Shown here in pieces: positions 1 through 55,727 of a stretch of DNA of 55,727 bases. How positions within the stretch are numbered: position 1 is the first letter of the stretch; each line of letters starts with the position of its first letter. A model generated the notes under the pieces. That model did no database searches. It saw only the letters and a program-made list of their open reading frames with translations, and was not told the DNA's origin. The DNA comes from a virus. Location of the stretch: the UHGV virus genome UHGV-0036148; one strand, given 5' to 3'. Made by a program: the position numbers and the translations under genes.

Positions 1-89
1 TCAATGTATCCGCATTCGTGATACCAGTACGCAATGCCAGCACGGACAAAAAAGCGGGTTTTATCCCGCTTGTGTTCATAGATACGCAT
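1..89 (-). CDS. hypothetical protein, N-terminal part of an ORF that runs off the window start and is in frame with the partial ORF at 55590..55727
   Basis: ATG at 89..87 preceded by GGGGTGA SD; frame stays open to position 1 and joins the open frame at the window end. Confidence 0.3.
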   Translation of the reverse strand, partial: MRIYEHKRDKTRFFVRAGIAYWYHECGYI

Positions 90-99
90 ATTCACCCCG

Positions 100-330
100 T
101 TATGCAGTTGTGTAGCTGTCCACCAGCTTTTCATCTTTCATTCTGGCAAGCTGGTCGATGTTCATCGTGTAGCCGCCATCGGAGAAAAGCAATTCAGCCG
201 CAGCGCGACGAAAAGCAATATCATCATGGTTACGTGTCCATGTAGCGATCACAACGCGTTTCCCGTTAGTGGCGAACATAGACAATTCGTTATCAACAAC
301 GTCGATAGCCTGCCAGATTTTTAATTCCAT
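100..330 (-). CDS. hypothetical protein (76 aa)
   Basis: six-frame ORF in tightly packed minus-strand operon; no recognisable motif. Confidence 0.4.
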   Translation of the reverse strand: MELKIWQAIDVVDNELSMFATNGKRVVIATWTRNHDDIAFRRAAAELLFSDGGYTMNIDQLARMKDEKLVDSYTTA

Positions 331-686
331 GATTTATCCCCGTAGATCTTGAATAGTTCACACGCTTCCTGATTTTCAAATATATTCATATGCAGGTCAC
401 GCAGGCGGCGCATTGTGCGGAAGCGCGGCCTGAACTCCTGGCTACGTTTAATGTATTTGCCGCCAATTGAATAAATATGCCCGTATGCGTACCATCTGTT
501 ACCTACCCATATATCATATTCTTTGCCTTCGTAATTAAATTTTATCGTTAGCTCGCCAACCTCAACTATTAACCCTTTGTCAATAATGTCATTAAGCATT
601 TCGTCCCATTCTTTGAGGAATGGTTGTTGATAAAAACCAAAAAGCGTATTTACAGCATGGCAAAGATAGTCAATGATTATTTGCAT
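321..686 (-). CDS. hypothetical protein (121 aa)
   Basis: ORF in operon context; no recognisable motif. Confidence 0.4.
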   Translation of the reverse strand: MQIIIDYLCHAVNTLFGFYQQPFLKEWDEMLNDIIDKGLIVEVGELTIKFNYEGKEYDIWVGNRWYAYGHIYSIGGKYIKRSQEFRPRFRTMRRLRDLHMNIFENQEACELFKIYGDKSWN

Positions 687-690
687 ATTA

Positions 691-903
691 TCACCACATC
701 ATATAATAAACGTTCTCGTCAGCTAACATGTCAGCTACATCCTGCGTCATGTGTCTGGCCTCAAGGAAAAAATCCTCACTATGCCATTCCCTTACAAGCA
801 TGCGCGCCCATTTACGGCGCTGGCGCTTATTGCGTCGCAGATCATCAAAAGCCTTTAATGCTTTGTCATATGCCCTTACCAGGCGTTTACGGTTACTTTT
901 CAT
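691..903 (-). CDS. small basic protein, tandem paralog A
   Basis: MKSNRKRLVRAYDKALKAFDDLRRNKRQRRKWARML closely parallels adjacent ORF 916..1104. Confidence 0.45.
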   Translation of the reverse strand: MKSNRKRLVRAYDKALKAFDDLRRNKRQRRKWARMLVREWHSEDFFLEARHMTQDVADMLADENVYYMMW

Positions 904-915
904 TTTTCACCCCAA

Positions 916-1104
916 TTAACCAAATAAATCCTCAGCAACAACATCATAAGCCTGATCAGCGGTTAATTTAGTATCACCAAAATTCCAATCCTTTGCTAAT
1001 TTCCTGGCTATGCGTCTTCTCTTGCGCTTATTGTTTTTCAGGTCGTCAAAATAACACAAACATTTATCATACGCCCTTACAAGGCGCTTAAGGTTACTTT
1101 TCAT
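916..1104 (-). CDS. small basic protein, tandem paralog B
   Basis: MKSNLKRLVRAYDKCLCYFDDLKNNKRKRRRIARKL; paralog of 691..903. Confidence 0.45.
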   Translation of the reverse strand: MKSNLKRLVRAYDKCLCYFDDLKNNKRKRRRIARKLAKDWNFGDTKLTADQAYDVVAEDLFG

Positions 1105-1107
1105 ATT

Positions 1108-1407
1108 TTAAATCCTATATTGCCAATAAATATCGCAGTGGATAGCAAAAACCTTAACAGGATCGTCACCAAACAAAGGATGTTGAATTGTCTTAATTGT
1201 GTACCCCATGTAAGGGAGAACAAGAATCCGCTTCTTATCTTCGTTTGCAGGGTATCCCCATTTAAGAATCAATCTTGTGTAGTCGCGCCCCTCAAGGCGT
1301 TTGCGCCAATAGTCATTATAAAGCCGGTATTCCTCTACCTTCTTCCCCGCCCGGATAGCGTGGAAGTATTCTCCTTTTAAATTCAAATGCAGGTGTTTAC
1401 TTGCCAT
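1108..1407 (-). CDS. putative ASCH-domain protein
   Basis: AGKKVEEYR fits the ASCH GxKxxExR signature; ATG at 1407 with AGGA SD; assignment from motif only. Confidence 0.35.
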   Translation of the reverse strand: MASKHLHLNLKGEYFHAIRAGKKVEEYRLYNDYWRKRLEGRDYTRLILKWGYPANEDKKRILVLPYMGYTIKTIQHPLFGDDPVKVFAIHCDIYWQYRI

Positions 1408-1669
1408 TGCTATGATCCTGTAAACAGTCGTTATAGCCTTCAATGTATCCGGTTAATCCGGTGTTACTCACTGACCATTCAGCTGAACGGCGCTTGATGG
1501 CCTCATCCATCGTAATTTCACCTTTACGGTGACATCCGGCGTCAATGTAACGGTTGACAACTGAAGACAACCTTCCGCGTAACTGTTGTGTTCCGGCGTA
1601 ATGGTGGGCCGTTTCCGTTAGTTCGTTAACTAGTTTTGCAAATAGATGTTCCTTTAATTTAGGCTTCAT
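1397..1669 (-). CDS. hypothetical protein (90 aa)
   Basis: ATG at 1669 overlaps upstream stop (translational coupling), GGGGTGA SD. Confidence 0.4.
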   Translation of the reverse strand: MKPKLKEHLFAKLVNELTETAHHYAGTQQLRGRLSSVVNRYIDAGCHRKGEITMDEAIKRRSAEWSVSNTGLTGYIEGYNDCLQDHSNGK

Positions 1670-1859
1670 TATCGTCACCCCGTTTGTATATTTTGATTGG
1701 CTTGATTGGGATTGCTGGCAATTCACCTTCATTCAATGCGCTTGCCATGCCCAATATTAAACGCGCTTCAGCACCAGTAACTTTCTTACACCACGCACCG
1801 CCCGTTTTATCTTCGAACAAGATAACGGCAAACTGATCGTTTATTTCCAGCTTATCCAT
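1659..1859 (-). CDS. hypothetical protein (66 aa)
   Basis: start overlaps Q stop codon (TAATG); operon context. Confidence 0.4.
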   Translation of the reverse strand: MDKLEINDQFAVILFEDKTGGAWCKKVTGAEARLILGMASALNEGELPAIPIKPIKIYKRGDDNEA

Positions 1860-2581
1860 TATTCACCCCGTGTCACTCGTTTGATTTCGTTGTCAGCCCG
1901 CGCCTCTTCTTTGAACAATTCGGCAATGGCGTCTTCATAGAAAGCCCGGTATTTCTTCCACCATGTTGATCGGCTTACCGGGAAAACAAGCTGATTAACC
2001 GCCTGCCGGACAAGATCTACAGGGAAACGCGAGTACCCGCGCCCGCCGCAGTGCTGGCACGTTTTGAACACTGGCATTTCCGCCGCTTCACTGGCTGCTT
2101 TATCCGGTACTTCGCCACGGCCCTTGCATTGTTTGCAATGATTGCGAACCGTCCCATGCCCCTTGCATTTTTTGCAAAGGTGTTTCTCACCGTATTCGTC
2201 AAACGTAAATTTATATCCGCCGCACTCCATACAAGTTTTTTCCGTCGCGGCGCTTTGGCAATAATCCCGAAACGCGAAAACGGCAACAAGAATAATGAGA
2301 TCATTGCGTTTGGCCTCGTCCAGTTCCATAACGTATTCATAATCTTTTGCCATAGCCCTTAAACGCTCTGTAAGCAAAACTACGGCCTTATGTTTTTCGG
2401 CTTGTGATAGTTCCATCTTTCCCAAAAAAGCGCTATAACCAAGCTCTACGCGCGATTGCGCCATACCTGCCGCAGTTAGTGCATCCGTAGTATTAAGAGC
2501 GTCCGGGGACGTGCCCCGGCTTTCATCTGATAAACGCGGTGATTTTGGGAAGTGGAATTTAAGAATAGATTCCAGATTCAT
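1859..2581 (-). CDS. Q: late antiterminator Q (lambda type) with extra CxxCxGxG zinc-finger repeats
   Basis: N-terminus MNLESILKFHFPKSPRLSDE... and C-terminus ...GYSRFPV...ADNEIKRVTR parallel lambda Q as I recall it; four CxxCxGxG motifs. Confidence 0.8.
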   Translation of the reverse strand: MNLESILKFHFPKSPRLSDESRGTSPDALNTTDALTAAGMAQSRVELGYSAFLGKMELSQAEKHKAVVLLTERLRAMAKDYEYVMELDEAKRNDLIILVAVFAFRDYCQSAATEKTCMECGGYKFTFDEYGEKHLCKKCKGHGTVRNHCKQCKGRGEVPDKAASEAAEMPVFKTCQHCGGRGYSRFPVDLVRQAVNQLVFPVSRSTWWKKYRAFYEDAIAELFKEEARADNEIKRVTRGE

Positions 2582-2763
2582 TATTTGCCCCCGTAACGAG
2601 CAATAAGGTGTTTACGATCAGAAATAGACTGAACTAACTTTCTCTCAAGCTCTTTCAATGCAAGCAATTCGCGCATATGAAAAGCCTGGATTTGTCGGAC
2701 TGTAGCTAAATAATGCTCATCGCGCTGAATATCTATTTGCAGATCTTTAATTTCGTTTTTCAT
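2581..2763 (-). CDS. hypothetical small protein (60 aa)
   Basis: ORF between rusA and Q; no recognisable motif. Confidence 0.35.
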   Translation of the reverse strand: MKNEIKDLQIDIQRDEHYLATVRQIQAFHMRELLALKELERKLVQSISDRKHLIARYGGK

Positions 2764-2766
2764 TTG

Positions 2767-3168
2767 TCACCCCCACATATTAGTTTCGTATTCACCAATA
2801 TCCGGTAACAGGTCGCCGCGTTCGCGAACTTTAATAAACAATCGCCCGCCTTTTACCTTCCGGCAGCGAACAATTTTTATTGCGTCGATTTGTCCGTCAT
2901 CATTCCAGAACTCTGCATAAGTAAGACTATCAAAAAGGCATTTGGGGATATTATCTAGATCTCTGGTTCGGTTATCCGGCGGCGCGGCATGAATGGTAAT
3001 TGCCAGTCGGCAAGATAGGTTGATGTTTAAATTTAATAGCTCGATGATGTCTCTTACTTGCTCACGGTATTCTTTTCCAACCTTGCTGATATAGTGAAAA
3101 CCGCGTGAATGCCGATAATATCGGTTATTAGATGGCGGGTAAGGTAGGCTAAATGTATATTCATTCAT
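2767..3168 (-). CDS. rusA: Holliday junction resolvase RusA
   Basis: LPYPPSNNRYYRH ... RDLDN ... KGGRL motifs match the RusA family. Confidence 0.85.
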   Translation of the reverse strand: MNEYTFSLPYPPSNNRYYRHSRGFHYISKVGKEYREQVRDIIELLNLNINLSCRLAITIHAAPPDNRTRDLDNIPKCLFDSLTYAEFWNDDGQIDAIKIVRCRKVKGGRLFIKVRERGDLLPDIGEYETNMWG

Positions 3169-3770
3169 GCTGCCTTTCTCCTTAAGGCGTCTAATTTAGC
3201 CTGATAGACTTTTATGATTTCCTTACATTCTTCTATCGTCCATTTGTGAGTTTCGTTGTTGTTCTCCAGCGCCACCACCCTGGCGAGGCCAATTTTTCGA
3301 ATCAGTGCCGGGCGATACCCTCCGATGTTGCCGTCTAGTGTCTGGTTGCAGTGCCTGCATTGCTTGTGACAATTATCATCGTTGAAACGAAGATGTCCTG
3401 CGGCGGCTACCGTCCTGTAATGGCCTGCATCCCACCCGCATTGCTCACCGTAGTAAGTCCCGCATGATATGCACGGCAATCGCGAGTCACGCTCGCGTAT
3501 ATAAGCGTTAAAAACGTTTTGTGCCTGTTTAATCCAGTAGCTACGCGGATTTAACTGCTTCCGCTTCCGGCTGCGCTCTTCCCGCTGGCTATCACGGCGT
3601 CTCTTCCGCTCCATAGCCTTCATAGCCTTCTCACGGTCGCGGCATAGCTGATCAAACTTCAGCTCTTCCAGACATTCATCGCTGCACCATGTTTGATTGT
3701 GATATTTAGGCTCAAAAAAAACGCCGCAGCATTTGCAACGGCGTCTTATGGGTTTTTTAGGGTTCTGCAT
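3165..3770 (-). CDS. ninG: NinG/Rap-like recombination protein
   Basis: RRRCKCCG, PRSYWIKQAQ, LPCISCGT, DAGHYRT, LRFN, HKQC, HRWTIEECK parallel lambda NinG; ATG at 3770 with GGGGTGG SD. Confidence 0.75.
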   Translation of the reverse strand: MQNPKKPIRRRCKCCGVFFEPKYHNQTWCSDECLEELKFDQLCRDREKAMKAMERKRRRDSQREERSRKRKQLNPRSYWIKQAQNVFNAYIRERDSRLPCISCGTYYGEQCGWDAGHYRTVAAAGHLRFNDDNCHKQCRHCNQTLDGNIGGYRPALIRKIGLARVVALENNNETHKWTIEECKEIIKVYQAKLDALRRKAA

Positions 3771-3784
3771 AAAAACCACCCCGA

Positions 3785-3961
3785 TTATTTTTGATTCTCT
3801 GTTTCGTTCAGCCTTTCGGCGTGTCCGGCCCTTAGCCAATGTTCTAAGCATTCGTTGCACTCGTTACAGCCTCCTTTCTTCGTGCTGCATACATTGCACA
3901 TTGCACGCATGACGCTCTCTCGTTCATAGTCGTCATGCCATTGGTAATTATCAAAAGGCAT
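3785..3961 (-). CDS. small Cys-rich protein (putative zinc-binding)
   Basis: CNVCSTKKGGCNECNEC motif; ATG at 3961 with AAGGAG SD. Confidence 0.4.
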   Translation of the reverse strand: MPFDNYQWHDDYERESVMRAMCNVCSTKKGGCNECNECLEHWLRAGHAERLNETENQK

Positions 3962-4120
3962 AATGCTCTCTCCTTTTAAGGTGATTTCTACGCATTTCAG
4001 CGCTGCCGGATTTTTAAAGAGCATTTTGCTTGCTTGAAGTATACAAAATGGATACGTGTAAACAAGACGAATAGCGCCATTATGTGATCCACATCACGCA
4101 ATGGCGCCATTTTGTAAATT

Positions 4121-4909
4121 TCAGTCCGGCAAAACGCGGTTGAGCGTAGTACGATTGATGGCCCTGTCGTTAGCCAGGAACACAGCACGGGCAAAGCCGC
4201 GCGGCGTTAGTGAGCGGATCATCTTAGTGCGTTTCGACTTTCCTCCCAACTTCGCGTGCTGCTTACTGTCTTCCCATTCGTCCGGCATTGGCACAGGCCG
4301 GAACAGCGGCTGTTTAAATCCGTTGCCGCACCAAATACAAGTTTTCTTCGTGTATGCGTCGCGGGCCGCTATGTATTCAGGGAAGGCAGGATGTTTGTCA
4401 TCTTCCGGCAGGTAGCCACCGTAAGCGCACGGGTTGAAAATAAAATCAGGTTTACGCCATAGCGTTGACAGTGCGCCCACCGGATTTTCCACCATCCACG
4501 GCACGTTATACATATTCGCCAGTTTTTCTACCAATTTTGCGTTATACGCCGCCTTTACCTGGAAAGCAGGATCTTTTTTTCGCTTATCAGCGAACCAGCG
4601 AGCACCAGACACAGCGAGATCGTCGCACGGCGGAAAGCCCAATATAATGTCAGGTGCTGGATAAGAAGATAATTCAGGCGAGAACATTGCCAGGAAATGG
4701 CTGTCAATCCACACGTTAACGTATTCAATATTCGGATGAATGATTTTAACGCCTTCATAATCGCCGTGATTTGCGCCGTCATAGTTGAAGCAATAGCACT
4801 TATATCCTGCTTCCGCCCAATCTTTAACGGCGTACCCGCTGCCGTCGTACAGCGACCACACAACCCAACTTCTAAGCCAATTATTTAACCAGTGTTTAGC
4901 CTTGCTCAT
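4121..4909 (-). CDS. putative DNA C5-cytosine methyltransferase-like protein
   Basis: LYDGSGY (motif I-like), GFPPCDD (PC motif IV-like), MVENPVG (ENV motif VI-like); short, no obvious target-recognition domain. Confidence 0.45.
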   Translation of the reverse strand: MSKAKHWLNNWLRSWVVWSLYDGSGYAVKDWAEAGYKCYCFNYDGANHGDYEGVKIIHPNIEYVNVWIDSHFLAMFSPELSSYPAPDIILGFPPCDDLAVSGARWFADKRKKDPAFQVKAAYNAKLVEKLANMYNVPWMVENPVGALSTLWRKPDFIFNPCAYGGYLPEDDKHPAFPEYIAARDAYTKKTCIWCGNGFKQPLFRPVPMPDEWEDSKQHAKLGGKSKRTKMIRSLTPRGFARAVFLANDRAINRTTLNRVLPD

Positions 4910-5451
4910 TTTCTGCCCTCAAACGTGAAATAGCGGCGCATGATGATAGTGATCACCGTTACCGCTGCCATTTTTGAGATGAATTGCATAGCTGATATTT
5001 CAGGCATAAACGCCATAAACGATAGCGTGGGGAAAATCAACGCATCGCCAATGGCTGACGCTATATTTGCAGGCCAGCGTTTCGAATCGAAATCACCAGG
5101 CAAAACCCGGTAAACACCGCCAGATATAAGCGCACCGGAAACAACCGCGACGAATGACGCGATTGCCACCATCCCTGCGTCATAATTTATCAGCACCGTG
5201 ATCGCGCCAGCGGCGGCGCATGTTGTAGCCGACCATTTCAGGCCGCCGTCATATAACAGAAAGTCGCGGATCATCATATTGACACACACTACGGCTACCG
5301 TGGTGATAGGGATCACCCACGGTCCGCAATGGTTAACAATAAGGTTGATGATCACGAAAACGGCGACATAAACGCAGGCCAATAACCTGTCAATTGCCAC
5401 CTTTTTCATTTGGGTCATACCTCTTATCGCGAATAGCTTCAGATCTGTCAA
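4906..5451 (-). CDS. multi-pass membrane protein
   Basis: several long hydrophobic segments (VYVAVFVIINLIV, ITTVAVVCV, IASFVAVVSGALISGGV, AVTVITIIM). Confidence 0.45.
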   Translation of the reverse strand: MTDLKLFAIRGMTQMKKVAIDRLLACVYVAVFVIINLIVNHCGPWVIPITTVAVVCVNMMIRDFLLYDGGLKWSATTCAAAGAITVLINYDAGMVAIASFVAVVSGALISGGVYRVLPGDFDSKRWPANIASAIGDALIFPTLSFMAFMPEISAMQFISKMAAVTVITIIMRRYFTFEGRK

Positions 5452-5887
5452 AACTCAAATCAAGCCGAGTTGAAATACAACCGCATTGAGGGTTAAGCAT
5501 TGAAGGGGGCAACCCCTTACAGCTTGTTATTGCTCCGTCATTTATTATTCCATCATTAATATTGGCGGCAGTGAACTGATTTTTCTTTAGCTCTTCATCG
5601 CGATCATTTAATATTTGCTCCGCTTTTAGTGCGCTGTAGCTGATTAAGTCAACCAAAGTATCAGTAGGGTCAGAACCATTAGCCAAAATGGCCTCTAAAC
5701 GCGCTTCCTTGAGGCAAATCATCAGATCCCATACATCAAGTGGTGTTAAGTTTGCGCCCTTCTTAGCGTTGTATATAGTGGCTATTTTTGGCGCTGATTT
5801 TTCCTCTTTTCTGTCGTAGCCGTTTTGTTTACCTCTTTGCTCTATTGTTTCCGCTGCAAGTCGTAATAAATCTGCTGCATTAGTCAT
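5390..5887 (-). CDS. hypothetical protein
   Basis: ORF between the two methyltransferase genes; start taken at internal ATG after Dam stop. Confidence 0.35.
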   Translation of the reverse strand: MTNAADLLRLAAETIEQRGKQNGYDRKEEKSAPKIATIYNAKKGANLTPLDVWDLMICLKEARLEAILANGSDPTDTLVDLISYSALKAEQILNDRDEELKKNQFTAANINDGIINDGAITSCKGLPPSMLNPQCGCISTRLDLSFDRSEAIRDKRYDPNEKGGN

Positions 5888-6419
5888 TATCTGCACCTCT
5901 TGCATATAGCTCTTTACGTGTTATCTGCGTGAAAATACATTCATGTCTGCACCGTGGATGCCAGATCAAAAACAAGCTCCCTTTGTTGTTTCCGCTCACT
6001 GGCTTACCAGTCGCAGCATTTATAAAAGCCAGCCGCCCGCGCGTGATTAATCGGCATTCGCTTGCCGTCTCAACGCCGTTCATAAACCAGCTAACAGAAA
6101 TGTCAGCGGGCAATAACATTACGCAACCGATGTGGTTTCGGCTGTGTTCAAGCGCCGCTTTATCAACGAATGGCCCCGGGTTCGAATATGGTGGATTCAT
6201 CCAGACATACTCACCAGGCATTGCCACCGCTCCCCACGGATAATGCAACGTGTCCATTTCTTCGGTTATATATCGCGGTATTAATGCGTTTGCTTCGTTT
6301 GCTGCCACATCTGCGACAAACTCGAACTCGCGATCCATTCCTCTAAAAACTGGTTTAGGTGTCTGCCACAGGTCTTTAATTTCCTTCGGCGTACTGCTGC
6401 CTCCAAAATCATTTTTCAT
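5880..6419 (-). CDS. phage DNA N6-adenine methyltransferase (Dam-like)
   Basis: LWQTP ... MNPPYS (NPPY catalytic motif) typical of phage Dam N6-MTases; ATG at 6419 with GGGTGG SD. Confidence 0.7.
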   Translation of the reverse strand: MKNDFGGSSTPKEIKDLWQTPKPVFRGMDREFEFVADVAANEANALIPRYITEEMDTLHYPWGAVAMPGEYVWMNPPYSNPGPFVDKAALEHSRNHIGCVMLLPADISVSWFMNGVETASECRLITRGRLAFINAATGKPVSGNNKGSLFLIWHPRCRHECIFTQITRKELYARGADND

Positions 6420-6431
6420 TATGACCACCCA

Positions 6432-6683
6432 CTAGAAATAGTCCTGTTCCGTTCCCCAACGGTTGTTCAAATATCCCACCAACCAGATAAAACGCTCAAT
6501 ACTGATTAGTGGGGCGACCTTGCGATAATGCTTTTCTAATATCAGCCGCGTAGCTTTATCGCTGTAGCCGTTTCTTTCTACCTCCGCTTTGCAGGCAGAA
6601 AGCGCAGCGCGGGCGGCAGCTTTTACGGCATTAAATTGCAGTTCTGACATATTGAACAAAGCCATAGGATCACCATTCATCAC
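6432..6683 (-). CDS. hypothetical protein (83 aa)
   Basis: ORF in operon context. Confidence 0.35.
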   Translation of the reverse strand: MMNGDPMALFNMSELQFNAVKAAARAALSACKAEVERNGYSDKATRLILEKHYRKVAPLISIERFIWLVGYLNNRWGTEQDYF

Positions 6684-6906
6684 CCCAATCAGGCGCTACA
6701 GTCCAGCAAAAACCAATGAATGCGCTAACAGCCAATAAAGCGCGGGCTGCAAAAAGAATATTCCCAATGTCGTTAAATTCAGGCAGCGACCACGTAATAA
6801 ACATAGCCCCCAGCATGATAACACCGATAGCAGTCAGGGCCGCCAGGAAAACAAAAAGCGTAGCCAAAAGCCACGCCCCCAACCAGTTAAAAAAGCTCTT
6901 AACCAT
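6670..6906 (-). CDS. small membrane protein (78 aa)
   Basis: two hydrophobic helices (WLGAWLLATLFVFLAALTAIGVIMLGAMFI ; ALLAVSAFIGFCW). Confidence 0.4.
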   Translation of the reverse strand: MVKSFFNWLGAWLLATLFVFLAALTAIGVIMLGAMFITWSLPEFNDIGNILFAARALLAVSAFIGFCWTVAPDWGDEW

Positions 6907-6907
6907 T

Positions 6908-7111
6908 TTAAACCTCGTCTATTACACCGCCTTGCACGCGCTCATTAATGTCCCATGTGTGAGATTTGCACACTTCTTGATAATAGTGATCCGGCCTGCT
7001 GCCGAAATACCATTTACCTTCCATATAAAAATAAACGCCCGAAAATATTCCGGGCGCTGCCTTTGTTGCTGATTCTGGAATCTTCCATTCTTTATATTGT
7101 TTAAACTTCAT
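6908..7111 (-). CDS. hypothetical protein (67 aa)
   Basis: ORF in operon context. Confidence 0.35.
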   Translation of the reverse strand: MKFKQYKEWKIPESATKAAPGIFSGVYFYMEGKWYFGSRPDHYYQEVCKSHTWDINERVQGGVIDEV

Positions 7112-7292
7112 ACATTAACACCGCCTTTTTAAGTGCGCTTAATTCAAAGTGCATAAGACGAAAATGCTGTACACCACCAACAATACTAACCTGATAAATA
7201 TCACCGACACAGTTATAGTAATAACAACCAAATTGACCGATTCCGGCTAATTTAGCGTTATCCGGTATCATGTATTCGCCAACCTTTTTCAT
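7101..7292 (-). CDS. hypothetical protein (63 aa)
   Basis: ATG at 7292 with GAGGTGA SD. Confidence 0.35.
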   Translation of the reverse strand: MKKVGEYMIPDNAKLAGIGQFGCYYYNCVGDIYQVSIVGGVQHFRLMHFELSALKKAVLMYEV

Positions 7293-7295
7293 ATA

Positions 7296-7388
7296 TCACC
7301 TCATATGGTATTCAATAAACCACCTGATAAACAGGCATAAGGCAATAAAACCCCAGCAACAGCACATATAAAACAATGTGTCGTCCAT
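7296..7388 (-). CDS. mini membrane peptide (30 aa)
   Basis: MDDTLFYMCCCWGFIALCLFIRWFIEYHMR; GAGG SD; stop overlaps SD of next gene. Confidence 0.35.
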   Translation of the reverse strand: MDDTLFYMCCCWGFIALCLFIRWFIEYHMR

Positions 7389-7390
7389 AA

Positions 7391-7609
7391 TTAAGCCTCA
7401 ATAACACCGTAATCAAACGTGCCTAAATACCGTTCGATGCTTACAACCTCAATACCATCAATGCACCGTTTCCACACAGACACCCGGCTTTCATTTTCCC
7501 GGAAGTGCATATTAGAAAGCACTTCATCGGCTGGATAGCCTTTCCCGGCGACGTAGGCATCGTGACCTACTCCACCCTCAACACAATAAAGCATTAATTC
7601 GCGGGCCAT
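7391..7609 (-). CDS. hypothetical protein (72 aa)
   Basis: first ORF after the 100-bp intergenic gap that carries a CRP-consensus site. Confidence 0.35.
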   Translation of the reverse strand: MARELMLYCVEGGVGHDAYVAGKGYPADEVLSNMHFRENESRVSVWKRCIDGIEVVSIERYLGTFDYGVIEA

Positions 7610-7686
7610 CTTGTCTTCCTCCGTGCCGTAAACCTTTTAATTTCAGTTCACAAAACGGATTCGCAATCACAACACAAAATGTATAT

Positions 7687-7708
7687 TTATGTGATCGCAA
7701 TCACAATG
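7687..7708. promoter_or_regulatory. CRP-consensus palindrome TGTGA-N6-TCACA
   Basis: ttaTGTGAtcgcaaTCACAatg, perfect half-sites with 6-bp spacer, in a 100-bp intergenic gap. Confidence 0.45.
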
Positions 7709-8329
7709 TTAATGAAGTACGCGTTTTTCAGGTTCAGGCACTAGCTGTGCGTCTTTCCGCGCGTCATTAAGCACAGCTATAGCTGCCTGTACACCTAAAT
7801 CATTTGCGCGCATATTATTGCCAACCATTTCGCCGTAAAATAATGGCATGATCGCCTTTACTTCTTCCTCTGTGTGACCTTCATCAATACACTTCTGTAA
7901 CGCTTTAGCCTCGAATACTTTTTTCATTACGCCGCGCACAGAATACAGCGCAACGCTACCCATATGATTTTCATCTAACGGGAAAATAACAGCACTTCCG
8001 AACGCCAGCGGGTCAATCTCTTCCGGTACTGGTACTCGCCCAAATTCTTCTTCCATTCGTTTTACGAAAGCGAGGCAGAAGACATAACGAGCTACGGCAG
8101 TTTTTTCTTCAGCGTTTAAAGACACATAATCGCGGATCGACGCGTCCATCACAATATCAACAATCTGTAACGCCAGATTCAAATCAGCGTCATACGCACC
8201 AGCTTCCATATCTTTTAATACTTCGTGATAATCTTTAATTTCTACTTCATGAAAACTTGCATCTTCAGTGTAGCGAGTGATTAACATGCCTTCGCTGCCG
8301 AGTGAATAAGCCGTTTTGATGTCTTTCAT
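7709..8329 (-). CDS. hypothetical protein (206 aa)
   Basis: long ORF in early-left operon; no recognisable motif. Confidence 0.45.
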   Translation of the reverse strand: MKDIKTAYSLGSEGMLITRYTEDASFHEVEIKDYHEVLKDMEAGAYDADLNLALQIVDIVMDASIRDYVSLNAEEKTAVARYVFCLAFVKRMEEEFGRVPVPEEIDPLAFGSAVIFPLDENHMGSVALYSVRGVMKKVFEAKALQKCIDEGHTEEEVKAIMPLFYGEMVGNNMRANDLGVQAAIAVLNDARKDAQLVPEPEKRVLH

Positions 8330-8342
8330 GATATTTATCCTT

Positions 8343-8675
8343 TTATAGTGGGTGATGCCATTTCATTTCAGTTTCTGGATTGAACGGGTTTCCTTCGCTT
8401 AAAAGGAATAAGTCACGCGCCCGTTTTAGCTCTTCCTGGTTTATTTCGATTTCATCAATCTGACCGAACGATCCAGGCATCATCCGTTTTAAATCAGATA
8501 GCGGGCGCATAAGGCCGCAGCCACGTAACAACATGTCTAACGCGAATTGCCGCCGCCCAGCCGCATCATTAAAGCGACGTGCCCACGGTACACACACGAT
8601 CCGGCGCTCGAACTCAATAAATAGCGATAGCTTGTTAGTTTCTGCATCATATGCTTTATGTAATTTAATTTTCAT
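8343..8675 (-). CDS. hypothetical protein (110 aa)
   Basis: ORF in operon context. Confidence 0.4.
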   Translation of the reverse strand: MKIKLHKAYDAETNKLSLFIEFERRIVCVPWARRFNDAAGRRQFALDMLLRGCGLMRPLSDLKRMMPGSFGQIDEIEINQEELKRARDLFLLSEGNPFNPETEMKWHHPL

Positions 8676-8856
8676 CTAACACCTCGATATATTGTTCAAG
8701 ATGCCATCTGCCGACTTCCTTCAGGTCTTCATCGTATATAACGACTTCCCCGCCCTGCATGATCATGAAGGCAGCGGCTGTAAATTCACGCCCCCACCAC
8801 GCCTTTAATCGCTCACCGCCTTTCAGGTCTTTGACCTTTACTTCTTTTATAGCCAT
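8665..8856 (-). CDS. hypothetical protein (63 aa)
   Basis: ORF in operon context. Confidence 0.35.
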   Translation of the reverse strand: MAIKEVKVKDLKGGERLKAWWGREFTAAAFMIMQGGEVVIYDEDLKEVGRWHLEQYIEVLDEN

Positions 8857-9119
8857 ACGCCGAACATCCCATTCAGTCCGGCGAACAATTTCCGCCAGTG
8901 GTTTTCAGCATAAGCCCGGAACGGCTTAACGCGAACATTGCGGGCCTTCAGTTCAATCTTGTCGAAGAAACGCGGCTCTATAATTGTTCCGTCCAGATAT
9001 TTAACCAGGATCGGACGCTCAAGATCGTCATGTGTCTTGTTCAGCACAACCAGACCAGGGTCTTTACGGTATTCCGGGAGCACGACCAGATCACCCGTTT
9101 TGATATTCATGAATGGCAT
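8847..9119 (-). CDS. hypothetical protein (90 aa)
   Basis: ATG at 9119 overlapping stop of upstream mini-ORF. Confidence 0.4.
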   Translation of the reverse strand: MPFMNIKTGDLVVLPEYRKDPGLVVLNKTHDDLERPILVKYLDGTIIEPRFFDKIELKARNVRVKPFRAYAENHWRKLFAGLNGMFGVWL

Positions 9120-9235
9120 CACATCACCCCGCCGATATAGCTAATAATTGCCGCAGCCGCGCCAGCCATTACCACCATGAAGACGAAAGCGACCACACAG
9201 AAAACGGCCTTGACAGTATTTTTGTCTACTCGCAT
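9119..9235 (-). CDS. mini membrane peptide (38 aa)
   Basis: MRVDKNTVKAVFCVVAFVFMVVMAGAAAAIISYIGGVM; GAGGT SD; TGATG overlap with next gene. Confidence 0.35.
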   Translation of the reverse strand: MRVDKNTVKAVFCVVAFVFMVVMAGAAAAIISYIGGVM

Positions 9236-9242
9236 ATAAACC

Positions 9243-9350
9243 TCACATGTCAGTAATCAGCTTAACAATCGCCACAGTGATATAGAGTGACGCACTAAGG
9301 TAAACAGCCGCCACAGCGACGGCGGCGGATAACATTGCAATCTTTTTCAT
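9243..9350 (-). CDS. mini membrane peptide (35 aa)
   Basis: MKKIAMLSAAVAVAAVYLSASLYITVAIVKLITDM; ATGA overlap with upstream stop. Confidence 0.35.
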   Translation of the reverse strand: MKKIAMLSAAVAVAAVYLSASLYITVAIVKLITDM

Positions 9351-9571
9351 TTGCCACCCTCCGCAATGAACTTATCAAGCCATTTGTTATTAGCCAGCCG
9401 TTCGGCATCTTCGCCAAATGATTTACGTTCGCTTAATTCCTGTCGAGTTGGAAAAGGCCACTTATCGATCCATCCTGCCGACGTTTCAAACTCGTACAGC
9501 CCGCCACCGAAAGTAATAAGTTCATCAGCGCCGTCAGGAATTTCATTGTCAACTTCTTTATCTTCGATCAT
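9347..9571 (-). CDS. hypothetical acidic protein (74 aa)
   Basis: ORF in operon context. Confidence 0.4.
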   Translation of the reverse strand: MIEDKEVDNEIPDGADELITFGGGLYEFETSAGWIDKWPFPTRQELSERKSFGEDAERLANNKWLDKFIAEGGK

Positions 9572-9585
9572 GATTTAATACCTCA

Positions 9586-9864
9586 TTAATCGTTAATAAC
9601 CTGGCCCATACGCCCGCGATATTTGCGCATACGTGGATCGACATATTCAGGCCAGTGCATATCCGGTTTTCTTTGCAGTGGGTAAAAACTTGCCTGCCAG
9701 TTGTCGAACCATATTTGCTTTGCGTACAGGTCACTAAATCTTTTTGCCATCCGTTCCGCTGCCGTTCCGCATAAAAAAAGCCCATGATCGATATGATCAC
9801 GGGCTTCTTTGAGAACTTGCTCTTTTGTTCGCGGTGGCGGTGGCGTTTTTAAATAATCAACCAT
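9586..9864 (-). CDS. hypothetical protein (92 aa)
   Basis: ORF downstream of ssb. Confidence 0.4.
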   Translation of the reverse strand: MVDYLKTPPPPRTKEQVLKEARDHIDHGLFLCGTAAERMAKRFSDLYAKQIWFDNWQASFYPLQRKPDMHWPEYVDPRMRKYRGRMGQVIND

Positions 9865-9879
9865 CGCTAACCTATTGAT

Positions 9880-10284
9880 TTAAAACGGGATGTCGTCATC
9901 GAAGTCAGGAGGAACATTATTCCCGTTATTATTCTGCTGCTGCGGCGGCGCTTTCTGCTGCTGGCCTTGCTGGTTAACAGCCATGAACTCAAACTCATTG
10001 ACCGCCACTTCTACCGCAGTTCCCTTCGTGCCGTCGTTCCGGTCATATTGCCGAACATCCAGGCGACCGCTTACCACTATTTTTCCACCCTTACGGATAT
10101 GTGGCGCTAATTTTTCCGCACGCTCGCCAAATACAAGACAAGTGATCCACATTACCCGCTTATTATCACCGTAGCCATTCGTTACAGCTAACGGGAAGCT
10201 ACCAATCGCTTTACCATTTTGCGTGTAGCGAACCTCCATATCATTCCCGATATTACCGCCCAGTGTGATTGAATTTAAGCTCAT
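9880..10284 (-). CDS. ssb: single-stranded DNA-binding protein
   Basis: OB-fold-like N-terminal region, Gln/Pro-rich linker, acidic C-terminal tip PPDFDDDIPF. Confidence 0.85.
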   Translation of the reverse strand: MSLNSITLGGNIGNDMEVRYTQNGKAIGSFPLAVTNGYGDNKRVMWITCLVFGERAEKLAPHIRKGGKIVVSGRLDVRQYDRNDGTKGTAVEVAVNEFEFMAVNQQGQQQKAPPQQQNNNGNNVPPDFDDDIPF

Positions 10285-10937
10285 TAACCGATCTCCCCGT
10301 TAAGCTCTTTTAAGCGAATGTCATAAACGTCTTTCGCTTTCTGTTGCTGTTCTGAATCTTTAGGCAGTAGTTTCCAGCACTTCCCGAAGATCTCGCGTAA
10401 CTTGTTAGCGTCCTGCGCTTTCGCTGCCGCATCACAGAAACGCGCTAACACCTCATCAGGATTTGGCGGCGCTTTCTGCTGCTGTGGTTTCTGATTAGGT
10501 TGTTGTTTTGGTGGGTTTTTCTGCTGGCGAGGCTGCTGCCCTGTCTGTTTAGCGTATGCGTCGCTATCTAAATCTTTCGCATCGTCAATACAGAACAAGC
10601 CATTCAAGCAATATTTGCGAGCATAAGAAGATGTCGCGCCAGTTAATTGACCAGCCGACATTCCTTTTTGTTCCTTCTCCTCGCGAGCGAAAGCAGTAGC
10701 CGTTATTTCGTCTTCTCCATCGCTCAATACCGCCGTAGCCTTAATGTAATAACGATCACCAATTAACACAACTTCATCATTAAGCGTTAATGTAATGCCT
10801 TCCAGTAAAGGCTTGACAGCCTCCAAAATATCCTCAGCCGACCTATAATTGTAACCCCCGTATGAGTTGCGCTGAGATTTTGGCGCCTTTAATTGTTGCT
10901 GTATTAGCCACAATTTTTTATATAAATCTTTCTTCAC
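10284..10937 (-). CDS. erf: Erf-family single-strand annealing protein
   Basis: N-terminal region resembles the Erf family (recalled); position beside ssb; GTG start at 10937. Confidence 0.6.
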   Translation of the reverse strand: MKKDLYKKLWLIQQQLKAPKSQRNSYGGYNYRSAEDILEAVKPLLEGITLTLNDEVVLIGDRYYIKATAVLSDGEDEITATAFAREEKEQKGMSAGQLTGATSSYARKYCLNGLFCIDDAKDLDSDAYAKQTGQQPRQQKNPPKQQPNQKPQQQKAPPNPDEVLARFCDAAAKAQDANKLREIFGKCWKLLPKDSEQQQKAKDVYDIRLKELNGEIG

Positions 10938-11379
10938 ATCGTTTCCCCTTTTTTAAAGGAAGAAGTACAGCGGCCTCATGAGTCCAGCCGCGACGCAATC
11001 TTGTATGTATAGTGTGCTCACATATACCGTATTTTTCAGAAAAATAATGTACCGTGTTTGTTTCCCCCTTCACTGTTAACATCATGGTTCTGCATGTATT
11101 GCGCATGTTTTCAGCGTGCGTAACCCATCGGCAATTATCAGGTGAATACCCCTTGTCGTTGTCAATCCTGTCTATTTCTAACCCTTCACGATAACCGTTA
11201 TTTAAAGCCCACTCGATAAACTTTGACGAATCATTCAACCATTCGTCACATATAGTTATATTTTTATCCTTATAGTGTTTATTTCGTGGATTCTTATCGC
11301 TTTCCCTGCATCTCGTTTTCATTCCCTTAAAAACGTCATAAAGTTTTGTATGCGTCATTCCATGTTTTGAATAACCCAT
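10918..11379 (-). CDS. HNH endonuclease
   Basis: IDRIDNDKGYSPDNCRWVTHAENMRN HNH-type motif; AAGGAGA SD. Confidence 0.6.
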   Translation of the reverse strand: MGYSKHGMTHTKLYDVFKGMKTRCRESDKNPRNKHYKDKNITICDEWLNDSSKFIEWALNNGYREGLEIDRIDNDKGYSPDNCRWVTHAENMRNTCRTMMLTVKGETNTVHYFSEKYGICEHTIHTRLRRGWTHEAAVLLPLKKGKRCEERFI

Positions 11380-11528
11380 TAACTAATCTCCTTCGCTGTT
11401 AACACTACATACAAGGCTTTATTCGCGGCGCTCCACATATCGGCATCATGAAGCACTTCCGCTACCGCCAGTTTGAATTGAAGCGCCTGAATAACCATAA
11501 TGTCACCTCAGAATGTTTACATTTTGTA

Positions 11529-11819
11529 TTAATGGTAGCGGACTTTATCCAGGGGTTTCTCCCCTAAATGGCGTGGTTGCGTTGCGTGGTAGTAGCTGCC
11601 GCTTTCATTTTCCGTATACCATTTTACTGATCCTTTGCGACGTTCTTTAATGCTATTTGGTTTGCATCTTTCCTCGTTTGCAAATCGAATAGCTTTATCC
11701 ACATTGTCTGTTTTATTAATTGCAGGTGATGATTTTCTTTCGTTTTCTCTTTTTATCCTTCTGCGTTCCCTGGCGTTCATTTTGCTATCACATTTTCCAT
11801 ACATAATTGTAACGCTCAT
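11529..11819 (-). CDS. putative N-like antiterminator (arginine-rich motif protein)
   Basis: NARERRRIKRENERK arginine-rich motif near N-terminus; first gene of the leftward operon. Confidence 0.3.
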   Translation of the reverse strand: MSVTIMYGKCDSKMNARERRRIKRENERKSSPAINKTDNVDKAIRFANEERCKPNSIKERRKGSVKWYTENESGSYYHATQPRHLGEKPLDKVRYH

Positions 11820-12160
11820 AATCTGATCTCCGTATATCCTTGATGAAACTTAATAAAAAATCATCTTCGTTAATTGCCGCACTTCCAGCGGCTGACCAGA
11901 TTTTTAATGAGCGGCTTAACATCTTTCAACTAATCCCGCAATCATCGCCGTTTCCGGTGTGACCTTGCTCACTCCAAGCAAGCTGACTCGTCGCCTTGCG
12001 TGCGGTTTCGTGGGGGATGTAACGCTTTAAACACCCCATGCGCCTTGTTATCAGTGCCGCTTTCGGTCCCCCATCGGGGAGTTACTCCACGGTTGACAAG
12101 GTGTTAAGCCTGATTTTTAAAGTGCCAGGAAGCTGCTTTTGTTACCTACGCCCTTCCTTT

Positions 12161-12196
12161 GATTCGCAATATACGCCCCGTAAAACACCGAGTCAA
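12161..12196 (-). promoter_or_regulatory. candidate leftward early promoter (PL-like)
   Basis: minus strand TTGACT - 17 bp - TATATT between cI terminator and N-like gene. Confidence 0.35.
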
Positions 12197-12289
12197 TCCA
12201 TTTTGTATACTTTTTTAAAATATTTTATATGCTATTGATATCTAAACAATAAATAGCGTTTTCTGTTTACGTTTTGGTGTTTTTTTGGG

Positions 12290-12320
12290 CGAAGAAAAGC
12301 CGCCATCCGGCGGCTAATGT
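12290..12320 (-). terminator. rho-independent terminator after repressor gene
   Basis: minus strand GCCGCCGGATGGCGGC hairpin followed by TTTTCTT. Confidence 0.5.
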
Positions 12321-12968
12321 TTATGGCAGGTTTACGATCTTCGCATCAACCACCACGCCCAATATTTTTGACTCTGGATTCATAGGGATCGGCGGATACA
12401 ACGGATTCAGTGAACGCAAAAGTTTTCGGCCTCCATCAATAATCAACTGTTTAAACGTAGGTATCTGCCCTTCCTCCAGTTGTGCTATAACAAGTTTTCC
12501 GTCAATAGCTGGCGCGTGCGGGTCAACGAGTATCATAGTCCCCGCCGGGATGCTTAACCCCTGCGGTGCGTTCATTGATTCACCTTTAGCAACCAGCCAA
12601 TAACTATCATCCGAACAAATAACGCTAGTAGCAACGTGTGGCAATGTTGATCGGTGTGTGCCTTCCATATTGTTTGCTACATCCTTCCAGTCAACAACCG
12701 GATAACTGCCTAAATCACGCGGTGGCGCTCCCGGCAACGTGTTAGAAACAGAATCATCAATGACCATTCCGTCATGAGTAACAGTGAATTGCCGACGCCC
12801 AAGCGCCCGCATGATACGCGCAATATCTTCAAGATTCGGCTCACGGCGACCGTTCAGCCAGTGAGAAAGGCCGCCTTTGGTTATCCCCATAAGATCAGCC
12901 AATGAATCCTGGCTCATGCCCTGCGCCCGCATGAGTTGTTTTGCTAAGTCATACCATTTTGTTTTCAT
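12321..12968 (-). CDS. cI: CI-like repressor (HTH_XRE + S24 LexA-like peptidase)
   Basis: N-terminal HTH (QDSLADLMGITKGGLSHWLNG), C-terminal S24 domain with AKGESM serine motif and K later. Confidence 0.8.
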   Translation of the reverse strand: MKTKWYDLAKQLMRAQGMSQDSLADLMGITKGGLSHWLNGRREPNLEDIARIMRALGRRQFTVTHDGMVIDDSVSNTLPGAPPRDLGSYPVVDWKDVANNMEGTHRSTLPHVATSVICSDDSYWLVAKGESMNAPQGLSIPAGTMILVDPHAPAIDGKLVIAQLEEGQIPTFKQLIIDGGRKLLRSLNPLYPPIPMNPESKILGVVVDAKIVNLP

Positions 12969-13273
12969 GTCGCTACCCTATAACCTAAAAAATTTTGATG
13001 CAAGTCACAAAACGTGTTTTTCAAGTCTTGACCCGTTAGCGCCATTCTGTAAACTTGCTGACAAGGTAAAGCCATACTTGCAATGATGCAAGGAAAAAGA
13101 TAAGGGAAAGCACAAAAAGGCCGACGCCTTAAGCTCTTTAAAAATCCGGTGTCGCTGCGAAGCGAAAAACAAATATCACGCAACGGCGGGATCTGTTGAG
13201 CGGTCAGTCACTGCTATCTAATGCTAATGGGATGCCCGCCCGCGCGTTCATTTTAACCATAGGAGAAAATACA

Positions 13274-13528
13274 ATGAGCATGAACATGATTAGCGAAGTA
13301 TGGAAAGTAAAACTTAACAGCCCGATTCAAAAACTGGTCTTAATGGCTCTGGCTGAAAAGGCAGATAACCGCCGTCACGTCATGGTATCACGACAAGAAA
13401 TTGCAAAAATGTGTGAACTTCCTGTTCATACGGTACATGATGCCTTCGCTGCGTTAATGCATAAAGGGTTTGTTTGTCGTCTTGATGCGTTCAGTGATGT
13501 CTATGTAGTGATGTTACCGGAGGAATGA
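13274..13528 (+). CDS. HTH DNA-binding protein, Cro-like candidate
   Basis: first gene of rightward operon divergent from repressor; AGGAG SD before ATG 13274; HTH-like segment. Confidence 0.45.
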   Translation: MSMNMISEVWKVKLNSPIQKLVLMALAEKADNRRHVMVSRQEIAKMCELPVHTVHDAFAALMHKGFVCRLDAFSDVYVVMLPEE

Positions 13529-13531
13529 TCT

Positions 13532-14578
13532 ATGAAGTGGTTTAAGCATGATAGCGATGCGAACCGCGATGAAAAACTTCAAAACGTTTTATTAGATTAT
13601 GGCCTGGAAGGGTACGGGCTTTATTGGTATTGCCTCGAACTAATAACTTATGACGTAGATCAGCACAATCTGACTTTTGACCTACGACATGACGCGAGAA
13701 TCATTGCGCGAAACGTCGGATCGACTGAAAAACGTATAGAAGAAATGATGAAATACTTCATCGAAATTGGTTTGTTTGAATGTTCTCAAGGCCACATAAC
13801 TTGTTTAAAGTTATTGAAAAGGCTGGACCAATCAATGACTTCTAAAAGCGCTTACAGGGCCGCCATAAACACAGCGAAGGAGCAATTAAAATTAGAAAAG
13901 TTAATCAATCCAACACAAAAAGGTCATGATAGGGTCATGACCGGGTCAGGAAAGGGTCATGAATTAGAATTAGAAGAAGAAAGAGAAAAAGATATATACA
14001 CTTCGTGTATTGTCGAAAATGAACAAAAAATGGTCAATCAGGATGGCGTAAACGAAGCGGCGTTGCGTTGCCTGGCCTTCTACAACGACAAGGCAGGATG
14101 CAAATGTCGTGATGCGAAGCCATTCATCGAACTACTGACAGAAACAAAAACACGTAAAGCGTATACGGAGGATGAGATCACATTAGTGATTGAGTGGGCT
14201 TTAACGCAATGGCGTAGCCGTGGTGGAACACCTAAGCCTATCAATATTTGCCGGGTAACTAAATTTGATGGGTATCTGACTGATGCTGAACAATGGCGCA
14301 AACTGTCAGCCACCGCAAACGCTGCCGACGTGGTGGAAGCATTTAACAGCACGTTTGACAGCCTGTTACCACCTGTCGAACTGGATCGGGATCTTGAGCG
14401 CAAGATCTATGCGTTCACTGACTACCTGAAAGACAAAAGCATTAACGGCTTTGTCGCCTACTTCGAAACGTTCAAAAACACGGCTTCAGATTTTTACTTC
14501 GGCGATGGCTTCACAGCGACACTTGATTTTCTGCTTAAACCAAAAACGCTACGCGATACACGCGCAGGCGCTCTTTGA
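13532..14578 (+). CDS. replication initiator / replisome organizer
   Basis: N-terminus MKWFKHDSDANRDEKLQNVLLDYGLEGYGLYWYCLE resembles the phage replisome-organizer N-terminal domain; contains iterons. Confidence 0.6.
   Translation: MKWFKHDSDANRDEKLQNVLLDYGLEGYGLYWYCLELITYDVDQHNLTFDLRHDARIIARNVGSTEKRIEEMMKYFIEIGLFECSQGHITCLKLLKRLDQSMTSKSAYRAAINTAKEQLKLEKLINPTQKGHDRVMTGSGKGHELELEEEREKDIYTSCIVENEQKMVNQDGVNEAALRCLAFYNDKAGCKCRDAKPFIELLTETKTRKAYTEDEITLVIEWALTQWRSRGGTPKPINICRVTKFDGYLTDAEQWRKLSATANAADVVEAFNSTFDSLLPPVELDRDLERKIYAFTDYLKDKSINGFVAYFETFKNTASDFYFGDGFTATLDFLLKPKTLRDTRAGAL
13915..14010. other. candidate origin of replication (iterons + AT-rich tract) inside initiator gene
   Basis: four 11-bp-spaced copies of GGTCATGA/GGTCAGGA followed by AT-rich attagaattagaagaagaaagagaaaaagatatata. 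Confidence 0.5.
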
Positions 14579-14712
14579 CCACCCACGATCCGCAAAAACC
14601 CAAAATAACCCGCAAAACAAGCTCGCCAGCGAGATAAATCGCATGTGGTGCTACACTTACTTACCTTTTTGCGATTAGCTCGTTATAGAGCGTTACAGAG
14701 AGGATTTCAAAA

Positions 14713-14814
14713 ATGGACGGTAAACACGTTTTCGCCCTGGCTTTTGCCATCGCCGCTGCAATAGCTGTTAACGTCGCCTTGTTCGGCGGTTTGTTCCTTC
14801 TCGTCAATCCATAA
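14713..14814 (+). CDS. mini membrane peptide (33 aa)
   Basis: MDGKHVFALAFAIAAAIAVNVALFGGLFLLVNP; GAGG SD. Confidence 0.3.
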   Translation: MDGKHVFALAFAIAAAIAVNVALFGGLFLLVNP

Positions 14815-14946
14815 CCTACCTACCAGTCTGTAAATCAAAAATTAGCCACCCGATAGCGCCTCTAGCGCAATAAGACACTGCAACCTGTGCAAACGGGTTA
14901 CGCGGTGGGATTTTTGCGTTGTAGAGCGTTTTACGGAGAAATTACA

Positions 14947-15684
14947 ATGTCTGAGTTGATGTGTTTTAATTTTGATGACAATAAAATCACTGCTGTAATT
15001 TATGACGGTAAACCTGCTTTTGTTGCGGTTGATGTGGCCCGTGCGCTGGGGTACAACGACGAGCATCAGGCCATTAAAAAACATTGTAAGTCATTGATTA
15101 AACTTGATTCCGTTAAAACAACGGAATTAGGTTTTGGGTTCAGACCAAAAGGCATAATTATAATTCGAGAGGCAGATATATACCGTCTTGTTATGAGATC
15201 AAAATTAGAATCAGCCGAGCGCTTCCAGGATTGGGTGTGCGAGGAGGTTCTTCCGGCTTTGCGTGAAAATGGGTGTTACGGTTGCAAACCTGCTTTGCCT
15301 GACTTCTCTAACCCTGCGGAAGCGGCGCGGGCGTGGGCTAATGAATACGAGCAAAAATTGTTAGTTAAGCAAGAAAATGAACGTCTTGCGCTTGAAAATA
15401 AAGTGCTGGCTCCGAAAGCGGCTGTATGTGACGCGATAGTCAAAAACGATATGCACCGAACGGCTTCAGAGGTAGCTAAACCGCTGGGAATGTCAGCCGT
15501 AAAATTAAACAGAAAACTTTCGGCGGTTGGTGTTTATGATCTTCGCTGTCGCCGCCGTGTATTCAGTCAGTGGTTTATTGATGAGGGCTACGGTGAAATG
15601 AGGGTAACTCACGATGGATATGAGCAGGCTGTATTCACTGCTAAAGGACAAGTATGGATCACTGAGCTTTTAACTTGCAACTAA
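14947..15684 (+). CDS. antirepressor (Bro-N + KilA-C/Ant domains)
   Basis: FNFDDNKITAVIYDGKPAFVAVDVARALGY Bro-N signature; C-terminal Ant-like region; GGAG SD. Confidence 0.75.
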   Translation: MSELMCFNFDDNKITAVIYDGKPAFVAVDVARALGYNDEHQAIKKHCKSLIKLDSVKTTELGFGFRPKGIIIIREADIYRLVMRSKLESAERFQDWVCEEVLPALRENGCYGCKPALPDFSNPAEAARAWANEYEQKLLVKQENERLALENKVLAPKAAVCDAIVKNDMHRTASEVAKPLGMSAVKLNRKLSAVGVYDLRCRRRVFSQWFIDEGYGEMRVTHDGYEQAVFTAKGQVWITELLTCN

Positions 15685-15718
15685 GTATACAATTTGTTAT
15701 TCGTGAGGAAATGACACT

Positions 15719-16837
15719 ATGTCACAAAGAAAAATCAGCGATGAGCAATTGATCGCTGAATATAACAACGGTTTAACGTACAAGCAGATCGCTGAAAAAT
15801 ATGGCATGTCAAAACGCAACGTCGAGCGGCTAGGCGCAAAACTGGCGAAACGCGGTTTAATATCCACGCGTCGCGCACCGGGTTTTGGCGTCAATGCTGA
15901 GTCATTGCTCGTCGATAAGGATGGCAATGTGATCATGCGCTGGATTAAAACAGCCCGTGACCGCGACGAAATGGAACAGTTAATGGAAGCGGCCCGCGAC
16001 GCTTTCACGGATGAAATACCACGCGCGGAGGCTGTGCCAGTGCCTGAAATTGATTTTCAAAAAAGCCTGGCCCTTTATCCGGTGTTTGATCTGCATATCG
16101 GGGCGCTTGCTCATAAAGCTGAATGCGGCGAGAGCTACGACACTGGGATCGCTGAGCGCGTGTTGAATGACTTCTTTGACTACGCTGTTGGCGCTGCTCC
16201 GATGTCTGAAAAAGCCGTACTGCTCCTCGGTGGCGATCTGCTTCATTCTGACGGTATGGTCCCGGTGACGCCAATAAGCGGGCACATTCTTGATCAAGAT
16301 AGTCGCTACGCAAAACTTGTTTATGTGGCGATCCGGTCTGTCCGGCGGGCGGTAGGTAAAATGTTGTTAAATCATAAGGATGTTGAAATCCAGGTGTTAT
16401 CAGGCAATCACGATCAGTCAGGCATGATTTGGCTACGTGCGGCGCTGGCGGCTTTTTACGAAGATGAACCGCGCGTGACGGTTGATGTGTCCCCTACTAT
16501 CGTCCACCACACACAGTACGGCAAAACATTCCTTGCTTACCACCACGGGCACACTATCAAAAAGCCGGAAAATTTATTGTCTGCTTGCGTAGCTGACTGG
16601 CGTGAGGATTTCGGCAAGTCTGCGGCGGTTTACGCTCATTGCGGGCACTGGCATCATCAACGGCTGATTGAATCATCGTTAGGCGTTGTTGAGTATCACG
16701 GCACATTAGCGGGTAAAGACGCTTATTCAACGAATGGCGGTTGGCGGTCGCGGCGTCTGGCGGCGGTGATTATTTACAGCCCGGATCATGGGGAAATTGG
16801 GCGCTTTGTTTATTACCCTGAATATTCCATTTTGTAA
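15719..16837 (+). CDS. HTH domain fused to calcineurin-like metallophosphoesterase
   Basis: N-terminal HTH (LTYKQIAEKYGMSKRNVERL); phosphoesterase motifs DLHIG, GGDLLH, GNHD, HHGH, GHWHH. Confidence 0.6.
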   Translation: MSQRKISDEQLIAEYNNGLTYKQIAEKYGMSKRNVERLGAKLAKRGLISTRRAPGFGVNAESLLVDKDGNVIMRWIKTARDRDEMEQLMEAARDAFTDEIPRAEAVPVPEIDFQKSLALYPVFDLHIGALAHKAECGESYDTGIAERVLNDFFDYAVGAAPMSEKAVLLLGGDLLHSDGMVPVTPISGHILDQDSRYAKLVYVAIRSVRRAVGKMLLNHKDVEIQVLSGNHDQSGMIWLRAALAAFYEDEPRVTVDVSPTIVHHTQYGKTFLAYHHGHTIKKPENLLSACVADWREDFGKSAAVYAHCGHWHHQRLIESSLGVVEYHGTLAGKDAYSTNGGWRSRRLAAVIIYSPDHGEIGRFVYYPEYSIL

Positions 16838-16855
16838 ACCGGAGGCAATAACATA

Positions 16856-18271
16856 ATGGTAACTGAGCAAATAAACTCACTACGGCAGGAACGTGAAGCG
16901 TCAGTTATCGGCGGGCTACTGTTAGGTGGCCTTACTCCTAACGCGCAAGATGTTCTCGCCACACTTGATCCTGAAGTGTTCACGATCCCGCTTTATAAAC
17001 GTGCGTTTGAAGTTATCCGGGCGCAAGCCAGAAACAGGAATCTTATCGACGCGTTATTAGTTGGCGATGAGATTGGCAATGAAAACTTTGTACCGCTAAT
17101 GCAAACGGCGCGATCGTGTCCTTCTGCTGCCAACCTGAAGGGATACGCACAGCTACTACGTGAAGAGCACCAGCGGCGGCAGATGCTGGAACTCATCGAC
17201 GATATGCGCTACAAGCTGGAAACGGGGACGCTTGAAGTCGTCAAAGAGACGATGAAAGATTTTGATTCCCGGTACTCAAAATTAAAGGTAACGAAAGACA
17301 AGATTATTCCGGTTCTGTTGCGCGATGCGGTACAGGAATACACGGAGGTGTTAAGCAAACGCATGGAATGCGGTGTCAATTCTGACAACATCAAAACAGG
17401 GATAGAACCACTCGACGAAATGTTAGGCGGAATTAACGCTACTGATTTGGTACTTCTCGCCGGACGTCCTGGGTCTGGTAAATCTGCGTTGGCGCTTGCA
17501 ATTGCTCGCGAGGCTGCCGAGCGCCCTTACCCTGGTGGCGAAGGTCAGCGGGTAGGCGTTTTGCTGTTTACGCTTGAAATGTCACTCGATCAGATGACTG
17601 AACGGGCCATTGCTGGCGCTGGTAATTTATCAACTGACTGCCTGCGCAATCCGGTAAAACTTGATGATGAGGGTTGGGCGCATGTCGGCCAGGGTATGAG
17701 CGCACTTGCTAATCTTGAGGTGTGGATCGTTGACGCGTCGCAGTTAACGGTTGAGGAAATACGCGCAACAACGGAACGCATGAAGCAGGATCACCCAAAC
17801 TTGGGCATGGTAATGATTGACTACATCGGTTTAATGAAGCTGGCTAAAGCCGAACGTCACGATCTCGCTGTAGGGCAATTGTCATGGTCGTTGAAGATGA
17901 TGGCGAAAGAATTGCGCGTACCAGTGTTGGCGCTGGCCCAGTTATCCCGCCGCGTTGAGGAACGACCTAACAAGCGCCCTAATAATTCAGATCTTCGAGA
18001 TTCAGGGAACCTTGAGCAAGACGCTGACAGGATCATCATGGTTTACCGCGATGGTTATTACGATGAGCAGTCTGTAGCACGCGAATACATGGAAATAATT
18101 GTATCTAAAAACCGTCACGGGAAAACTGGTACTGTTTACCAGCGGTTTGATGACAACGGCAATATCCTCCCTTGTGACCAGGCCCGCGCAGCGTCTGCAT
18201 GTATTCAGTCTATGAATCATCGTACAAGCAGATTTAACCAACGAAACAACCAGAATAACGCATCCTTTTAA
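16856..18271 (+). CDS. dnaB: DnaB-family replicative helicase
   Basis: Walker A GRPGSGKS, Walker B MVMIDYIGLM, DnaB-like N-terminal domain. Confidence 0.85.
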   Translation: MVTEQINSLRQEREASVIGGLLLGGLTPNAQDVLATLDPEVFTIPLYKRAFEVIRAQARNRNLIDALLVGDEIGNENFVPLMQTARSCPSAANLKGYAQLLREEHQRRQMLELIDDMRYKLETGTLEVVKETMKDFDSRYSKLKVTKDKIIPVLLRDAVQEYTEVLSKRMECGVNSDNIKTGIEPLDEMLGGINATDLVLLAGRPGSGKSALALAIAREAAERPYPGGEGQRVGVLLFTLEMSLDQMTERAIAGAGNLSTDCLRNPVKLDDEGWAHVGQGMSALANLEVWIVDASQLTVEEIRATTERMKQDHPNLGMVMIDYIGLMKLAKAERHDLAVGQLSWSLKMMAKELRVPVLALAQLSRRVEERPNKRPNNSDLRDSGNLEQDADRIIMVYRDGYYDEQSVAREYMEIIVSKNRHGKTGTVYQRFDDNGNILPCDQARAASACIQSMNHRTSRFNQRNNQNNASF

Positions 18272-18347
18272 TCAATATGAGCAAACGGCTTACCAGAAAG
18301 TTTACCGCTTTCTGGTGGCTGTTATCGCGTTTAAAGCGAGGCTGAAA

Positions 18348-18857
18348 ATGAAAACTTCATACCAACAACAAATAATTGATTTTTTAAATGACGCTGTTAT
18401 TTCAGGTGAGGGAACGATAGTTAAATCTATTCCTGGACCGGAAGGTGAAATAATTTGCGCTTTGGATGCTTTGGTTTCTGATGGCGTTATTATAAAAGTA
18501 GATCTAAATAGTAAAAGATTATCATATTGCTTGAAGTCAGTAAGGGAAATGGCGATAAGGGATATAATCCCTTTGTTTTCAAATAGTAGCGGGTATTTTT
18601 CAGCGGAAGATGTTAAGAATGAATTGAATATTAATATAAACAAAGGAAAGGTCGGCAGAATATTGCGGATGTTAGGAAGTGAGAATCTATTAACCGTTAA
18701 TAAGTTTGACGGTAAATATTTTTTCAGAAACGCGCGTTTTTATGGTTATTCAAATGTTGTCGCATTTAATTTTAGTAACTTATTAAACGAATACCGTAAA
18801 GATAACGGCCTACTGCCTGATAAACCAGTATTTGAGATTGAAAAACTTAACGGTTAA
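18348..18857 (+). CDS. hypothetical protein, AT-rich gene
   Basis: ORF with visibly lower GC than neighbours; GAGG SD; no motif. Confidence 0.4.
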   Translation: MKTSYQQQIIDFLNDAVISGEGTIVKSIPGPEGEIICALDALVSDGVIIKVDLNSKRLSYCLKSVREMAIRDIIPLFSNSSGYFSAEDVKNELNININKGKVGRILRMLGSENLLTVNKFDGKYFFRNARFYGYSNVVAFNFSNLLNEYRKDNGLLPDKPVFEIEKLNG

Positions 18858-18871
18858 ACGGGGTTGGAACT

Positions 18872-19078
18872 ATGAGGCGTGTAATTTTTTATTCAGTTGA
18901 AACGTTTGTTGACGATACGCGCGTTTATTATCCGTGGGAAGTATACGACGCAATGGTGTATACGCCGCCACTAATGCGGAAATATAAACACGTAAAATTT
19001 AACCGGGTTTTCGTGCCGATGCGCGATGCATTACGGGCGCTGCGTGGGGAATTAAGAAACACAATGCGGATTGTGTAA
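18872..19078 (+). CDS. hypothetical protein (68 aa)
   Basis: ORF in operon context. Confidence 0.3.
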   Translation: MRRVIFYSVETFVDDTRVYYPWEVYDAMVYTPPLMRKYKHVKFNRVFVPMRDALRALRGELRNTMRIV

Positions 19079-19088
19079 GGGGGGGGGG
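19079..19088 (+). repeat. G10 homopolymer tract forming the RBS of the downstream gene
   Basis: ten consecutive G between stop TAA (19076-78) and ATG 19092. Confidence 0.9.
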
Positions 19089-19091
19089 ATT

Positions 19092-19319
19092 ATGAACAAG
19101 GATTTAGAATTGACCGTGGAGGATTTAAGCACTATCGCGGAATACAAGCGCGGCGGTGATCCTGATAAACCTGTCACGGTTGATATGAAATATTTAAAAG
19201 ACGCTTTTATGACTTCTTCAAGATTGATAAGTCTTGATGCAATTATAAAGGCTCGCTGGGAAAGTTGGCAGGAATACAAAGCAAAAAATAAGGCAAAAAG
19301 AAATAATGCGGCAAATTAG
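19092..19319 (+). CDS. hypothetical protein (75 aa)
   Basis: ATG 4 nt after the G10 tract. Confidence 0.35.
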   Translation: MNKDLELTVEDLSTIAEYKRGGDPDKPVTVDMKYLKDAFMTSSRLISLDAIIKARWESWQEYKAKNKAKRNNAAN

Positions 19320-19737
19320 ATTTGAAATAGTAAACGACGCCGTAAAAGAAAACGCTATCAGGCAGATAAGGGAGATCCATCCTGATAGCAAAAGCCCGCT
19401 GGTAATTACCATCCAGGAGAAAACCCGCTCACTGAGTCAAAACGCGTTACTTTGGGCGCTGCTGACAGACGTTAGCAATCAGGTTAATTGGTACGGCAAA
19501 AAGCTGTCGCCGGAAGACTGGAAGGCGGTATTCACTGCCGGGCTTAAGAAATATGGCGTTGTCCCTAACCTGGATAAATCAGGTTTTGTTGTGCTGGGAA
19601 CGTCAACCAGCCGGATGAGTAAAGCGGAATTTAGCGAATTAATCGAACTGATCTACTCGTTCGGCGCGGAACACGGTGTTCAGTGGTCTGGCGATACGAA
19701 GTTAAACGAGGAATTTATAAAACGCTGGGGGCAATAA
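19306..19737 (+). CDS. ninB: NinB recombination protein
   Basis: PLVITIQEKTRSLSQNALLWALLTDVSNQVNWYGK...VPNLDKSGFVVLGTSTSRM parallels lambda NinB. Confidence 0.85.
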   Translation: MRQIRFEIVNDAVKENAIRQIREIHPDSKSPLVITIQEKTRSLSQNALLWALLTDVSNQVNWYGKKLSPEDWKAVFTAGLKKYGVVPNLDKSGFVVLGTSTSRMSKAEFSELIELIYSFGAEHGVQWSGDTKLNEEFIKRWGQ

Positions 19738-19913
19738 TGGTTAGTTATTACAGGGCAAAGCCTACGGGCATTTTGTATAAGATTGATGGCGAATACGTTT
19801 ACTATTTTCACAACCAGGCGCGTGATTGGCGACTGTGTCACGCGCACTTTCAGCACGAAATAGAAAATCACCCTGAATATTTTATCAAAGTTGACAATGT
19901 AACGGTGGCGTAA
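19737..19913 (+). CDS. hypothetical protein (58 aa)
   Basis: TAATG overlap with ninB stop; GGGGG SD. Confidence 0.35.
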   Translation: MVSYYRAKPTGILYKIDGEYVYYFHNQARDWRLCHAHFQHEIENHPEYFIKVDNVTVA

Positions 19914-19914
19914 T

Positions 19915-20568
19915 ATGGCAAATAAAACACCTCGCGCAATAGGAAGAATAGTTCATCGTTTCGACACTGATATTCCAAGTTTTGAAGTAACAACGTTTTT
20001 AAGCTATTACGATTTTGGTACTGAGTATTACGCAGGATCTAAGGTTGGCGGCGAGAGTTATACGCTGATGGCTAATACGTGGAGTTTTGTGCGCTACTCT
20101 GAAAAGGATGATGACGGTATGAACAAAGAAAGCGAAATCATTGATGAATTGATCGAAGATGAGCGCCATGATTGCGAGATGCAACCGGAAAAAACGGAAT
20201 GGCGGGCATGTGAAAAACCTCCGGTTGGCGTGTGGCTTGATTGCGTAGGTCTTACGAGCGGAACGGTTCTCGATGTCGTTAAATTTAAGTATATCGGCGA
20301 TAATTGGGCTATCGCTCACAGTAAATTAGTATCAGACATGGAAACAGCAATATCATGGGAAAAATACTCTTACCGCATTCACATTGACCAGAAGGAAAAG
20401 GCGCTCGCTGAAATCGCGTTCGCACTTGCCACTAAGGTAATGGGTGAAGACGCGGCAAGCGAGATTGACTTTAGCTGTGACAACGATTTTACGTGCGATT
20501 ATCGCAATATGGCGCGAGCTATTATTGTTGGATGTATCGGACACGTTGAATACACGGGGAAAAGATAA
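19915..20568 (+). CDS. hypothetical protein (217 aa)
   Basis: ORF in operon; no recognisable motif. Confidence 0.4.
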   Translation: MANKTPRAIGRIVHRFDTDIPSFEVTTFLSYYDFGTEYYAGSKVGGESYTLMANTWSFVRYSEKDDDGMNKESEIIDELIEDERHDCEMQPEKTEWRACEKPPVGVWLDCVGLTSGTVLDVVKFKYIGDNWAIAHSKLVSDMETAISWEKYSYRIHIDQKEKALAEIAFALATKVMGEDAASEIDFSCDNDFTCDYRNMARAIIVGCIGHVEYTGKR

Positions 20569-20786
20569 TGGATAAGATCGGCACAATTCTTATTAATCGT
20601 GAACAAGTGCAAAAAATGTTAGGCGGGCTTAGTAAGTCAGCATTTTTTAAACTGGTTAAAAAATGGAAGGATTCAGGTACTCCATTCCCTGAACCCGTTA
20701 AGGGGATGCCAGCGTTAAAGCGCGGCGGATATCTTTACCGTTATCAGGATGTTATTTCATTTTGTAAGTCAATGGGTTTCATGTAA
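20568..20786 (+). CDS. AlpA/excisionase-family small DNA-binding protein
   Basis: INREQVQKMLGGLSKSAFFKLVKK...PFPEPVKG pattern resembles AlpA/Vis-type HTH; convergent with integrase. Confidence 0.5.
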   Translation: MDKIGTILINREQVQKMLGGLSKSAFFKLVKKWKDSGTPFPEPVKGMPALKRGGYLYRYQDVISFCKSMGFM

Positions 20787-21958
20787 TAATCAGCCAGCTT
20801 ATTCATCGCCTCTATTTGTTCCCTCACATAGTCATACTGATCGTATATAGCAAACATCCCAGCCAGCTTATGCCCCAAAACCTTTTCCGCAACGTGAGGC
20901 GCAACGCCAAGCGCTGAAAGGTTTGTTCTCACGGTGCGGCGTAGATCGTGACACGACCACGACTCGCCGCCCATCCTTATCATTAAATCCCTCGCTGCTG
21001 TTTTCGGTACACTTCTGTCCACTGCTTCATCCCTTCCAGAAAGCACAGGAACGAAGACAAAATCAAAGCTATGCAGATCCATAGCCTCGCGCAATAAAGC
21101 TACGCTAACGTCTGATAAACCGCGTTTAAACTCGTTCCTGTTCTTACTCAATGCACCTGGCACCGTCCACACACAGCTATCAAGATCGAAATGCTCGCGC
21201 CTTGCGTTTGTCAGTTCGCTTGTTCTACATCCGGTGAGTATAATCAGCTTCATCAATATCTGGTTCAGCCGCGCCATTTTTGAACTGTCTATAAGGCTGA
21301 TTAGATGGTGAATCTCTTGTATTGACAAAACGCGTTTCCTTTGCGCCGGGTTTTTGCCTACATCTTTCACACGTAGCAATGATATGTCGTCACGATCCAC
21401 GCGGCGGCGGCGCATGGCGTACTTTATTACCGCCTTCATTCTGTTGAGAACTATCCCTGCCTGAACTGGTGCGCCACCACTGGCTACCTTTCTAAAAACC
21501 CCCTCCCACATCATAGCGTCCATATCATCGACTATATAGCTACCGTATGGTTTTATGACGTGCTTATCTAGCATGCCCTCAACCTGCTTATAATTGACCA
21601 TGTTCCTTGCCTGCGGCGATTCCATGTACTCCCTTACAATATCCTCAACCGTTGCCCGTGTCGTAACGCGGGAAAGGTGCATTCTTTTTGCTACCGATGG
21701 ATCTCGACCTGAGTTTAGCACTTCCTTATGCTCCGCCACCGCCGCCCGCGCTTCCTTGAGTGTTATTTCTCCGTATGTTCCTATCTTCATCCGTCGAGGC
21801 TTGCCGTTGAATCGGTAGCGATACTGGAAGGATATAACTCCTCGCGGGCTTATCCTGGCAGACAATCCGCCAGCGTCCGGTACTTCTTTCGGGCCGTCGT
21901 ATGGCTTGCCGTGGATGTTTCGTAATTTGGTATCTGTAAGCATAATTTTGGTCACCAT
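20744..21958 (-). CDS. int: tyrosine integrase
   Basis: C-terminal catalytic region HDLRRT...LGH...Y; ATG at 21958 (longer upstream-extended frame exists). Confidence 0.85.
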   Translation of the reverse strand: MVTKIMLTDTKLRNIHGKPYDGPKEVPDAGGLSARISPRGVISFQYRYRFNGKPRRMKIGTYGEITLKEARAAVAEHKEVLNSGRDPSVAKRMHLSRVTTRATVEDIVREYMESPQARNMVNYKQVEGMLDKHVIKPYGSYIVDDMDAMMWEGVFRKVASGGAPVQAGIVLNRMKAVIKYAMRRRRVDRDDISLLRVKDVGKNPAQRKRVLSIQEIHHLISLIDSSKMARLNQILMKLIILTGCRTSELTNARREHFDLDSCVWTVPGALSKNRNEFKRGLSDVSVALLREAMDLHSFDFVFVPVLSGRDEAVDRSVPKTAARDLMIRMGGESWSCHDLRRTVRTNLSALGVAPHVAEKVLGHKLAGMFAIYDQYDYVREQIEAMNKLADYYMKPIDLQNEITS

Positions 21959-22256
21959 TTGGTACACACATTTTACGCATGGATAGTACCACGATAGAAA
22001 ACGATATGACACGATAGAATAAATATTTCTTTTAAAATCAAGGTGAAGAGGTAACGATGTGACACGATGTGAAATGATAGAAATGGCACTATCCATTTAT
22101 CTTTTGAATGGGTGGACTAACGAAAAACTGATTTATATTCAACATCTTATGCTTTGTTTTTGCTTTTAATTTATCGATTTGGTCACAATTTGGTACACAA
22201 AAAGAAACGAGGCGTTAGCCTCGTTTCGCGCGGCGATGTTCTTCGCACATCACCTC
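21944..22256. other. attP-like region with direct repeats and clustered short repeats
   Basis: 22-bp direct repeat TTTGGTCAC(C/A)ATTTGGTACACA at 21947 and 22188; multiple ACGATAG/GACACGAT repeats between. Confidence 0.4.
22214..22238 (-). terminator. rho-independent terminator downstream of tail fibre gene
   Basis: minus strand AAACGAGGC-taac-GCCTCGTTT followed by CTTTTTG. Confidence 0.5.
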
Positions 22257-25200
22257 TTATTCTTCGCTTCCGGTCAACTGACTGATAAGCGCTTCAAGTT
22301 TTGCTATCCGCTCATCCATTGCTGCAATGTTAGCTTTCAGGCTTGCGTTCTCCTCTTCCAGTTCAGTGACGCGGTTATCCGTTTCGCGTGCCACCTGGAC
22401 AAGTAAACCAGTCACCGCCGCATAGTCAACATTAAGGTAACGTGTTTCTTCTCGTAGCTCGTTGCCGTCAACGGTCGGACCCTGCAATTCATTACCGTAA
22501 CGAGTAAACGATCCTACGGCTTCCGGTAGCGCCTCCATTACTTCCTGTGCAATAACGCCAGCATAAGGAAGGCCGTTTTCCCTGAGCGTGTAGGTGTACC
22601 CGTTCATTTTGCGGATTGATTCAGTGGCTTCACCTATAACCTGAATGTTATCTTTAAGGTCGCGGTCAGATGATTGGTGAAGTGTCTGGCATGTGATATT
22701 ACCGCTAACATCAAACATTTGACCTGATGATGTTTTTTGTGCATAAAACAGGTATCCGGCAGATGTTCCAACCTCAAAAACGTTTTGTCGATCACTTGAC
22801 CCCCAGACCCTGATGCTAACTGGCAGTTCTGAATTACCTGAATTAAGTAAAGCAAAACGACTGCCCGTCCCTGCTTGTTTTCTAATTACTAAATCGGCAG
22901 TTGAGTTAACCTCATCTTTGTTGATGGTTAGCGCCTGTTTTGTAGCACCTTTGACAGTACCACTTAGTAATTGAACTGCGCCGTCGTCGCCATTTAACAG
23001 CACTTGAGCGCTGCTTCTGTGGTTTTTCAGGAACAACATTTTGCCTGTGCTTTCTGATGTGCCTACCGACCACGCCGAATTGGTTCCAGTGCTATCAACA
23101 CCGCGTACAGTACAATTCATCGCGCTATAATCTGACGTACTTCCAAGTACATCAACGCGCCCGCCACCTAATTTTGATGGAGCCGCCGAGGTTAACGACC
23201 TGACGGTTACATCCTGATTTCTTCCTGAAACAACAATCTGACTCCATGCAGACCAGTTACCATTTTCACAATAGCGAACGTATATTTGTTTCGTGTCTGT
23301 GCCAACAAGGGTTTGCAAGTTTGTATAATCTGAATCCGTGATCTTACGAATTGACTCTACACGAAGCAAAAAGTTGCCGCCTACGCCGTCAGGCTTATTG
23401 GTAATATTTGCACCGCCTCCGGCAGTTCTGCATTGATAGTATTTAACTGACCCTTTATCTGTGCCTTTTATGGTCAGATTATTAAGATCAACAGCCACTT
23501 CAGAAATGCTTTCAGGCTCAATTGCTCCCGCCATACCTGCGTTAAATGTGGCAAGGTCAGAAAAGGTTGTTTTGCCGCCTACCGTTACCCCGCTATCGAG
23601 TATTGCTTGTGTAATTACTTTGCTGTTTTTTGTGTGGTCAGAATAACTACCAAAATACAAATCACCGTCACCAGCTATACCCAGGTATTTTTGATCAACA
23701 TCATCAACCTTAAACCCAATGGACAAGTTTTTAATTGTGTTGTTGCGCGTTAAAACCAAAGGCGTATGCTGAGATCCTTTGATGCTTACCGTAGTGTTAT
23801 CGGAACTGGTGCTTGTGTTTGCAAATTCTGCGGTGGCTCCGCTGATTTTGTAAGTTACTTTTAGATCGCGGGCCTCAACCCTCCCGTCGTGGCGAACAAT
23901 AAGATCCCCTCCTGTTACGCCTTTTGCGTTTTTGGCCCTGATGCGAACTTCGCCAAGCGTATCAGTATTTGCAGGCGCCCAAACAATGCCGCGCTCACTA
24001 TCATCGTTATTATAAAACCGCAAAGCTGCGATTCCATCGACTGCCCGCAGGAAGACTGACGGTGTACCTTTTTTGATTGTCAAGTCACCGGTCATTGTAT
24101 CGCCGGTTTTTTTTACCTGCGCATCGTTAGTTACGTTACCAAGTCCAACGTCCGATTTCGACGGCTTATTTTGGGTTCCGTATAGCTCATTAATGGCATA
24201 AGTGCCGCTGTTGAGTCCAGTATCGTTACCAGCGAAAATCTTGACCCTGGCATTTTCGTATTCGATATTAATCGCTGACCACGTATCACCGCACCGCGAG
24301 AATATACCAGAACCGTGGCTATAAATGGTCGCCGTGCTTCCGGTCGGCCTATCACCGCGCCAGAAATGACCACCTTTGTCACGCAGAGCTTTTAATAGTT
24401 CTGTATTGCTCATCTTGCCGTTTGTTGCTATCCCGCTACCGCCAAGACCGAAAGCGCCTGTAAGCATAGCATTAGAAAGGCCCAGATCTGCCTTGCTGGG
24501 TTTGTTTACCTGGTCGTAAATCCTTGCTGCTGGGCTTTCAATATATCCAGCGGGTGCGTCGGCTTGCTTAACAAATCCTTCAGGAATGTATAATTCCGTG
24601 TTGCCAGTCTGCGCCAGCACCGCTACTTTTGTGTTTTTAATATAAGATCGCTGGTAGCACCAGACCTCGATATAGCCGTCACCTTTAACCAGGCCGTAAC
24701 ACATTTGACTATTATTGGGAAGGTTTGGTGAACCGAGTCGGCGAATACTTAAAAATTTAGATATATTTTCACTGGTTACTTCGCCTGTGTCGTTAAGACC
24801 TCGAGCGGAGATCTCTATAAAGTCAATATTCCCGTAACTTAAACCGTAGCCACCGCCATTTGTAACCATTAGCGTTAAGTGGCAGTCTGATGACTTTGGA
24901 TCGCTAAGTTTAGCAATCTTAACGTAAGCGCCATTACCGCTAGTTTCAACAGGCCAAGCACATTGGACCATTGGGCTGGTAAGCCTTCCCATTTGATTCA
25001 GATATTCTTGCGCCCTGTCCTCTGATGTTTTGGCTTTGGTTTCGCTTGTTTTCGCTGCCGTCTCGCTTGCCTTAGCGTTGGTTTCTGATGTTTTCGCTGC
25101 CGTGGCGGATTTTGCAGCCGCTGTTTTTGACGCTTCTGCTGCGTTTTTGTCGGATCCTGTTTTTTGAGCGTTGGCGGTTGATTTGGCTGTTTCTGCGCGA

Positions 25201-25577
25201 ATGTTGGTAAGAAGCTGATCCAACTGACCTTCGCCGCCAAAATCTTCCCACCACTCGACAGCGGAGGCGATTTCTGTTTCCTTGCCCTGGTAGTAACGCA
25301 GGGTTTCAGCTACGTCCTGAGCAAGCCCATCAACTGAGATCGAGTCAGATAGCAGGATGCTGAATTTTGTCCCGGCAGGGATGGCGGGGTTAGCCGCTGG
25401 CGTCACTGACAGTTCAGTGCCGCTTTTAATTTCTGTGATGGTAAAGATCTGTACCGGATTGCCAACAGCAATGAGCGTGCAACCTACACGAATAAGAGAA
25501 AGCGGCGCGGAAAAGTTTGTTCCCGTGCCTTTAACAGTATTGCCGTTAATGGCAACTGTTCCAGTTGTGTAAATCAT
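22257..25577 (-). CDS. tail fibre protein with C-terminal intramolecular chaperone (S74-like) domain
   Basis: 1106 aa; Ala/Lys/Thr low-complexity linker; C-terminal SDRDLKDNI...GYTYTLRENG...GVIAQE motif typical of autocleaving chaperone domains. Confidence 0.8.
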   Translation of the reverse strand: MIYTTGTVAINGNTVKGTGTNFSAPLSLIRVGCTLIAVGNPVQIFTITEIKSGTELSVTPAANPAIPAGTKFSILLSDSISVDGLAQDVAETLRYYQGKETEIASAVEWWEDFGGEGQLDQLLTNIRAETAKSTANAQKTGSDKNAAEASKTAAAKSATAAKTSETNAKASETAAKTSETKAKTSEDRAQEYLNQMGRLTSPMVQCAWPVETSGNGAYVKIAKLSDPKSSDCHLTLMVTNGGGYGLSYGNIDFIEISARGLNDTGEVTSENISKFLSIRRLGSPNLPNNSQMCYGLVKGDGYIEVWCYQRSYIKNTKVAVLAQTGNTELYIPEGFVKQADAPAGYIESPAARIYDQVNKPSKADLGLSNAMLTGAFGLGGSGIATNGKMSNTELLKALRDKGGHFWRGDRPTGSTATIYSHGSGIFSRCGDTWSAINIEYENARVKIFAGNDTGLNSGTYAINELYGTQNKPSKSDVGLGNVTNDAQVKKTGDTMTGDLTIKKGTPSVFLRAVDGIAALRFYNNDDSERGIVWAPANTDTLGEVRIRAKNAKGVTGGDLIVRHDGRVEARDLKVTYKISGATAEFANTSTSSDNTTVSIKGSQHTPLVLTRNNTIKNLSIGFKVDDVDQKYLGIAGDGDLYFGSYSDHTKNSKVITQAILDSGVTVGGKTTFSDLATFNAGMAGAIEPESISEVAVDLNNLTIKGTDKGSVKYYQCRTAGGGANITNKPDGVGGNFLLRVESIRKITDSDYTNLQTLVGTDTKQIYVRYCENGNWSAWSQIVVSGRNQDVTVRSLTSAAPSKLGGGRVDVLGSTSDYSAMNCTVRGVDSTGTNSAWSVGTSESTGKMLFLKNHRSSAQVLLNGDDGAVQLLSGTVKGATKQALTINKDEVNSTADLVIRKQAGTGSRFALLNSGNSELPVSIRVWGSSDRQNVFEVGTSAGYLFYAQKTSSGQMFDVSGNITCQTLHQSSDRDLKDNIQVIGEATESIRKMNGYTYTLRENGLPYAGVIAQEVMEALPEAVGSFTRYGNELQGPTVDGNELREETRYLNVDYAAVTGLLVQVARETDNRVTELEEENASLKANIAAMDERIAKLEALISQLTGSEE

Positions 25578-25620
25578 CTCGATGACTCCATTTTGTTAAT
25601 TAACGGAATAATTCTACCAT

Positions 25621-25642
25621 TTTGTGATCTGTGTTGCATTTT
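25621..25642. promoter_or_regulatory. degenerate CRP-like site upstream of lipoprotein gene
   Basis: tttTGTGAtctgtgTTGCAttt; left half-site perfect, right half degenerate. Confidence 0.25.
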
Positions 25643-25754
25643 CTGCTTACACAAAATGTATTTGTTGATTTATATCAATATACGAAATGTTGTTTTGTCG
25701 GATATTCAAGACACCGGATGAACCGGACGAGCTAACAAGAACGAGGATTAAAAA

Positions 25755-26003
25755 ATGAAAAACATGTTCAAAGTGGTTTTATTCTCTGCGGCTGTAGCTC
25801 TTACTGGTTGCGCTGTTGACAAAGAGGCCGCATTGCATAACCTGCCGAATAGCGGAGTAATTCCACAAGATGTTGTCTATGATGGTGAAGGTCATCTTGT
25901 CTATGACACTGAAAAACTGCCTTATACTGGTCAATGGTGTCATGAACTCGATCACAACATGCGCCGCATCGGTAGCCCTTCTAACTGTGTAGCTAACTAC
26001 TAA
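25755..26003 (+). CDS. small lipoprotein (moron)
   Basis: signal peptide with lipobox LTGC; AGGA SD; opposite strand between J and tail fibre; own terminator. Confidence 0.6.
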   Translation: MKNMFKVVLFSAAVALTGCAVDKEAALHNLPNSGVIPQDVVYDGEGHLVYDTEKLPYTGQWCHELDHNMRRIGSPSNCVANY

Positions 26004-26008
26004 AAGAA

Positions 26009-26032
26009 AACCCCGCGCGAAGCGGGGTTTTT
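26009..26032. terminator. bidirectional rho-independent terminator
   Basis: CCCCGC-gcgaa-GCGGGG hairpin flanked by A-run and T-run, between lipoprotein and J stops. Confidence 0.6.
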
Positions 26033-26034
26033 GT

Positions 26035-29000
26035 TTATCCTGAGAATGAACCAGAACCGCGCGACACTATGACTGTCGGCGAATTTATATAAGCCCCCTT
26101 GTCATTTTGAGCAGATACCTTAATTTTAACTGTAACGCCCCTGCTGGTTACTGCTGCTGAATGCATAACAAGGCGCTCCGTGCCATCCAGTGCTGAATCT
26201 TTTGATGAACCGCCGATTGTTATTGTGCAACCACCAAAACCCTTAACGTTAGCCATAACGCAGATATGTCGGCTATACGCTGCGTCAGATGTGTCATTGT
26301 ATGTTATTACTTTTTCCAGCATCCCATCCCTTAACGTGCTAACGTCAGAACCTGTGTACATGTTTGCAACATCACCGATAAAGGTTTTCGCCTCAAGTGA
26401 ACCGGTAAACTTGCCGCTGTCTGCATGTATTTCACCCCTTACAACAACGTTGTTAAATTCTGATGCGCCGCTTTGTGTTATCCTCCAACCATTGGAACCG
26501 GGGACGAAGTTTGCTGATTTAATTTCATTGACAATTTTAGCCATAGTAATAGAGGCATCTGCAATTTTAGCTGTCCCTATTGATGCATCCTTAATAAATG
26601 CCTCTTTCACATACATTGCGCCGTTAGTGACATAGAAGGGCGATGTATATGCGCCGTTTGCCGCCGTCATTAACACGAAGCGGTCAACAAGGAAAATGCA
26701 CTGCGACTGAAAGTTAGTGCCATCACCAGTCAGGCCAAGCGACATACCTGTTGCGTATTTCATGCCGTTGTTGTCGGTGGCGAGCTTGATTGAATATGTC
26801 GCATCAACATTACCCCTAAAGTCGGTTAACGCTTTAGATGTCGTCTCTATTGCTGTCTTATTCCCGTTAACGGTAACTGTTAGCTGATCAATTTTCGTTG
26901 ACAACGCCTTATCTGCTGTAGCCATTGCCTGCGACCATTCTGTAATGCTTGAGTTTACCGATTCGAAAGACGCTGAGATCTGGCTAAATTTTTCTGCGCT
27001 TGATTCCTCATGCGTAGAAAGTGCCGTTGATACTTCAGACACTTTTGAATTGATCGTACTGGTAAGCGATGCGCTAAGGCCGCTTATTGCGTCTGCGCGT
27101 GCTTTTGTTTCGTCGGCGATGGCTTTGTCCATCCTGGTGACGTTGCTTGTCACTTTATTATCAAGCGTGCTGACACTTGCGCTAACTTCGCTGATAGCTT
27201 GTCCTCTGGCGCTTGTTTCGTCAGCAATTGCCTGATCAAGACGGTTTACGCTGGCTTCAGTCTTCTTATCAAGATTAGTGATCGATGCGCTTACCCCGCT
27301 AATGGCTTCCGCTGTTGCTTTTTTCTCTTCTGCCACAACGTTGTCAATGCGGTCGATTTTCGCGTTGGTTTCCCTGATTCCTTTCTTGTATTGGGCAGAA
27401 AGAGTAACACGCGTGTTGGTTTGAGCGATTGAGTTATTGATAAGTGCAATAGATGCGTTTTGCAGGCTTGCTTTTGCCTGATTTATTTCGTCGCTGTTTT
27501 TGCCAACATTATTTTCAACAGTGCCAAGATTTGCGCTGAGTCCTGATATTGCTTGTGCGCGGGCGCTTGATTCATCGGCAATTGCCTGATCAAGACGCTT
27601 AACGCTGGCGTTTGTGCTGTTCTCAAGCGTTGTTAAATCTGCTTTAACCTCTGTTATTGCGTCGCTTCTTGCCTGCGTTTCATCTGCTATTGCTTTATCA
27701 AGACGGGAAACGCTCGCGTCGGTTTTTCTTTCTAGACTGTCTATTGAGGCGTTCACGCCACTGATTGCTTGTGCGCGTGCGCTGGCCTCGTCAGAAATTG
27801 CCTGATCAAGTCTGCTTACTTCTGATTTGGTGTTGCTTTCAAGTGTGCTAATACTTGCATTCACGCTGCTGATAGCGTCAGTGCGTGCCTTCGTTTCGTC
27901 AGCAATCGCCTTATCAAGACGATTAACGTTACTTGTGACCTTACCGTCAAGTGTGGAAATTGACGCCTTCACACCGTTAATGGCTTCAGTTCTCGCGCTC
28001 GTCTCGTCTGCTATTGCCTTATCAAGACGGCTTATACTTGAGTCAGTTTTCTTGTCGAGAGCTGATACCGAGGCGTTTACTCCACTAATAGCCTCGCTGC
28101 GGGCGCTTGTTTCGTCTGCAATAGCTTGATCCAAACGTTTAACGCTGGCGTCAGTTTTCTTGTCAAGTGCTGAGATATTTGCGTTAACGTCGCTGACTGC
28201 CTGGGTGCGTGCGCTTGTTTCGTCGGCGATAGCTTGATCAAGGCGGTTAACGCTGGCGTCAGTTTTCTTGTCAAGATTGCTTATTGAGGCGTTTACACCG
28301 TTAATAGCTTCAGCGCGTGCGCTGGCCTCGTCAGCTACTGCGCGTTGCACGCTAGAAATCTGACCTTTGAGGTTTGAATCCATCGTATTCATTTCTGCCG
28401 TGATGGTTTTCAGTGATTCCGCTGTCGCTTTTTTCTCTTCAGCGATAACGTTGTCAATACGGTCAATTTCCGCTTTAGTCTCTGTCCTGCCTTTCTTGTA
28501 CTGAGCGGTAAGAGTTACGCGCGTGTTTGTCTGTGCAAGTGAGTTATTAATAAGAGCAAGTGACGCGTTTTGCATGCTTGCTTTCGCTTGCGCCAGTTCG
28601 CTGCCAACTTTTTCGCTGGACACTTCTAATGAATCAATTCTTGACTCATGCTGACCAATATCATCGGCGTTTTCCTTAACTTTTTTATAAAGATCTTCTG
28701 TTTCTTTTTTTAGCGTATCTGTATCAGCTTTTATTGATCCTGTTTCTGTAATCAGGTTGTCAGTATCATTTCTTAAATCTTCGGTTATGTTAGTCAGGTT
28801 GTCGGTTTCAGTTCTTAAATCGTCAGTTATGTTGGTCAGATTATCAGTTGCAGTTTTGAGGTTGTCGGTAGCTGCTTTTAGTTCATTTGTGGCATTTTCA
28901 ATAACATCCGTGCGATCACCAAGATCTTTGATGTCACCAATCATTTCCTTGAACTGTTCTGAGTTCATCACGTCTTTGGTGACGTAATCGCTGATTTCAT

Positions 29001-31413
29001 CAAAATTCTCTGTCGGCTTACCTGATGCCTCCACAAAGTCAGACACGCCAAAAGCATTGCGTGTGCGCACATAAACGTAATAGGTGTGCCCCGTGTTCAT
29101 GCCGCCAAAAGTCCACTGATGACCACGCCCGGTATATTGTGCCTTAGTGGTTACTGATGCCGGATCGGTGATCTGTTTTTCACCTGAGTAATAAAACTCA
29201 TAACTGGTGTCAGTGGTAAGCGTTGTTCTGCTGATCGGGTAAACTGTAGCCTGAAATACACCGGGAACCCAGTTAACTCCTACCGGGGCCGCTGGTGCAC
29301 CAATAACCAGATCCACAATACTTTCTGCACCCTTCATGCCCGTGTCATTTCTGCCACGGATGCCTAATGAGTAGGTTCCCGCATCAATGCCATAAAAATC
29401 ATAACTGTAATTAGTAGTTTCGTAGTATTTAACTACTGCCCCCGCTGAATTGTATACGCGGATTTCAAAGGTCAGGCGATGAGTTGTCGTCAGTGTTTCC
29501 CATGTTGCGCGGCATTGAACTGTTTCAGATCCAATGTTTAACACCTTCAGGTTTTCAATGTTCGGCACGCGGAAGTGATTAAGCGTATCGTTGTTGACCT
29601 CAAAGATTGCGCCATTATCAACTACAGCCTGTTTGTGCGGGTCATGCTGTGATGCCTCGATCGTGTACACGCTGTTATTTTCTGTTTCTGCCACACTGAT
29701 AATTCGACACAATACGGGTTTTGCCGCGTTAGTTGACACAGCAAATACAGTACCGTTACGAATCCACGCCGGGGCGGATGCAAGGGTAATTTTGTTTCCG
29801 CTAACTCCGGTGATCTGGTGTTTTTTAAATTTGCCGTCACTATCAAGCAGGCTAATGGTGTCGCCAGGGGTGATATATTCAGAATCAACCTTATCGACAG
29901 TGATAACCCTGCCATTGTTTGCCACGATACGACCACCTAGACGGGCGCCAGCGCGGTTATTGTCGAGTATCTCGATAATATCACCAGGGGTGAAGTGAAT
30001 TGCGTCACGGGCCATTTTAAACGTGAATTTAGACGGCTCGCGTTTTGCTGTTTCTATCAGCCATTTGCCAGCGCGGTACGCTTGCCCGCGTGACGTGCAC
30101 CCGAACGCCTCCAACGTGGTTTCGTTATAACCATCGCGGGCGATTAGTTCATCATCTGCCACGTATTCTTTTGATTGCTCCCAGCCGTTTTCCGGGTCAG
30201 TCCATGATACGATCACGGCGTTGTAACACTCTGCAAGCGGAAGACTTGAGCGAGTAAACGCGCCATCAACGACGTTTGCGTTTGTGATGGTGGCAATTGG
30301 ATCCTGTGGTGCATCAATCATCACGGTAAGGCGTTGCCCGTCCCATAACGCGATACCACGGAACATACCTGCAATGTTATCCAGTAGGTCGCGGGCGCTC
30401 ATTTGCTCCGTAATGTAAGCGTTAAGCGTCATGCGAGGTTCAAGGCCACCATAGCCATCATCAACCAACTGATCGCAGTATTGGGAGAGCACGTACAAAG
30501 CGCCATCATCAACATCAATGTAACCAGCATGTTTAGCAAGCCCGAAGCGCTCGTTTTTAACCAGATACCGGAAAATCCACGCAGGGTTATTGGTGTACGC
30601 TTTTTTGAATCCGCCAAGCCATAAACCAGAATACGCGCGCGTTTCTGTGTTGTAGTTATCAGGAACATCAACAATCAGGCCGCGAAGGTGATAGGTACGT
30701 GTAGGCGTATCAGTATATTGATCGTGGTCAATTACCGCGCCAGCTACAGCGGTATGAGGATAAGACAGGTTATCGTCAATTATTTCGCTGTAACTACTCC
30801 ACCGCGTATCATTCCTCAATAGATCGCCGTTGCTGTCTGGTGTTACGCGACGAACGCGAATATCAAATGGTTTTTCATCCGGCGCTTTAATGATGTGAGC
30901 TTCCAGATATTCACCACTTTGCTTGCCGGGGCCAATGTGTATATCCTTAATCAGCGACCACGTAGAAGATAATGACGGTTTAACATCAACCATCAACATG
31001 ACAGATGTATTGTACTGGTTGCCCTTTTCATCTGACTGGACTAGAGCATCGACACCAAGATTTAACCTGACACGGGTAACGTTTGGATCTGAAACAGTCC
31101 TGATTATTGGTGTGTCGTGAGTTACCTTTGCGTTGACAATAACGGTTGATTCGATGGCATTAAAGCCATTAATCGGCGATTGGTCAGCCGTGCCGTTGCG
31201 CCAGGCTACACTAATCCCGGGGATTGATGTATTCCCGTTTGCGTCAGTAACAGGTGTGTCATTAAGCATCACGTCATTCAGTGGCGCTTTCTGGTTTACC
31301 GGACCGTATATCGGCCCTTCACTGAGAATGTCTAAAACACGATAAAACTGTTTGTGATACAGGTTATCGTTCAATAATGTTGGTGTTTTGGCTTTGCCGC
31401 CGCCGCTACTCAT
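26035..31413 (-). CDS. J: host specificity / central tail fibre protein J with expanded repeat region
   Basis: N-terminus MSSGGGKAKTPTLLNDNLYHKQFYRVLDILSEGPIYGPV parallels lambda J; 1792 aa with about ten 35-aa tandem repeats. Confidence 0.9.
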   Translation of the reverse strand: MSSGGGKAKTPTLLNDNLYHKQFYRVLDILSEGPIYGPVNQKAPLNDVMLNDTPVTDANGNTSIPGISVAWRNGTADQSPINGFNAIESTVIVNAKVTHDTPIIRTVSDPNVTRVRLNLGVDALVQSDEKGNQYNTSVMLMVDVKPSLSSTWSLIKDIHIGPGKQSGEYLEAHIIKAPDEKPFDIRVRRVTPDSNGDLLRNDTRWSSYSEIIDDNLSYPHTAVAGAVIDHDQYTDTPTRTYHLRGLIVDVPDNYNTETRAYSGLWLGGFKKAYTNNPAWIFRYLVKNERFGLAKHAGYIDVDDGALYVLSQYCDQLVDDGYGGLEPRMTLNAYITEQMSARDLLDNIAGMFRGIALWDGQRLTVMIDAPQDPIATITNANVVDGAFTRSSLPLAECYNAVIVSWTDPENGWEQSKEYVADDELIARDGYNETTLEAFGCTSRGQAYRAGKWLIETAKREPSKFTFKMARDAIHFTPGDIIEILDNNRAGARLGGRIVANNGRVITVDKVDSEYITPGDTISLLDSDGKFKKHQITGVSGNKITLASAPAWIRNGTVFAVSTNAAKPVLCRIISVAETENNSVYTIEASQHDPHKQAVVDNGAIFEVNNDTLNHFRVPNIENLKVLNIGSETVQCRATWETLTTTHRLTFEIRVYNSAGAVVKYYETTNYSYDFYGIDAGTYSLGIRGRNDTGMKGAESIVDLVIGAPAAPVGVNWVPGVFQATVYPISRTTLTTDTSYEFYYSGEKQITDPASVTTKAQYTGRGHQWTFGGMNTGHTYYVYVRTRNAFGVSDFVEASGKPTENFDEISDYVTKDVMNSEQFKEMIGDIKDLGDRTDVIENATNELKAATDNLKTATDNLTNITDDLRTETDNLTNITEDLRNDTDNLITETGSIKADTDTLKKETEDLYKKVKENADDIGQHESRIDSLEVSSEKVGSELAQAKASMQNASLALINNSLAQTNTRVTLTAQYKKGRTETKAEIDRIDNVIAEEKKATAESLKTITAEMNTMDSNLKGQISSVQRAVADEASARAEAINGVNASISNLDKKTDASVNRLDQAIADETSARTQAVSDVNANISALDKKTDASVKRLDQAIADETSARSEAISGVNASVSALDKKTDSSISRLDKAIADETSARTEAINGVKASISTLDGKVTSNVNRLDKAIADETKARTDAISSVNASISTLESNTKSEVSRLDQAISDEASARAQAISGVNASIDSLERKTDASVSRLDKAIADETQARSDAITEVKADLTTLENSTNASVKRLDQAIADESSARAQAISGLSANLGTVENNVGKNSDEINQAKASLQNASIALINNSIAQTNTRVTLSAQYKKGIRETNAKIDRIDNVVAEEKKATAEAISGVSASITNLDKKTEASVNRLDQAIADETSARGQAISEVSASVSTLDNKVTSNVTRMDKAIADETKARADAISGLSASLTSTINSKVSEVSTALSTHEESSAEKFSQISASFESVNSSITEWSQAMATADKALSTKIDQLTVTVNGNKTAIETTSKALTDFRGNVDATYSIKLATDNNGMKYATGMSLGLTGDGTNFQSQCIFLVDRFVLMTAANGAYTSPFYVTNGAMYVKEAFIKDASIGTAKIADASITMAKIVNEIKSANFVPGSNGWRITQSGASEFNNVVVRGEIHADSGKFTGSLEAKTFIGDVANMYTGSDVSTLRDGMLEKVITYNDTSDAAYSRHICVMANVKGFGGCTITIGGSSKDSALDGTERLVMHSAAVTSRGVTVKIKVSAQNDKGAYINSPTVIVSRGSGSFSG
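27150..28420 (-). repeat. tandem ~105-bp coding repeats within J
   Basis: recurring gcttgtttcgtc(a/g)gcaat(t/a)gc(c/t)tgatcaag...aacgctggcg units; protein repeats LDxAIADETSAR... Confidence 0.7.
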
Positions 31414-31427
31414 GGCTTTTTCTCCTG

Positions 31428-31964
31428 TTAACTTACAACGTCTAAGGCGTCTTTGTTGTTGCTTGTGTCTATGCCTAACGATCCGACGTTTGAACCTATT
31501 TTCATTTCACCCAACAGGATTGGCACTGGCCTGCCCTGTCCCACCTTGTTTTCAATGCTGGTGTAGGTGTTGTTCGTTATGGTGTTATCTTGTGCGCTTT
31601 CTGCTGATGTTTTTATCTTCATGTTGCGTGACATAAAGATTGAGAACGCAACGCTAACAACCGAAACACCAATCAGAACCCAGCCAAGCAATCCTATTTC
31701 TAAACCACCGAGTCCACCTTCCACCACTGGCGCAACAATGACAGTAGTCCCATTAGGGTATTTACTGTTAACCGCTGCGGGCGCGGTCTTTTCGTCATAA
31801 TCTTTTCCGGCAATTCGCAAGCGCAATGGGGTACTTAAAAACGCCTTTTTGAACTCATAATTTTGCGCAACCAACAAGCTAAGCCCCTGCGCTGGCGTTT
31901 CAACGTTTAAACACACCTTGCCGTAATATCTTCGAAGATTGCCCGTAAATCTAAATTTGAGCAT
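31428..31964 (-). CDS. I: tail assembly protein I-like
   Basis: position between K and J; internal hydrophobic segment. Confidence 0.55.
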   Translation of the reverse strand: MLKFRFTGNLRRYYGKVCLNVETPAQGLSLLVAQNYEFKKAFLSTPLRLRIAGKDYDEKTAPAAVNSKYPNGTTVIVAPVVEGGLGGLEIGLLGWVLIGVSVVSVAFSIFMSRNMKIKTSAESAQDNTITNNTYTSIENKVGQGRPVPILLGEMKIGSNVGSLGIDTSNNKDALDVVS

Positions 31965-32644
31965 TTGTCAGATCTCCATATTGAATTGGTCTGTCGAACA
32001 TACGCGGGCCGCATTTGCTCGCGGCGGCTTAACAGTCCGGCATTGTCATGATGCAAAACAGTGTTATCGCCCAGGTAAATCATCGCGTGGCATGGGTCAG
32101 CGCCTTTAAACGGCTGGCGGATAATCACATCACCGGGCTGAATGTTTTGCGCGTCAACCATGAAAAACCCGTTCAATGGCAGGTTTTTTATGTACAGGTT
32201 TTCCCCACGCAGCCACCACCCATCGCGGCGCTCAAAGTCAGGCAGATCCACGCCGCAAAGGTGATAGGCGTCACGAAAAAGCGAGTAGCAGTCTGTTTTC
32301 CCGTGCTCAAATTTACGGCCTAACAGGTGCGCTACCGGGCGGAATTTTCTTACCCTGCCACCGGAACATAAAAACCACGGTAGGCCGGAAATAACCTGCT
32401 GTTGTCGATCCCGTGCTGACAATACCAATGAATCGTTAGTATGTGAGTGGAAAACGGCTGTTATAACGCCTAATTCGTCAGCTTTGATATAATCGTCAGG
32501 CGAGATTTTAAAGCTGTTGTGCGGCGTTTCAGACACGTTTAAACACGGGTAAAAATAATCGTTATCTATCACCAGCCCACACACTTCTTCGTCAGGGTGG
32601 GCCGCTGCATAGCGAATCATTTTATCTTCAAGTGCCATAATCAA
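31907..32644 (-). CDS. K: tail assembly protein K (JAMM/MPN + NlpC/P60-like)
   Basis: CGLVI, AVFHSHTN (JAMM HxH), AMIYLGDNTVLHH parallel lambda K. Confidence 0.85.
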   Translation of the reverse strand: MIMALEDKMIRYAAAHPDEEVCGLVIDNDYFYPCLNVSETPHNSFKISPDDYIKADELGVITAVFHSHTNDSLVLSARDRQQQVISGLPWFLCSGGRVRKFRPVAHLLGRKFEHGKTDCYSLFRDAYHLCGVDLPDFERRDGWWLRGENLYIKNLPLNGFFMVDAQNIQPGDVIIRQPFKGADPCHAMIYLGDNTVLHHDNAGLLSRREQMRPAYVRQTNSIWRSDKCSNLDLRAIFEDITARCV

Positions 32645-33345
32645 CCCACCTTGCTGGATCCAGGGAAACAGGAAATTGGTAACGGATTAGGGCGCGGAAA
32701 ACGCAAACGGCAACCGCTTAGGCGGTGGCTGCATTTATCCAGCTTCGGATCACTGGTTAGCTCGTCTTTGTCAGTAGCTACGGGGCCGCCACTGTATCTG
32801 CAACCGTCGCCGCGATATTGCCACTGGCAAACGTCAGCGAGAATTGTGCGCCCGGGGATAACCGCCTTGTCAGCATCAATTGGCGTTGACAGTTCATATT
32901 GCACCTGGTCGGCTGTTTCTTCGCTCATCGCCTCAACGACGTAAAAAGATACAGCCTCAATAGATGGATCTGCATCTGGATTGCCGTTGGGGAAGTTAAC
33001 AGCGTCCAGGTATTTTACTTCCACCTGGCGGCGCGTAACCTTCATTCCTCGCAGGTCGTTAAAATCGTTGTTCATCCCGGTGATTAGCCCGCCAATGTTG
33101 GCTACTACCATTTGCGGGCGCGAGTAAACGCCTTCGTTTTTCATTTCGAAGCCAGTAGCCTCGATTGGGTAGCTGTTGTAAGTCACTCCCTTCCAGATAA
33201 CCGGGCCGTAATAGCCATTCGCGCCGGAATGGAAGCGGATAACCTCGCCACCCAGGGGCGTGAGGTCTAATTCAAACAAATCAATTACCGCGCCGACTCC
33301 GGCATCGACGGAATCAATAATCATTTCTGTAGGTATGCTGCGCAT
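32641..33345 (-). CDS. L: minor tail protein L
   Basis: YLDAVNFPNGNPDADP, LSTPIDADKAVIPGR, QWQYRGDGCRYSG, KCSHRLSGC parallel lambda L. Confidence 0.85.
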   Translation of the reverse strand: MRSIPTEMIIDSVDAGVGAVIDLFELDLTPLGGEVIRFHSGANGYYGPVIWKGVTYNSYPIEATGFEMKNEGVYSRPQMVVANIGGLITGMNNDFNDLRGMKVTRRQVEVKYLDAVNFPNGNPDADPSIEAVSFYVVEAMSEETADQVQYELSTPIDADKAVIPGRTILADVCQWQYRGDGCRYSGGPVATDKDELTSDPKLDKCSHRLSGCRLRFPRPNPLPISCFPGSSKVG

Positions 33346-33361
33346 TTTTTCACCTTGTCAT

Positions 33362-33383
33362 TTTGTGATCGCCGTCACGCTAA
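33362..33383. promoter_or_regulatory. degenerate CRP-like site in divergent region between L and plus-strand moron cassette
   Basis: tttTGTGAtcgccgTCACGc. Confidence 0.25.
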
Positions 33384-33473
33384 ATCATACCAAAACGGTT
33401 GATAGCGATTTTTACAATATGTATATTGTACTCAAAAGGAAGCATGGTTAACAAAATGGCGCGGAGGTGTGAG

Positions 33474-33629
33474 ATGACTGATAAGGTGTGGAGGTTGACG
33501 GTATTCCTGTCAGGCGGCAGGGAAATGACTGTGGCTCTGTATAAAGACGAAGGCGAGGCACTGACTGACGCGCTTTTACTTACTGAAGATGACCGCGTTT
33601 TGGGATACAGGATCGAACCTGCCAAATGA
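33474..33629 (+). CDS. hypothetical small protein (51 aa), moron cassette gene 1
   Basis: GGAGGTG SD; plus strand inside minus-strand tail module. Confidence 0.35.
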   Translation: MTDKVWRLTVFLSGGREMTVALYKDEGEALTDALLLTEDDRVLGYRIEPAK

Positions 33630-33642
33630 AAGGTTAACAAAA

Positions 33643-33993
33643 ATGCAAAAATACAGATTAGACGTGTGGACTGATAAATGTGAGTGGGAAAGCATAGGAC
33701 TATTTGACACATTCGAATCAGCGCGTAATGAAGGTTGTGAATTGCTCCGCTGTTGGTCTGGTGCTCGTGATTATTATGTTATTCCGGTGCAAGTGCCGGA
33801 TAAGGTGGAAGAGATGAACCCGAAAGATATTAACTTTAACGTCAATGTTGAATTTGCCGACTCTATGGATCAGGCTTGCCCTGGTGAAATACACGCAAAA
33901 GGTTTCCCGGCAGACAATCCGCAAGCAAAACGCGAATACGAAAAAGCGGCAAAAGATTTCTGTATCGACAATTTGTCTGCGTTCGATAAATAA
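33643..33993 (+). CDS. hypothetical protein (116 aa), moron cassette gene 2
   Basis: ORF following gene 1 on plus strand. Confidence 0.4.
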   Translation: MQKYRLDVWTDKCEWESIGLFDTFESARNEGCELLRCWSGARDYYVIPVQVPDKVEEMNPKDINFNVNVEFADSMDQACPGEIHAKGFPADNPQAKREYEKAAKDFCIDNLSAFDK

Positions 33994-34002
33994 GGCGGCA
34001 AC

Positions 34003-34251
34003 ATGGGGCGGCGCAATCACGGCGATTATGTGTACACGTTGAAACAGGCCGCCCGCCTCGTTGGTTATCATGAACACGAATTTATTGATTTGCTGATTGA
34101 GCGCGGGATACTGTACCAGGTCTGTTTAACGCTGTACCCGAAAGCGAAATACCTACAGGAAAAGTTATTCATCATCATGACGGATGAAAACCAGGTTAAC
34201 CATTCATTCGTCACTGATAAGGGCGTTAATTATCTGCGTGATAACTTATAG
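34003..34251 (+). CDS. hypothetical protein (82 aa), moron cassette gene 3
   Basis: AAGGCGG SD; plus strand. Confidence 0.4.
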   Translation: MGRRNHGDYVYTLKQAARLVGYHEHEFIDLLIERGILYQVCLTLYPKAKYLQEKLFIIMTDENQVNHSFVTDKGVNYLRDNL

Positions 34252-34261
34252 GTGACAGATT

Positions 34262-34378
34262 ATGAAAATAGAAGTTTTGGCGCTAATAATAATGGGATTG
34301 ATAGTATTTGGCGTTCATGCTGTAGATCTGGACTGGAAAACGATAGCGGAAAATATAGCATTAATGGAAATGGAATAA
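34262..34378 (+). CDS. mini membrane/secreted peptide (38 aa)
   Basis: MKIEVLALIIMGLIVFGVHA... hydrophobic N-terminus; GGTGA SD. Confidence 0.3.
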   Translation: MKIEVLALIIMGLIVFGVHAVDLDWKTIAENIALMEME

Positions 34379-34382
34379 TAAT

Positions 34383-34410
34383 AACCCCGCTTCTCGCGGG
34401 GTCGTGTTTA
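34383..34410. terminator. hairpin terminator closing the plus-strand moron cassette
   Basis: CCCCGC-ttctc-GCGGGG hairpin; T-rich on minus side, TCGTGTTTAT on plus side. Confidence 0.45.
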
Positions 34411-34605
34411 TACGCCATCAACCAAAAATAAAACTTCCTTCCCTTCCCGGGATCTACACCCCACGTACCCATCGCCAACGTCGTGAAGATACCATATATC
34501 GCCGTTGTCAGCTTTTACAGTAAGGTCGTTGATCTCATAGTCGTCAAACAATGTAAAAGCGTCAGTTTTGTCAACTACACAAGTCCCGTACATATCAACC
34601 CCCAT
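34408..34605 (-). CDS. hypothetical protein (65 aa)
   Basis: ORF immediately downstream of M. Confidence 0.35.
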   Translation of the reverse strand: MGVDMYGTCVVDKTDAFTLFDDYEINDLTVKADNGDIWYLHDVGDGYVGCRSREGKEVLFLVDGV

Positions 34606-34958
34606 TAGCCGACAACTTGCTCAAATGTTGCGTTTAGCGTGTATACAGGCCCATCTTTGGTCATGCTCCAGCTACGACAAACAAAAAGCCTCTGCACGTT
34701 ATCCATAGATGGCGACCAGTAAAAAGCCTCGATAGCGCCTCGCGCCCTCAAGAATGCTTCTGCCTGGATCGCCACGTTCCCTCCATCACCACATCCCGCG
34801 CTACTGCCTTTAAAAACCAGGGTGTAACTATCAAGTAATGTGTTAATCCCTTTCGCCTGGCGTTGTTCATACCCATCACCAAGTTTAATGACAGATACGT
34901 TTGGCTCCCTGGTCACGCTGTAGCTTCTTTGCGGCGTCCATCTGAAAACTTCTGGCAT
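34605..34958 (-). CDS. M: minor tail protein M
   Basis: FRW...LGDGYEQRQAKGIN...EQVVG parallels lambda M; GGGGGAAT SD. Confidence 0.8.
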   Translation of the reverse strand: MPEVFRWTPQRSYSVTREPNVSVIKLGDGYEQRQAKGINTLLDSYTLVFKGSSAGCGDGGNVAIQAEAFLRARGAIEAFYWSPSMDNVQRLFVCRSWSMTKDGPVYTLNATFEQVVG

Positions 34959-34984
34959 GATTCCCCCTATAAGTTACATATTGC

Positions 34985-35020
34985 ATACATCTTTACGCGC
35001 TTCTACGCGAAAAATGAGAA
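34985..35020 (-). promoter_or_regulatory. conserved intergenic element (copy 1) upstream of M
   Basis: atacatCTTTACGCGCTTCTACGCGAAAAATGAGAAA; near-identical copy at 47609..47645. Confidence 0.4.
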
Positions 35021-35127
35021 ATTCATCACAAGAATTATAACCAGTTTACAAAATGGCTTCACACAGTGCGTGACAATATGTATATAGTAAGCAAGAAGAA
35101 AAAGCAGTACCGACAAAGGAGGCCAAC

Positions 35128-35283
35128 ATGAAGCGTTATGTAGTGGTAATGCTGAACAACGCATTCGAACAGGTGGAAGTGGCGATAGTCAAAGGCTTTG
35201 ATGACGCATTCAAATACGGTCAATTCATGATGAATGCGAAGGAAAACGAGTACCGTGATTTCTTCCTGAAAGTGGTCAACTAA
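35128..35283 (+). CDS. hypothetical small protein (51 aa)
   Basis: AGGAGG SD; plus strand between M and tape measure. Confidence 0.35.
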   Translation: MKRYVVVMLNNAFEQVEVAIVKGFDDAFKYGQFMMNAKENEYRDFFLKVVN

Positions 35284-35301
35284 TGGATTGCGGGGTGGGT
35301 T

Positions 35302-35556
35302 ATGAAATTGGTAGCGATTGGTAAAAATCTGAAAGCACAGAAAAACGCACAGGACCGGATCATCAAAAAGGGCAAGGCTTTATTAAATGCTTTCCTGAGA
35401 AAAGAGGCCACCCCCAAAAAATTACGCGATGGTTACGGTTATAAATTTGATATTAACCCCGATTGGCGGTTATTCAGCGAAGATTTAAAGGCGTGGTTAA
35501 TTATCGACCATCTGGAATATAACAGACACTGTGGGGTTAAAGGGGCGCATAAGTAA
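35302..35556 (+). CDS. hypothetical protein (84 aa)
   Basis: GGGGTGGG SD; plus strand. Confidence 0.4.
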   Translation: MKLVAIGKNLKAQKNAQDRIIKKGKALLNAFLRKEATPKKLRDGYGYKFDINPDWRLFSEDLKAWLIIDHLEYNRHCGVKGAHK

Positions 35557-35691
35557 GGCGGGCATGAAGGGCGATAAATTCACCCGGCGGGGGAACTGGA
35601 ATGTTTGACAGGTAATTTTGGATAGGGTGTATCGCGCGGAATGGTTGTTTATAAATACGAAAATAGCCCCGGCATTGTGCCGGGGTTTGGT

Positions 35692-38600
35692 TTATTTGCG
35701 GCGAGGTTGCAACATTCCTCCAGGGCGTTGCGACTCCCTTGCCATCATTTTCATTGCTACGCGTTCCATTGTCTGCTCAAGCCTGCGGCTATCCTCGTCA
35801 CTAAATCCGTTTGTGGTCTGGACGGTGATGTTTACAGGCATATTGATACCGCCACCGCTGAAAAGATCGCGGCCAGGAATAACCCTGCCATTTTCACCAG
35901 GAATCATATACTGACGCCCGTTGCTCGTCTGGAATAGCTCCGGTATCCCGTGTTCCCCTACGCGATACAGGCTACCACCATTAACCGCACCGCCGTTATA
36001 GCGAGCGCCAGCCAGTCCAAGCGTTTTGGCGGCAGCTACGCCAGTAGTAAGCCCAGTAAGTCCAGTGGCCCCAGCGCCGCCCATCGTGGCAACGTTTGCC
36101 AGGTATGCAGGAGTAGCCCACGCTGATGATAACGCTGCCGCCTCTGCCAGTGCTTTGGTTGTTGCCATAGTTCTTGCTGTATCACCAATCAATTGCTGCT
36201 TGACCCACTCAGTACCCATTTGAACAATCGTACCAATCACAGAGGAAAGGATTGTATTGCCAATGTTAGCCAGCGCCTGTTGCCAGCTTTGAGTACCGTT
36301 AATCAGGCCGACAAGCGCGTTAGTTGCAGATCCGCCCATTGCATCAACAGCATCACCTAACAGTTGGTTGGTCAATGACTGCGCCTTATACCTCTCCCAC
36401 TGAAGTGATAGCATTTCCCTCTCGTGCGCTTTTTCTTGCTCCCTCATATATTGCTCTGTAGCGCCTAAATCTGTGAGCATTTGTTTGCGAACCGCCCATT
36501 CGTTCATCGCCTGCTGAATTGGGTCTAGCTGCCCGCGTAGTTGCAGCTCATTGTTTACCAGATTATCCCAACTAGATTGGCGTTTGCGTTGCTCTTCCGC
36601 CGCAACCAGCGCTTTCCATGCCGTAGTATATTGTTCGGTATTTATTTTTCCGCTTTTAAGTGCGGCGTTTAGCGCATCCTGATCCTCTTTTAATTTCCGT
36701 TGTGCTGCGGCTTCTACGTTGTATTTGTCTGCAACATTCTGGCCCCGCTTCTCAATCTCTTTGCGCAGGCGTTCAGCCTCTTTTAGACGTTTTTTCTCCT
36801 CGCTTTCGCCAGTTTTTTTCCCATGACTGGCCTTTCTTTCAGCTTCGGCGCGTTTCTGCTCGGTGTCGTATGCTTTGGTCATTGTAGCCATGTATTTTTC
36901 ATACGCTTCCCCGGTCAGGTTTGCTTTCTCAGCCTCACGCTTAAACCCATCAATCGCCTTTTCCCTGCTGGCTGTTTTGGAGTCGAGTTTTGCCAGTTCC
37001 AGGCGGCGGTTTGCCAGATCCATTAGTTCTTGTTGATCTGCGTTAAGTGCTGCTGAAGCGTGTTGCGTTGCTGCTGCTGCGCGTTCTGCTTCTGTGGTGA
37101 TTCTTCCGTATGCATCCGCCACCAACCCTAATGAAGTGGCAAGGGTCTTCATTAGCGGATCTGTATCCTGCATAAGCAAAATATATTTGCGCTGCATTTG
37201 ATTAAGGCGGTCGAGAATATCCTCACGCTGCGCCTCTTCCCTGGTCAGGCGGGCTGTGATTTCCTGATTAGCTTTCGATAGGTTGGCGTAAGCGCGTGAC
37301 CCCTCCTCTGCTTTCTCCAGTGCCTGTTTATTCAGCTCCAGCGCCTGCGTGTCCTGGTCAATCTGTTTGTTGAGACTGGCAACGTCTTCCTCTAACTGAC
37401 CCATTGATATTTGTAGTTTATCTGCGCCAGCCAGTTTAGCCGCCTTGCTCATTCGCTCCAGTGATTCGGTACTAACATCCACTGAATCAGCAAGGTTGCG
37501 GTTTGCCTCTGCCGTTTGATCTACGTGATCTACATATGCTGTCAACCCGTAAACAGCAAGCATTAACGCGCCAGGGATACCACCAATCGCGCCCAGAGTA
37601 GCGCTAAATGCTGTTTTTAGTAGTCCCGCATTAGTCGCCGCCGCAGTGTGGGCCGCAGCAAGGCGCTGCTCTGCCGCAGTAAGGGCGTTTGATGCCGCCG
37701 TGTTCTGTGCTTTGGCTACAGCCAATTCTTTCAGCGTCTGAACTTCGAATTTTGTTCCGGCGTTTGCCGCAGCATAAGCCTGCGCCTCTCTCAGCCTTGC
37801 CGCCGCCGCCGCTGCTGATTGCCGTGCTGATACCACCTGAGCGTTAGCTAGCGCCAATTCACTCTGAGCGGCCTGCCGTGCCGCTGCCGTTTGTGCCCTG
37901 GTTGCCTGAGCGTTAGTTAATGCCTCTGCTGTTGCAGCTACGAATTTATTTACCACTCTGCCACCCATCACAGTGGCAAGGCCAATAAATGCAGTAGCTA
38001 TTTCGTTAAGGTTTTCTGACAGGGTTACAACTGCCGAATTAAAAGCACCAATCCCGCCCATAATTGACGAATTGCTGCCGAAAAATTTAGCTGCGTTGTT
38101 GCCTGCAACAGTGAAAGCCTCCTGCATAGTTGGGGTGAGTTTAGAAAACTCAGCATCAACCTCCGCTTTCATTTCCTTAAGGGCTTTAATGATAGCTTCA
38201 CGGGTGATCTTCCCTTCTGCTGCCATCTTGCGCATTTCTGCCGACGATACGCCCAATGATTTAGCCAAACCCTCTGACAGCCTGGTAGCGTTTTCTGTAA
38301 CGGAGTTAAATTCATCGCCATTCAAAACACCTTTGGCGAGGGATTGACCCAACTGACGGATCCCGCCTTCTGCTTCAGCGGCAGAAGCGCCAGAAATGCG
38401 GAATGTTTTGTTAATGGTTTCAACCATATCACCAAGTGCTTGCGTCGATAAACCAGCGTCGCGCGTCGAGCGCTCTAATTTACCGTAAAGATCTGCCGTA
38501 GCATCAAGATCGCTTCGTGAATTTTGCGCGATCTGAAATACACGCTGATTAACGTCTGCCAGTGATTCACCAGCACGAACGCTATTGATTAGCCTGTTAT

Positions 38601-38841
38601 TCACCTCCTGCCAGGCGTTTGCATACTCAATGATTTTTTTTGCTGCCATTGCAGCACCCAGGGCACTGGCAATCGAGGATAGCTTTGACAGTGACTTACT
38701 TGCCTGAGTGGCGGCACTATCCACGCGCTCCAAATCCTTTTCCATTTTGCCAGTTGCGCGATCTACCTCGCGCTGAACAGTCAGAAGCTGACCCGTTTTT
38801 GCATCAACCTCGTAATAAATTGTGCCTAAATTTGTTGACAT
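35692..38841 (-). CDS. H: tail tape measure protein
   Basis: 1049 aa, Ala/Gln-rich coiled-coil, position between chaperone and M; GAGGT SD. Confidence 0.85.
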   Translation of the reverse strand: MSTNLGTIYYEVDAKTGQLLTVQREVDRATGKMEKDLERVDSAATQASKSLSKLSSIASALGAAMAAKKIIEYANAWQEVNNRLINSVRAGESLADVNQRVFQIAQNSRSDLDATADLYGKLERSTRDAGLSTQALGDMVETINKTFRISGASAAEAEGGIRQLGQSLAKGVLNGDEFNSVTENATRLSEGLAKSLGVSSAEMRKMAAEGKITREAIIKALKEMKAEVDAEFSKLTPTMQEAFTVAGNNAAKFFGSNSSIMGGIGAFNSAVVTLSENLNEIATAFIGLATVMGGRVVNKFVAATAEALTNAQATRAQTAAARQAAQSELALANAQVVSARQSAAAAAARLREAQAYAAANAGTKFEVQTLKELAVAKAQNTAASNALTAAEQRLAAAHTAAATNAGLLKTAFSATLGAIGGIPGALMLAVYGLTAYVDHVDQTAEANRNLADSVDVSTESLERMSKAAKLAGADKLQISMGQLEEDVASLNKQIDQDTQALELNKQALEKAEEGSRAYANLSKANQEITARLTREEAQREDILDRLNQMQRKYILLMQDTDPLMKTLATSLGLVADAYGRITTEAERAAAATQHASAALNADQQELMDLANRRLELAKLDSKTASREKAIDGFKREAEKANLTGEAYEKYMATMTKAYDTEQKRAEAERKASHGKKTGESEEKKRLKEAERLRKEIEKRGQNVADKYNVEAAAQRKLKEDQDALNAALKSGKINTEQYTTAWKALVAAEEQRKRQSSWDNLVNNELQLRGQLDPIQQAMNEWAVRKQMLTDLGATEQYMREQEKAHEREMLSLQWERYKAQSLTNQLLGDAVDAMGGSATNALVGLINGTQSWQQALANIGNTILSSVIGTIVQMGTEWVKQQLIGDTARTMATTKALAEAAALSSAWATPAYLANVATMGGAGATGLTGLTTGVAAAKTLGLAGARYNGGAVNGGSLYRVGEHGIPELFQTSNGRQYMIPGENGRVIPGRDLFSGGGINMPVNITVQTTNGFSDEDSRRLEQTMERVAMKMMARESQRPGGMLQPRRK

Positions 38842-39100
38842 GATTTAACCTCATACAAAATGTGATCTATGCCTCTATTTTATACAAAATGGATTTACCT
38901 CAGTGAACACATTTTGTATAAAGAAGCCAAAGGAAAGGGATAGAGCGAAGGGACTTAAAAGGCCGGATTGACCGGAGGAAGCAAAAGAGGATAAGAAAAT
39001 GAAAAACGTAAACTACCACCCCAACGAACATGAGCGCTATGCTGACTTTATCGAGCAAATGTTAAAAGCGCTGAAAAACAAAAACTAAGCGGGGTGAAAT

Positions 39101-39460
39101 ATGAAAAGTCTGGCAAAAATCTTAATCGTGGCGGTACTTGCAGGAGTTGCGCTTAATGCTAATGCTGAGCACTCTCCGTCCGCAAAATACATACTTCGTG
39201 AATGTGCGCATAATGCTCAGTTGTACGATATAAAGCATGGTGACGGTAATGGTGATCTGGAAATGCCATTTAACGTTGGCTGTATTCATTACGCAATGAA
39301 GCCAGTATTAGAAAAAACCGCTGAATGGAAAGATCTTAATAGCAAGTACAATGAATTAAAAGAGGCGGCAAAAAACAATAAAGCGTCACTAAATGCGTTT
39401 AAGGATGGCGAGTCTTATGGTGTAAACGTGGCCCACAGAGTTGATGCGTATTTCAACTAA
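39101..39460 (+). CDS. secreted protein with signal peptide (moron)
   Basis: MKSLAKILIVAVLAGVALNANA signal peptide; opposite strand within tail module. Confidence 0.5.
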   Translation: MKSLAKILIVAVLAGVALNANAEHSPSAKYILRECAHNAQLYDIKHGDGNGDLEMPFNVGCIHYAMKPVLEKTAEWKDLNSKYNELKEAAKNNKASLNAFKDGESYGVNVAHRVDAYFN

Positions 39461-39472
39461 CACAGAATTTTA

Positions 39473-39499
39473 GAGGCCCGGCTAATCCCGGGCTTTTTC
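39473..39499 (+). terminator. rho-independent terminator after secreted-protein gene
   Basis: GCCCGG-ctaatc-CCGGGC followed by TTTTTC. Confidence 0.5.
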
Positions 39500-40162
39500 T
39501 TGCTCGCTATTTTCCATTCTTTTTAGTATCTCCATAGCCTCCCTCATTCCATCGTCATAAGCCTTTTTATCCAGTAATACATCTGGTCGTTTTTGTTTGT
39601 TTCTTGCTTCTGGCGGCGTTTTAGCACGCACAGCGGCCCTATATCCGGTCATTGTCATATTCCACGCTTCTGATTCTGATAACCCCAGGTGAGCAACGGC
39701 AGAATAAACAAACTCCAGTATGTCGAACGTTGGTTTGTATTCACCTTCCTGTCTATCGCTTGCGACCTCTTCAGGGCCATCACCAATTAAGCCGTGGTAC
39801 ATGCAGTGTTGCGCCAGCGTAATAACATCATCAACCGGCATTATTCCCGGTTTTAATCTCAATTTACCCGAAGGAGTGAACCTGCATTCGCCCAATAACG
39901 GGCCTGTTTCGTCGTCTGAGCAACATTTCAGTATGTGGATGGATGTTTGTACTATCTCACCATAACACCGCGCCATAATGCGATTGCGGAGGTCTGGATC
40001 TGTGGGTAATCGTGATGGGTATTTGCTGCCGTGGATAAGTGCGAAATATTCGACAAGCTCACTATCGTTGCCGATTTTAGCCATCGCAGCAAAGCAAGGA
40101 TTAAATTCATAGCGCTTACCGTTCACCACAGCCGCAAATTGTCCTGTACGAACATGGATCAT
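39482..40162 (-). CDS. putative tail assembly chaperone (by position)
   Basis: occupies the G/GT position between major tail gene and tape measure; ATG 40162 with AGGGTGA SD. Confidence 0.3.
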   Translation of the reverse strand: MIHVRTGQFAAVVNGKRYEFNPCFAAMAKIGNDSELVEYFALIHGSKYPSRLPTDPDLRNRIMARCYGEIVQTSIHILKCCSDDETGPLLGECRFTPSGKLRLKPGIMPVDDVITLAQHCMYHGLIGDGPEEVASDRQEGEYKPTFDILEFVYSAVAHLGLSESEAWNMTMTGYRAAVRAKTPPEARNKQKRPDVLLDKKAYDDGMREAMEILKRMENSEQEKARD

Positions 40163-40181
40163 AGTATTCACCCTAAAAGGA

Positions 40182-40199
40182 AGGGGCTAAATAGCCCCT
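40182..40199. terminator. hairpin between major tail gene and chaperone (possible attenuator)
   Basis: AGGGGCT-aaat-AGCCCCT stem-loop. Confidence 0.3.
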
Positions 40200-40206
40200 T
40201 TATTGT

Positions 40207-40683
40207 TTATGCGGCAACTGGATCGGTTACAGTTACCTGGCCCGCGCTTTCGCACTCAATGGACCAGGTTGTCACATCATCGTGCGGCGCTTCTTCTTCG
40301 AAAGATGTGCAAAGGAATGGACCCTCAGTCACATCGGTGGGGGTGACGATTTTTAGCCACACGTATGGCTGATTTCCGGTAGCAGTGCCCGGTGACATTA
40401 CATGACGCTTTAGTTCTTTCTGGTTGTGTAGAGCATCACTACGTGATACGCCGTCGCCGGAGAAAGAAACAGATTTGTAAGTGACCAGGGATTCTTTGGT
40501 ATAGTCGGCGGATTTATCAGCGGTGGCGTCTGCGGTTTCCCATTCTACGGAAAGCGTTTTGCCGCGCATCATGCCTAACGCTTTATATGCTTCTTTACCA
40601 GGTTTCGCATTAGGGCAAGCGATAGCAAAGAATACAGCAACGTCACGGCCTGTAAATGAGCCATTTTCGCAAGTCTGAGACAT
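40207..40683 (-). CDS. major tail protein (V-like, by position)
   Basis: 158-aa ORF in the V position upstream of chaperone/tape measure. Confidence 0.5.
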   Translation of the reverse strand: MSQTCENGSFTGRDVAVFFAIACPNAKPGKEAYKALGMMRGKTLSVEWETADATADKSADYTKESLVTYKSVSFSGDGVSRSDALHNQKELKRHVMSPGTATGNQPYVWLKIVTPTDVTEGPFLCTSFEEEAPHDDVTTWSIECESAGQVTVTDPVAA

Positions 40684-40696
40684 GGTTTGTTACCTC

Positions 40697-41083
40697 TTAT
40701 CTAGATATGATAGTTTGAAAAGCTACGGTAAAAATAAAGCGCCCTTCTTTTGTCTGCATTGCAGGAATAGCGCCTACTGGCTTCATGTGTGTAATTTTAT
40801 CAGTTTTATACTCTGTTATCATACTTTGCCGTATAGCGTCGGCGAGATCTTCCACTTCACTGATATTTGCGTCATTACGCGCTGAAATAACCAGGATGCG
40901 GAAATAATCACGGGTTATTGCTTCTTCACCAGCCGCCCCGCCGTTTTGCTGTATGACAATGTATCTGCTGTTATTCGAATTGGATCGCTCATTCCAGAAA
41001 CGGGCCTGCAAAATATAACCTTCGTCGTACCCGTGGGATTTAATCCAATCCCTTATTTCGTCGTATACTTCGCTGCGTTTCAT
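40697..41083 (-). CDS. tail terminator-like protein (U position)
   Basis: 128 aa, position immediately upstream of major tail gene. Confidence 0.4.
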   Translation of the reverse strand: MKRSEVYDEIRDWIKSHGYDEGYILQARFWNERSNSNNSRYIVIQQNGGAAGEEAITRDYFRILVISARNDANISEVEDLADAIRQSMITEYKTDKITHMKPVGAIPAMQTKEGRFIFTVAFQTIISR

Positions 41084-41520
41084 GTTTTGTAACCTTCTAC
41101 AATCGTTTTATAAATATCGTCGGCGTTATCTGGTTCTTCGAATGCCTTGCGCAAAAATTCCGGTTCCGCGTTTGGATCCCAGTAATCACCCTTACCAGTA
41201 CCGCCGCCAAATTCGACGCCTTCTCTTGTTTTACCGAAATGTTCGCGCGGCTGGCCTTTTAATTTACCCGGCATATTATGCACCCATTCAGCGTAACGGG
41301 CCGTATATCCCAGCCGTAACTGCATACCCTCAGCCGTGTTACCTATGTACTGGAATTGACTGTTAATTAAAAAACCAGTATCGATCGGTGTCATGTTCGC
41401 AGCGAATCCACCAGCAACAAGCCCCACTCGCCATAATACATCGTGCGTTTTTCTGTCTGTAATTTCCTTTATTTCCTGCTTCAATCGCTCCCTGACGCGT
41501 TTAACACCCTTAATAGGCAT
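41080..41520 (-). CDS. head-tail joining / tail completion protein (by position)
   Basis: 146-aa ORF in neck module. Confidence 0.4.
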   Translation of the reverse strand: MPIKGVKRVRERLKQEIKEITDRKTHDVLWRVGLVAGGFAANMTPIDTGFLINSQFQYIGNTAEGMQLRLGYTARYAEWVHNMPGKLKGQPREHFGKTREGVEFGGGTGKGDYWDPNAEPEFLRKAFEEPDNADDIYKTIVEGYKT

Positions 41521-41531
41521 AGAAAACCCCT

Positions 41532-41924
41532 TTAATATTTACTTCGCACGCTGTTACCTGTAATGATTTTATAATCCGGCGTGTCGTTAAACATGCTCAT
41601 ATCCCATTCAACCACGCCGGAGATCTCATTCGCGCCAGCTTCAAGCGGATCAGAAAAAGCCGTGGTGTCACCTGGTGCAATCATCCACCCTTTCTTGGGG
41701 CGCTCCACTGGTTGCAGGTTGTAAAGCAGTTCGGTAAATATGATGTAACTAACATCGGTTTCACTCCCGCGCTCGTCTTCGTCTTTACCTTCCGTCGTCG
41801 TCCAGGCGCAATCAATCAGGTAAGGTTGCCCGTATACCTTCGAATTATTCCAGTCGTCACGCGTTACGGGGTAAACGGTGGCTAATGCCTTGTAGCTGAA
41901 TCTCGCAATCTTACTCATAGCCAT
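41532..41924 (-). CDS. head-tail joining protein (by position)
   Basis: 130-aa ORF in neck module. Confidence 0.4.
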   Translation of the reverse strand: MAMSKIARFSYKALATVYPVTRDDWNNSKVYGQPYLIDCAWTTTEGKDEDERGSETDVSYIIFTELLYNLQPVERPKKGWMIAPGDTTAFSDPLEAGANEISGVVEWDMSMFNDTPDYKIITGNSVRSKY

Positions 41925-42096
41925 AGCTCCATTTGACGATTTTCGGATGGGTTTTCGCCACGCGCGGGCAAAGAATTACCCATTCGCCAGCGTCATTAAG
42001 ATAGGCCGCCACCTGTCGCCCGGTATCAGTTTTCACCCACACGCGGGTAAACAGTTTCGGCAATAGCGGATCCGGTAATGTCAGGTCGTTCCACAT
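41911..42096 (-). CDS. hypothetical small protein (61 aa)
   Basis: ORF in neck module. Confidence 0.3.
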   Translation of the reverse strand: MWNDLTLPDPLLPKLFTRVWVKTDTGRQVAAYLNDAGEWVILCPRVAKTHPKIVKWSYGYE

Positions 42097-42098
42097 TG

Positions 42099-42485
42099 TT
42101 ACATCCTCCCGCTTTTACCTATCCAAAGCCCAGCGTGTGCGGTGTTTTCTGGATCTGGTGGAATCAGTTCGGCTGTACAGTGATGTTTATCAAGGGAGTA
42201 AAGCAACGAGCAGGCTGCCTTCCATTTTTTATTGAAATCGACATAGCGGTATGACTGGCCTGCACCGTTCGGACCAGTTTGCGAGGAAACGTACTTGTTA
42301 GCCTGGGTGAGTCCTAACAGGCCGATCAGATAAAGTTGGATCAATGTTGCAATGGAGGCCGGATAGTTGGCATCAAGGCATTCATTAACGCTATTTGCCT
42401 GCTCCACCAGCAAGGATAAGATAATGTCTGGCAGGTCAATACCCTGGCTTTCAAGATATTCCCGCGCCTGTTCTGTAGTGACCAT
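42099..42485 (-). CDS. head completion / DNA-packaging adaptor (by position)
   Basis: ATG 42485 with GGAG SD just downstream of terminator. Confidence 0.4.
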   Translation of the reverse strand: MVTTEQAREYLESQGIDLPDIILSLLVEQANSVNECLDANYPASIATLIQLYLIGLLGLTQANKYVSSQTGPNGAGQSYRYVDFNKKWKAACSLLYSLDKHHCTAELIPPDPENTAHAGLWIGKSGRM

Positions 42486-42502
42486 TTTGTCTTCTCCACA
42501 TA

Positions 42503-42531
42503 CAAAAAAAATCCCCGGCATCGCGCCGGGG
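42503..42531 (-). terminator. rho-independent terminator after major capsid gene
   Basis: minus strand CCCCGGC-gcgat-GCCGGGG followed by TTTTTTTT. Confidence 0.65.
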
Positions 42532-42550
42532 AGTTACAGGAAATAAGAAA

Positions 42551-43600
42551 TTATTTGTGACCGTAAACAACACCGGAACGGCCCAGCATGTCGCAGGTGA
42601 TTTGTAAGCCTTCGGCAGACATGATTTTGAAGTTATAATTATCAGTCGGCATAAAGCGCGGTACAGGTACTACGCCAGTGGTCATACCGATCAGCGGGGT
42701 GATAACGTCACGACGGCGCTGATAAGCAATGATTTCGTTACCTTTCAGTGCAAAGGTCTGACGGATTCCACCAACAGGGGCGAACGGCATAACCGTATTG
42801 AGTACGCTGCCAACAACAGCACCGTTAACGATGTGCGGACGGGCCAGGTTAGCCATGATTTCAGGTGATACCCACATCACATCATATTTAGCAACGAAGT
42901 TATTGCGGGCCATCACGCCAAATTCGCCAACAGTGAAGAAGTCGATCAGTGCGTCAAATTTTGCAGTGGTAAGGTCAGTGGTCAGTTTCAGTTGCTGGGT
43001 GTTTTTATGTTTTTTAATACCCATAGCTTTATGACCATCAACCACGATGTTTTCGTTACCTTCAAGGTAGAATTTAACGCGTGCTTTGTTGAATTTTTTC
43101 AGTTTCAGGCGCTGGCTGTCCAGGGCAAGGTCGATGCCTACAGTATTTAAGCCCTGGGCTAAACGCCAGTTAACACCGTAACCCGCTGCGAACATCGGGA
43201 TCGGGTCGCCATCGCTGCCGTATTCGGTGTGATCATAGCCGTGTGGCGCCTGACCATCCATAGACATTACGACTTCATCGTTGATGTCACCGGATACGCT
43301 GTACATTTTCAGTGTTTTACCGATTGGCAGTACGGTTTGCACACCCATCAGGTCGTTGACGATTTCAATACCGATTTCTTCGGTGTTCAGTTCGATAATC
43401 TGGTTGTCGATTTCTTTCCAGAACTCTTTTGCAAAGCCGCCAACGGCGTTACAGGCAATCATTTCAGCGGTCATGTTCGCCTTGTTTGCTGCAATCATGG
43501 CGTCATGCTGATCGTTGAAGATGTTGCGTTGCGCCCACAGTTCTTTCCAATGGCCCTGCATACGGGCGTTGGTAGCAAGGTTTTCTTTAGTAAAGTACAT
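42551..43600 (-). CDS. major capsid protein (by position and size)
   Basis: 349 aa, follows decoration-size gene and is followed by a strong terminator. Confidence 0.6.
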   Translation of the reverse strand: MYFTKENLATNARMQGHWKELWAQRNIFNDQHDAMIAANKANMTAEMIACNAVGGFAKEFWKEIDNQIIELNTEEIGIEIVNDLMGVQTVLPIGKTLKMYSVSGDINDEVVMSMDGQAPHGYDHTEYGSDGDPIPMFAAGYGVNWRLAQGLNTVGIDLALDSQRLKLKKFNKARVKFYLEGNENIVVDGHKAMGIKKHKNTQQLKLTTDLTTAKFDALIDFFTVGEFGVMARNNFVAKYDVMWVSPEIMANLARPHIVNGAVVGSVLNTVMPFAPVGGIRQTFALKGNEIIAYQRRRDVITPLIGMTTGVVPVPRFMPTDNYNFKIMSAEGLQITCDMLGRSGVVYGHK

Positions 43601-43617
43601 GTTTTTCCCCTTTTAAA

Positions 43618-44046
43618 TTAAGCGACGCGAACGCGAATGAAGTCTTCCGCTTCCAGGGTTACGTCTTCCTGGCAGTATGCGATGATTGGGTCCGCAGTAC
43701 CCTCATCACTCGGCGCGGTAAACAGCTTGACGCCAGTAGCAGAAAGAGCGATAGCCGCGCCTTTGGTGTAAGCGTCAGCGGGAACACGAAGAGCAAACTC
43801 ACGGCCCTGCTCTACATAATCAGCAACAGCCGTAGCATTAGCTGCGATTGCATCAGCAATGGTTTTACCTTCATGGAATGCCGGGTTAACGACAAACAGT
43901 TGAGTTGCGCCTACATCAGTTGGGGCGGCTTTAGCAAATTTACCGCTAGCCAGTTTAACCAGTTCACCCGGTTTTAATTCAGCACCAGCTAGGCGGGTTT
44001 CGGTGATGGATTTACCATCAATATTTACACGACGAAAACGAAACAT
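43618..44046 (-). CDS. head decoration-like protein (by position)
   Basis: 142 aa, Ala-rich, immediately upstream of capsid gene. Confidence 0.4.
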   Translation of the reverse strand: MFRFRRVNIDGKSITETRLAGAELKPGELVKLASGKFAKAAPTDVGATQLFVVNPAFHEGKTIADAIAANATAVADYVEQGREFALRVPADAYTKGAAIALSATGVKLFTAPSDEGTADPIIAYCQEDVTLEAEDFIRVRVA

Positions 44047-44062
44047 TGTGATCCCCTTTTAA

Positions 44063-45346
44063 TTAGAAATAGGTGTTAAAGTCTGGGACTTCGCCTTTTT
44101 TGCCTTCGCTTGCTGCGTTGGTTGCCATCGGCGCGGCTTTACCCAGGGATTTAAACATTGCTTCTAACGCTTCACCACTTAATGCGTTAGCAACAATTTC
44201 GCCGTGTACTTTCATAACTGCGGCGCGTTTTTCTGCTTCTTCTTTATTTGCGTTTGCTGCAATTTCTTCTTTAATTGCTTTCTGGTTGGTCTGTAATTCT
44301 TCAACGCTTGCCTGTACTGGTTTTAATGCCTCTGCTACTGCATTAGCGATATTAGCGGCTAAACCTTCGTTAATTTCTTTTACCAGTTCGGCGCGTTCTT
44401 CTTTGGTTAAAGGCATGGGTTCACCCTCCGATTTATTGGCCTTAATTTTTTCATTCAGGGAGAAAAGATTAGATAGGTGTTCAGCGAACTGAGCGAACCA
44501 TGATTTACTTTCCTCATTGGTTGCAAGCTCGCCATTATTGAGAATAATTTTATCAGCCTGTTTTTGGTAGTTGTATTTTTCTGCGTAATTTTTATTGGTG
44601 GCAATTGTCACCTCTTTGTCTGTGAAGTCCACGACATAGACATAATCGGCATCAGGAAGCAATTCACGCGCCGCTTCCGTCAGTTGTCTTTCAAGCGTGC
44701 GATAGCTGTTTTCTTTCATTGCCACCGCCATTAAAGGCTTCGCCTGGTCAGTGTTAACCATCAGGCCAACGCCCTGTTCTGGCGATGCGGCTGGCGGTTC
44801 ATGCAGTAAGATGGCGTCATGGTCAATCGACATAATTTTGACAACGCTGTCAGCACCCTGGGCTTTCATTTCTTCGGTGGCTGGCATGCGCTGACGATAT
44901 ACGGCAACAGATGACCAGATCGGATCTTTGCTTTCGCCTTTTTCCAGCGCTTCCAGTCGGCTTAATAATTCGCGGCCTTGTTCTGAATGGCTGGCAGTTT
45001 CAACATCCACCCATTTTTCCACATAAACACGGTTGCCGCGTAATTCCACGTTTCTGTTCCACGCTCCACAAAAGCCAATATTCAGACCTTCAGGGCTAAA
45101 TGCGGAAACAAATTCACCGTCAACAGTAGGATGGCCCAACGGTGCGAGTGTACCTTCCAGTGACTGATAATTAGCGATAATTTCAGCTTCAGGGTAATAT
45201 TCACGATTCATAACGATGTTGAAGGGCAATGTATATGACGGGACTACAATATGCTCGCGCCCGTTATACGTTTCCCGGCGGATGGTATTAGCGGTTAATT
45301 TGGTATTAACCTGAATCAATTCTTTACTCACGGTTTTTACTCCCAA
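44063..45346 (-). CDS. head maturation protease / scaffold-like protein (by position)
   Basis: 427 aa with C-terminal Ala/Glu/Lys coiled-coil typical of scaffolds. Confidence 0.4.
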   Translation of the reverse strand: MGVKTVSKELIQVNTKLTANTIRRETYNGREHIVVPSYTLPFNIVMNREYYPEAEIIANYQSLEGTLAPLGHPTVDGEFVSAFSPEGLNIGFCGAWNRNVELRGNRVYVEKWVDVETASHSEQGRELLSRLEALEKGESKDPIWSSVAVYRQRMPATEEMKAQGADSVVKIMSIDHDAILLHEPPAASPEQGVGLMVNTDQAKPLMAVAMKENSYRTLERQLTEAARELLPDADYVYVVDFTDKEVTIATNKNYAEKYNYQKQADKIILNNGELATNEESKSWFAQFAEHLSNLFSLNEKIKANKSEGEPMPLTKEERAELVKEINEGLAANIANAVAEALKPVQASVEELQTNQKAIKEEIAANANKEEAEKRAAVMKVHGEIVANALSGEALEAMFKSLGKAAPMATNAASEGKKGEVPDFNTYF

Positions 45347-46287
45347 TCTTCGCCATATTTAGCGTGCGCAACCTTATAGTTTTCTTGCGCCCGTTCTAAT
45401 ATTCGTTTGTTTAATATATTACCGTCTTCGTCAACTAATACGGTAATAGTGCTGCATTTGCAGTTAATTGAATTAGGGGATCTACTCCACCATTCGCGCT
45501 GCTCTTCTATGGTGTACGTTTTCCCGTGCCGCTGTGCGTGTGACAGCCTGGTAGTCGGCGACAATGCCGAAATGTGCATCTGCATAGTGCGCAAGTTAAG
45601 CTCATCCGATGCGGCCTCTGCCTCATCCATACGCGCTGTGCGCAACGCTGTGCATATTTCAGTGCGGGCAATACGTTTGCACCTGTATAGTGGTAATTGC
45701 GTTTCCTGCTGCAATGTGCGCGCTATTTCGAGTGGGTTTAAGCCACGAGCCATGCCTTCAGTTAATCGGCGGGCCATATCCTTCTTGATCTGTGCTGTAA
45801 GCCCGCGCATCTCTTCAAATACACGGGTACGAACAAGGGCAAGGCGCGTGCGATAGGTCTGACTGGTTAATACCGCCGACACTTCAGGGTAAGCCCTGGA
45901 ATATGTGACCGACTGGTTAGCGAGGTTGGCATATTCCTGTGCAGTACCGCGCTGATATGCCACTTTCACGTACTCCTGCCAAAACCAGAAGTTTTCCGGG
46001 TCGGTAAGGTCGAATATCTCATCAATCATGTCGCTGGCGTCTTCAAGCAAATCATGCAATTCGTCGATGTAGATCTGAAAAGTGTATTTCTTGTTAACAG
46101 CCAGGGTGTATTGCATCCGGTCCAGTATGGCGATATACGGTTCCGCAACTTTCTTAAGGCAGGCTTTAAAACGCTTGATAGCACCGGACCTCAACTTCCC
46201 TGTCATGGTCGGGTCTTCGGTGTTAGATGGCATTATCGCGGCTGGAGGTATTCGCCTGATTATCTTCTTCACCTTCATCATCGTCAC
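45337..46287 (-). CDS. MuF-like minor head morphogenesis protein
   Basis: central and C-terminal regions resemble the Mu F / SPP1 gp7 family (recalled). Confidence 0.55.
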   Translation of the reverse strand: MTMMKVKKIIRRIPPAAIMPSNTEDPTMTGKLRSGAIKRFKACLKKVAEPYIAILDRMQYTLAVNKKYTFQIYIDELHDLLEDASDMIDEIFDLTDPENFWFWQEYVKVAYQRGTAQEYANLANQSVTYSRAYPEVSAVLTSQTYRTRLALVRTRVFEEMRGLTAQIKKDMARRLTEGMARGLNPLEIARTLQQETQLPLYRCKRIARTEICTALRTARMDEAEAASDELNLRTMQMHISALSPTTRLSHAQRHGKTYTIEEQREWWSRSPNSINCKCSTITVLVDEDGNILNKRILERAQENYKVAHAKYGEDWE

Positions 46288-47593
46288 CCTCTTCCGTTTC
46301 TACTACACTAGCGGGGCCATCGTATCCGGCAGCCTCGCGGATTTCGTCACCGCTAAATATCTCTTCACCAGTAGCCAGACAAGCCTGATTGATTTGTGCC
46401 ATTTTGTGTGCCGCTTCCAGTAGTTCGGCTTTGGTCATGGCGTTCAGGTCGTCCCATATTACTGATACATCAATTGGCATACTGATAAGGCGGAGATCTG
46501 CCATCTTGCGGAACAGATCTTCAAGTTCACCGCCAATTTCCTCCCTGCGGGTCATACAGCGGCTGTTGAAATAGCGGAGATCTTCGGTTGATGCGCGTTC
46601 TCCCTGCTGGTTCCCTACCAGGATGCGGGTCGGAATATCAATACCAGCGGCGGCGGTTTGCAGGTTGACGTCATAGGTTGCTGACGGGTCAGATACGGCA
46701 GTCACCAGCGGGCTGACTGTTGCCCCCTGTAATGCCATCATCACATCGTTACCCTTATTCATTTCAGCCGCAGCCTCATTGAATCTTTCGCGTAGCTCTG
46801 TAACGTCGCAATCGTATGTTGCAGCCAGGGAACGGAAGTCAATTTCCTTATCGAATGAGATAGCAAGCTGGCGGGCGGCGTTTTTCAGGAATGATTCACC
46901 GCTACCACCTTCCACCTTCTCCAGTGACACAAAGGCGTTATAGGAAGGTTCAAGGAAAGCGATAGCATCATCAGAATAGTCGCCAAAGATGAATATGCGG
47001 TCAGGGTGGATCTTTCTGGCAATGGTTTTACTGTTTATGCGCTCTTTGTATTCCCACCATGTCGGCAGGCCATAATTTTCACTGTTCGGGTCTTCTTCGA
47101 CCTCCTTCGGTGTAAGAGCGCCAGCCCATACCGGGGTAAATTTGGCAATACCTACGCCTTTTGTCACTGGCTGATCCCACGGCTGGTTATCTCTGACATG
47201 AATCAACAGGCCAGCATAACGACCAATGAGGCGGCGGCGGTCACATTCGGCAATGATGCGCCAAAATCTGTTATCAAACTGTTTCTTGATTTCTCTTTCC
47301 CAGGATGTTTCTGTTTCCGCTTTCTCGTCTTCTGTTCCTTCAATCATCGTTGGCCTGGTGCGCCAGCAAGTTGTGATGATTTTCTCAATAGCACCGTGAG
47401 CAATACCACCGCGACGATACAGTTTGTATAGATCGTCATACGTGATCTCTTCTTTGAATCCGTATTCACTCCACGCAGCATCGCGTTTGGCATCTATCCC
47501 CATAGTGAATGGGTTGGCGGCTGCATAGCGGGCATAGGCCGCCTGACGTTGTGACAAGGCAGCATTAACCGCCAATTCTAAATTGGATGGCAT
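46223..47593 (-). CDS. portal protein
   Basis: large ORF directly downstream of TerL with acidic C-terminus; ATG 47593 with AGGAG SD. Confidence 0.65.
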   Translation of the reverse strand: MPSNLELAVNAALSQRQAAYARYAAANPFTMGIDAKRDAAWSEYGFKEEITYDDLYKLYRRGGIAHGAIEKIITTCWRTRPTMIEGTEDEKAETETSWEREIKKQFDNRFWRIIAECDRRRLIGRYAGLLIHVRDNQPWDQPVTKGVGIAKFTPVWAGALTPKEVEEDPNSENYGLPTWWEYKERINSKTIARKIHPDRIFIFGDYSDDAIAFLEPSYNAFVSLEKVEGGSGESFLKNAARQLAISFDKEIDFRSLAATYDCDVTELRERFNEAAAEMNKGNDVMMALQGATVSPLVTAVSDPSATYDVNLQTAAAGIDIPTRILVGNQQGERASTEDLRYFNSRCMTRREEIGGELEDLFRKMADLRLISMPIDVSVIWDDLNAMTKAELLEAAHKMAQINQACLATGEEIFSGDEIREAAGYDGPASVVETEEGDDDEGEEDNQANTSSRDNAI

Positions 47594-47608
47594 AATGTTT
47601 ACTCCTGA

Positions 47609-47645
47609 ATACATGTTTACGCGTTGCTACGCGAAAAATAGAAAA
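47609..47645 (-). promoter_or_regulatory. conserved intergenic element (copy 2) upstream of portal
   Basis: atacatGTTTACGCGTTGCTACGCGAAAAATAGAAAA. Confidence 0.4.
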
Positions 47646-47671
47646 ACTTGTGGGGGATTGTGGGATGGTTT

Positions 47672-49150
47672 TTAAAATCCGCGCAGGCGCTTCGGTAACA
47701 TGAGGCCCATAGCCTGTGGCTGGCTTAATTCAGTGATACCCCACACCATTGCGTCGAGGCGGTCCGGGGATTTTTTAGCGGTAGCTGGCACGTATTCCAT
47801 CATTTGATTTTCCAGCGTGTACAGACTGCCAGTGTGTGCTACTCTGCCTTGTGCATACAGTGCAGATATTGGTTCGGCACGGGCAAATTTACCTTTGCTT
47901 GCGTGCACCTTAACAATGCGGCCTTTGAATCCGGCATTGCGTAGCGTGGCCTCCGCCATTTCACCGCCCTGGTTGGTTTCGATAACTATCGCATCAGCCT
48001 CATGGATGTCATAGGCGTTCATTGCTGCTTGCGCCCAGTCGTTAGGCGACATGCGGCCTGAGTAGTCACCATCAACAGAATACTGAGCATTCTTACCGCC
48101 ACCATAAGCGGAACACGCCACGATACCCGTTTCGTCAGACTCATCAGATGATGTTGTCGCAGGGTCAATGGCTACCACCGTGCGGATCTTGTCCTGCGTT
48201 ATCTGCATCCGGTGTGCTGCTGTTATCATAGCCTCAGTCCACAATGCACCCTCTTCGTCGAACTTACGCGGGCGCTGCATGTACTGGGCCTCAAATGACC
48301 GCCTGTGTGCTTTCAGTCCAGCTTCATGATCGTCATTGTGCTTCCTGGGCCACAGCCAGCCATCAGGAAGATTGTGAGCAATAGGGATTGCGAACTCGTT
48401 TTCAGGGTACAGATCCCAATAGTCAACGCTGTTGTCAATCTTCACTGGCAGGTTCAGGTGATACCACTTCTCCCCGCTCCCACCGCGTAACAGGTAGCCG
48501 GACAAATCATCGTAGTGGATGCGCTGCATAATGACGATAACAGGCGTTGTTTGCACTGCCAGACGTGACGCAAGCGTGTCGTTATAGTTTGTGTTAACCT
48601 GCTTTCTCACCACGTCAGAATAAGCGTCAGCGGGTTTTAATGGGTCATCGATTATTAACGCACCGTTAAATCCCGGTTCCATATACCCAGCACGGAACCC
48701 AGTTACCTGGCCCAGCGATGAGGTTGCGTACACGCCGCCACCGTATTCGGTCCACCACATCGATTTTGAGTTGGCATCGTTGCGGATCTTCATAGGCCAC
48801 ATTGCCTGATACTCAGGCGTGCAGATCATGTTTCTTACGGTTGAGGAATTGAGTAACGCGAGGTTATTGGAATAGGAAACGTGAAGGAATCTTGTGCGGG
48901 GATTTATTGCGAGGGACCGTGCCATCATATTGATGGTAGCGATCATGGTCTTACCGTACCCTGGGGGAATGTTGATGATGAGTCGGGTTATCTCACCATT
49001 GACAACGCGTTGCAGTGCGTCGCGGATAGCTAAGTGATGGCCTGATAGTAACATCTTCGTCCCGTTCGCTTGCTTATAGAAGTAGCGATTGAAAAACAGG
49101 CCATCGTTTTCACATTTGGACTGAATAACTCGTTCTTTGATTGTCAGCAT
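47672..49150 (-). CDS. terminase large subunit
   Basis: P-loop-like NIPPGYGKT, C-terminal nuclease-like acidic motifs (AIDPA, IVIETNQGG, DRLDA); GAGGTG SD. Confidence 0.85.
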   Translation of the reverse strand: MLTIKERVIQSKCENDGLFFNRYFYKQANGTKMLLSGHHLAIRDALQRVVNGEITRLIINIPPGYGKTMIATINMMARSLAINPRTRFLHVSYSNNLALLNSSTVRNMICTPEYQAMWPMKIRNDANSKSMWWTEYGGGVYATSSLGQVTGFRAGYMEPGFNGALIIDDPLKPADAYSDVVRKQVNTNYNDTLASRLAVQTTPVIVIMQRIHYDDLSGYLLRGGSGEKWYHLNLPVKIDNSVDYWDLYPENEFAIPIAHNLPDGWLWPRKHNDDHEAGLKAHRRSFEAQYMQRPRKFDEEGALWTEAMITAAHRMQITQDKIRTVVAIDPATTSSDESDETGIVACSAYGGGKNAQYSVDGDYSGRMSPNDWAQAAMNAYDIHEADAIVIETNQGGEMAEATLRNAGFKGRIVKVHASKGKFARAEPISALYAQGRVAHTGSLYTLENQMMEYVPATAKKSPDRLDAMVWGITELSQPQAMGLMLPKRLRGF

Positions 49151-49152
49151 AA

Positions 49153-49638
49153 TCACACCTCATCTTCTACTTCCTGGACGATGCGGGCGATTTCTTCTTT
49201 CGTGACTTCTACCTGTACGGGCGCTTCTTCCCTGTTGCCTACGATTTCCTGCGTAACGCGTTCGCCATACTTACGCGGTTGCAGTTTTGCTAACAGCCAT
49301 TTACGAGTCTCAATCATCAAATGGTGTCTGTTCAGTTCTTCCTTTTTGATGTTCTCTGGCGCGTCAGCAAGATCGATAATCTCATCAGCTAACACCTCGA
49401 AGCCGATCTCCTTCGCGCGTATGTACATGTCCGAAAATTCTGGCACGTCACGGAACCACTTAAGGATTGTTGAGCGTGCAGGCATACCAGGCATCTTCGA
49501 AATTTTGTTAATGCTTTCGCCGTCCGCCACCAGTTCACAAATCTCTAATGCCTTTTCTTCGGTATAACCATGCGGACGGCCCGTCTTTTTGGCTGCTGGC
49601 TTTTTGTCTTCAGCCTTTGCCTTTTTCGTGCGGGCCAT
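49153..49638 (-). CDS. terminase small subunit
   Basis: basic N-terminus plus HTH-like segment; immediately upstream of TerL; AGAGGTGA SD. Confidence 0.6.
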   Translation of the reverse strand: MARTKKAKAEDKKPAAKKTGRPHGYTEEKALEICELVADGESINKISKMPGMPARSTILKWFRDVPEFSDMYIRAKEIGFEVLADEIIDLADAPENIKKEELNRHHLMIETRKWLLAKLQPRKYGERVTQEIVGNREEAPVQVEVTKEEIARIVQEVEDEV

Positions 49639-49649
49639 AATGTCACCTC

Positions 49650-49736
49650 TTAAAACCATTTACATAGAATATATAAGCACGCAATTAATGTTGCGCAGTA
49701 CGTTAATACTTCCAGCCAGTCGAATAGCTCTTTCAT
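49650..49736 (-). CDS. mini membrane peptide 9 of array (28 aa)
   Basis: MKELFDWLEVLTYCATLIACLYILCKWF; AGGTGA SD; stop overlaps terS SD. Confidence 0.4.
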   Translation of the reverse strand: MKELFDWLEVLTYCATLIACLYILCKWF

Positions 49737-49743
49737 TGTTCAC

Positions 49744-49812
49744 CTACTGAGTTAGTGCAGCCATAGTCAGAGAAATAGCGACAAACAGGAAGAAGAAATC
49801 AAGCCATTTCAT
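49744..49812 (-). CDS. mini membrane peptide 8 of array (22 aa)
   Basis: MKWLDFFFLFVAISLTMAALTQ; AGGAG SD. Confidence 0.4.
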   Translation of the reverse strand: MKWLDFFFLFVAISLTMAALTQ

Positions 49813-49829
49813 TTTTGAACTCCTGCGAT

Positions 49830-49901
49830 TCAGTTAACACTTAAAAGCACCGCAATAATGACAATCACTATAATCATGCAAAAGAAATCTGCTTCCCTCA
49901 T
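49830..49901 (-). CDS. mini membrane peptide 7 of array (23 aa)
   Basis: MREADFFCMIIVIVIIAVLLSVN; ATGA overlap with upstream stop. Confidence 0.4.
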   Translation of the reverse strand: MREADFFCMIIVIVIIAVLLSVN

Positions 49902-49978
49902 TTCCTGAACCCTCGATAAAAGTCAACAGCAACGACCACAACTACAGCCACCAATAACAGCATTTCATATGCGTTCAT
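49898..49978 (-). CDS. mini membrane peptide 6 of array (26 aa)
   Basis: MNAYEMLLLVAVVVVVAVDFYRGFRK; GGGAG SD. Confidence 0.4.
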   Translation of the reverse strand: MNAYEMLLLVAVVVVVAVDFYRGFRK

Positions 49979-50072
49979 CGACACTCCCTATAACCAGCCC
50001 AATAATAAGGATGATGGCGACAACGCCCAGCATCATGCCGAACATGATCGCCAGTAATTCGAATATATCCAT
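49965..50072 (-). CDS. mini membrane peptide 5 of array (35 aa)
   Basis: MDIFELLAIMFGMMLGVVAIILIIGLVIGSVDERI; AGGTGA SD. Confidence 0.4.
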   Translation of the reverse strand: MDIFELLAIMFGMMLGVVAIILIIGLVIGSVDERI

Positions 50073-50080
50073 GCCGTCAC

Positions 50081-50155
50081 CTATACGACATTCTTCCACC
50101 AGAAATAGATAATGACGGCGACCACTGACCACCAGATGAGATCGTAAACACTCAT
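50081..50155 (-). CDS. mini membrane peptide 4 of array (24 aa)
   Basis: MSVYDLIWWSVVAVIIYFWWKNVV; GAGG SD. Confidence 0.4.
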   Translation of the reverse strand: MSVYDLIWWSVVAVIIYFWWKNVV

Positions 50156-50164
50156 GCGGATGCC

Positions 50165-50239
50165 TCAGCTTTCAATGAATATCATGATCGCCAGCCATAC
50201 AGCGAAGCAGGCGGAAAGGATGATGAGCGGGTCAATCAT
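50165..50239 (-). CDS. mini membrane peptide 3 of array (24 aa)
   Basis: MIDPLIILSACFAVWLAIMIFIES; GGGGTGG SD. Confidence 0.4.
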   Translation of the reverse strand: MIDPLIILSACFAVWLAIMIFIES

Positions 50240-50252
50240 CTTGCCACCCCGT

Positions 50253-50348
50253 TTAGCATTTGCTCTTTGTGGCTATCAGCACAGCGATAACAAAACCCAC
50301 CAGGAATACAGACACGCCGATCAATCCGGCTATTTCGTAAGCGTTCAT
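50253..50348 (-). CDS. mini membrane peptide 2 of array (31 aa)
   Basis: MNAYEIAGLIGVSVFLVGFVIAVLIATKSKC; shares MNAYE start with peptide 6. Confidence 0.4.
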   Translation of the reverse strand: MNAYEIAGLIGVSVFLVGFVIAVLIATKSKC

Positions 50349-50352
50349 ATAG

Positions 50353-50421
50353 TTAATCCCATAACAGAAAGACTACAGCTATAACCATTCCGATGAATAA
50401 ACCACACAGAAAAGTGAGCAT
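50353..50421 (-). CDS. mini membrane peptide 1 of array (22 aa)
   Basis: MLTFLCGLFIGMVIAVVFLLWD; GGGGG SD; ATG 2 nt after stop of HExxH gene. Confidence 0.4.
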   Translation of the reverse strand: MLTFLCGLFIGMVIAVVFLLWD

Positions 50422-50423
50422 AA

Positions 50424-51008
50424 TTACCCCCGTTTAAAGCTCATCACACGCGGTACAAGCGCCTCTTTTGTTTTAGGCTTACGTTTGCCTTTCTTAGCTG
50501 GTTTTTTCTCTTCTTTCGGCTCCTCTGCCTGTTCAACTGCCTGTTCTGCTGCATCAGTCGCCTTCTCTGCCTGTTCCAGTGCCTTCTCTACGACTTCGGC
50601 GGCCTGCATAGCTGCCAACTGTGCTTCGTTAGATTCAGCAAGGATCGGGAAGAATGCGTCAAAGATGCGGCCCACCATGTAAGCATAAGTCTCGTTCGCT
50701 GGATGGCTTGGATCAGTGGTCGCTACGACGCCCACATCGCTCAGTACGTGGAATGTAGTGTGTGCGCATTCATGGACCAGAGTACCAAGCTCATTATCGA
50801 ATACTGCGATCACGTAGAAGTTACCGCCTTTCTCGCCAGTGCAAGTAAGTGTTAAACCTCCTGCCAGTTCAAAATCAGGTTCGATTGGAATGCCTGCCTT
50901 TTCGCAAAACTCGTAAAACATGTCGCGAGTAGGGCAGAAGAAAACTGTTGTATGCTCAAAGAGCGGGACTTTGAATTGAGGCAATTTAATGCCTTTAGCC
51001 TTAGCCAT
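50424..51008 (-). CDS. HExxH motif protein (putative zinc metallopeptidase-like) with Ala/Glu/Lys-rich basic tail
   Basis: LVHECAHTTFH motif; AGGAG SD; low-complexity C-terminus. Confidence 0.45.
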   Translation of the reverse strand: MAKAKGIKLPQFKVPLFEHTTVFFCPTRDMFYEFCEKAGIPIEPDFELAGGLTLTCTGEKGGNFYVIAVFDNELGTLVHECAHTTFHVLSDVGVVATTDPSHPANETYAYMVGRIFDAFFPILAESNEAQLAAMQAAEVVEKALEQAEKATDAAEQAVEQAEEPKEEKKPAKKGKRKPKTKEALVPRVMSFKRG

Positions 51009-51287
51009 CAGAATAATCTCCTATTCTGAAAAATATAACCCCCGCAAAACTCGACACCGCAGGGAGTGAAAACAGCTATAAAACACTGAAAACGGCGCTT
51101 CATCAGTACCGTTTCCAGAATTTTATAAAATTGGTGAATGGCGCTTTCTTCTACCCAGGTAGCGCCCGACCTGTTAATGGGACTGTTGATCCGGTATTAC
51201 GTGTTTTTGACTATTCCGCCGTCGCTCGCGGGAAGGATTGGCCCGGTTATGGCTGGCTGGCGAAAACGGCGACACGTCCACGCGCTG

Positions 51288-51758
51288 TTATTTTTTGCGT
51301 AAGCACTGCGTTTTGATATAGCTCTGAAGTCCGGCGATCTTCGCGTCTTTCTCTTTTAGTTGTTCTCTGAGGGATAGATAAGCCGATTCAGCGTCTGGAG
51401 TGAGTCTACAGGTGGCTCCATCAATGCGGCTGGCGGTTCCGGTATTGTCGAGCAATCGCACTGGCTCGGCGTTGACGTGCAACCGGATAGCACCGCTATC
51501 AATGCCAGCACGCAGATCGGCAATGTCAGATCTGATAGCTTTAATCTCATCGTGATACCTCTTATCAAGTTTTGACAGTTCGGCGTTTCGCTCCTTCATC
51601 TGCTGAATAGTGTTACTTGCTGTTTTTAGTGCGCCTTTCGTCACCGTGACTTCTTCCTGCAACCTTGCCGTTTCACCCTGGTAATAACACGTTACGGCTG
51701 TAAGGCTGGCAATAATGCAAACAACAACGGCGATGATTAACGTCTTCACCTTGTCCAT
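51288..51758 (-). CDS. i-spanin (Rz-like)
   Basis: N-terminal TM helix then coiled-coil; directly downstream of endolysin. Confidence 0.65.
51356..51550 (-). CDS. o-spanin (Rz1-like) embedded in Rz in alternate frame
   Basis: [24 protein letters not shown] lipobox, Pro-rich mature part; fully nested in Rz. Confidence 0.55.
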   Translation of the reverse strand: MRLKLSDLTLPICVLALIAVLSGCTSTPSQCDCSTIPEPPAALMEPPVDSLQTLNRLIYPSENN

Positions 51759-52237
51759 TTCTCACCCCATTCGCAAACGGCATATTCAACCTCGCGGCGG
51801 TTTACCAGGCCTTGCCACTTCTTACCGCCAGCGTATACCCAGCGTTTAAGCTGTGCGCACGCTTCTGATTTCTTGCCGTCATTGAGTAGTTTTAATAAGG
51901 TTGATGTTTTAAAGTTGGTTGTGCCTACGTTATAGGCGAATGAATAAAGTGCTGCGCGGGTAAAATCTGATATTTCGACTTTAATATAGGGATCGATCGC
52001 TTTTGCGGTCTTGTGTAGATCTTTATTTAACAAAGTATCGCATTCTGATTGCGTGTAAGTCTTGCCAAGCATGATGTCTTTTCCGGTGTGACCGTGGCAA
52101 ACAGTCCACACACCAACAACATCACGATAAGGATTGTAATCAACTCCCTCTAATGGCTTAATCATCACCGCCGCAATAGCGATCGCCCCACCAGCCGCCG
52201 CCGCAACAATCTTGTTTTTCAGCGATTGGCTAATCAT
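51746..52237 (-). CDS. SAR endolysin (T4-lysozyme-like muramidase)
   Basis: Gly/Ala-rich N-terminal SAR segment [18 protein letters not shown]; E...D...T catalytic spacing in [18 protein letters not shown]. Confidence 0.85.
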
Positions 52238-52438
52238 TTACTTATTCCCCATTCGCGCGTCGTGTTCCTCTTGCGCTCGCTTGTTCTCCTGTGATTTGAA
52301 GTAATAGTTAACGGCAAATGTGCCTACGGTTGATAAGATACCCACAAAGACGGCAATATCATTGATGGTTATCGCGCCGAAAAAAGCAGTTACGGCCCCA
52401 GTCACATACGCGCACGCCTCCCGTATTCTGTCTAACAT
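52238..52438 (-). CDS. holin (pinholin-like, two TM segments)
   Basis: 66 aa, two hydrophobic segments, charged C-terminus, immediately upstream of SAR endolysin. Confidence 0.65.
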   Translation of the reverse strand: MLDRIREACAYVTGAVTAFFGAITINDIAVFVGILSTVGTFAVNYYFKSQENKRAQEEHDARMGNK

Positions 52439-52455
52439 AGATTTACCTCCAACAA

Positions 52456-52480
52456 AGCAAAAACCCGGCGCGGGGCCGGG
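52456..52480 (-). terminator. rho-independent terminator immediately upstream of holin (tR'-like)
   Basis: minus strand CCCGGC-cccgc-GCCGGG followed by TTTTTGCTTTGTT. Confidence 0.55.
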
Positions 52481-52508
52481 TAATTACAATTTCGCATTGT
52501 TAGGTAAT

Positions 52509-52537
52509 ATTTTAATCTGTTTGTTTACGCTCTACAA
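52509..52537 (-). promoter_or_regulatory. candidate late promoter (PR'-like)
   Basis: minus strand TTGTAG - 17 bp - TAAAAT about 30 nt upstream of terminator hairpin. Confidence 0.3.
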
Positions 52538-52545
52538 ATACGGCT

Positions 52546-52722
52546 TTACGACTTTCTTTTTATCAGGCCATTATCAAGCAATAATTGCATTTGTTCACGG
52601 CTCATATTTACACCAGACCAGAAAGGCCGCTCACTCGACATAACAAAAACCTTTTCACCTTTCAGCAAGTAAGCAATATCAAATACATTATGCAAATAGA
52701 TGCCGTCTTCGATCTCGTTCAT
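52546..52722 (-). CDS. hypothetical protein (58 aa)
   Basis: ORF below 60-aa cutoff found by manual translation; MNEIEDGIYLHNVF... Confidence 0.3.
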   Translation of the reverse strand: MNEIEDGIYLHNVFDIAYLLKGEKVFVMSSERPFWSGVNMSREQMQLLLDNGLIKRKS

Positions 52723-52916
52723 AGCTCACCAACCTTGCGCCAATATCCGTGATTAAACATCGTGATGATCTCCACAGATGTCATAGGTAAAAACGGCTCA
52801 TGCCACTTCTCAAACTGACTTAATCGCATCATCACTTGTTCACCTTCAAGGCGATAATAAGCGCGTGAAGCCAATGACTGATAAACACCGTCATATTGAT
52901 GGTTGCTATTTCCCAT
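52719..52916 (-). CDS. hypothetical protein (65 aa)
   Basis: ORF in operon context. Confidence 0.35.
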   Translation of the reverse strand: MGNSNHQYDGVYQSLASRAYYRLEGEQVMMRLSQFEKWHEPFLPMTSVEIITMFNHGYWRKVGEL

Positions 52917-53148
52917 TTTTACGCTCCTTAATGGCTCGCTTGATCTGCTCTACCGTAGCATCGAAGAAAGCAAGAAACATAACTACAGGCCATAAAGGAA
53001 TCTCAAGGCCACCAGGTTTAGCACCGCTAAACTTAATAAAACATGACATCAGGATCGCGCCAGCGATATAAAGCAAAACAATCACAGCAATAAGGCATTC
53101 AATCATCATCGTCCTCATCGTCCTCATGTTCAGCCAGGAACTCATCAA
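52906..53148 (-). CDS. small membrane protein (two TM)
   Basis: IAVIVLLYIAGAILMSCFI and LWPVVMFLAFF hydrophobic segments. Confidence 0.4.
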   Translation of the reverse strand: MMSSWLNMRTMRTMMIECLIAVIVLLYIAGAILMSCFIKFSGAKPGGLEIPLWPVVMFLAFFDATVEQIKRAIKERKNGK

Positions 53149-53353
53149 CTACGCGGTAAGTCACTGGCGGGATGTATTCGAAATCATCAGAATCAAGATC
53201 AAGCGTCCGGCTGTCGCCGTCATCGTCCAGCGTATTCATCCCTAATTCACCGAAAGGGCCGTACCCAATACAGCCCAGATATTCGCAACCAATCGTAAAG
53301 CCAGGATATTCTCCCTTACACCTGATCTTGTACAGCTTATTTGATGCGCTCAA
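53099..53353 (-). CDS. small protein with poly-acidic C-terminal tail
   Basis: ends ...AEHEDDEDDDD; Cys/Gly-rich N-terminal half. Confidence 0.4.
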   Translation of the reverse strand: MSASNKLYKIRCKGEYPGFTIGCEYLGCIGYGPFGELGMNTLDDDGDSRTLDLDSDDFEYIPPVTYRVVDEFLAEHEDDEDDDD

Positions 53354-53660
53354 TGTTAATTCCCCCTTCCGCGCCCTCAGTCATTTTGTATTCCGCCACC
53401 AGTTCAGCACCGATCAATTCCACTTCATCACCAGGGAACGGAACGAGCGCCAGCGACGCGAAAACAAACTGTTTAATGTGGTTCAGATGGTCAAGGTCTT
53501 TCACGTCAAAAGGCGGTTCCGCTACATCGAAGCACTTAACACATGATTCATCATCAGTTGCTACACGGAAACATGCGCCAGGTTGTCCAGCGAATTGTCC
53601 AAGTTTTTTATTTTCTGCAAAAGTGCCACGGAAAACCTTAACGCTGATAAATTTAGACAT
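53337..53660 (-). CDS. hypothetical protein (107 aa)
   Basis: ORF in operon context. Confidence 0.4.
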   Translation of the reverse strand: MSKFISVKVFRGTFAENKKLGQFAGQPGACFRVATDDESCVKCFDVAEPPFDVKDLDHLNHIKQFVFASLALVPFPGDEVELIGAELVAEYKMTEGAEGGINIERIK

Positions 53661-53663
53661 TTG

Positions 53664-53921
53664 TCATTCTCCTTCGTAAAGAATTGTTACCAGTTCTGCA
53701 TCTGTTAGCGTGTTGTGATCTTTATAAGTACCGTAGCGAGCAACGAAAGCTATTTCGCCAGCTATTTTCCGCCACATAGGGATCGACTCATCAAAATAGG
53801 TGTTCTCCATTGCCTCCCTGTATGCCAGTTCATAAAAACGCCCACGGTTAACATCTTCAATCACGCGGCTATACGTGCCATCGGTACGACTTACGCCGCG
53901 CCATAGCCTGAACACAACCAT
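53664..53921 (-). CDS. hypothetical protein (85 aa)
   Basis: ORF in operon context. Confidence 0.4.
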   Translation of the reverse strand: MVVFRLWRGVSRTDGTYSRVIEDVNRGRFYELAYREAMENTYFDESIPMWRKIAGEIAFVARYGTYKDHNTLTDAELVTILYEGE

Positions 53922-53923
53922 AA

Positions 53924-54223
53924 TTAAAACTCCGCACCAGGTAAGCTACGCGCTTTGTTTACCACATCGCTTTCTAGTCTACGACGCGCTTTATAATTCA
54001 TGTTCGACATAAAGATTGCAGGTGTTTCATCATACCATGCCTTAATTTTTAACAACTGATCCACAGTGAAAACCATGTCATCATCTGTTATGTATAGCCA
54101 GTCTTCGCGCTTGCCGACCACAACATGAGATTTTCCCCAACTGTCTTTAAACTCATAATCGCAGAAGGCATCACCTTTAGGCACTTCAACAAAACAGCAC
54201 GCTATGAACTTATTGCTTTTCAT
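53924..54223 (-). CDS. hypothetical protein (99 aa)
   Basis: ATG 54223; longer frame would begin inside an intergenic hairpin. Confidence 0.4.
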   Translation of the reverse strand: MKSNKFIACCFVEVPKGDAFCDYEFKDSWGKSHVVVGKREDWLYITDDDMVFTVDQLLKIKAWYDETPAIFMSNMNYKARRRLESDVVNKARSLPGAEF

Positions 54224-54262
54224 GATTTTGTCCCATCTGTCTTTCTGTGGTTTATATATAAC

Positions 54263-54292
54263 AAAATGGCATCGCCGGAGAAATGCCATTTT
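54263..54292. promoter_or_regulatory. perfect 10-bp inverted repeat hairpin in intergenic gap
   Basis: AAAATGGCAT-cgccggagaa-ATGCCATTTT. Confidence 0.4.
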
Positions 54293-54295
54293 GTA

Positions 54296-54317
54296 TACAT
54301 TGTGATACAGATCACAT
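54296..54317. promoter_or_regulatory. CRP-consensus palindrome TGTGA-N6-TCACA
   Basis: cattgTGTGAtacagaTCACAtttt; perfect half-sites, 6-bp spacer, A/T flanks as in CRP consensus. Confidence 0.45.
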
Positions 54318-54326
54318 TTTGTTCAT

Positions 54327-54614
54327 TTAACTTGCATTTTCATCTACCTTTAAATAATTTTTCGTGTCAATACCTGCCGGATACCTTGAAAATTGCGCTA
54401 ACCATTGTCCGGTAATGTTTTTCACCAGTGCATAATCAAGATCGCCGCAGTAGAATACCTGGTACATTGTCCCTTCGTTATCATCCATAACAAAGACCAT
54501 CGGATCAGTAGTCGCATTGCGCAGCCTGTGAATCGTGTAAGCCTGGCCAGTAGTGAATTTGTACTCGTTACACGTTGTGCGGCAAAACATCCGGTCAAAA
54601 TAGCTTTCCATCAA
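54327..54614 (-). CDS. hypothetical protein (95 aa)
   Basis: ORF in operon context. Confidence 0.4.
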   Translation of the reverse strand: MMESYFDRMFCRTTCNEYKFTTGQAYTIHRLRNATTDPMVFVMDDNEGTMYQVFYCGDLDYALVKNITGQWLAQFSRYPAGIDTKNYLKVDENAS

Positions 54615-54862
54615 AAAATCCCCTTATAATCGACCGTGTATTTTGCTATCAGCTTCCATTCACAATAGCTTTCCATGTCTCGCGGCTGCCAGCCTTTCAT
54701 GCCTACAGCACTCCGCGCAGCGTGACGGCGATAATCGTCATTAAGATCCGCAATACACCACGGCTGAAGAAAAAACATATAATTCGCTTCGTTAACCAGG
54801 ATAGACATTAGTCTTCCAGTGGCCTTATCTTTCGCCCTGAAATAACTTACCTTGATTTTCAT
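54611..54862 (-). CDS. hypothetical protein (83 aa)
   Basis: ORF in operon context. Confidence 0.4.
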   Translation of the reverse strand: MKIKVSYFRAKDKATGRLMSILVNEANYMFFLQPWCIADLNDDYRRHAARSAVGMKGWQPRDMESYCEWKLIAKYTVDYKGIF

Positions 54863-55073
54863 TTTTAATTACCTCGATCAACATTTCTTCTTCCAGGTTA
54901 GCCGGACGTTTACGAAATATTCCGGCAAAAACCAAATCGTCGAGTAGGTCTTTACGCTTAAATAACCACTCCTTCATTATTACCCCGTCGTCGCTGCGAT
55001 ATACGACGCCGTTTTTCAGAAAATAAAAAGTACGGGTGTTTGTCTGGAGGTATAGATCTTCGTAAACGTCCAT
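54825..55073 (-). CDS. hypothetical protein (82 aa)
   Basis: ORF in operon context. Confidence 0.4.
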   Translation of the reverse strand: MDVYEDLYLQTNTRTFYFLKNGVVYRSDDGVIMKEWLFKRKDLLDDLVFAGIFRKRPANLEEEMLIEVIKNENQGKLFQGER

Positions 55074-55077
55074 GATG

Positions 55078-55305
55078 TTAACCCTCGACTACTTCCAGCC
55101 CGCGCCCCTTGTCGCCAACGAAGCCCCCCAGGCTGAACGTATACGACCATGCCGGATTAATGTAATGGTCATCAGCGCCAGCGGCTATCAGGTCAGCACC
55201 GTTAATCATGCATGTGACATTATCGCTATGCACCACTTTAACGACCTTACCAACAACCTGTTTCAGTGACGGATAACCGTGATCGTGCAAGAATTTTACT
55301 TTCAT
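55078..55305 (-). CDS. hypothetical protein (75 aa)
   Basis: ORF in operon context. Confidence 0.4.
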   Translation of the reverse strand: MKVKFLHDHGYPSLKQVVGKVVKVVHSDNVTCMINGADLIAAGADDHYINPAWSYTFSLGGFVGDKGRGLEVVEG

Positions 55306-55307
55306 CT

Positions 55308-55586
55308 TTACCCCTTATAAGTAACAGCATCAGAAAGCAACAATACCGCCAACATCTCACCGCCATGTAACGGATCTGGAATACCAAAAAATATATCGCT
55401 TTTACTGTCAGGCACTACTACGCGCATATTTCCCTGTTTGTCTTCATGCACGAACCACAGCTTTTCGTGTGGCTCAAACATGCCGAAAAGCAATTTAAGA
55501 TCTATCTCTTCGCCCTTCGTGAATAACGAAACATCCGTTGTGGCTATAACTAACGCTTTCTGATCTGCTGTTTTCTTCGTTCTCAT
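55308..55586 (-). CDS. hypothetical protein (92 aa)
   Basis: ATGA overlap with upstream partial ORF. Confidence 0.4.
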   Translation of the reverse strand: MRTKKTADQKALVIATTDVSLFTKGEEIDLKLLFGMFEPHEKLWFVHEDKQGNMRVVVPDSKSDIFFGIPDPLHGGEMLAVLLLSDAVTYKG

Positions 55587-55589
55587 TCC

Positions 55590-55727
55590 TCTGTCTCCCA
55601 GCGTTCAATACTGATTAAGAAGTCCCGGATAGCGTGTCGCTCGTCGCGCGTTGGTTTGCGCTTACGGTAGATCCTGAAATCGAACCATTCTTTTTCCTGC
55701 TCAAAATCCAAATCGTAAGCAACAGCT
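55590..55727 (-). CDS. hypothetical protein, C-terminal part of ORF running off the window end (in frame with 1..89)
   Basis: open frame ...AVAYDLDFEQEKEWFDFRIYRKRKPTRDERHAIRDFLISIERWETEE ending at 55590. Confidence 0.35.

Follow-up and report, generated by a model that had tools for sequence, protein, structure and literature searches.

The window, by which we mean the whole 55,727-nucleotide stretch of DNA analysed here, is best explained as the unit-length circular genome of a temperate phage, probably with a headful life cycle, cut open at an arbitrary place (probability about 0.93 for this reading as a whole). It holds one exact unit (55,727 bp) of a temperate mEpimmI (mEp021-like) Escherichia coli siphovirus genome, which would have been assembled as a closed circle, relieved of any terminal overlap and written out from an arbitrary point inside a gene for a 77-residue protein. 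mEp021 is the archetype of the recently described mEpimmI group, temperate, Nus-dependent, non-lambda-like siphoviruses that are common both as E. coli prophages and in human gut metagenomes (PMC11893012). Similarity, synteny and an abgT-type integrase place the window in this group, and its length fits the 53.0–54.7 kb of group genomes.

The gene at the joint is real, and it is divided between the two ends of the window on the minus strand. ACGGGGTGAAT lies 5′ of its ATG (positions 89–87), and GGGGTGA (92..98, read 98–92, minus strand) is Shine–Dalgarno-like by resemblance to the consensus. From the ATG, the frame stays open to position 1, a distance of 29 codons and two bases. When the ends are joined, bases 2, 1 and 55727 form codon 30 (GAA, Glu30), and 47 more codons follow before a TGA at 55585–55583, giving a product of 77 aa (MRIYEHKRDKTRFFVRAGIAYWYHECGYIEAVAYDLDFEQEKEWFDFRIYRKRKPTRDERHAIRDFLISIERWETEE). 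The 5′ part of the gene (1..89, minus strand) comprises codons 1–29 plus bases one and two of codon 30, and its N-terminal 30 residues align to mEp010_57 and to positions 1–30 of phrog_30442. The 3′ part (55583..55727, minus strand), delimited by the sequence and by alignments to the same protein and profile, comprises the third base of codon 30, codons 31–77 and the TGA stop. The initial annotation had described the minus-strand start at ATG 89 with its GGGGTGA and the frame open to position 1, all of which can be read directly in the sequence, and a joined length of 77 aa, which we reproduced by joining the window ends. It had also let the frame end at 55590, a coordinate that is off by about 5–7 bases, the stop actually lying at 55583–55585.

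At its 3′ end, the split gene is linked to the next gene by a typical coupled-gene junction, in which its TGA overlaps the ATG (55586–55584) of the downstream neighbour as ATGA. This neighbour (55308..55586, minus strand) encodes 92 aa (phrog_33175), and the identical protein is found on the Logan contig ERR7738353_7548. The upstream neighbour (100..330, minus strand; 76 aa, phrog_38280) ends in a TAA stop at 102–100, and the same gene order is found in locus L007. All three belong to a tightly packed series of small genes on the minus strand (321..686 and 100..330, then the split gene, then 55308..55586, 55078..55305 and more beyond), each with its own PHROG, to which no function is attached. 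In ERR7738353_7548, whose sequence is identical, this run sits between NinG/RusA/antiterminator genes and holin–lysozyme genes. Annotators will miss or truncate the split 77-aa gene, a phrog_30442 homologue, if they do not handle the record as a circle.

An open frame across the joint says little in a gene-dense phage genome. When pieces of this genome were joined at random 20,000 times, 35% of the chimeras had an ORF of 77 aa or more that crossed the joint and extended for 20 or more codons to either side; at truly contiguous positions, the share was 51%. ORF continuity alone is therefore weak evidence, not above chance, and we rejected it as sufficient evidence that the ends are adjacent. 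The same chance rate is what speaks for a prophage flanked by host DNA, or a linear genome truly ending at the window ends, where the spanning ORF would be a coincidence. We consider this reading to have almost no chance of being correct, as the joined protein covers the phrog_30442 profile completely (residues 1–77 on positions 1–77 of 77, E 2.1e-51) and aligns without gaps over 77/77 residues to mEp010_57 of Escherichia phage mEp010, at 92% identity. This homology lifts the spanning ORF far above chance.

Full-length E. coli homologues of the joined protein occur in clusters of several hundred member sequences, and the protein carries no Pfam domain. In a search of 1.8 billion representative proteins, matches were limited to the cluster of the protein itself, one frameshifted variant and a TPR-repeat protein, the last being judged spurious; in part of the searches, the homologue P0003 stood in for the joined protein. 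The family is confined to the mEpimmI phage group. An AlphaFold2 model built from a shallow alignment is poor (mean pLDDT 60.5, pTM 0.45), and nothing suggests that the protein itself has any bearing on genome topology. In the database homologues P0005, P0006 and P0007, the N-terminus (MNTSGIKPAF...) is unrelated and matches what this DNA encodes in a different reading frame, indicating that the split gene is frameshifted or decaying in some prophages.

The two window ends are contiguous in other DNA. A 940-bp joint probe, built end-to-start across 55727|1, aligns as one piece to mEp013 (93.3%) and mEp010 (91.7%), in the middle of the genome in both cases. Our search of 5,426 complete E. coli genomes found the joint contiguous in 13 prophages. 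Any match to the joint region was limited to 35 of these genomes, which indicates that the region is accessory rather than core host DNA and is a further argument against host flanks. In the metagenome contig OQVO01000153.1, an exact 34-mer across the joint is present, and the alignment over the joint is 94% identical; there are no gaps in the cross-joint alignments to this contig and to mEp013. Neither the viral-contig collection nor the collection of species-representative genomes contains an exact match to the 34-mer, and a 40-mer from window positions 20–60 has no exact match in the viral-contig collection.

The most telling evidence comes from an independent assembly. A look-up of the exact 92-aa product of gene 55308..55586 led to the 26,519-bp Logan contig ERR7738353_7548, of which the 20,279 bp fetched are 100.000% identical to the window, with 0 mismatches and 0 gaps. 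The identical stretch consists of window 45308..55727 followed directly by 1..9859. The end-to-start closure is thus exact to the base. With both ends made of phage DNA, and with these ends adjacent in many relatives as well as in the identical independent contig, there is little room for a prophage with host flanks or for a linear genome ending here. We found no direct repeat of 5–400 bases common to the two window ends, so any assembly overlap must already have been trimmed. A claim of the initial annotation can now be divided: it had taken an ORF across the boundary to imply a circular or circularly permuted genome, and this conclusion holds through homology and the independent contig, whereas the argument from the ORF alone fails because 35% of random joins do as well.

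A second contig of the same run, ERR7738353_70941, is 100% identical to window 19073..21387. It is only 2,315 bp long, covers the ninB–integrase region and ends inside the integrase gene. This ending suggests a branch of the assembly graph at that point, caused by co-occurring integrase variants or by a mixture of integrated and free phage.

Comparison of whole genomes extends the adjacency to a full circular map. BLAST of the window against complete mEp010 yields two collinear blocks on the opposite strand, which account for 82% of the window and 85% of mEp010. One block pairs window 1..22129 with mEp010 21304..1, the other window 22131..55722 with mEp010 53790..21310. The ends of mEp010 are consequently adjacent in the window, at 22129|22131, and the ends of the window are adjacent in mEp010, at 21304|21310, a permutation that also refutes a linear genome with true ends here. 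A third record, MagusPhagus (PP925836.1), has its last base at window 12320 and its first base at 12321, where the gene for the CI-like repressor (12321..12968, minus strand) has its stop codon, and it runs contiguously across the joint of the window. Three group records are therefore opened at three unrelated points, with the ends of each internal in the others, as expected for arbitrary linearisations of one circular map. The window represents one complete genome unit and a circular permutation of related phage maps. The proposal of a whole phage genome that was opened arbitrarily is thereby upheld by the contiguous joint, the permutation relative to mEp010 and the identical independent contig.

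A unit-length slice of several genome copies in tandem, as in a double lysogen or a replicative concatemer, would show the same adjacency as a closed circular contig. Such arrays of relatives do exist. In JADZIY010000003.1 (GCA_022130325.1), a related prophage is present twice (28201–48449 and 82563–102811), at a spacing of 54,362 bp; host genes adjoin the first copy, and an integrase–attP–tail-fibre joint precedes the second. The record thus shows two prophages in tandem in one lysogen, and attP has been re-formed where they meet. A slice of such an array would nevertheless have to be exactly one unit to the base, which is very unlikely unless the record is one unit, and we regard this origin of the window as highly improbable. 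Its consequences would in any case be the same, as the ends would be adjacent and the genome complete.

No tRNA genes and no Rfam matches were found in the window. In the plasmid collection, no record matches more than the tail-fibre gene, and a reading of the window as a plasmid record was dropped on this ground. Searches of the phage, plasmid, viral-contig and species-representative genome collections gave no record identical to the window.

The site at which relatives of this phage meet the host chromosome lies in the interior of the window. A tyrosine integrase of the abgT-targeting type is encoded at 20744..21958 (minus strand), with Arm-DNA-bind_3, Phage_int_M and Phage_integrase domains. 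Its start is uncertain: candidate codons, among them the likely start, lie at 21943–21967, and the longest ORF reaches 22096. An exact-protein look-up of the integrase with a 399-aa start gave no record. E. coli prophage DNA that is 88.8–94.5% identical to window 20700–22105 ends beside a truncated AbgT transporter gene, and in the GN05505 prophage the remainder of abgT is found at the opposite end, next to the tail-fibre side. Towards the integrase, prophage homology extends to 22105; on the tail-fibre side, it starts at 22086 in a second abgT-integrated prophage (L011). These limits give 22086..22105 as the attP common core, and a three-way alignment shows that CTATCCATTTATCTTTT at 22089–22105 is common to attL and attR of abgT-integrated prophages. 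A type II integrase with an abgT target has been described for mEp010, mEp013 and mEp044 (PMC11893012).

The attP core is bordered by repeats that are plausible arm-type integrase sites. On the integrase side, a 22-nt direct repeat, TTTGGTCACCATTTGGTACACA, occupies 21947..21968 (plus strand), and a second copy, 95% identical, occupies 22178..22199 (plus strand) on the tail-fibre side; each is a candidate arm-type site. Shorter ACGAT-rich repeats also flank the core.

Taken together, attP sits in mid-window, with the integrase gene on one side and the tail-fibre gene (22257..25577) on the other, and neither window end carries host DNA. The initial annotation had placed the integrase and attP in mid-window, as the integrase domains and the core mapped from prophage attL and attR bear out, and had excluded an integrated prophage with host flanks. 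This exclusion stands, given that the window ends are adjacent phage DNA and that the host junctions of integrated relatives fall at window 22086–22105, not at the window ends. The attP site is also where the GenBank records of the mEp phages are opened. PCR on CsCl-purified mEp021 virion DNA amplifies across the att region (PMC11893012), and the opening of these records at attP is therefore a convention and does not mark physical ends.

In a metagenomic relative, a 51,975-bp contig (ENA ERZ27294503 k141_239414), the locus at 6225–6499 takes the place of window 20611–22101, and no integrase is called. The 219-aa gene after ninB is there followed at a short distance by the tail-fibre gene. Similarity to the window breaks off at 20610 and begins again at 22102, which is the right edge of the attP core. 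The integrase may have been lost in this phage, or the contig may be an assembly chimera.

We then considered how the genome would be packaged. The packaging module lies on the minus strand and consists of TerS (49153..49659), TerL (47672..49156) and the portal (46223..47614). TerS is clearly homologous to Sf6 gp1 (Pfam PF20901, E 1.9e-36; PDB 3hef and 4dyc, E 6e-28; phrog_1482), and its Pfam domains are Sf6_terminase and HTH_7 only. TerL carries Terminase_6C as its only Pfam domain, belongs to phrog_38 (E 6e-100) and is 98% identical to an mEp044 protein. It scores below every curated NCBIfam cut-off and has no match among PDB sequences, the Sf6 and P22 terminases included. By tblastn, it shows only distant similarity (24–33%) to T1-like terminases and to those of certain mycobacteriophages, phages that package by the headful mechanism or have circularly permuted DNA.

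For this genome, a circular molecule, permuted virion DNA and a cos-ended genome assembled as a circle would all present the same sequence, and it is the Sf6-type TerS that tips the balance towards headful packaging. Sf6 packages its DNA by a headful (pac) mechanism (PMC4856287), and the homology of TerS suggests a headful, circularly permuted step here as well. The virion DNA is probably terminally redundant and circularly permuted, so that assemblies close into a circle.

A genome with defined ends, either cohesive or formed by short exact terminal repeats, could also have closed, the circle then arising only from ligated or concatemeric reads while the virion DNA itself is not permuted. Circular assembly closure does not discriminate between these end types, TerL is not assignable to a packaging class, and packaging is not covered in the paper describing the group (PMC11893012). 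We nevertheless consider defined ends unlikely: TerS resembles that of a pac/headful phage, a Pfam search of the window found no lambda-type Nu1 or GpA terminase domains, and none of the three unrelated points at which group records are opened lies beside the terminase genes.

Under the headful reading of a circular, temperate genome, the injected DNA would circularise, and the integrase would recombine the attP core (about 22089–22105) with the 3′ part of host abgT to form the prophage. After induction, the Sf6-type TerS/TerL terminase would package concatemers by the headful. This would produce terminally redundant, circularly permuted virion DNA and would explain why the reads assemble as a circle that lacks fixed ends.

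A broader proposal would have mEpimmI phages in general package permuted DNA by the headful, which would make them possible generalised transducers in E. coli, and would have the phage of ERR7738353 present mainly as free or replicative circles; we hold the chances for and against it to be roughly balanced. If headful packaging is true, widespread gut coliphages could be generalised transducers among commensal and pathogenic E. coli, and the packaging mode of this common gut phage group is the one further point of some interest. Otherwise, the value of the result is mainly one of bookkeeping. The record is a complete genome, not a fragment or a flanked prophage, and this raises no new biological question. 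A circular assembly cut open in mid-gene is a routine by-product of phage genome assembly and storage. The gene family, like the phage group, had been catalogued before, and the genome adds a further member to a described group. Natural reference points for its map are attP or the terminase genes, not the window ends.

Among known phages, mEp010, mEp013 and mEp044 share with the window the gene order of the whole genome, the abgT-type integrase, the CI-like repressor region, the Sf6-like TerS, TerL, the portal, a Mu-F-like head module and the 77-aa gene (mEp010_57). The repressor region (window 11384–13268) is 96.2% identical to that of mEp010. Unlike the window, these three records are opened beside attP and written on the opposite strand, and the window is only about 80–96% identical to them per segment. 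Relative to mEp010, several small segments have been replaced. The homing endonuclease mEp010_11, located between the helicase gene and the gene preceding it, is absent from the window (window 16822–16828 versus mEp010 5332–5860), a presence/absence polymorphism that is typical of mobile endonucleases.

Larger differences are found in the tail genes. The ORF at the tape-measure position (window 35692–38841, minus strand) encodes 1,049 aa, versus 782 aa in mEp010 (mEp010_99), and about 2.7 kb of it, especially 36014–38771, has no match in mEp010. In other relatives, the protein encoded here has 1,051 aa and contains a TMP_3 domain. The side tail-fibre gene (minus strand) encodes a 1,106-aa protein for which an exact-protein look-up gave no record, and its distal part (22676–25272) is not shared with mEp010. 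This part is 83–86% identical to fibres of the unrelated coliphages Ayreon and vB_EcoS-640R1 and to plasmid-borne S74-peptidase fibre genes, which indicates that the receptor-binding module has been exchanged.

MagusPhagus belongs to the same group, has the same orientation as the window and includes its joint, and it differs in its opening point, 12320|12321, which makes it a third permutation of the same circular map. No match of its record to the integrase region of the window was reported. The relationship to Sf6 and P22 is of another kind. While TerS is homologous to Sf6 gp1, no relation by sequence can be detected between TerL and the terminases of solved structure, Sf6 and P22 included, and the phage as a whole, a siphovirus whose J, L and tape-measure tail genes are lambda-like, is not a P22-like podovirus.

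Follow-up and report, generated by a model that had tools for sequence, protein, structure and literature searches.

The Q gene and its surroundings

The DNA analysed here (the window) is a stretch of 55,727 nucleotides, virus genome UHGV-0036148, and its minus strand carries at 1859..2581 a gene for a Q-type antiterminator. The genes and sites around it are as follows, the divergent operon being given first and the others in the order in which the minus strand is read.

13532..19737 (+): divergent operon with a gene for an O-like initiator, one for a DnaB-like helicase (16856..18271) and ninB (19306..19737)
12321..12968 (-): CI-like repressor gene (phrog_4, E 1e-40), co-directional with the Q operon
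12168..12196 (-): promoter-like TTGACT-17-TATATT, predicted from the sequence, past the repressor gene and a terminator, where the operon leading to Q has its head
11529..11819 (-): N-like antiterminator gene, a homologue of gp17, with the arginine-rich positions R17, R19, R20, R21 and R24
4011..4023 (-): boxA-like TGCTCTTTAAAAA, in the gap that separates the cytosine methyltransferase gene from the ninF-like one
3165..3860 (-): ninG/rap, extent of the mechanically called ORF (PF05766, E 4e-68)
2767..3168 (-): rusA, Holliday junction resolvase (PF05866, E 2e-14)
2581..2763 (-): conserved 60-aa ORF between rusA and Q (phrog_18514, E 3e-25), its stop overlapping the Q start codon
1859..2581 (-): Q gene, a 240-codon ORF (240 aa), Qλ family PF03589
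51288..52438 (-): lysis cassette of holin (52238..52438), endolysin (51746..52237) and spanin (51288..51758), the first late genes past the terminator

The window belongs with a published group of temperate coliphages. Its first 6 kb match mEp554, mEp013, mEp010, mEp044, MagusPhagus and mEp021 (88-92% identity over 75-95%), its last 4.7 kb match the same genomes, and positions 1 and 55722 correspond to neighbouring bases in mEp554. Since its two ends abut in that phage the window is, judging from these matches, a whole phage genome, circularly permuted and running opposite to the published records. A small minus-strand gene that begins at 88 crosses the window junction and reaches 55583 (1..88 + 55583..55727). 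The mEpimmI phages, to which mEp021 and mEp554 belong, have been described as Nus-dependent non-lambdoid coliphages, with an account of Gp17, of nutR1 and nutR2, of terminators t1-t5 and of "Nλ-like and Qλ-like proteins" in which only the N-like Gp17 was tested and Q was named by similarity (PMC11893012). The gene order of the window is that of annotated mEp021, in which the Q homologue appears as "putative late gene regulator Q" (gp37).

Read along the minus strand, the order is the CI-like gene, a terminator, the promoter-like site, gp17, an HNH gene, erf, ssb, methyltransferase genes, the boxA-like gap, the ninF-like gene, ninG, rusA, the 60-aa ORF and Q. The repressor gene thus stands upstream of the early operon in the same direction; next come a terminator-like hairpin, AGCCGCCGGATGGCGGCTTTTC, and the near-consensus TTGACT-17-TATATT (12168..12340, minus strand). 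The N-like ORF has the length of mEp021_17 and reads ...NARERRRIKR..., and it carries the arginines R17, R19, R20 and R24 that are conserved in Gp17 (PMC11893012). Between the gp17-like region and erf there is an HNH endonuclease gene (10918..11379, minus strand); a gene of such size is absent from that place in mEp021, and several relatives carry HNH genes near ninG and rusA. According to the legend of Figure 7 in the published account, nutR2 of mEp021 lies roughly at the gap that holds the boxA-like element (PMC11893012), and from its sequence TGCTCTTTAAAAA would therefore occupy roughly the nutR2 position. The true start of ninG is probably near 3770, since the homologues are 606 nt long. 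The 60-aa ORF is annotated in mEp554 and in prophages and is unannotated in mEp021. The boxA-like TGCTCTTTAAAAA is close to the rrn boxA consensus. Scans of the whole window for Rfam families and tRNAs gave no matches.

Downstream, the stop codon of Q overlaps the start codon of the following ORF. About 20 small ORFs are found from here on, almost gapless over 5.1 kb and across the window junction (100..1859 and 52546..55727, minus strand). This block between Q and the lysis cassette is shortest in mEp021, where one of its genes is annotated as a virion structural protein.

The initial annotation had put Q at the distal end of a long leftward operon together with ninG and rusA, with ninB left in the opposite operon, and had seen in this a mosaic arrangement. 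The association is borne out, ninG and rusA being directly upstream of Q on the same strand and ninB lying apart from it, grouped with the replication genes on the plus strand. Q is not the last gene, however, as it is followed on its strand by the small ORFs and, after these, by all the late genes, and "leftward" describes no more than the orientation of the window, the published mEp021 map being its reverse complement, on which the direction is rightward (nutR1, nutR2). The layout described is right in substance, Q keeping company with N-like and recombination genes and not with replication genes, but it is the mEpimmI organisation already published (PMC11893012).

Identity and conservation of the Q protein

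The ORF at 1859..2581 had been called a lambda-type Q from the outset, with the correct coordinates, and alignment against the Q family shows homology. In a Pfam scan the product scored 103.9 bits against PF03589, "Antitermination protein Q" (cut-off 26.7), which is the Qλ family according to Yin et al. 2022 (PMC9388147). It also matched PHROG 127, "Q-like", with E 9e-79, and its top match among PDB sequences in a phmmer search was λ Q itself (7UBM chain Q, E 4e-39), whilst NCBIfam gave no model above threshold for window Q, λ Q or φ80 Q. The aligned residues fall into two blocks, 1-114 with λ Q 1-114 and 148-238 with λ Q 117-207, and 33 residues are left between them; the parallel drawn earlier with the N- and C-termini of λ Q is therefore a sound one. 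Matches to PF03589, to PHROG 127 and, in two blocks, to λ Q make the likeness one of homology and not of chance. The parts of the protein referred to below are these.

2450..2581 (-): residues 1-44, homologous to the λ Q torus/nozzle segment at the RNA-exit channel
2141..2239 (-): residues 115-147, the inserted module at the arm base, with knuckles 1 and 2 (C117/C120 and C136/C139) as a putative second zinc ribbon
2033..2140 (-): residues 148-183, the homologous counterpart of the zinc ribbon in the λ Q arm

In λ Q the N-terminal segment refolds to form a torus or nozzle on the RNA-exit channel (PMC9388147); the alignment of window Q to λ Q 1-114 is unbroken and covers that segment. Among the residues of λ Q that have been implicated in the nozzle and in contacts to RNA polymerase, G39, L58, S110-A112 and T237 are unchanged in window Q, V6 and L202 are each replaced by I, and G39 and T237 are invariant across the aligned Q proteins. 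A structure prediction was made with AlphaFold2 (24 homologues as input, mean pLDDT 80.9). Window Q has a four-helix body with a helix-turn-helix and a protruding zinc-ribbon arm, and shares the λ Q fold. The gene is under purifying selection, with a dN/dS of about 0.03 against three homologues of the group, and the four cysteine knuckles are invariant in 24 homologues. It was found in 7/7 phages of the group and in 35 prophage-bearing genomes, a Q of this type occurring in 35 of 5426 complete E. coli genomes. Window Q is, with a high degree of confidence, a full member of the Qλ family that serves as late-gene antiterminator of a temperate coliphage of the mEpimmI group and, by homology, should work in the manner of λ Q.

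The cysteine-rich region

Four cysteine pairs are found in the centre of window Q, at 117/120 (CMECGGYK), 136/139 (CKKCKGHG), 149/152 (CKQCKGRG) and 175/178 (CQHCGGRG). The four CxxCxGxG motifs reported initially are thus four knuckles, two more than in λ Q, of which three are strict and the first is CxxCxGxK. In λ Q the two knuckles together bind one zinc. The second two pairs have direct counterparts in λ, C149, C152, C175 and C178 being equivalent to the zinc ligands C118, C121, C144 and C147 of λ Q, with a spacing of 22 residues between knuckles 3 and 4 in both proteins. Residues 114-152 of λ Q form the zinc-ribbon arm, which touches positions 11-13 of the Q-binding element and the β' zinc-binding domain (PMC9388147), and the insert at 115-147 is accordingly placed at the base of the arm.

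How the four pairs would be combined into zinc centres is suggested by natural variation within the family. Some members have only two knuckles, and these retain the equivalents of knuckles 3 and 4: P0046 (200 aa) lacks exactly knuckles 1 and 2, which its close relative P0036 (269 aa) has, and the two share the same CRCNGTG knuckle. A CxC variant occurs only at the third knuckle of four, or at the first of two. Residues 114-145 of window Q, moreover, weakly resemble the single-zinc site of anti-TRAP (E 1.3e-4, below cut-off). On these points the insert is a separable module, and a pairing in tandem ribbons (1+2 and 3+4) is favoured over interleaved centres of the DnaJ style.

The interleaved arrangement deserves consideration as the initial annotation had spoken of DnaJ-like repeats. 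It would make the four motifs a DnaJ-type cysteine-rich domain, with zinc centres formed by 1+4 and 2+3 and a chaperone-like or protein-binding role apart from antitermination. Three of the motifs are indeed strict CxxCxGxG, residues 136-183 match PF00684 with E 8e-6 and there is a weak match to the DnaJ equivalog of NCBIfam. However, with 26.4 bits the PF00684 match falls short of the cut-off of 32.7, the NCBIfam DnaJ matches are local, confined to residues 130-183 and of 24.5 bits against a cut-off of 377.2, and no further DnaJ match reached a curated cut-off in Pfam or NCBIfam. The four strict repeats expected of DnaJ are not present, the first being CMECGGYK, and a Pfam scan found no J-domain family in window Q at E values up to 0.01. 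Motifs 3 and 4 align residue by residue with the single λ zinc ribbon, spacer included, and the natural two-knuckle proteins, as well as the placement of the CxC variant, fit tandem ribbons. The resemblance to DnaJ, as read from the sequence, is one of motif only, and a DnaJ-type domain is given little credence. We consider it very probable, for this point jointly with the whole explanation offered here, that the 33-residue insert is a second, separable, putative zinc-binding pair of hairpins at the base of the arm and a common form of the family.

An important consideration is how common that form is, since the initial annotation had treated the expanded region as a departure from the lambda type. 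Cysteine pairs are present at all four positions in every aligned Q except λ Q (φ80, SfV, HK225, Salmonella phage SF10 and database homologues), and the sole variable part is the linker that joins knuckles 1 and 2, which has 15 residues in window Q and is far longer in the longest relatives. When 1.84 billion cluster representatives were searched exhaustively with HMMER, 176 relatives were found, and among full-length representatives of 50% clusters about 29/40 had four knuckles and about 7/40 had two. A four-knuckle gene of the SfV type, annotated ydfT, is carried by 2471 of 5426 complete E. coli genomes, K-12 included. By these counts and the frequency of ydfT, the four-knuckle architecture is that of the majority in the sequences surveyed and it is λ Q that represents a short minority form, the reverse of what had been supposed. 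A Q of this type, its four knuckles and the genome layout are already in public records, the layout in a paper of 2025, and what had been singled out is real but ordinary.

Within the group, two markedly different forms of the module of knuckles 1 and 2 occur, CMECGGYKFTFDEYGEKHLCKKCKGHG and CPKCGGHGHLPNPYCKYTSTICARCGGKG, in otherwise near-alike Q proteins (2141..2239, minus strand). They give proteins of 240 and 242 aa that are closely similar elsewhere, and this looks like a swap of the module by recombination.

A candidate site of Q action

Each Q protein is specific to a binding element of its own. In the stretch after Q one gap is sizeable, that at 52439-52545, which immediately precedes the holin gene at a distance of 5.1 kb past Q and whose sequence can be written TTGTAG-17-TAAAAT-ATTACCT-AACAATGCG-14 nt-ACCCGGCCCCGCGCCGGGTTTTTG. 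The elements predicted in it are the following.

52455..52537 (-): candidate Q-utilisation cassette, predicted from the sequence
52532-52537 (-): weak -35-like TTGTAG
52509-52514 (-): -10, TAAAAT
52496-52501 (-): σ-pause-like AACAAT
52463-52481 (-): intrinsic terminator, T tract to 52455

In λ, φ80, SfV, HK225 and SF10 the PR' region after Q has a -10 followed at 6-7 nt by a -10-like pause element, which is AACGATGGG in λ, SfV, HK225 and SF10 and AACGCTGGG in φ80, and annotated terminators follow PR' in φ80, SfV and HK225. The TAAAAT-7-AACAATGCG of the window parallels the PR' layout of these five phages. The terminator hairpin has a folding energy of -18.1 kcal/mol (z -3.05); it corresponds to TERM_5 of mEp021, which is taken to be t5, listed as an experimentally demonstrated terminator (PMC11893012). 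Conservation of the stretch between the -10 and the holin start is 95-100% across 7 phages and 32 prophages, higher than in the flanking genes. A relative with a 48%-identical Q and the same synteny, known from 52-kb metagenomic contigs, has TATAAT-6-AATAAT-GGC and a terminator in the equivalent gap before the holin gene. A composite regular expression for promoter plus pause found one locus in the window, the 52455..52537 cassette, and was not enriched, as 1.6 loci would be expected in shuffled sequence. Since the expression does not rise above shuffles, the case for the cassette rests on its position, its conservation and the adjoining terminator, and on these grounds the most likely Q target, as a predicted site, is the invariant segment that immediately precedes the holin gene.

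Two other sites were considered and set aside. A hairpin at 71..52 (minus strand) was tried as tR' and dropped on account of its lying inside the gene that spans the window junction (mEp554_55), and a promoter-like site at 52597..52570 (minus strand) is within coding sequence and unconserved, the upstream sequence differing in several relatives.

Upstream of the predicted -10 the group is less uniform. The -35 TTGTAG is weak and is replaced or absent in variant-B relatives, the DNA upstream of a conserved AAACAAA-AGAT spacer comes in two versions, and the distance from the Q stop to the cassette ranges from 1.9 to 7.2 kb. The idea that the extra ribbon reads this upstream promoter DNA was examined by comparing arm-module and upstream-promoter variants in 11 genomes: the combinations occurred 4, 2, 4 and 1 times, with no strict link, and from these counts no co-variation of the module with that DNA is visible. 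An altered grip on RNA polymerase is conceivable, since the insert adjoins residues that match the λ contacts to the β' zinc-binding domain. Only tentatively can it be suggested that the second ribbon is a functional extension of the arm which alters the grip on RNA polymerase or DNA and, as part of the same proposal, that mEpimmI Q acts on a late promoter whose -35 is slight or missing and which is uncoupled from Q by 2-7 kb of small accessory genes.

From early to late transcription

By homology, Q of the window should act as it does in λ. It would be transcribed within a long early operon. Beginning past the repressor gene, this operon also contains gp17, erf, ssb, methylase genes, ninG and rusA and would rely on antitermination by Gp17. 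The N-like Gp17 would act at nut sites upstream of Q in the same operon, enabling transcription to reach Q. The target of Q would be the -10 followed at 7 nt by the second, -10-like AACAAT and then by the strong terminator, with the late genes downstream. Its helical body, with the helix-turn-helix, and the zinc-ribbon arm would bind a Q-binding element in the late promoter, and Q would dock on RNA polymerase held by a σ70 pause just downstream of that promoter. Together with NusA, the N-terminal 44 residues would refold as a nozzle on the RNA-exit channel and so block terminator hairpins. A different route from delayed-early to late control had been suggested on the strength of the gene arrangement, but with Gp17 acting at nut sites upstream of Q and the late genes lying past a terminator, the order of the cascade, from N-like protein to Q to late genes, is unchanged.

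An alternative is that Q is dispensable or vestigial in the mEpimmI group, the Gp17-modified early transcript passing the terminator before the holin gene and driving the late genes. That one strand carries every gene from 12.2 kb up to and including the late region, that a promoter-sized gap directly after Q is absent and that the candidate late promoter has a weak -35 would all be in keeping with this, and since all late genes point the same way as the early operon antiterminated by Gp17, read-through could give some late expression without Q. It is, however, hard to reconcile with a dN/dS of about 0.03, with the presence of Q in all 7 phages and 35 prophage-bearing genomes, with the conservation of all four knuckles and the key λ Q residues, and with an invariant segment whose tandem -10/-10-like elements and terminator bear the signature of a Q-loading site and recur in a distant relative. 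A vestigial Q gene is unlikely, and late expression driven by Gp17 in its place is scarcely credible.

Comparison with known systems

All structural work on the Qλ family has been done on λ Q, a short and atypical form, and a solved four-knuckle Q would reveal the role of the extra ribbon. What is new is confined to two points: a four-knuckle Q has so far been neither solved nor dissected, and in the mEpimmI clade kilobases separate the Q gene from its probable loading site. These phages therefore provide a natural case of such a separation, in which the proposed fragment is testable.

The closest counterparts are within the group. The product of mEp554_49 is 99.2% identical to window Q, and in length, neighbours and downstream cassette both it and gp37 of mEp021 are as in the window, with nothing substantive differing. 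The mEpimmI relatives differ in how many small ORFs separate Q from the holin gene, the interval being 1.9 to 7.2 kb. φ80 Q (gp17 of JX871397), the Q proteins of SfV and HK225 and the product of ydfT from the Qin prophage of E. coli K-12 have the same four knuckles at the same positions as window Q, to which they are 32-39% identical, and differ from it in a longer linker between knuckles 1 and 2, the proteins reaching about 280 aa. In φ80, SfV and HK225, PR' directly follows Q, whereas in the window the candidate promoter is 5.1 kb away; the φ80 record JX871397 annotates PR', a Q-binding site and terminators. φ80 Q was reportedly studied by Guo and Roberts in 2004. The Q protein of λ is about 35-40% identical to window Q over the nozzle segment, the four-helix body and the C-terminal helix (PDB 4MO1, 7UBJ-7UBN), and its Cys4 zinc ribbon is spaced identically, but it is without counterparts of residues 115-147, that is of knuckles 1 and 2. 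The arrangement of repressor, terminator and early promoter in λ also differs from that of the window, and the λ Q gene is part of the replication (PR) operon, directly upstream of PR', whereas in the window Q is found with the N-like and recombination genes.

Follow-up and report, generated by a model that had tools for sequence, protein, structure and literature searches.

An orphan-methylase cassette with a DpdA-less YhhQ/VUT homologue in a temperate coliphage

Membrane proteins of the YhhQ/VUT family in phages are almost always encoded beside DpdA, a 7-deazaguanine transglycosylase. In the virus genome UHGV-0036148 (55,727 nucleotides, referred to below as the window), a homologue of this family is maintained by selection in a methyltransferase cassette that has no DpdA gene, which raises the question of what substrate is imported and which enzyme uses it. 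We examined the cassette, its relatives and the proteins that it encodes, and we find an orphan-methylase cassette of the ordinary kind in all but one respect, namely a transporter homologue whose presence without DpdA is unexplained.

Layout and conservation of the cassette

The ORF listing bears out the earlier note's description of four co-oriented genes at 4121-6428: the four open reading frames are all located in the same direction on the minus strand, and each overlaps the next. The Dam and DUF6378 genes share 8 nt, the DUF6378 and mini-VUT genes share 20 nt, and the junction between the mini-VUT and Dcm genes is an ATGA overlap. The start of the Dam gene was placed at the ATG at 6419, as used in phage mEp021, the longest open reading frame being 182 aa from a GTG at 6428. 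The start of the mini-VUT gene was placed at the ATG at 5409, based on homologues and the spacing to the ribosome binding site, while a TTG start gives 4906-5451 and 181 aa. The membrane spans of the 181-aa polytopic protein described previously stand, but its length is corrected to 167 aa. The features are as follows.

4040-4120, minus strand: structured intergenic element, directly 3' of the Dcm stop codon (RNA fold)
4121-4909, minus strand: short phage Dcm-type C5-cytosine DNA methyltransferase, 262 aa (motifs I, IV and VI)
4906-5409, minus strand: mini-VUT, a YhhQ-like polytopic membrane protein, 167 aa (family profiles, hydropathy)
5390-5887, minus strand: DUF6378 protein, 165 aa (PF19905)
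5880-6419, minus strand: phage-type Dam, 179 aa (PF05869, TIGR01712, phrog_111, NPPY)

The phage is a temperate coliphage of the mEp021/mEpimmI group. Genes 30-33 of mEp021 (MH706966) have identical content and order, with 89-92% nucleotide identity, and are named in that record as a putative Dam, a hypothetical protein, a putative 6-TM membrane protein and a putative DNA cytosine methyltransferase. Both methyltransferases were thus already named in the published annotation of this group, which gives neither the VUT/YhhQ class, nor the DUF6378 name, nor the link of the Dcm protein to the K42 enzyme discussed below (PMC11893012). The same study mapped nutR1 and nutR2 and assigned the early operon that holds the cassette to nutR, which is rightward and N-dependent (PMC11893012); this contradicts the previous placement of the genes in an early-left operon. 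The genes for NinF, NinG, RusA and Q stand downstream of the cassette.

The cassette ends at the structured element. The RNA fold of this element has a free energy of -27.5 kcal/mol (z -4.24), and none of 200 shuffled sequences was as stable. The element is conserved in mEp021, in MagusPhagus and in the diverged relative L064, and TERM_4 is annotated at its position in the mEp021 record. Since nutR2 has been placed downstream of the Dcm gene (PMC11893012), the element at 4040-4120 corresponds in position to the published nutR2 and the predicted terminator t4.

All four genes were present in 45 of the 48 related IMG/VR loci and also in L064. The dN/dS values across 48 related viral loci were 0.044 for Dcm, 0.040 for the mini-VUT, 0.165 for DUF6378 and 0.068 for Dam, showing that purifying selection acts on all four cassette genes. 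Parts of the set recur elsewhere: the Dcm, Dam and DUF6378 genes are co-located in Dhillonvirus too, and the Dcm and DUF6378 genes in Nafs113.

The two methyltransferases

The identification of the gene at 5880-6419 as a Dam-like N6-adenine methyltransferase was confirmed by full-length matches to PF05869 (E 7.1e-51, 172.7 bits, cut-off 28.1) and to the TIGR01712 equivalog profile (138.7 bits, cut-off 97.05), and the protein is assigned to phrog_111. The catalytic NPPY is located within VWMNPPYSN in the translation and conforms to the (D/N)PP(Y/F) pattern. The protein matches the phage Dam family of these profiles throughout, with no notable difference, and its gene sits in the nin-like region, a common Dam site in temperate phages. 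From the PF05869/TIGR01712 family we take GATC to be its likely m6A target. The window contains 249 GATC sites (observed/expected 1.0), and neither GATC nor CCWGG is depleted or enriched.

The gene at 4121-4909 encodes a C5-cytosine methyltransferase-like protein. No match to PF00145 was obtained for this protein in a Pfam scan at E <= 0.1, and precomputed PF00145 matches were found only in a few of its relatives (P0015, P0107, P0120). Sequence searches of PDB returned sub-threshold matches only, all of them to C5-methyltransferases. The family assignment rests on family profiles (phrog_757), transitive homology and the fold, which is that of a C5-methyltransferase and DNMT3-like. Three motifs are recognized, namely motif I (LYDGSG), motif IV (FPPCD, residues 92-96, with Cys95) and motif VI (ENPV, with Glu141). 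In motif I, SLYDGSG, the residues G23 and S24 are invariant among 26 family members, and the segment aligns with SLFDG of DNMT3B; P93, P94 and C95 in motif IV and E141, N142, P143 and V144 in motif VI are likewise invariant.

The PCD motif, in place of the canonical PCQ, had been taken to leave open a non-canonical activity. The motif itself is real, but the residue after Pro-Cys varies in the family, being T in most members and D only in close relatives of the window protein, and DNMT3B shows PCN in register; the PCD motif is therefore no sign of odd chemistry. An orthologous family member that carries PCT, 60% identical to the window protein, produced 5mC as shown by LC-MS. The proposed lack of a target-recognition domain appears overstated: the stretch of about 65 aa in the motif VIII-IX slot (residues 161-226) has a mean column identity of 0.69, as compared to 0.69-0.71 in the catalytic core, and it is short like that of DNMT3. 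Genes of this family were identified in about 1500 phage records (about 3%), nearly all of which have no VUT gene. We conclude that the enzyme is a member of a very widespread phage Dcm family rather than an odd catalyst.

We compared the window Dcm to the enzyme of phage K42, which makes 5mC as determined by LC-MS, triggers retron Ec86, is encoded by a 711-bp gene and has the residues C82, E128, K175 and K176 (bioRxiv 10.1101/2023.08.16.553469). The K42 genome is 95.4% identical to that of KarlJaspers (Bas06), and it is the K42 Dcm that has been characterized (bioRxiv 10.1101/2023.08.16.553469). The window Dcm is 60% identical to the KarlJaspers Dcm over 232 aa (E 1e-102), and its catalytic Cys, the Glu of its ENV motif (E141) and its KK pair are in register with the four K42 residues. 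The proteins share the DNMT3-like fold, the short length class and phrog_757; the window Dcm differs by a 13-aa N-terminal extension, a 15-aa C-terminal tail and PCD for PCT. The phages also differ, since the window phage is temperate and N/Q-regulated, whereas K42 and KarlJaspers (Drexlerviridae) are virulent and T1-like. Because the Dcm has a characterized orthologue that triggers Ec86, we predict that this retron senses the mEpimmI prophages, which are reported to be common gut residents, and that these prophages methylate both phage DNA and host DNA.

For the orthologue, the evidence suggests but does not prove a CCWGG-like target. It was deduced in the K42 study from the host Dcm and from msDNA mutants (bioRxiv 10.1101/2023.08.16.553469). 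The retron is not triggered in the dcm+ strain MG1655 when the phage enzyme is lacking, so this deduction does not settle the specificity of the K42 enzyme; in a literature search, we found no target sequence determined for the short phage Dcm family beyond this study.

We also considered CmoX (PDB 8yf3), a phage DNA cytosine C5-carboxymethyltransferase that is recognized by SPPC, the Cx-SAM-binding Arg (R350) and a neighboring CmoA (PMC12783734). The identity of the window Dcm with CmoX is not supported: the defining SPPC is replaced by FPPC, no residue was assigned as the counterpart of R350, there is no adjoining CmoA or ligase and no CmoA-like gene among the ORFs scanned, and the Dcm orthologue makes 5mC.

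The membrane protein and the DUF6378 protein

The HMM classification proposed earlier for the membrane protein places it as a homologue of the YhhQ/VUT family. Hydropathy analysis (Kyte-Doolittle) shows 5-6 hydrophobic spans, and 6 TM segments are given for its counterpart in the mEp021 record (TMHMM, Phobius). The protein is assigned to phrog_4899, of unknown function, and gave no direct match in Pfam (E <= 0.1, PF02592 included) or NCBIfam (E <= 1) scans. A profile search yielded 288 relatives, and PF02592 (Vut_1) was matched by 36 of the 40 relatives scanned. In hhalign comparisons over about 140 columns, the family aligned with gp41 of phage CAjan (97.3% probability, E 1.8e-11) and with YhhQ of E. 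coli (92.6%, E 4.5e-7). Neither BLASTP of the mini-VUT against CAjan gp41 nor hhalign of its close homologues alone against E. coli YhhQ was significant, and the link to YhhQ therefore requires intermediate sequences. By family profiles and transitive homology, what was formerly a "hypothetical" or "membrane" protein is thus placed, at the level of sequence, as a homologue of about 160 aa in the YhhQ/VUT family. It would putatively be a small-molecule importer of this 7-deazapurine-precursor transporter family, to which the E. coli queuosine precursor transporter YhhQ belongs.

CAjan gp41 ("YhhQ") and the DpdA-associated mini-VUTs are similar to the window protein in size (about 160 aa) and topology (about 6 TM). 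The core residues R48 and D49 (RD motif), D122, Q142 and K146 are shared with the DpdA-linked mini-VUTs. Only 29 of the 73 positions conserved in these relatives are kept, however, and polar residues have been lost by the replacements D44N, D96S, S114A and S123A. The deletion of yhhQ in CAjan gave no DNA-modification phenotype.

The presence of DpdA near VUT relatives was mapped within 4-5 kb. In 79 of the 80 viral loci, a DpdA-like 7-deazaguanine transglycosylase gene directly adjoins the VUT relative, and in 9 of these 79 pairs the VUT gene precedes DpdA with overlapping ends. The neighbors in the window are instead the methyltransferases and DUF6378. A dedicated DpdA profile run against the 637 ORFs of the window gave a best E of 0.73 and tblastn a best E of 0.05, and together with Pfam and PHROG scans of the early region these searches identified no DpdA or Que (preQ0 synthesis) genes. 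A weak tblastn match at 53262-53489 falls across a pair of unrelated small ORFs and was dismissed as chance. The nearest VUT relatives of the window protein also lack DpdA. Conversely, no Dcm, Dam or DUF6378 genes were identified at the 80 DpdA-linked loci, nor within 5-6 kb of VUTs that are 35% identical to the window protein, from L003-type phages of 95-140 kb. On these two sets, a linkage of VUT and Dcm outside the mEpimmI phage group was rejected.

The 165-aa protein, which had been listed as unknown, stands with its gene and length and can now be placed in the DUF6378 family (PF19905; E 2e-8, 34.8 bits versus a cut-off of 27.1, residues 13-96 of the 171-aa ORF). Its N-terminal domain, about 95 aa long, is conserved and its C-terminal tail is variable; the L064 version is only 99 aa. 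Across diverse phages, R18, D25, E29, S31, K60, R63, D76, D80, Y84 and E90 are invariant. Its word-index homologues are all at least 63% identical, and AF2 yielded a poor model, with a pLDDT of 46.9. A PDB profile search with diverse phage DUF6378 domains returned nothing, and the single sequence gave chance matches only. In other phages, too, DUF6378 genes lie close to Dam and Dcm genes, and they occur also where there is no VUT gene. A relation to MazG-like pyrophosphatases, suggested by the pattern of helices and by the MazG-like gene that neighbors a VUT in locus L003, is not supported (hhalign probability 0.2%).

Readings of the cassette

We consider it likely that the four genes represent an ordinary distal accessory cassette of the nutR operon, with two orphan methyltransferases, a DUF6378 protein and a DpdA-less mini-VUT that probably imports a base. 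The four genes are translationally coupled and belong to the N-antiterminated early operon. The PF05869 Dam would make m6A, likely at GATC by analogy with its family, and the short DNMT3-like Dcm would make 5mC, as its orthologue does. Using SAM, both enzymes would most likely methylate replicating phage DNA as well as host DNA during lytic growth. This methylation may weaken restriction by the host and possibly adjust gene expression; for orphan phage methyltransferases in general, anti-restriction or epigenetic control is the usual interpretation. In BASEL, there was no simple link between methyltransferase genes in Drexlerviridae and restriction resistance. The mini-VUT most likely would still import a small 7-deazapurine-type or related base, which some host enzyme, for example Tgt for tRNA queuosine, or another partner would then use.

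A narrower proposal, which we regard as unlikely but worth weighing, is that the mini-VUT serves translation by importing preQ0, preQ1 or queuine-like bases and thereby raises queuosine in host tRNA, with the methyltransferases as unrelated neighbors. It is in line with the homology of the family to the E. coli queuosine precursor transporter, with the strong purifying selection on the gene and with the presence of Tgt and the full Q pathway in E. coli. The same logic was proposed by Hutinet et al. for phages with genes of the preQ0 pathway and no DpdA, and these authors found YhhQ homologues in phages to be uncorrelated with modification groups. What the phage would gain is nevertheless not obvious, since preQ1 is synthesized de novo in E. 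coli, which also has its own YhhQ. Furthermore, VUT relatives are overwhelmingly paired with DpdA rather than free-standing, and several polar residues that are candidates for the pocket differ in the window protein.

It is improbable that the VUT gene is what evolution has left of an earlier DpdA-VUT pair whose DpdA gave way to the Dcm-type gene, with little function, if any, remaining to it or with some unrelated role in the membrane, for example exclusion. The arrangement of the VUT and Dcm genes equals the overlapping VUT-then-DpdA order of the nine pairs mentioned above, the nearest relatives have no DpdA either, and several otherwise conserved residues are lost. The VUT dN/dS of 0.04 across the 48 relatives is, however, on a par with the low values of Dcm and NinG, the gene is kept in the diverged L064 module and the five core residues are retained; a maintained function is therefore favored.

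We give very little credence to the broader idea that the mini-VUT was recruited away from DpdA and forms, with DUF6378 and the Dcm-like protein, an unrecognized import-dependent route of nucleic-acid modification, or at least a manipulation of 7-deazapurine or queuosine that is independent of DNA modification. Least probable of all is a single DpdA-less pathway of DNA modification, in which a precursor taken up through the VUT would be processed by DUF6378 and the C5-like or Dam-like enzyme would install a non-methyl group: the coupling and co-conservation of the four genes, the enzyme-like invariant charged residues of DUF6378 and the Dcm-like gene in the slot beside the VUT, which in the family is nearly always occupied by a DNA base-modifying enzyme, are weighed against an orthologous Dcm family that makes ordinary 5mC, an altered CmoX signature with no CmoA seen, Dcm and DUF6378 genes that occur apart from VUT, and VUT relatives that do not stand beside these genes beyond the mEpimmI group. 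An import-dependent route, if true, would belong to E. coli prophages that form a common group in the human gut; all four genes were identified in 35 of the 5426 complete E. coli genomes.

Layout and operon setting of the cassette

The window is closely related to the Nus-dependent temperate coliphages of the mEp021/mEpimmI group; between nucleotides 3800 and 6700 it shares 89-92% nucleotide identity with mEp010, mEp554, mEp515 and mEp021. The earlier note's description of four minus-strand genes filling 4121-6428 was borne out by the ORF listing. These are genes of known kinds, already annotated in published relatives; the mEp021 GenBank record contains the same four, labeled putative N6-adenine methyltransferase, hypothetical protein, putative 6-TM membrane protein and putative DNA cytosine methyltransferase. 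The features of the region are:

7034-7058, minus: intrinsic-terminator-like hairpin and T-run (AGCGCCCGGAATATTTTCGGGCGTT TATTTTTATA), upstream of the cassette at the position of mEp021 TERM_3
6432-6683, minus: gene next to Dam on its upstream side, homologous to ipe of mEp021 (phrog_303, "inducer of pleiotropic effects"); 4 nt separate its stop codon from the GTG listed as the Dam start
5880-6419, minus: Dam
5390-5887, minus: DUF6378 protein
4906-5409, minus: VUT-type membrane protein
4121-4909, minus: C5-like enzyme, Dcm
4040-4122, minus: folding RNA element directly past the Dcm stop, coinciding with the published nutR2/t4 position

Dam and DUF6378 overlap by 8 nt, DUF6378 and VUT by 20 nt, and VUT and Dcm at an ATGA, with a Shine-Dalgarno-like purine run preceding each of the four starts. 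The true start of the membrane protein, listed as a 181-aa ORF, is almost certainly the ATG at 5409, since all homologs begin there, which gives 167 aa.

The cassette is followed on its 3' side by a NinF-like gene, NinG, RusA and the Q antiterminator, and preceded on the same strand by the ipe homolog, SSB, an ERF recombinase and a CI-like repressor, beyond which lie replication genes and the integrase region. In the mEpimmI phages, nutR1 is located upstream of the N-like gene gp17, and nutR2 with the predicted terminator t4 directly 3' of the cytosine methyltransferase gene (PMC11893012). The 80 nt past the Dcm stop in the window fold with -27.5 kcal/mol (z -4.24) into an outer stem, UACAAAAUGGCGCC...GGCGCU...UUUUGUAUA, and an inner GUGAU-loop-AUCAC hairpin. 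This fold is kept even in a diverged relative with the same four genes, L064, where the inner part has changed. The published map and the conserved fold therefore put the cassette last in the first segment of the rightward early operon that depends on N, and not in the "early-left operon" to which it had been assigned.

A cytosine methyltransferase of the retron-triggering family

Searches of the window Dcm against Pfam and NCBIfam gave no match, while phrog_757, "DNA methyltransferase", was matched at 4e-89. The family comprises more than 7700 homologs of about 227-260 aa and was found by tblastn in 1516 of 50,697 phage records, with carriers that include Drexlerviridae, Dhillonvirus, large phages of the Vequintavirinae type, Klebsiella siphophages and 9NA. 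Motif I (DGSG), Pro-Pro-Cys, ENPV and the RSLTPRG motif are invariant in a 26-member alignment. Together with the PF05869 and TIGR01712 matches of Dam, these results uphold both methyltransferase assignments of the earlier note.

Two further suggestions about the C5-like enzyme found no support. Its PCD motif had been taken to leave open a non-canonical activity, but the residue after the Cys varies across the 26 members, being T in most and D only in the window protein and its nearest relatives. The family profile aligns in register with DNMT3B "SLFDG...SPCNDLS", so that variation at this position is normal in the fold class. A target-recognition domain had been thought missing, but the stretch separating motif VIII from motif IX, although short (about 65 aa), is as conserved as the catalytic core, which suggests that family members recognize DNA in one fixed, common way rather than lacking such a domain. 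The signature of the carboxymethyltransferase CmoX, SPPC together with a neighboring CmoA (PMC12783734), is not seen here: the window Dcm has FPPC, and no CmoA-like gene was found among the ORFs scanned.

An experimental anchor is provided by phage K42, 95.4% identical to KarlJaspers/Bas06, whose 711-bp dcm gene is the trigger of retron Ec86 (bioRxiv 10.1101/2023.08.16.553469). In that study, Dcm-dependent 5mC was detected on msDNA by LC-MS, C82, E128, K175 and K176 were named as active-site residues, and a CCWGG target, not firmly established, was inferred from the host Dcm and msDNA mutants. We located the KarlJaspers gene at 40087-40797 of MZ501090 (711 bp). The encoded protein and the window Dcm share 60% identity (E 1e-102), with all four K42 residues in register. 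This homology makes the window Dcm a member of a 5mC-forming family that has been characterized experimentally. This newly drawn tie predicts that the window phage would be sensitive to retron Ec86.

A mini-VUT membrane protein outside its usual pairing

The membrane protein has no direct family match in Pfam or NCBIfam, and a word-index search returned only 12 homologs. An exhaustive profile search recovered 288 relatives, and 36 of the 40 scanned match PF02592 (Vut_1, the YhhQ family), so that the HMM classification proposed in the earlier note places the protein in the YhhQ/VUT family via its relatives. The family profile matches E. coli YhhQ with 92.6% probability and CAjan gp41, a 159-aa "putative preQ0 transporter" in the CAjan 7-deazaguanine cluster, with 97.3%.

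Among 80 IMG/VR loci with relatives (L078-L157), 79 have a short gene resembling DpdA, the 7-deazaguanine transglycosylase, directly beside the mini-VUT on the same strand (DpdA first in 70, the reverse in 9). The genes nearly always abut, with a median of 36 nt between HSP ends, and the pair recurs in four small metagenomic contigs (L063, L068, L069, L071). The paired proteins are about 240-256 aa (DpdA-like, no Pfam TGT match) and about 160 aa (mini-VUT), and no preQ0 synthesis genes were found within 4 kb. The arrangement resembles a minimal module for "import and insert" of 7-deazaguanine. The adjacency in these loci and contigs thus strongly associates the mini-VUT family, at the level of gene neighborhoods, with supplying a 7-deazaguanine base to DpdA.

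Placing the membrane protein in this family is new, and the copy in the window is a strongly conserved, DpdA-less exception. A DpdA profile built from 80 sequences and searched with filters off reached E 0.73 at best among all 637 six-frame ORFs, tblastn queries with FolE, QueC, QueD, QueE and three DpdA-like proteins found nothing in the window, and neither did family scans of its early-region ORFs for DpdA and Que genes; the window is about as long as complete genomes of the mEpimmI group. DpdA is also absent within 5 kb of the nearest VUT relatives (54%, 46% and 35% identical). The gene is nevertheless under strong purifying selection (dN/dS 0.04) and retains the core polar residues N22, R48, D49, N115, D122, Q142 and K146, while lacking other residues conserved in DpdA-linked members. 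A DNA-modification phenotype is absent in CAjan ΔyhhQ. YhhQ homologs in phages show no correlation with modification groups (Hutinet et al.). In large phages (L003:4710-7198, on a phage contig of about 95 kb, and L051-L055), a VUT homolog 35% identical to that of the window is flanked by DNA ligase and a MazG/PRA-PH-type NTP pyrophosphohydrolase, with no DpdA, Dcm or Dam within 5-6 kb.

DUF6378, Dam and the coherence of the cassette

The gene described as unknown encodes DUF6378 (PF19905, above the gathering score). Conservation is limited to the N-terminal ~95 aa, the tail being variable and absent in L064. Its charged residues R18, D25, E29, K60, R63, D76, D80 and E90, invariant across diverse phages, form a set that appears enzyme-like. 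The domain occurs alone or at the C-terminus of ~267-aa proteins, usually among DNA-metabolism genes. The N-terminal ~175 aa of the longer proteins have no Pfam match, and no profile or fold support was found for their "phosphofructokinase" label in PHROGs and derived annotations. Examples are:

L059:2473-3279: longer protein with C-terminal DUF6378 domain, Salmonella phage 9NA gp29
L062:2485-3288: longer protein with C-terminal DUF6378 domain, Pectobacterium phage Koroua
L057:740-3944: Dhillonvirus gene run, Escherichia phage Ioannina (also L058, Maverick)

The Dhillonvirus run brings Dcm, Dam and DUF6378 within 3.5 kb, in the order helicase, Dcm of the window's family, HNH, hypothetical, Dam (PF05869), HAD-type phosphatase or small ORFs, and DUF6378. 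The last is mis-annotated in the Ioannina GenBank record as a second "DNA N-6-adenine-methyltransferase". In Pantoea phage Nafs113, DUF6378 lies 0.8 kb from Dcm.

The four-gene block is kept in 45 of 48 related viral loci and in the diverged L064 (Dam 53%, VUT 54% and Dcm 61% identical). Outside this lineage, Dcm and DUF6378 are widespread without VUT, and relatives of the VUT turn up where methyltransferases are lacking. One relative, L065-67, lies near a member of a different methyltransferase family, PF01555, which some contigs have and others do not. The cassette is most simply read as a co-location within the accessory nin-like region of temperate phages rather than an obligate pathway. 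In L064, Q is followed immediately by a Lar-like gene for restriction alleviation (PF14354, 8523-8750), a second anti-restriction function in a cassette-bearing phage lineage. Elsewhere in the window, ORFs of 217 aa (19915-20568, plus) and 180 aa (18315-18857, plus) lie in the interval from the DnaB-like helicase/NinB region to the integrase; neither has a PHROG match, which makes them possible moron or accessory genes.

Dam matches PF05869 over its full length (E 7e-51), exceeds the cut-off of the NCBIfam equivalog TIGR01712 and contains NPPY; by these matches it is an ordinary phage Dam, presumably with the GATC specificity of its family. GATC, with 249 sites in the window (O/E 1.0), is neither avoided nor enriched, and CCWGG and CCGG are likewise at expectation. 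Over the whole window, GGCC is moderately under-represented (0.66) and CTAG strongly so, with 22 sites observed against 69.5 expected (O/E 0.32).

Follow-up and report, generated by a model that had tools for sequence, protein, structure and literature searches.

Five short open reading frames (ORFs) of a temperate phage, here designated A30, B38, C35, D33 and E38, are, in all probability and judging from sequence and comparative evidence, translated genes for single-pass inner-membrane microproteins. The window, that is, the whole stretch of 55,727 nucleotides analysed (UHGV-0036148), is a complete phage genome belonging to the mEp021 ("mEpimmI") group, with E. coli as the host. An earlier note had listed the five as hydrophobic ORFs, and all are present at the positions it gave (Table 1), with sizes of 30-38 codons, an ATG start and a Shine-Dalgarno (SD)-like motif 7-9 nt upstream. 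D33 and E38 had correctly been assigned to the plus strand, while A30, B38 and C35, left without a strand label, actually lie on the minus strand. The start/stop overlaps then described are real for C35 and B38; D33 and E38 have none, and A30 is instead separated from its neighbours by 2 nt and 3 nt.

Table 1. Positions in the window of the five micro-ORFs and of other features discussed in the text
Feature	Position	Strand	Size or sequence	Remarks
A30	7296..7388	-	30 aa, MDDTLFYMCCCWGFIALCLFIRWFIEYHMR	ATG; SD GAGG at 7396..7399
B38	9119..9235	-	38 aa, MRVDKNTVKAVFCVVAFVFMVVMAGAAAAIISYIGGVM	ATG; SD GAGG, overlapping the C35 stop codon
C35	9243..9350	-	35 aa, MKKIAMLSAAVAVAAVYLSASLYITVAIVKLITDM	ATG; SD GGAGGG
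D33	14713..14814	+	33 aa, MDGKHVFALAFAIAAAIAVNVALFGGLFLLVNP	ATG; SD GAGAGGA
E38	34262..34378	+	38 aa, MKIEVLALIIMGLIVFGVHAVDLDWKTIAENIALMEME	ATG; SD AGGTGA
Ipe gene	6432..6683			
Two-TM protein gene	6670..6906		78 aa	
Gene on one side of A30	7101..7292		63 aa	
Gene on the other side of A30	7391..7609		72 aa	
GC-rich hairpin inside C35	9307..9326	-	GCCGCCGT-CGCT-GTGGCGGC, then TGTTTACCTT	
N-like antiterminator gene	11819..11529	-		Start of the early operon
O-like replication gene	13532..14578			
Terminator-like hairpin inside D33	14773..14790			
Rha/antirepressor-like gene	14887..15684			
Exclusion lipoprotein gene	25755..26003			
Promoter-like site	33399..33427	+	TTGATA-17-TATATT	10 of 12 matches; consensus match only
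Moron genes downstream of the promoter-like site	33589..33993, 34003..34251, E38	+		
Intrinsic-terminator-like hairpin	34384..34402	+	CCCCGC-ttctc-GCGGGG	6 nt past the E38 stop
Micro-ORF array upstream of terS	49650..50421	-	7 ORFs	
Lysis genes	about 51288..52438	-		By synteny with MagusPhagus and strain 190

Conservation and selection

The frames were compared across about 45 related phages and prophages, with ~43 loci, from relatives of 77-96% identity, available for most of the frames. Conservation of the frames was confirmed, with A30 intact in 42 of 43 related loci, B38 in 43 of 43, C35 in 42 of 43, D33 present and intact in 35 of 37, and E38 intact in 24 of the 31 loci that carry its type of ORF. 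A30 is truncated in one relative (L017), C35 has lost its start in another (L012), and the ATG of E38 is lost in 6 relatives and its frame shifted in 1; therefore, none of these is strictly essential. E38 is less constrained than the other four.

Selection at the amino acid level is evident in pairwise dN/dS values, which ignore phylogeny and derive from short alignments, of 0.12-0.32 in the proposed frame versus about 0.5-2 in the shifted frames of the five ORFs. The values are 0.12 for A30 (shifted frames, 0.77 and 2.1), 0.32 for B38 (0.82 and 1.07), 0.19 for C35 (0.98 and 1.48) and 0.15 for D33 (1.98 and 1.62), and for E38 the ratio is 0.14 over the first 22 codons of a nucleotide-defined sequence set and 0.37 across mixed tail types. 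These in-frame ratios match those of accepted neighbouring genes (0.16-0.22). Third codon positions likewise hold an excess of the variable sites (binomial p = 0.003-0.03), and hydrophobic character is retained across variants that are just ~45% identical. Particular residues are invariant as well, including W12, G13, L19, F20, R22, W23, I25 and E26 of A30; F12, F17, F19, G25, A28 and A29 of B38, among which lies a GxxxA motif; twelve alignment columns of C35; and K4, FAIA, V19-N20-V21 and LFGGL of D33. Taken as a whole, the comparative data indicate that all five ORFs truly encode proteins and are kept by selection.

Hydrophobicity and predicted membrane topology

The hydrophobicity ascribed to the peptides was borne out by computation, each having one segment long enough to span a membrane. 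The Kyte-Doolittle 19-residue maximum is 1.9-2.75 across the five, and the best 19-mer has a summed dG of -2.3 to +0.7 kcal/mol versus +11 for soluble neighbours, on the Hessa scale. The hydrophobic core of E38 is just ~13-17 residues long, which is borderline for a membrane span. Each peptide is most likely a single predicted membrane-spanning helix. A30 has an acidic N-terminus, a hydrophobic core rich in Cys and Trp and a basic C-terminus; B38 has a basic N-terminus, after which a hydrophobic stretch of ~29 residues extends to the C-terminus; and E38 combines a hydrophobic N-terminal half ending in VHA with an acidic C-terminal tail.

Each peptide would be expected to insert as one transmembrane helix, and the positive-inside rule would place B38 and C35 N-in, A30 N-out/C-in and the acidic tail of E38 in the periplasm. 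The peptides would be non-enzymatic and pack against host or phage membrane proteins, for which the GxxxA motif of B38, the invariant mid-helix Asn of D33 and the WG...RW residues of A30 are candidate contact features. It is tempting to suggest that the effect falls on the host envelope or on superinfection, during early lytic growth for A30, B38, C35 and D33 and possibly in the lysogen for E38.

Genomic setting

A30, B38 and C35 belong to the minus-strand early operon that begins with the N-like gene, and they would be delayed-early genes translated through coupling to their neighbours, by way of ATGA/TGATG overlaps or 2-3 nt spacers. The ATG of C35 overlaps the stop codon of an upstream 74-aa gene (ATGA), the stop of B38 overlaps the start of a 91-aa gene (GTGA / TGATG), and A30 begins 2 nt after the stop of its upstream neighbour and ends 3 nt before the next ATG. 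The neighbouring genes match just families of unknown function. D33, by comparison, would be a stand-alone small gene of the plus-strand replication operon, and it lies alone between the O-like and Rha/antirepressor-like genes, with about 135 nt of non-coding DNA on one side and about 70-130 nt on the other. The phage would encode four microproteins of early lytic growth, and a fifth in a tail moron.

That fifth, E38, is the last gene of a plus-strand cassette, which includes a KilAC-domain gene, set amid minus-strand minor tail genes. The cassette is a moron in its promoter-like site, its terminator, its insertion between late genes and its variable presence, and E38 would be the terminal gene of this promoter-genes-terminator unit. 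The hairpin that follows E38 is scored as a terminator in the minus-strand direction too. An E-type ORF beginning MKIE occurs in 31 of 46 loci, and the slot can instead hold a 24-aa MCEHY-type or a 23-aa MDKVIEN-type ORF, all before the same terminator, which is kept whichever ORF occupies the slot.

Recurrence, annotation status and homologue searches

The earlier note had also proposed that such membrane microproteins are a systematic gene class in this genome, and a genome-wide filter (ATG, SD-like motif, 18-60 aa and KD17 >= 1.9) lends support to the proposal. The filter yields 17 ORFs in the window, versus 2.5 +/- 1.5 (maximum 6) in sixty dinucleotide shuffles and 3 in the reversed sequence, so that hydrophobic micro-ORFs are ~7-fold commoner than in the shuffles. 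Seven further ORFs that pass the filter lie in an array upstream of the gene for the small terminase (terS), where relatives have a median of 9 such micro-ORFs.

The same class had been called un-annotated, which is true of PGAP and of the mEp021 record but not of the PHANOTATE/pharokka records of relatives, where four of the five are listed. In mEp010 and MagusPhagus, the counterparts of A30, B38, C35 and D33 have been entered as hypothetical proteins; in five mEp records, E-type ORFs are covered by annotated CDSs; and four of the exact peptides are already in public protein collections, on 266-429 contigs each. The micro-ORFs are left out only where prophages were annotated by PGAP and in the mEp021 record of 2018. 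The paper on the mEpimmI phage group makes no mention of the five, and its proteomics is reported for virions only (PMC11893012).

Searches of Pfam, PHROG, NCBIfam, PADLOC and Rfam gave no family match for any of the five, Pfam at E <= 1 returned nothing save two weak sub-threshold matches for E38, and no family or structural homologue indicated a target for the peptides. When 1.84 billion representative proteins were searched with B38, its own cluster was the sole match, and a GTDB scan with the neighbouring 91-aa gene found no relatives. The motif pattern of A30 had 8 matches in GTDB, in unrelated taxa, and these were taken as chance. The five families appear to be confined to one E. coli phage lineage.

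Alternative explanations

Other readings of the five ORFs were weighed against that of membrane microproteins. One holds that they arose by chance in the spacers between genes and are over-called by permissive gene finders: PHANOTATE has a known tendency to over-call, none of the five is called by PGAP, and out-of-frame small ORFs inside genes are hydrophobic in 31 of 513 cases (6%). However, frame conservation, dN/dS, the SD motifs, the exact filling of gaps and the enrichment over shuffles leave this reading virtually no probability, and it was rejected on the comparative data. Translation itself, rather than the peptide, might alternatively be what matters, through ribosome hand-over or control of a terminator hairpin, as the start/stop overlaps of B38 and C35 and the terminator-like hairpins inside C35 and D33 would allow; that of C35 lies at a position equivalent to the terminator annotated as TERM_2 in the mEp021 record. 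Against it stand amino-acid-level selection as strong as in neighbouring genes, specific residues that stay invariant while synonymous sites vary, and the hydrophobic character shared by variants of ~45% identity. The C35 hairpin, moreover, occurs at a similar place in several variants and is absent from others, and it may arise as a side effect of the Ala/Leu codons. A purely coupling or leader function of the ORFs was rejected on the amino-acid-level selection, and a regulatory or coupling role in this broader sense is considered very unlikely.

Of the readings in which a peptide is made, the one with a small but real chance is that E38, and perhaps C35, has a cleaved Sec signal releasing a secreted peptide of about 15-25 aa, with no anchor. 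In E38, a 13-residue hydrophobic core is followed by V-H-A before VD or AD, in keeping with the -3/-1 rule, and the part past VHA exists in two versions unrelated to each other, whereas the N-terminal half stays constant; C35 starts MKK and continues with a hydrophobic stretch and LSA-S. Yet no part of E38 is more constrained than its N-terminal half (dN/dS 0.14), which is uncommon for a simple export signal, the n-region of E38 (MKIE) has no net positive charge, and the "mature" part of C35 would itself be hydrophobic. A type I toxin, a small hydrophobic killer held in check by antisense RNA, would fit in size and hydrophobicity, above all for the stand-alone D33 and E38, and the long non-coding flanks of D33 are conserved to the same degree as the ORF. 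This identity is nonetheless highly improbable: no Rfam antitoxin or sRNA family reaches the gathering score anywhere in the window (three matches at E <= 1 lie elsewhere), Pfam and NCBIfam show no toxin-family match at E <= 1, positions 14300..15000 have no promoter-like site on either strand, and A30, B38 and C35 are translationally coupled within an operon, unlike known type I loci. Holins and antiholins were likewise considered; none of the five ORFs lies beside the endolysin gene in the lysis cassette, and this identity was rejected for wrong location.

Significance

Provided that the ORFs encode membrane microproteins as proposed, ~10% of the genes in a gut-prevalent E. coli phage group would be lineage-restricted membrane micro-genes of a kind passed over by mainstream annotation, namely PGAP and the reference mEp021 record. 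These genes are well-supported candidates for Ribo-seq and for functional screens of superinfection exclusion, host takeover and anti-defence. No new principle is revealed, small hydrophobic genes being an established class in phages. A more speculative extension, which is unlikely to be right, counts the five ORFs, the array of 7-9 genes upstream of terS and the extras in relatives as one dedicated battery of a dozen or more single-helix microproteins, with non-homologous TM peptides swapping in fixed genomic slots. Were this true, the battery would represent a modular, selected "membrane microproteome" directed against host inner-membrane machinery or membrane-bound defence effectors or, alternatively, a hotspot of de novo micro-gene birth.

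Comparison with known systems

Morons are found among the tail genes of lambdoid siphophages, as in lambda lom/bor, HK97 gp15 and the Cor lipoproteins. The E38 cassette resembles these in its own promoter-like site and terminator, its orientation against the late operon and its variable content, whereas E38 lacks a lipobox and is much smaller than the known exclusion proteins. Lpp/Cor-type exclusion has been described in mEpimmI phages (PMC11893012), and the characterised exclusion lipoprotein is another gene, not E38. Within the early operon of A30, B38 and C35, the closest parallels are Ipe and the two-TM 78-aa protein of mEp021, which share an accessory character with the micro-ORFs and, for the 78-aa protein, a membrane-type product. 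Overexpression of Ipe leads to envelope-related effects, namely HlyE vesicles and cell death, in work cited in PMC11893012; the two proteins have no sequence relation to the micro-ORFs, however, and nothing ties the latter to the Ipe phenotype.

The type I toxins Hok/Gef, Ldr, Ibs, TisB and ShoB are like the five peptides in size and hydrophobicity, and differ in that the peptides have no antisense RNA family or toxin-family match and that three of the five are operon-embedded and translationally coupled. Small-gene families of phage genomes have reportedly been catalogued by Fremin, Bhatt, Kyrpides et al. in 2022 (Cell Rep 39:110984; cited in PMC11188072). For Enterobacteriaceae, 67,297 intergenic smORF clusters have been described (PMC11188072). 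Although the five families here stand apart in having no Pfam, PHROGs or NCBIfam assignment and in apparently belonging to one lineage, they have in common with both collections a size of <= 50-70 codons, ribosome-binding sites, purifying selection, mostly hydrophobic or putatively transmembrane products, mostly unknown function and frequent absence from annotation.

Bacteria themselves make small inner-membrane regulators, including AcrZ, MgrB, KdpF and MgtS of the Storz-laboratory class, which are single-TM proteins of ~30-50 aa that bind larger membrane proteins. The peptides described here show no sequence similarity to these regulators in Pfam at E <= 1, the two weak sub-threshold matches for E38 apart, and are phage-encoded, in early operons, but they share the size and, as predicted, the single TM segment, and their GxxxA and polar-in-helix motifs would suit helix packing.

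Coding character of five short hydrophobic ORFs

Five short ORFs (A30, B38, C35, D33 and E38), named for their lengths in amino acids, are shown here to be coding sequences that carry translation signals, are under purifying selection, and each encode one membrane-span-like helix. All five exist exactly where the earlier note had placed them, and each has the Shine-Dalgarno (SD)-like motif it had described, 7-9 nt upstream of an ATG. The start/stop overlaps that it had also reported are real for C35, whose ATG shares an ATGA with the stop of a 74-aa gene, and for B38, whose SD motif merges with the C35 stop codon, and whose own stop overlaps the start of a 91-aa gene. D33 and E38, however, do not overlap their neighbors, and A30 fills a 99-nt gap with 2 and 3 nt left over.

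The phage is a complete, temperate, 55.7-kb siphophage of E. coli, belonging to the mEp021 ("mEpimmI") group. Among phage records, the three regions of interest have matches in just seven, namely mEp010, mEp013, mEp021, mEp044, mEp515, mEp554 and MagusPhagus, at 82-94% identity, and a related prophage is found in 35 complete E. coli genomes, including strain 190, where it is integrated beside ogt. Gene layout was taken from synteny with annotated relatives.

Coordinates, conservation and selection of the features discussed (dN/dS in frame, with frames +1 / +2 in parentheses)
Feature	Coordinates (strand)	Description	Intact in relatives	dN/dS
mEp021 Ipe homologue	6432..6683	adjoins two-TM gene
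Two-TM gene	6670..6906 (-)	78 aa
A30	7296..7388 (-)	30 aa; N-like-gene operon; between 72-aa and 63-aa genes	42/43 (L017, premature stop)	0.12 (0.77 / 2.1)
TTG ORF	7578..7700 (-)	non-hydrophobic; overlaps CRP-like palindrome
CRP-consensus palindrome 1	7690..7705	99-nt gap between 206-aa and 72-aa genes, early operon
B38	9119..9235 (-)	38 aa; N-like-gene operon	43/43	0.32 (0.82 / 1.07)
C35	9243..9350 (-)	35 aa; N-like-gene operon	42/43 (L012, start lost)	0.19 (0.98 / 1.48)
GC-rich hairpin	9307..9326 (-)	inside C35
N-like gene	11819..11529 (-)	heads early operon: erf, ssb, abc2, many small unknown genes, then Q-like, lysis, terminase and structural genes
Plus-strand early operon	from about 13196 (+)	replication genes; integrase last
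Spacer region	14569..14712	boxA-like CGCTCTTTG at end of O-like gene, then A-rich 135-nt spacer (ccgcaaaa repeats)
D33	14713..14814 (+)	33 aa; replication operon	35/37 (L017, L036, region replaced)	0.15 (1.98 / 1.62)
Moron promoter-like site	33399..33427	followed by 134-aa gene, 82-aa KilAC/ANT-domain gene, E38
E38	34262..34378 (+)	38 aa; surrounded by minus-strand tail genes
Moron hairpin terminator	34384..34402	after E38
terS array	49650..50421 (-)	seven single-helix micro-ORFs (ATG and SD, 22-35 aa) between 194-aa gene and small terminase gene
CRP-consensus palindrome 2	54301..54316

Conservation and purifying selection

Frame conservation, one of the checks for which the earlier note had called, was assessed in loci surrounding the 91-aa gene (39, from IMG/VR), the moron's 82-aa gene (44) and terS (48), together with GenBank phages and one prophage. 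A30, B38, C35 and D33 are intact in nearly all relatives, and their Nei-Gojobori dN/dS values may be set beside those of four accepted flanking genes (0.16-0.22). Third codon positions hold an excess of the variable sites (p = 0.003-0.03). B38 and C35 each occur as three variant types, as low as about 45% identity, across which length, charge pattern and hydrophobicity are maintained. Invariant residues include W12, G13, R22, W23 and E26 of A30, G25xxxA29 of B38, and a mid-helix V-N-V and LFGGL in D33. In the IMG/VR relatives L039 and L041, the gap between the homologues of the 72-aa and 63-aa genes holds an A30 homologue that has diverged (MDAELMFMACCWGIVMVGLFLRWVIEKYL) plus an extra 33-aa hydrophobic ORF (MWLIDLILACWLIVLVGFVGYFAWEEGKHNGRY), and in L039 a 124-aa gene has been inserted there as well.

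E38 occupies a slot ahead of the moron terminator that varies among 46 loci. An MKIE-type ORF is found in 31, with either of two unrelated C-terminal tails (24 intact, six with ATG changed to ATA, one frameshifted), and in the other 15 its place is taken by a 24-aa hydrophobic ORF of MCEHY type (MCEHYVLEVIIIIIGLLCILLSTL), which is not homologous to it; some loci further contain a hydrophobic ORF of 23 aa or a soluble gene of 67 aa. Across L045-L088, this one slot, from the 82-aa KilAC-like gene to the terminator, holds non-homologous hydrophobic micro-ORFs, differing by relative (38/45-aa MKIE, 24-aa MCEHY, 23-aa MDKVIENVLVVAGAIAIVYAFLN). In a set of sequences defined at the nucleotide level, codons 1-22 of E38 gave a dN/dS of 0.14 in frame vs 1.5 and 0.64 out of frame. 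On these grounds, E38 counts as a genuine, though dispensable, accessory gene.

Hydrophobicity and recurrence

Each peptide has a single strongly hydrophobic stretch, with Kyte-Doolittle 19-residue maxima of 1.9-2.75 and summed Hessa-scale free energies of -2.3 to +0.7 kcal/mol, relative to about +11 kcal/mol for two soluble neighbors. A genome-wide filter for ORFs of 18-60 aa that start with ATG, have an SD-like motif and contain a hydrophobic 17-mer (Kyte-Doolittle score >= 1.9) passed 17 in the window vs 2.5 ± 1.5 (maximum 6) in 60 dinucleotide shuffles and three in the reversed sequence. The 17 comprise the five ORFs, the seven of the terS array and five others; one is an internal start within the 78-aa two-TM gene, and four located within long genes look spurious. 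The array is probably the nine-gene array of the earlier note. Among 48 relatives, the 2 kb upstream of terS contains a median of nine such ORFs (range 2-12), which group into several homologous families. The proposal of a recurrent class of membrane micro-genes is supported in both the window and the phage group.

Annotation and neighboring elements

That the ORFs are un-annotated is true of some records: PGAP calls no gene at the A30, B38, C35 and D33 positions in strain 190, and the 2018 mEp021 record leaves them empty. PHANOTATE/pharokka records (mEp010, MagusPhagus), however, list equivalents of these four as hypothetical proteins, and annotated CDSs cover E-type ORFs in five mEp records. 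Public collections contain the exact A30, B38, C35 and E38 peptides, each labeled "hypothetical protein" and found on 266-429 contigs, but lack that of D33; a 2025 paper on the mEpimmI group does not discuss the five.

The 33-aa CDS mEp010_35 lies in the intergenic gap equivalent to that of the TTG ORF, a frame that is probably a PHANOTATE over-call. In prophages, PGAP gives the two-TM protein the name 'cell division protein FtsK', which looks to be a misnomer, since its sole match is PHROG 14059, of unknown function.

The C35 hairpin lies where the mEp021 GenBank record puts the terminator TERM_2, and the site may both encode C35 and act as a terminator. Two perfect CRP-consensus palindromes (TGTGA-N6-TCACA) were found in the window vs 0.04 expected. 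The first, directly upstream of the block formed by the 72-aa gene, A30 and the 63-aa gene, is retained in the closest prophage (L005, 20791-20806) and might mark a CRP-dependent internal promoter or regulatory site. The spacer preceding D33 is as conserved as the ORF itself and may have a regulatory or origin-related role.

Possible functions and relation to known genes

No family in Pfam, PHROG, NCBIfam or PADLOC matched the five peptides at meaningful E-values, no Rfam family (e.g., Sok, Sib, Rdl) reached gathering score anywhere in the window, and no promoter-like site was seen on either strand of the D33 flanks; together, these results speak against the type I toxin systems known so far. 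Holins are argued against by the absence of all five from the lysis cassette. For E38, a putative cleaved signal peptide would fit the constant N-terminal half, which ends in V-H-A before the variable tails. The A30 motif pattern was found in 42 IMG/VR contigs, all of mEpimmI type and about 50-57 kb, with chance matches only among GTDB species representatives, and a B38 search of 1.84 billion representative proteins recovered its own cluster alone; to judge from such searches, the five families are lineage-restricted.

All five would insert into the inner membrane and act by binding host or phage membrane proteins helix-to-helix. For A30, B38, C35 and D33 the predicted time of action is the early lytic phase, and for E38 it may be the lysogenic state. 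The neighboring genes, all of unknown function, point to no partner.

Small hydrophobic phage genes were reportedly recognized as a class by Fremin et al. in 2022. The interest of the five ORFs is modest until they are assigned a function. Since the class had been recognized before (PMC11188072), they are best regarded as new, uncharacterized members of it.

Follow-up and report, generated by a model that had tools for sequence, protein, structure and literature searches.

The window, by which we mean the whole stretch of 55,727 nt that was analysed, is on sequence grounds the complete genome of an mEp021-like temperate coliphage of the mEpimmI group. In the stretches tested it shares ~90% identity with mEp013, mEp044, mEp554, mEp010, mEp021, mEp515 and MagusPhagus. 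Its gene order is that of a complete genome, circularly permuted with respect to the mEp021 record. Small minus-strand genes between Q and the lysis genes run across positions 1/55727, so that the ends of the record are arbitrary cuts in a circular or permuted genome. The recorded hosts of the relatives are all E. coli. Phages of this type are temperate, Nus-dependent, non-lambdoid coliphages (PMC11893012), and human faecal samples reportedly contain mEpimmI phages as often as lambdoid ones (PMC11893012). For mEp021, three nut sites and five to six terminators have been described, along with an N-like protein (Gp17) and a CI-like repressor (Rep021); no mEpimmI promoters or operators are described in published work (PMC11893012). 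The window contains the following landmarks:

11529-11819, minus strand: N-like gene, from which the minus-strand operon runs in the order erf, ssb, Dam, Dcm, ninF, ninG, Q
5880-6428, minus strand: Dam-family methylase (PF05869, E=7e-51)
4121-4909, minus strand: Dcm
1859-2581, minus strand: Q, lambda-type (PF03589)
52238-52438, minus strand: holin; lysis genes, then structural genes, past the window ends
11912-11870, minus strand: nutR1, with boxA at 11912-11898
4022-3985, minus strand: nutR2, with boxA at 4022-4008
from 13133, plus strand: nutL, with boxA at 13133-13147
12196-12168, minus strand: TTGACT-17-TATATT, the strongest promoter-like site in the genome and the putative minus-strand early promoter
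13028-13055, plus strand: TTGACC-16-TAAACT, promoter-like, the putative main plus-strand early promoter, followed by nutL

Two further observations concern this map. A fourth boxA-like sequence, GCACTTTAAAAATCAGG, lies at 12109-12125 on the minus strand, ~40 nt downstream of the minus-strand early promoter, with the hairpin GGAGTAACTCC next after it; the literature count of nut sites is three. The replication initiator is seemingly split into two plus-strand genes (13274-13528 and 13532-14578). Of the O-like initiator families, only the N-terminal 70-90 positions are matched by its 84-aa winged-helix protein, and the following gene matches the remainder.

The genome was searched for the CRP core TGTGA-N6-TCACA, and sites were scored by their mismatches to this core and against the published 22-bp consensus AAATGTGATCTAGATCACATTT. 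The first-pass annotation had reported two perfect cAMP-CRP consensus palindromes, A/T flanks included, in gaps of about 100 bp within minus-strand operons. Both cores are present, at 7690..7705 (site 1) and 54301..54316 (site 2), in gaps between minus-strand genes of 97 nt (7610-7708 minus the stop codon) and 103 nt (54224-54326), respectively. The flanks, however, match the 22-bp consensus only in part. These two are the only exact core matches in the window. By chance, 0.04 would be expected according to dinucleotide shuffles, where none of 100 simulations reached two, and 0.05-0.07 according to order-3 and order-5 Markov models, where none of 60 did. With at most one mismatch, nine sites were found against 1.4 expected, a number reached in none of 60 simulations, and seven of the nine are intergenic. 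At two mismatches (33 against 23 expected) the excess is gone. GTGAT-N4-ATCAC occurs four times in its exact form against 0.12 expected, and the matches are confined to spacing 4, which is the CRP spacing. The frequency of the motif, which the first-pass annotation had named as a point to be checked, is therefore above background (two exact matches against ~0.05). Sites with at most one mismatch number nine in the window, seven in mEp021 and six in MagusPhagus, and two, which is about chance, in the control phage lambda. Sequence comparison suggests that the palindromes belong to a conserved set of about seven host-CRP-type sites, and the two exact ones are the least conserved of the family. 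The sites and the promoter-like elements next to them are as follows:

7690..7705: site 1, perfect core palindrome, TGTGATCGCAATCACA (minus strand TGTGATTGCGATCACA), 3 nt past the stop codon of the mEp021_25 homolog
7645..7672, minus strand: promoter-like element at site 1, consisting of TTGTGA (7672-7667), a 16-nt spacer ending in CCGTTTTG, and TGAACT (7650-7645)
54301..54316: site 2, perfect core palindrome, TGTGATACAGATCACA; its minus-strand half AAATGTGATCT is an exact 11-nt consensus half-site
54255..54295, minus strand: terminator-like hairpin at site 2 (54295-54262), then TTTTG and TATATA (54260-54255)
4083..4098: third palindrome, the best conserved, minus strand CGTGATGTGGATCACA, one mismatch, apical stem of the predicted terminator t4, upstream of nutR2
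4038..4065, minus strand: promoter-like TTGTTT-16-TATACT between t4 and nutR2, palindrome centre at -59.5
33364..33379: CRP-like palindrome TGTGATCGCCGTCACG, one mismatch, in the gap that separates the tail L gene from a divergent plus-strand accessory-gene island
33399..33427, plus strand: TTGATA-17-TATATT, the second strongest promoter-like site in the genome, palindrome centre at -62.5
35015..35030: CRP-like site TGAGAAATTCATCACA, one mismatch, 72.5 bp upstream of the predicted start of TTCACA-19-TATAGT (35058-35088, plus strand)
38861..38876: one-sided site, AAATGTGATCTA being a perfect consensus half and the other half poor, 60.5 bp upstream of TTTACC-17-TATAAA (38894-38922, plus strand)
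25623..25638: degenerate site TGTGATCTGTGTTGCA, two mismatches (one in MagusPhagus), upstream of a lipoprotein gene (25755-26003, plus strand)
12994..13009: CRP-like site TTTGATGCAAGTCACA, one mismatch, at -60.5 with respect to the main plus-strand early promoter, unchanged in mEp021 and MagusPhagus
11958 and 13048: CRP-like 16-mers TGTGACCTTGCTCACT and TGTAAACTTGCTGACA of the immunity region, which have a CTTGC centre in common with the site at 12994

Each of the two flagged sites contains one GATC, and the phage does encode a Dam-like methylase, as had been noted at first reading. GATC is carried by six of eight sites. The optimal CRP half-site, TGTGATC, itself includes GATC, so that no further reason for its presence is required. 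Genome-wide, TGTGATC is not an enriched word (13 against 9), and the idea of a Dam-related word was dropped for this reason. An interplay of Dam with the GATCs of the palindromes would be possible. The motifs ATCCATTTTGTATAC and CC(A/G)TTTTG are enriched in the genome. Their plus-strand copies were discounted because they are mostly start-codon contexts (ACAAAATGG) of minus-strand genes; the informative copies are the eight on the minus strand only, six of which adjoin palindromes. A separate exact GTGAT-N4-ATCAC palindrome, GGTGATAGGGATCACC, lies inside a membrane-protein gene at 5302-5317 (AGTGATAGGAATCACC in mEp021), and no promoter-like sequence was found at class I distance from it.

The palindrome at 4083-4098 had been missed in the first-pass annotation. 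Its hairpin corresponds to t4 of the mEp021 annotation, between Dcm and nutR2, the terminator status of which is predicted only (PMC11893012). Compared with the CRP core, it shows no or one mismatch in 39 of 40 IMG/VR relatives (30 distinct sequences). In 39 of the 40, the GTGA and TCACA arms are unchanged, and the four central bases are hypervariable, with two or three states each; position 1 is T or C, the GTGAT that follows it is constant, and position 11 is A or G. The promoter-like element downstream reads TTGTTn-16-TATACT in all 40 relatives; its spacer varies towards the 5′ end, and 15 nt further on comes boxA of nutR2. The t4 region, site 1 and site 2 have a layout in common on the minus strand: the palindrome, 17 nt, a -35-like hexamer, a 16-nt spacer ending in CC(A/G)TTTTG, and a second hexamer. 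The distance from palindrome to hexamer is 39 nt in all three modules, despite differing positions of the terminators. One unusual feature, as far as the predicted elements go, is a CRP-type site in the tip of a terminator ahead of a nut site.

In the 44 relatives in which site 1 was compared, it reads mainly CGTGATTGCGATCACA, but also AGTAATTCCGATCACA and TGTGGTTGCGATCGCA. The arms are CGTGAT..ATCACA in most of them and AGTAAT..ATCACA, ..ATTACA, ..ATCATA or TGTGGT..ATCGCA elsewhere. CRP contact bases therefore change at this site, and the pattern of purifying selection is only partly present. The downstream hexamer varies as well (TAAACT, TAAGCC, TGAACT). TGAACT puts a G at the critical -11 position in the window genome, and mEp021 has TTGTGA-16-TAAACT, with the palindrome centred at -59.5. 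The module of site 2 was found in 11 IMG/VR relatives with 0-3 mismatches and is absent from mEp021 and mEp515. Contact bases change here too (CTCGCA, CCGCA), so that the selection pattern is again seen only in part. The promoter-like sequence is TTTCTC-17-TATATA in the window genome and TTGTTn-17-TATATA, TATAAA or TATATG in the relatives, with the palindrome centre at -60.5. A consensus promoter scan detected no minus-strand promoter in the gap of site 1 or of site 2. As judged from the hexamers, the promoter elements downstream of both sites are weak in the window genome, where the class I position of the two palindromes is ambiguous, and better in the relatives. The sequence upstream of the site 2 palindrome differs in every relative, which makes the palindrome the left edge of a mosaic cassette. 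We also considered site 2 as an essential late promoter with a Q-binding element and rejected this, as the module is lacking in mEp021 and mEp515. A better PR′-like candidate is TTGTAG-17-TAAAAT on the minus strand just before the holin gene (52537-52455), with the strong terminator t5 (CCCGGCCCCGCGCCGGG and a U tract) ~20 nt further on. This arrangement resembles the lambda-style PR′-tR′ pair for Q, though Q lies ~5 kb upstream.

The degenerate or half copies that had been listed near 25.6, 33.4 and 38.9 kb do exist, but they most plausibly serve promoters of plus-strand islands within the tail operon and not the minus-strand operons to which they had been attributed. At 33364-33379, CGTGA and (G/T)ATCACA are invariant in 42 relatives and the centre is variable, the four central bases taking two to four states over this site and t4. 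The hexamers TTGAT(A/C)-17-TATATT of the adjacent element are conserved around a variable spacer, and this promoter is predicted to drive the plus-strand genes starting at ~33474. Because the plus-strand hexamers are conserved and the minus-strand -10-like word is not, the site was assigned to the plus-strand promoter. An arrangement in which the late-region palindromes occupy +1 to +16 of minus-strand ‘restart’ promoters was dropped, since those hexamers are unconserved (TATGAT, CATGAT, TGTGAT, CGCGAT). At 35015 the geometry in relatives is -70.5. At 25623, a weak -10-like TATACG (25679-25684) would give a centre at ~-60.5, the promoter call itself being weak. The islands behind the promoters at 33.4, 35.0, 38.9 and 25.6 kb are homologs of mEp021 gp74-71, gp68-65 and gp63, plus the lipoprotein gene. 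The gp74-71 homologs include a putative antirepressor, and the lipoprotein gene was tested for superinfection exclusion in a 2025 paper (PMC11893012). More distant phages (L191-L226 in IMG/VR, tail protein L 70% identical) carry a plain terminator, AGCCACCTCCGGGTGGCTTTTTTT, upstream of the tail L gene. Their gap has neither the palindrome nor a divergent island, which indicates that the CRP-like site travels with the island and not with the tail gene. Independently of these sites, a near-identical element, TTTTTCGCGTAG(A/C)A(G/A)CGCGTAAA, which is a small CGCG hairpin, was noticed twice on the minus strand: past the 35.0 kb gap (34990-35015) and ahead of the portal gene (47615-47650).

Class I CRP sites are centred near -61.5, -72.5, -82.5 or -92.5. 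Promoters were scored with a sigma-70-like matrix made from textbook consensus frequencies, and the start was assumed to lie 7 nt after the -10 hexamer. The palindrome centres fall at -59.5 (t4), -60.5 (12994), -62.5 (33364) and -72.5 (35015 and 11958) relative to the predicted starts, the candidate at 11958 being doubtful because it overlaps boxA of nutR1. Class I distances were observed at five of the nine near-perfect sites, and at five of the six for which a promoter-like site scoring at least 9 bits lies 25-140 nt downstream. When positions were drawn at random in the same upstream zones, the mean was 0.41, and none of 20000 trials reached five (P<1e-4). This P value is somewhat optimistic: the distance windows started from the canonical class I positions (-61.5, -72.5), but they were set once the first cases were known and were made one or two bases wider in the light of the data. 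Two-mismatch sites show class I geometry beside one of five strong promoters. These distances suggest that the palindromes stand at class I CRP positions with respect to the promoter-like sequences. TTGACC-16-TAAACT and TTGATA-17-TATATT are near consensus, so that an activator would not be needed there. An A/T-only palindrome, AAAATATTTT (12214-12229, centre 12221.5), lies ~60.5 bp upstream of the predicted start of the TTGACT-17-TATATT promoter, the same distance as that of the CRP-like sites.

In CRP-DNA structures, position 1 and the centre of the site are uncontacted by CRP, and the invariant positions are the contacted ones. Selection on the contact bases (G5, G7, A8 and their symmetry mates) combined with a free centre was found at 4083 (40 loci) and at 33364 (42 loci). 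Read in this way, the conservation at t4 and 33.4 kb resembles the footprint of a dimeric protein that does not read the centre. Full-consensus halves occur as well: AAATGTGATCT(A) is exact at site 2 and at 38861 (there as AAATGTGATCTA), these halves covering 11-12 bases of AAATGTGATCTAGATCACATTT. The data show that the motif is in excess, that it lies mostly between genes, how it is conserved and how far it stands from promoter-like sequences. We infer from this that the protein is probably CRP, that the promoter-like sequences would fire and that the effect would be activation. It seems somewhat more probable than its contrary that the palindromes are host cAMP-CRP sites, placed in class I positions at the phage's internal and secondary sigma-70 promoters. 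On binding to the 22-bp site, a dimer of cAMP-CRP would bend the DNA and, through the alpha C-terminal domain, recruit RNA polymerase. The targets would be the promoter between t4 and nutR2, the promoters in the two flagged gaps, the plus-strand early promoter before nutL and the promoters of the accessory islands. Taken together, these features suggest that part of phage transcription may respond to the host cAMP (sugar-starvation) signal. The first-pass proposal of internal promoters tied to host catabolite state, or of CRP-like operators, is thereby partly supported. The conservation of the family and the class I distances speak for it; at the two flagged sites themselves the hexamers are poor and the contact bases vary. 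Support is strongest for sites that had been missed or listed only as degenerate copies.

Conservation and geometry are silent on which protein binds the palindromes, and a phage protein that reads GTGA-N8-TCAC, either the CI-like Rep021 or another early regulator, might use them as operators. We consider this unlikely, though it is the main alternative. Such a protein would be an activator at the accessory and secondary promoters, from ~-60, and a repressor at the immunity region, and it would be biologically sensible for a repressor to activate accessory genes that are expressed from the prophage. The three CRP-like 16-mers at 11958, 12994 and 13048 cluster in the immunity region, and the one at 13048 overlaps the -10 of the plus-strand early promoter, a classic operator position. 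The site at 12994 may accordingly be an immunity operator, instead of or in addition to a CRP site. Operators of Rep021 are not described in published work (PMC11893012). In the window, however, the minus-strand early promoter has no such site within 150 bp, although an immunity repressor would need one there, and for this reason the palindromes were rejected as CI-type operators; the family does not flank the repressor gene with repeated operators that overlap both early promoters. Position 6 is C or A in the immunity sites, whose CTTGC centre is conserved, and T in the other sites, whose centre is free. A search of the proteins encoded by the genome for a CRP-type domain found no phage candidate. 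The only match, a weak one to HTH_Crp_2, is in the gp14 homolog (13274-13528) and corresponds to the N-terminal origin-binding domain of the O-like replication initiator; its only PDB match was a spurious repeat, and it was dropped as a CRP-like regulator. The recognition helix of Rep, KGGLSHWLNG, is unlike those of both lambda CI and CRP. Finally, abundant host CRP would occupy a perfect consensus site anyway whenever cAMP is present. The stretch that separates the repressor gene from the plus-strand early promoter (12990-13095) holds several CTTGC/GCAAG repeats, CTTGCAATGATGCAAG (13075-13090), CTTGCTGACAAG (13054-13065) and TCAAGTCTTGA (13021-13031), which are candidate Rep021 operators.

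Palindromes can also act as RNA hairpins, and those described here might be terminator parts, processing or stability elements, or antiterminator targets in the minus-strand transcripts. Folding predictions lend this some weight. The t4 hairpin, of which 4083-4098 is the apical stem, has a predicted energy of -26.5 kcal/mol (z=-4.6). At site 1, the right arm of the palindrome is predicted to pair with a downstream TGTGAT copy in an 11-bp helix (-30.4 kcal/mol, z=-3.7), in which one double change, ATCGCA/TGCGAT, occurs in three loci. The terminator-like hairpin at site 2 (-27.8 kcal/mol, z=-3.8) starts 5 nt downstream of the palindrome. In mEp554 and mEp010 the homologous position carries annotated ARNold terminators, and a strict consensus terminator scan of 53900-54700 found none. 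On the other hand, covariation does not exceed that of the controls, and the arms are invariant where the loop varies, whereas a helix conserved for structure only would show compensatory changes. Position 1/16 of site 1 is unpaired in 25 of 30 distinct sequences. A hairpin is impossible at 35015, 38861, 25623 and 12994, and the sites at 33.4, 35.0, 38.9 and 25.6 kb are best tied to promoters on the opposite strand. The constant 39-nt spacing in the three modules, kept despite shifts of the terminators, also argues against a role in RNA. Rfam gave no matches at gathering thresholds, and a riboswitch-like or other RNA element was rejected for want of such a match and of covariation. As nut/boxB-type hairpins, the palindromes are without a preceding boxA and the real nut sites lie elsewhere; their loops (UGCG, CUGU, GUGG) are not A-rich, unlike the boxB loops of this phage group. 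Altogether, we regard an RNA function of the palindromes as quite improbable. At 7613-7652 on the minus strand there is another hairpin (CCGUUUUGUGAAC...GGUUUACGG), immediately ahead of the ribosome-binding site of the mEp021_26 homolog. It keeps 98% of its pairs in 30 distinct relatives, and each of its seven variable pairs changes to G-U or A-U by a substitution on one side. Such a pattern hints at a conserved RNA structure, yet it is not above the shuffle control.

That the palindromes have no regulatory function and are chance matches or recombination relics at mosaic module boundaries, as the position of site 2 at the exact left edge of a cassette and the decay of sites 1 and 2 in some relatives might indicate, is very improbable in view of the statistical excess of the core, the conservation of the arms against variable centres in >40 genomes and the non-random promoter distance. 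For explanations outside the four considered we retain about as little weight as for an RNA function.

Assuming that the palindromes are host cAMP-CRP sites, the arrangement at t4 could be explained as follows. Read-through from the early promoter would halt at t4 unless the polymerase had been modified at nutR1. A CRP-dependent promoter right behind t4 would start new transcripts, which would gain Gp17 at nutR2 and continue into ninF, ninG and Q. If true, such a promoter between t4 and nutR2 would offer a reason for the unusual third nut site. A wider reading would join all of these elements: across the genomes of mEpimmI phages, at least seven promoters would be under the influence of host cAMP-CRP, and one of the sites would be in the tip of t4 before a private nutR2 promoter. 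Q and the accessory islands, including the exclusion lipoprotein, would be gated by catabolite state, and the GATCs would let phage or host Dam modulate or record occupancy; this would account for the three nut sites. We put this combined reading forward only tentatively and hold it in its entirety to be rather doubtful. If the sites do act through CRP, the present data would provide the first map of mEpimmI secondary promoters, and the nutrient status of the gut could tune lytic development as well as prophage accessory genes such as the superinfection-exclusion lipoprotein.

The arrangement can be compared with several known systems. In class I CRP promoters of the lac P1 type, CRP is centred at -61.5, or at -72.5 and further turns. 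The phage sites resemble these in their two-fold TGTGA-N6-TCACA with flanks rich in A/T and in centres 59.5-62.5 or 72.5 bp from the predicted start, and in several of the phage cases the -35 is weak (TTGTTn). The distance from the centre to the -35 is 25.5 bp in the three minus-strand modules and 26.5 bp at lac, the starts of the phage promoters being predicted. In contrast to class I CRP promoters, two of the phage promoters are near consensus, and one site lies in a terminator hairpin that is followed by a nut site. The plus-strand islands in the tail operon resemble lambdoid moron cassettes in having their own promoter-like sequences and terminators, and site 2 similarly opens a mosaic cassette of terminator, promoter and small gene. 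Morons are not known to have a CRP-type site in common upstream of several such cassettes. The late promoters of P2/P4 depend on Ogr/Delta, which recognise a TGT-N12-ACA dyad near -55 and contact the alpha subunit of the polymerase. A dyad at a fixed 55-60 bp upstream of several phage promoters is shared with that system, but here it is TGT-N10-ACA with conserved GA/TC inside and a centre at ~-60. An Ogr-like protein was not found in the genome; the small Cys-rich NinF homolog is without a Pfam match. Bound CRP protects chromosomal GATC sites from Dam, for example at the gut/srl operon. The phage sites likewise hold the GATC inside the TGTGATC half-site, and the phage adds a Dam of its own. 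In phage T1, cAMP-CRP directly represses the pir, dam and recE promoters, as shown experimentally (Laganenka et al. 2019, PMC6737242). Host CRP acting on several promoters of a coliphage, and development tied to sugar uptake, would be common to both cases (PMC6737242). The two phages are unrelated, and T1 shows repression with no binding sites reported (PMC6737242), whereas the predicted geometry described here suggests activation. If true, the mEpimmI phages would add an activating, multi-promoter case to this one experimental precedent of CRP control in a coliphage.
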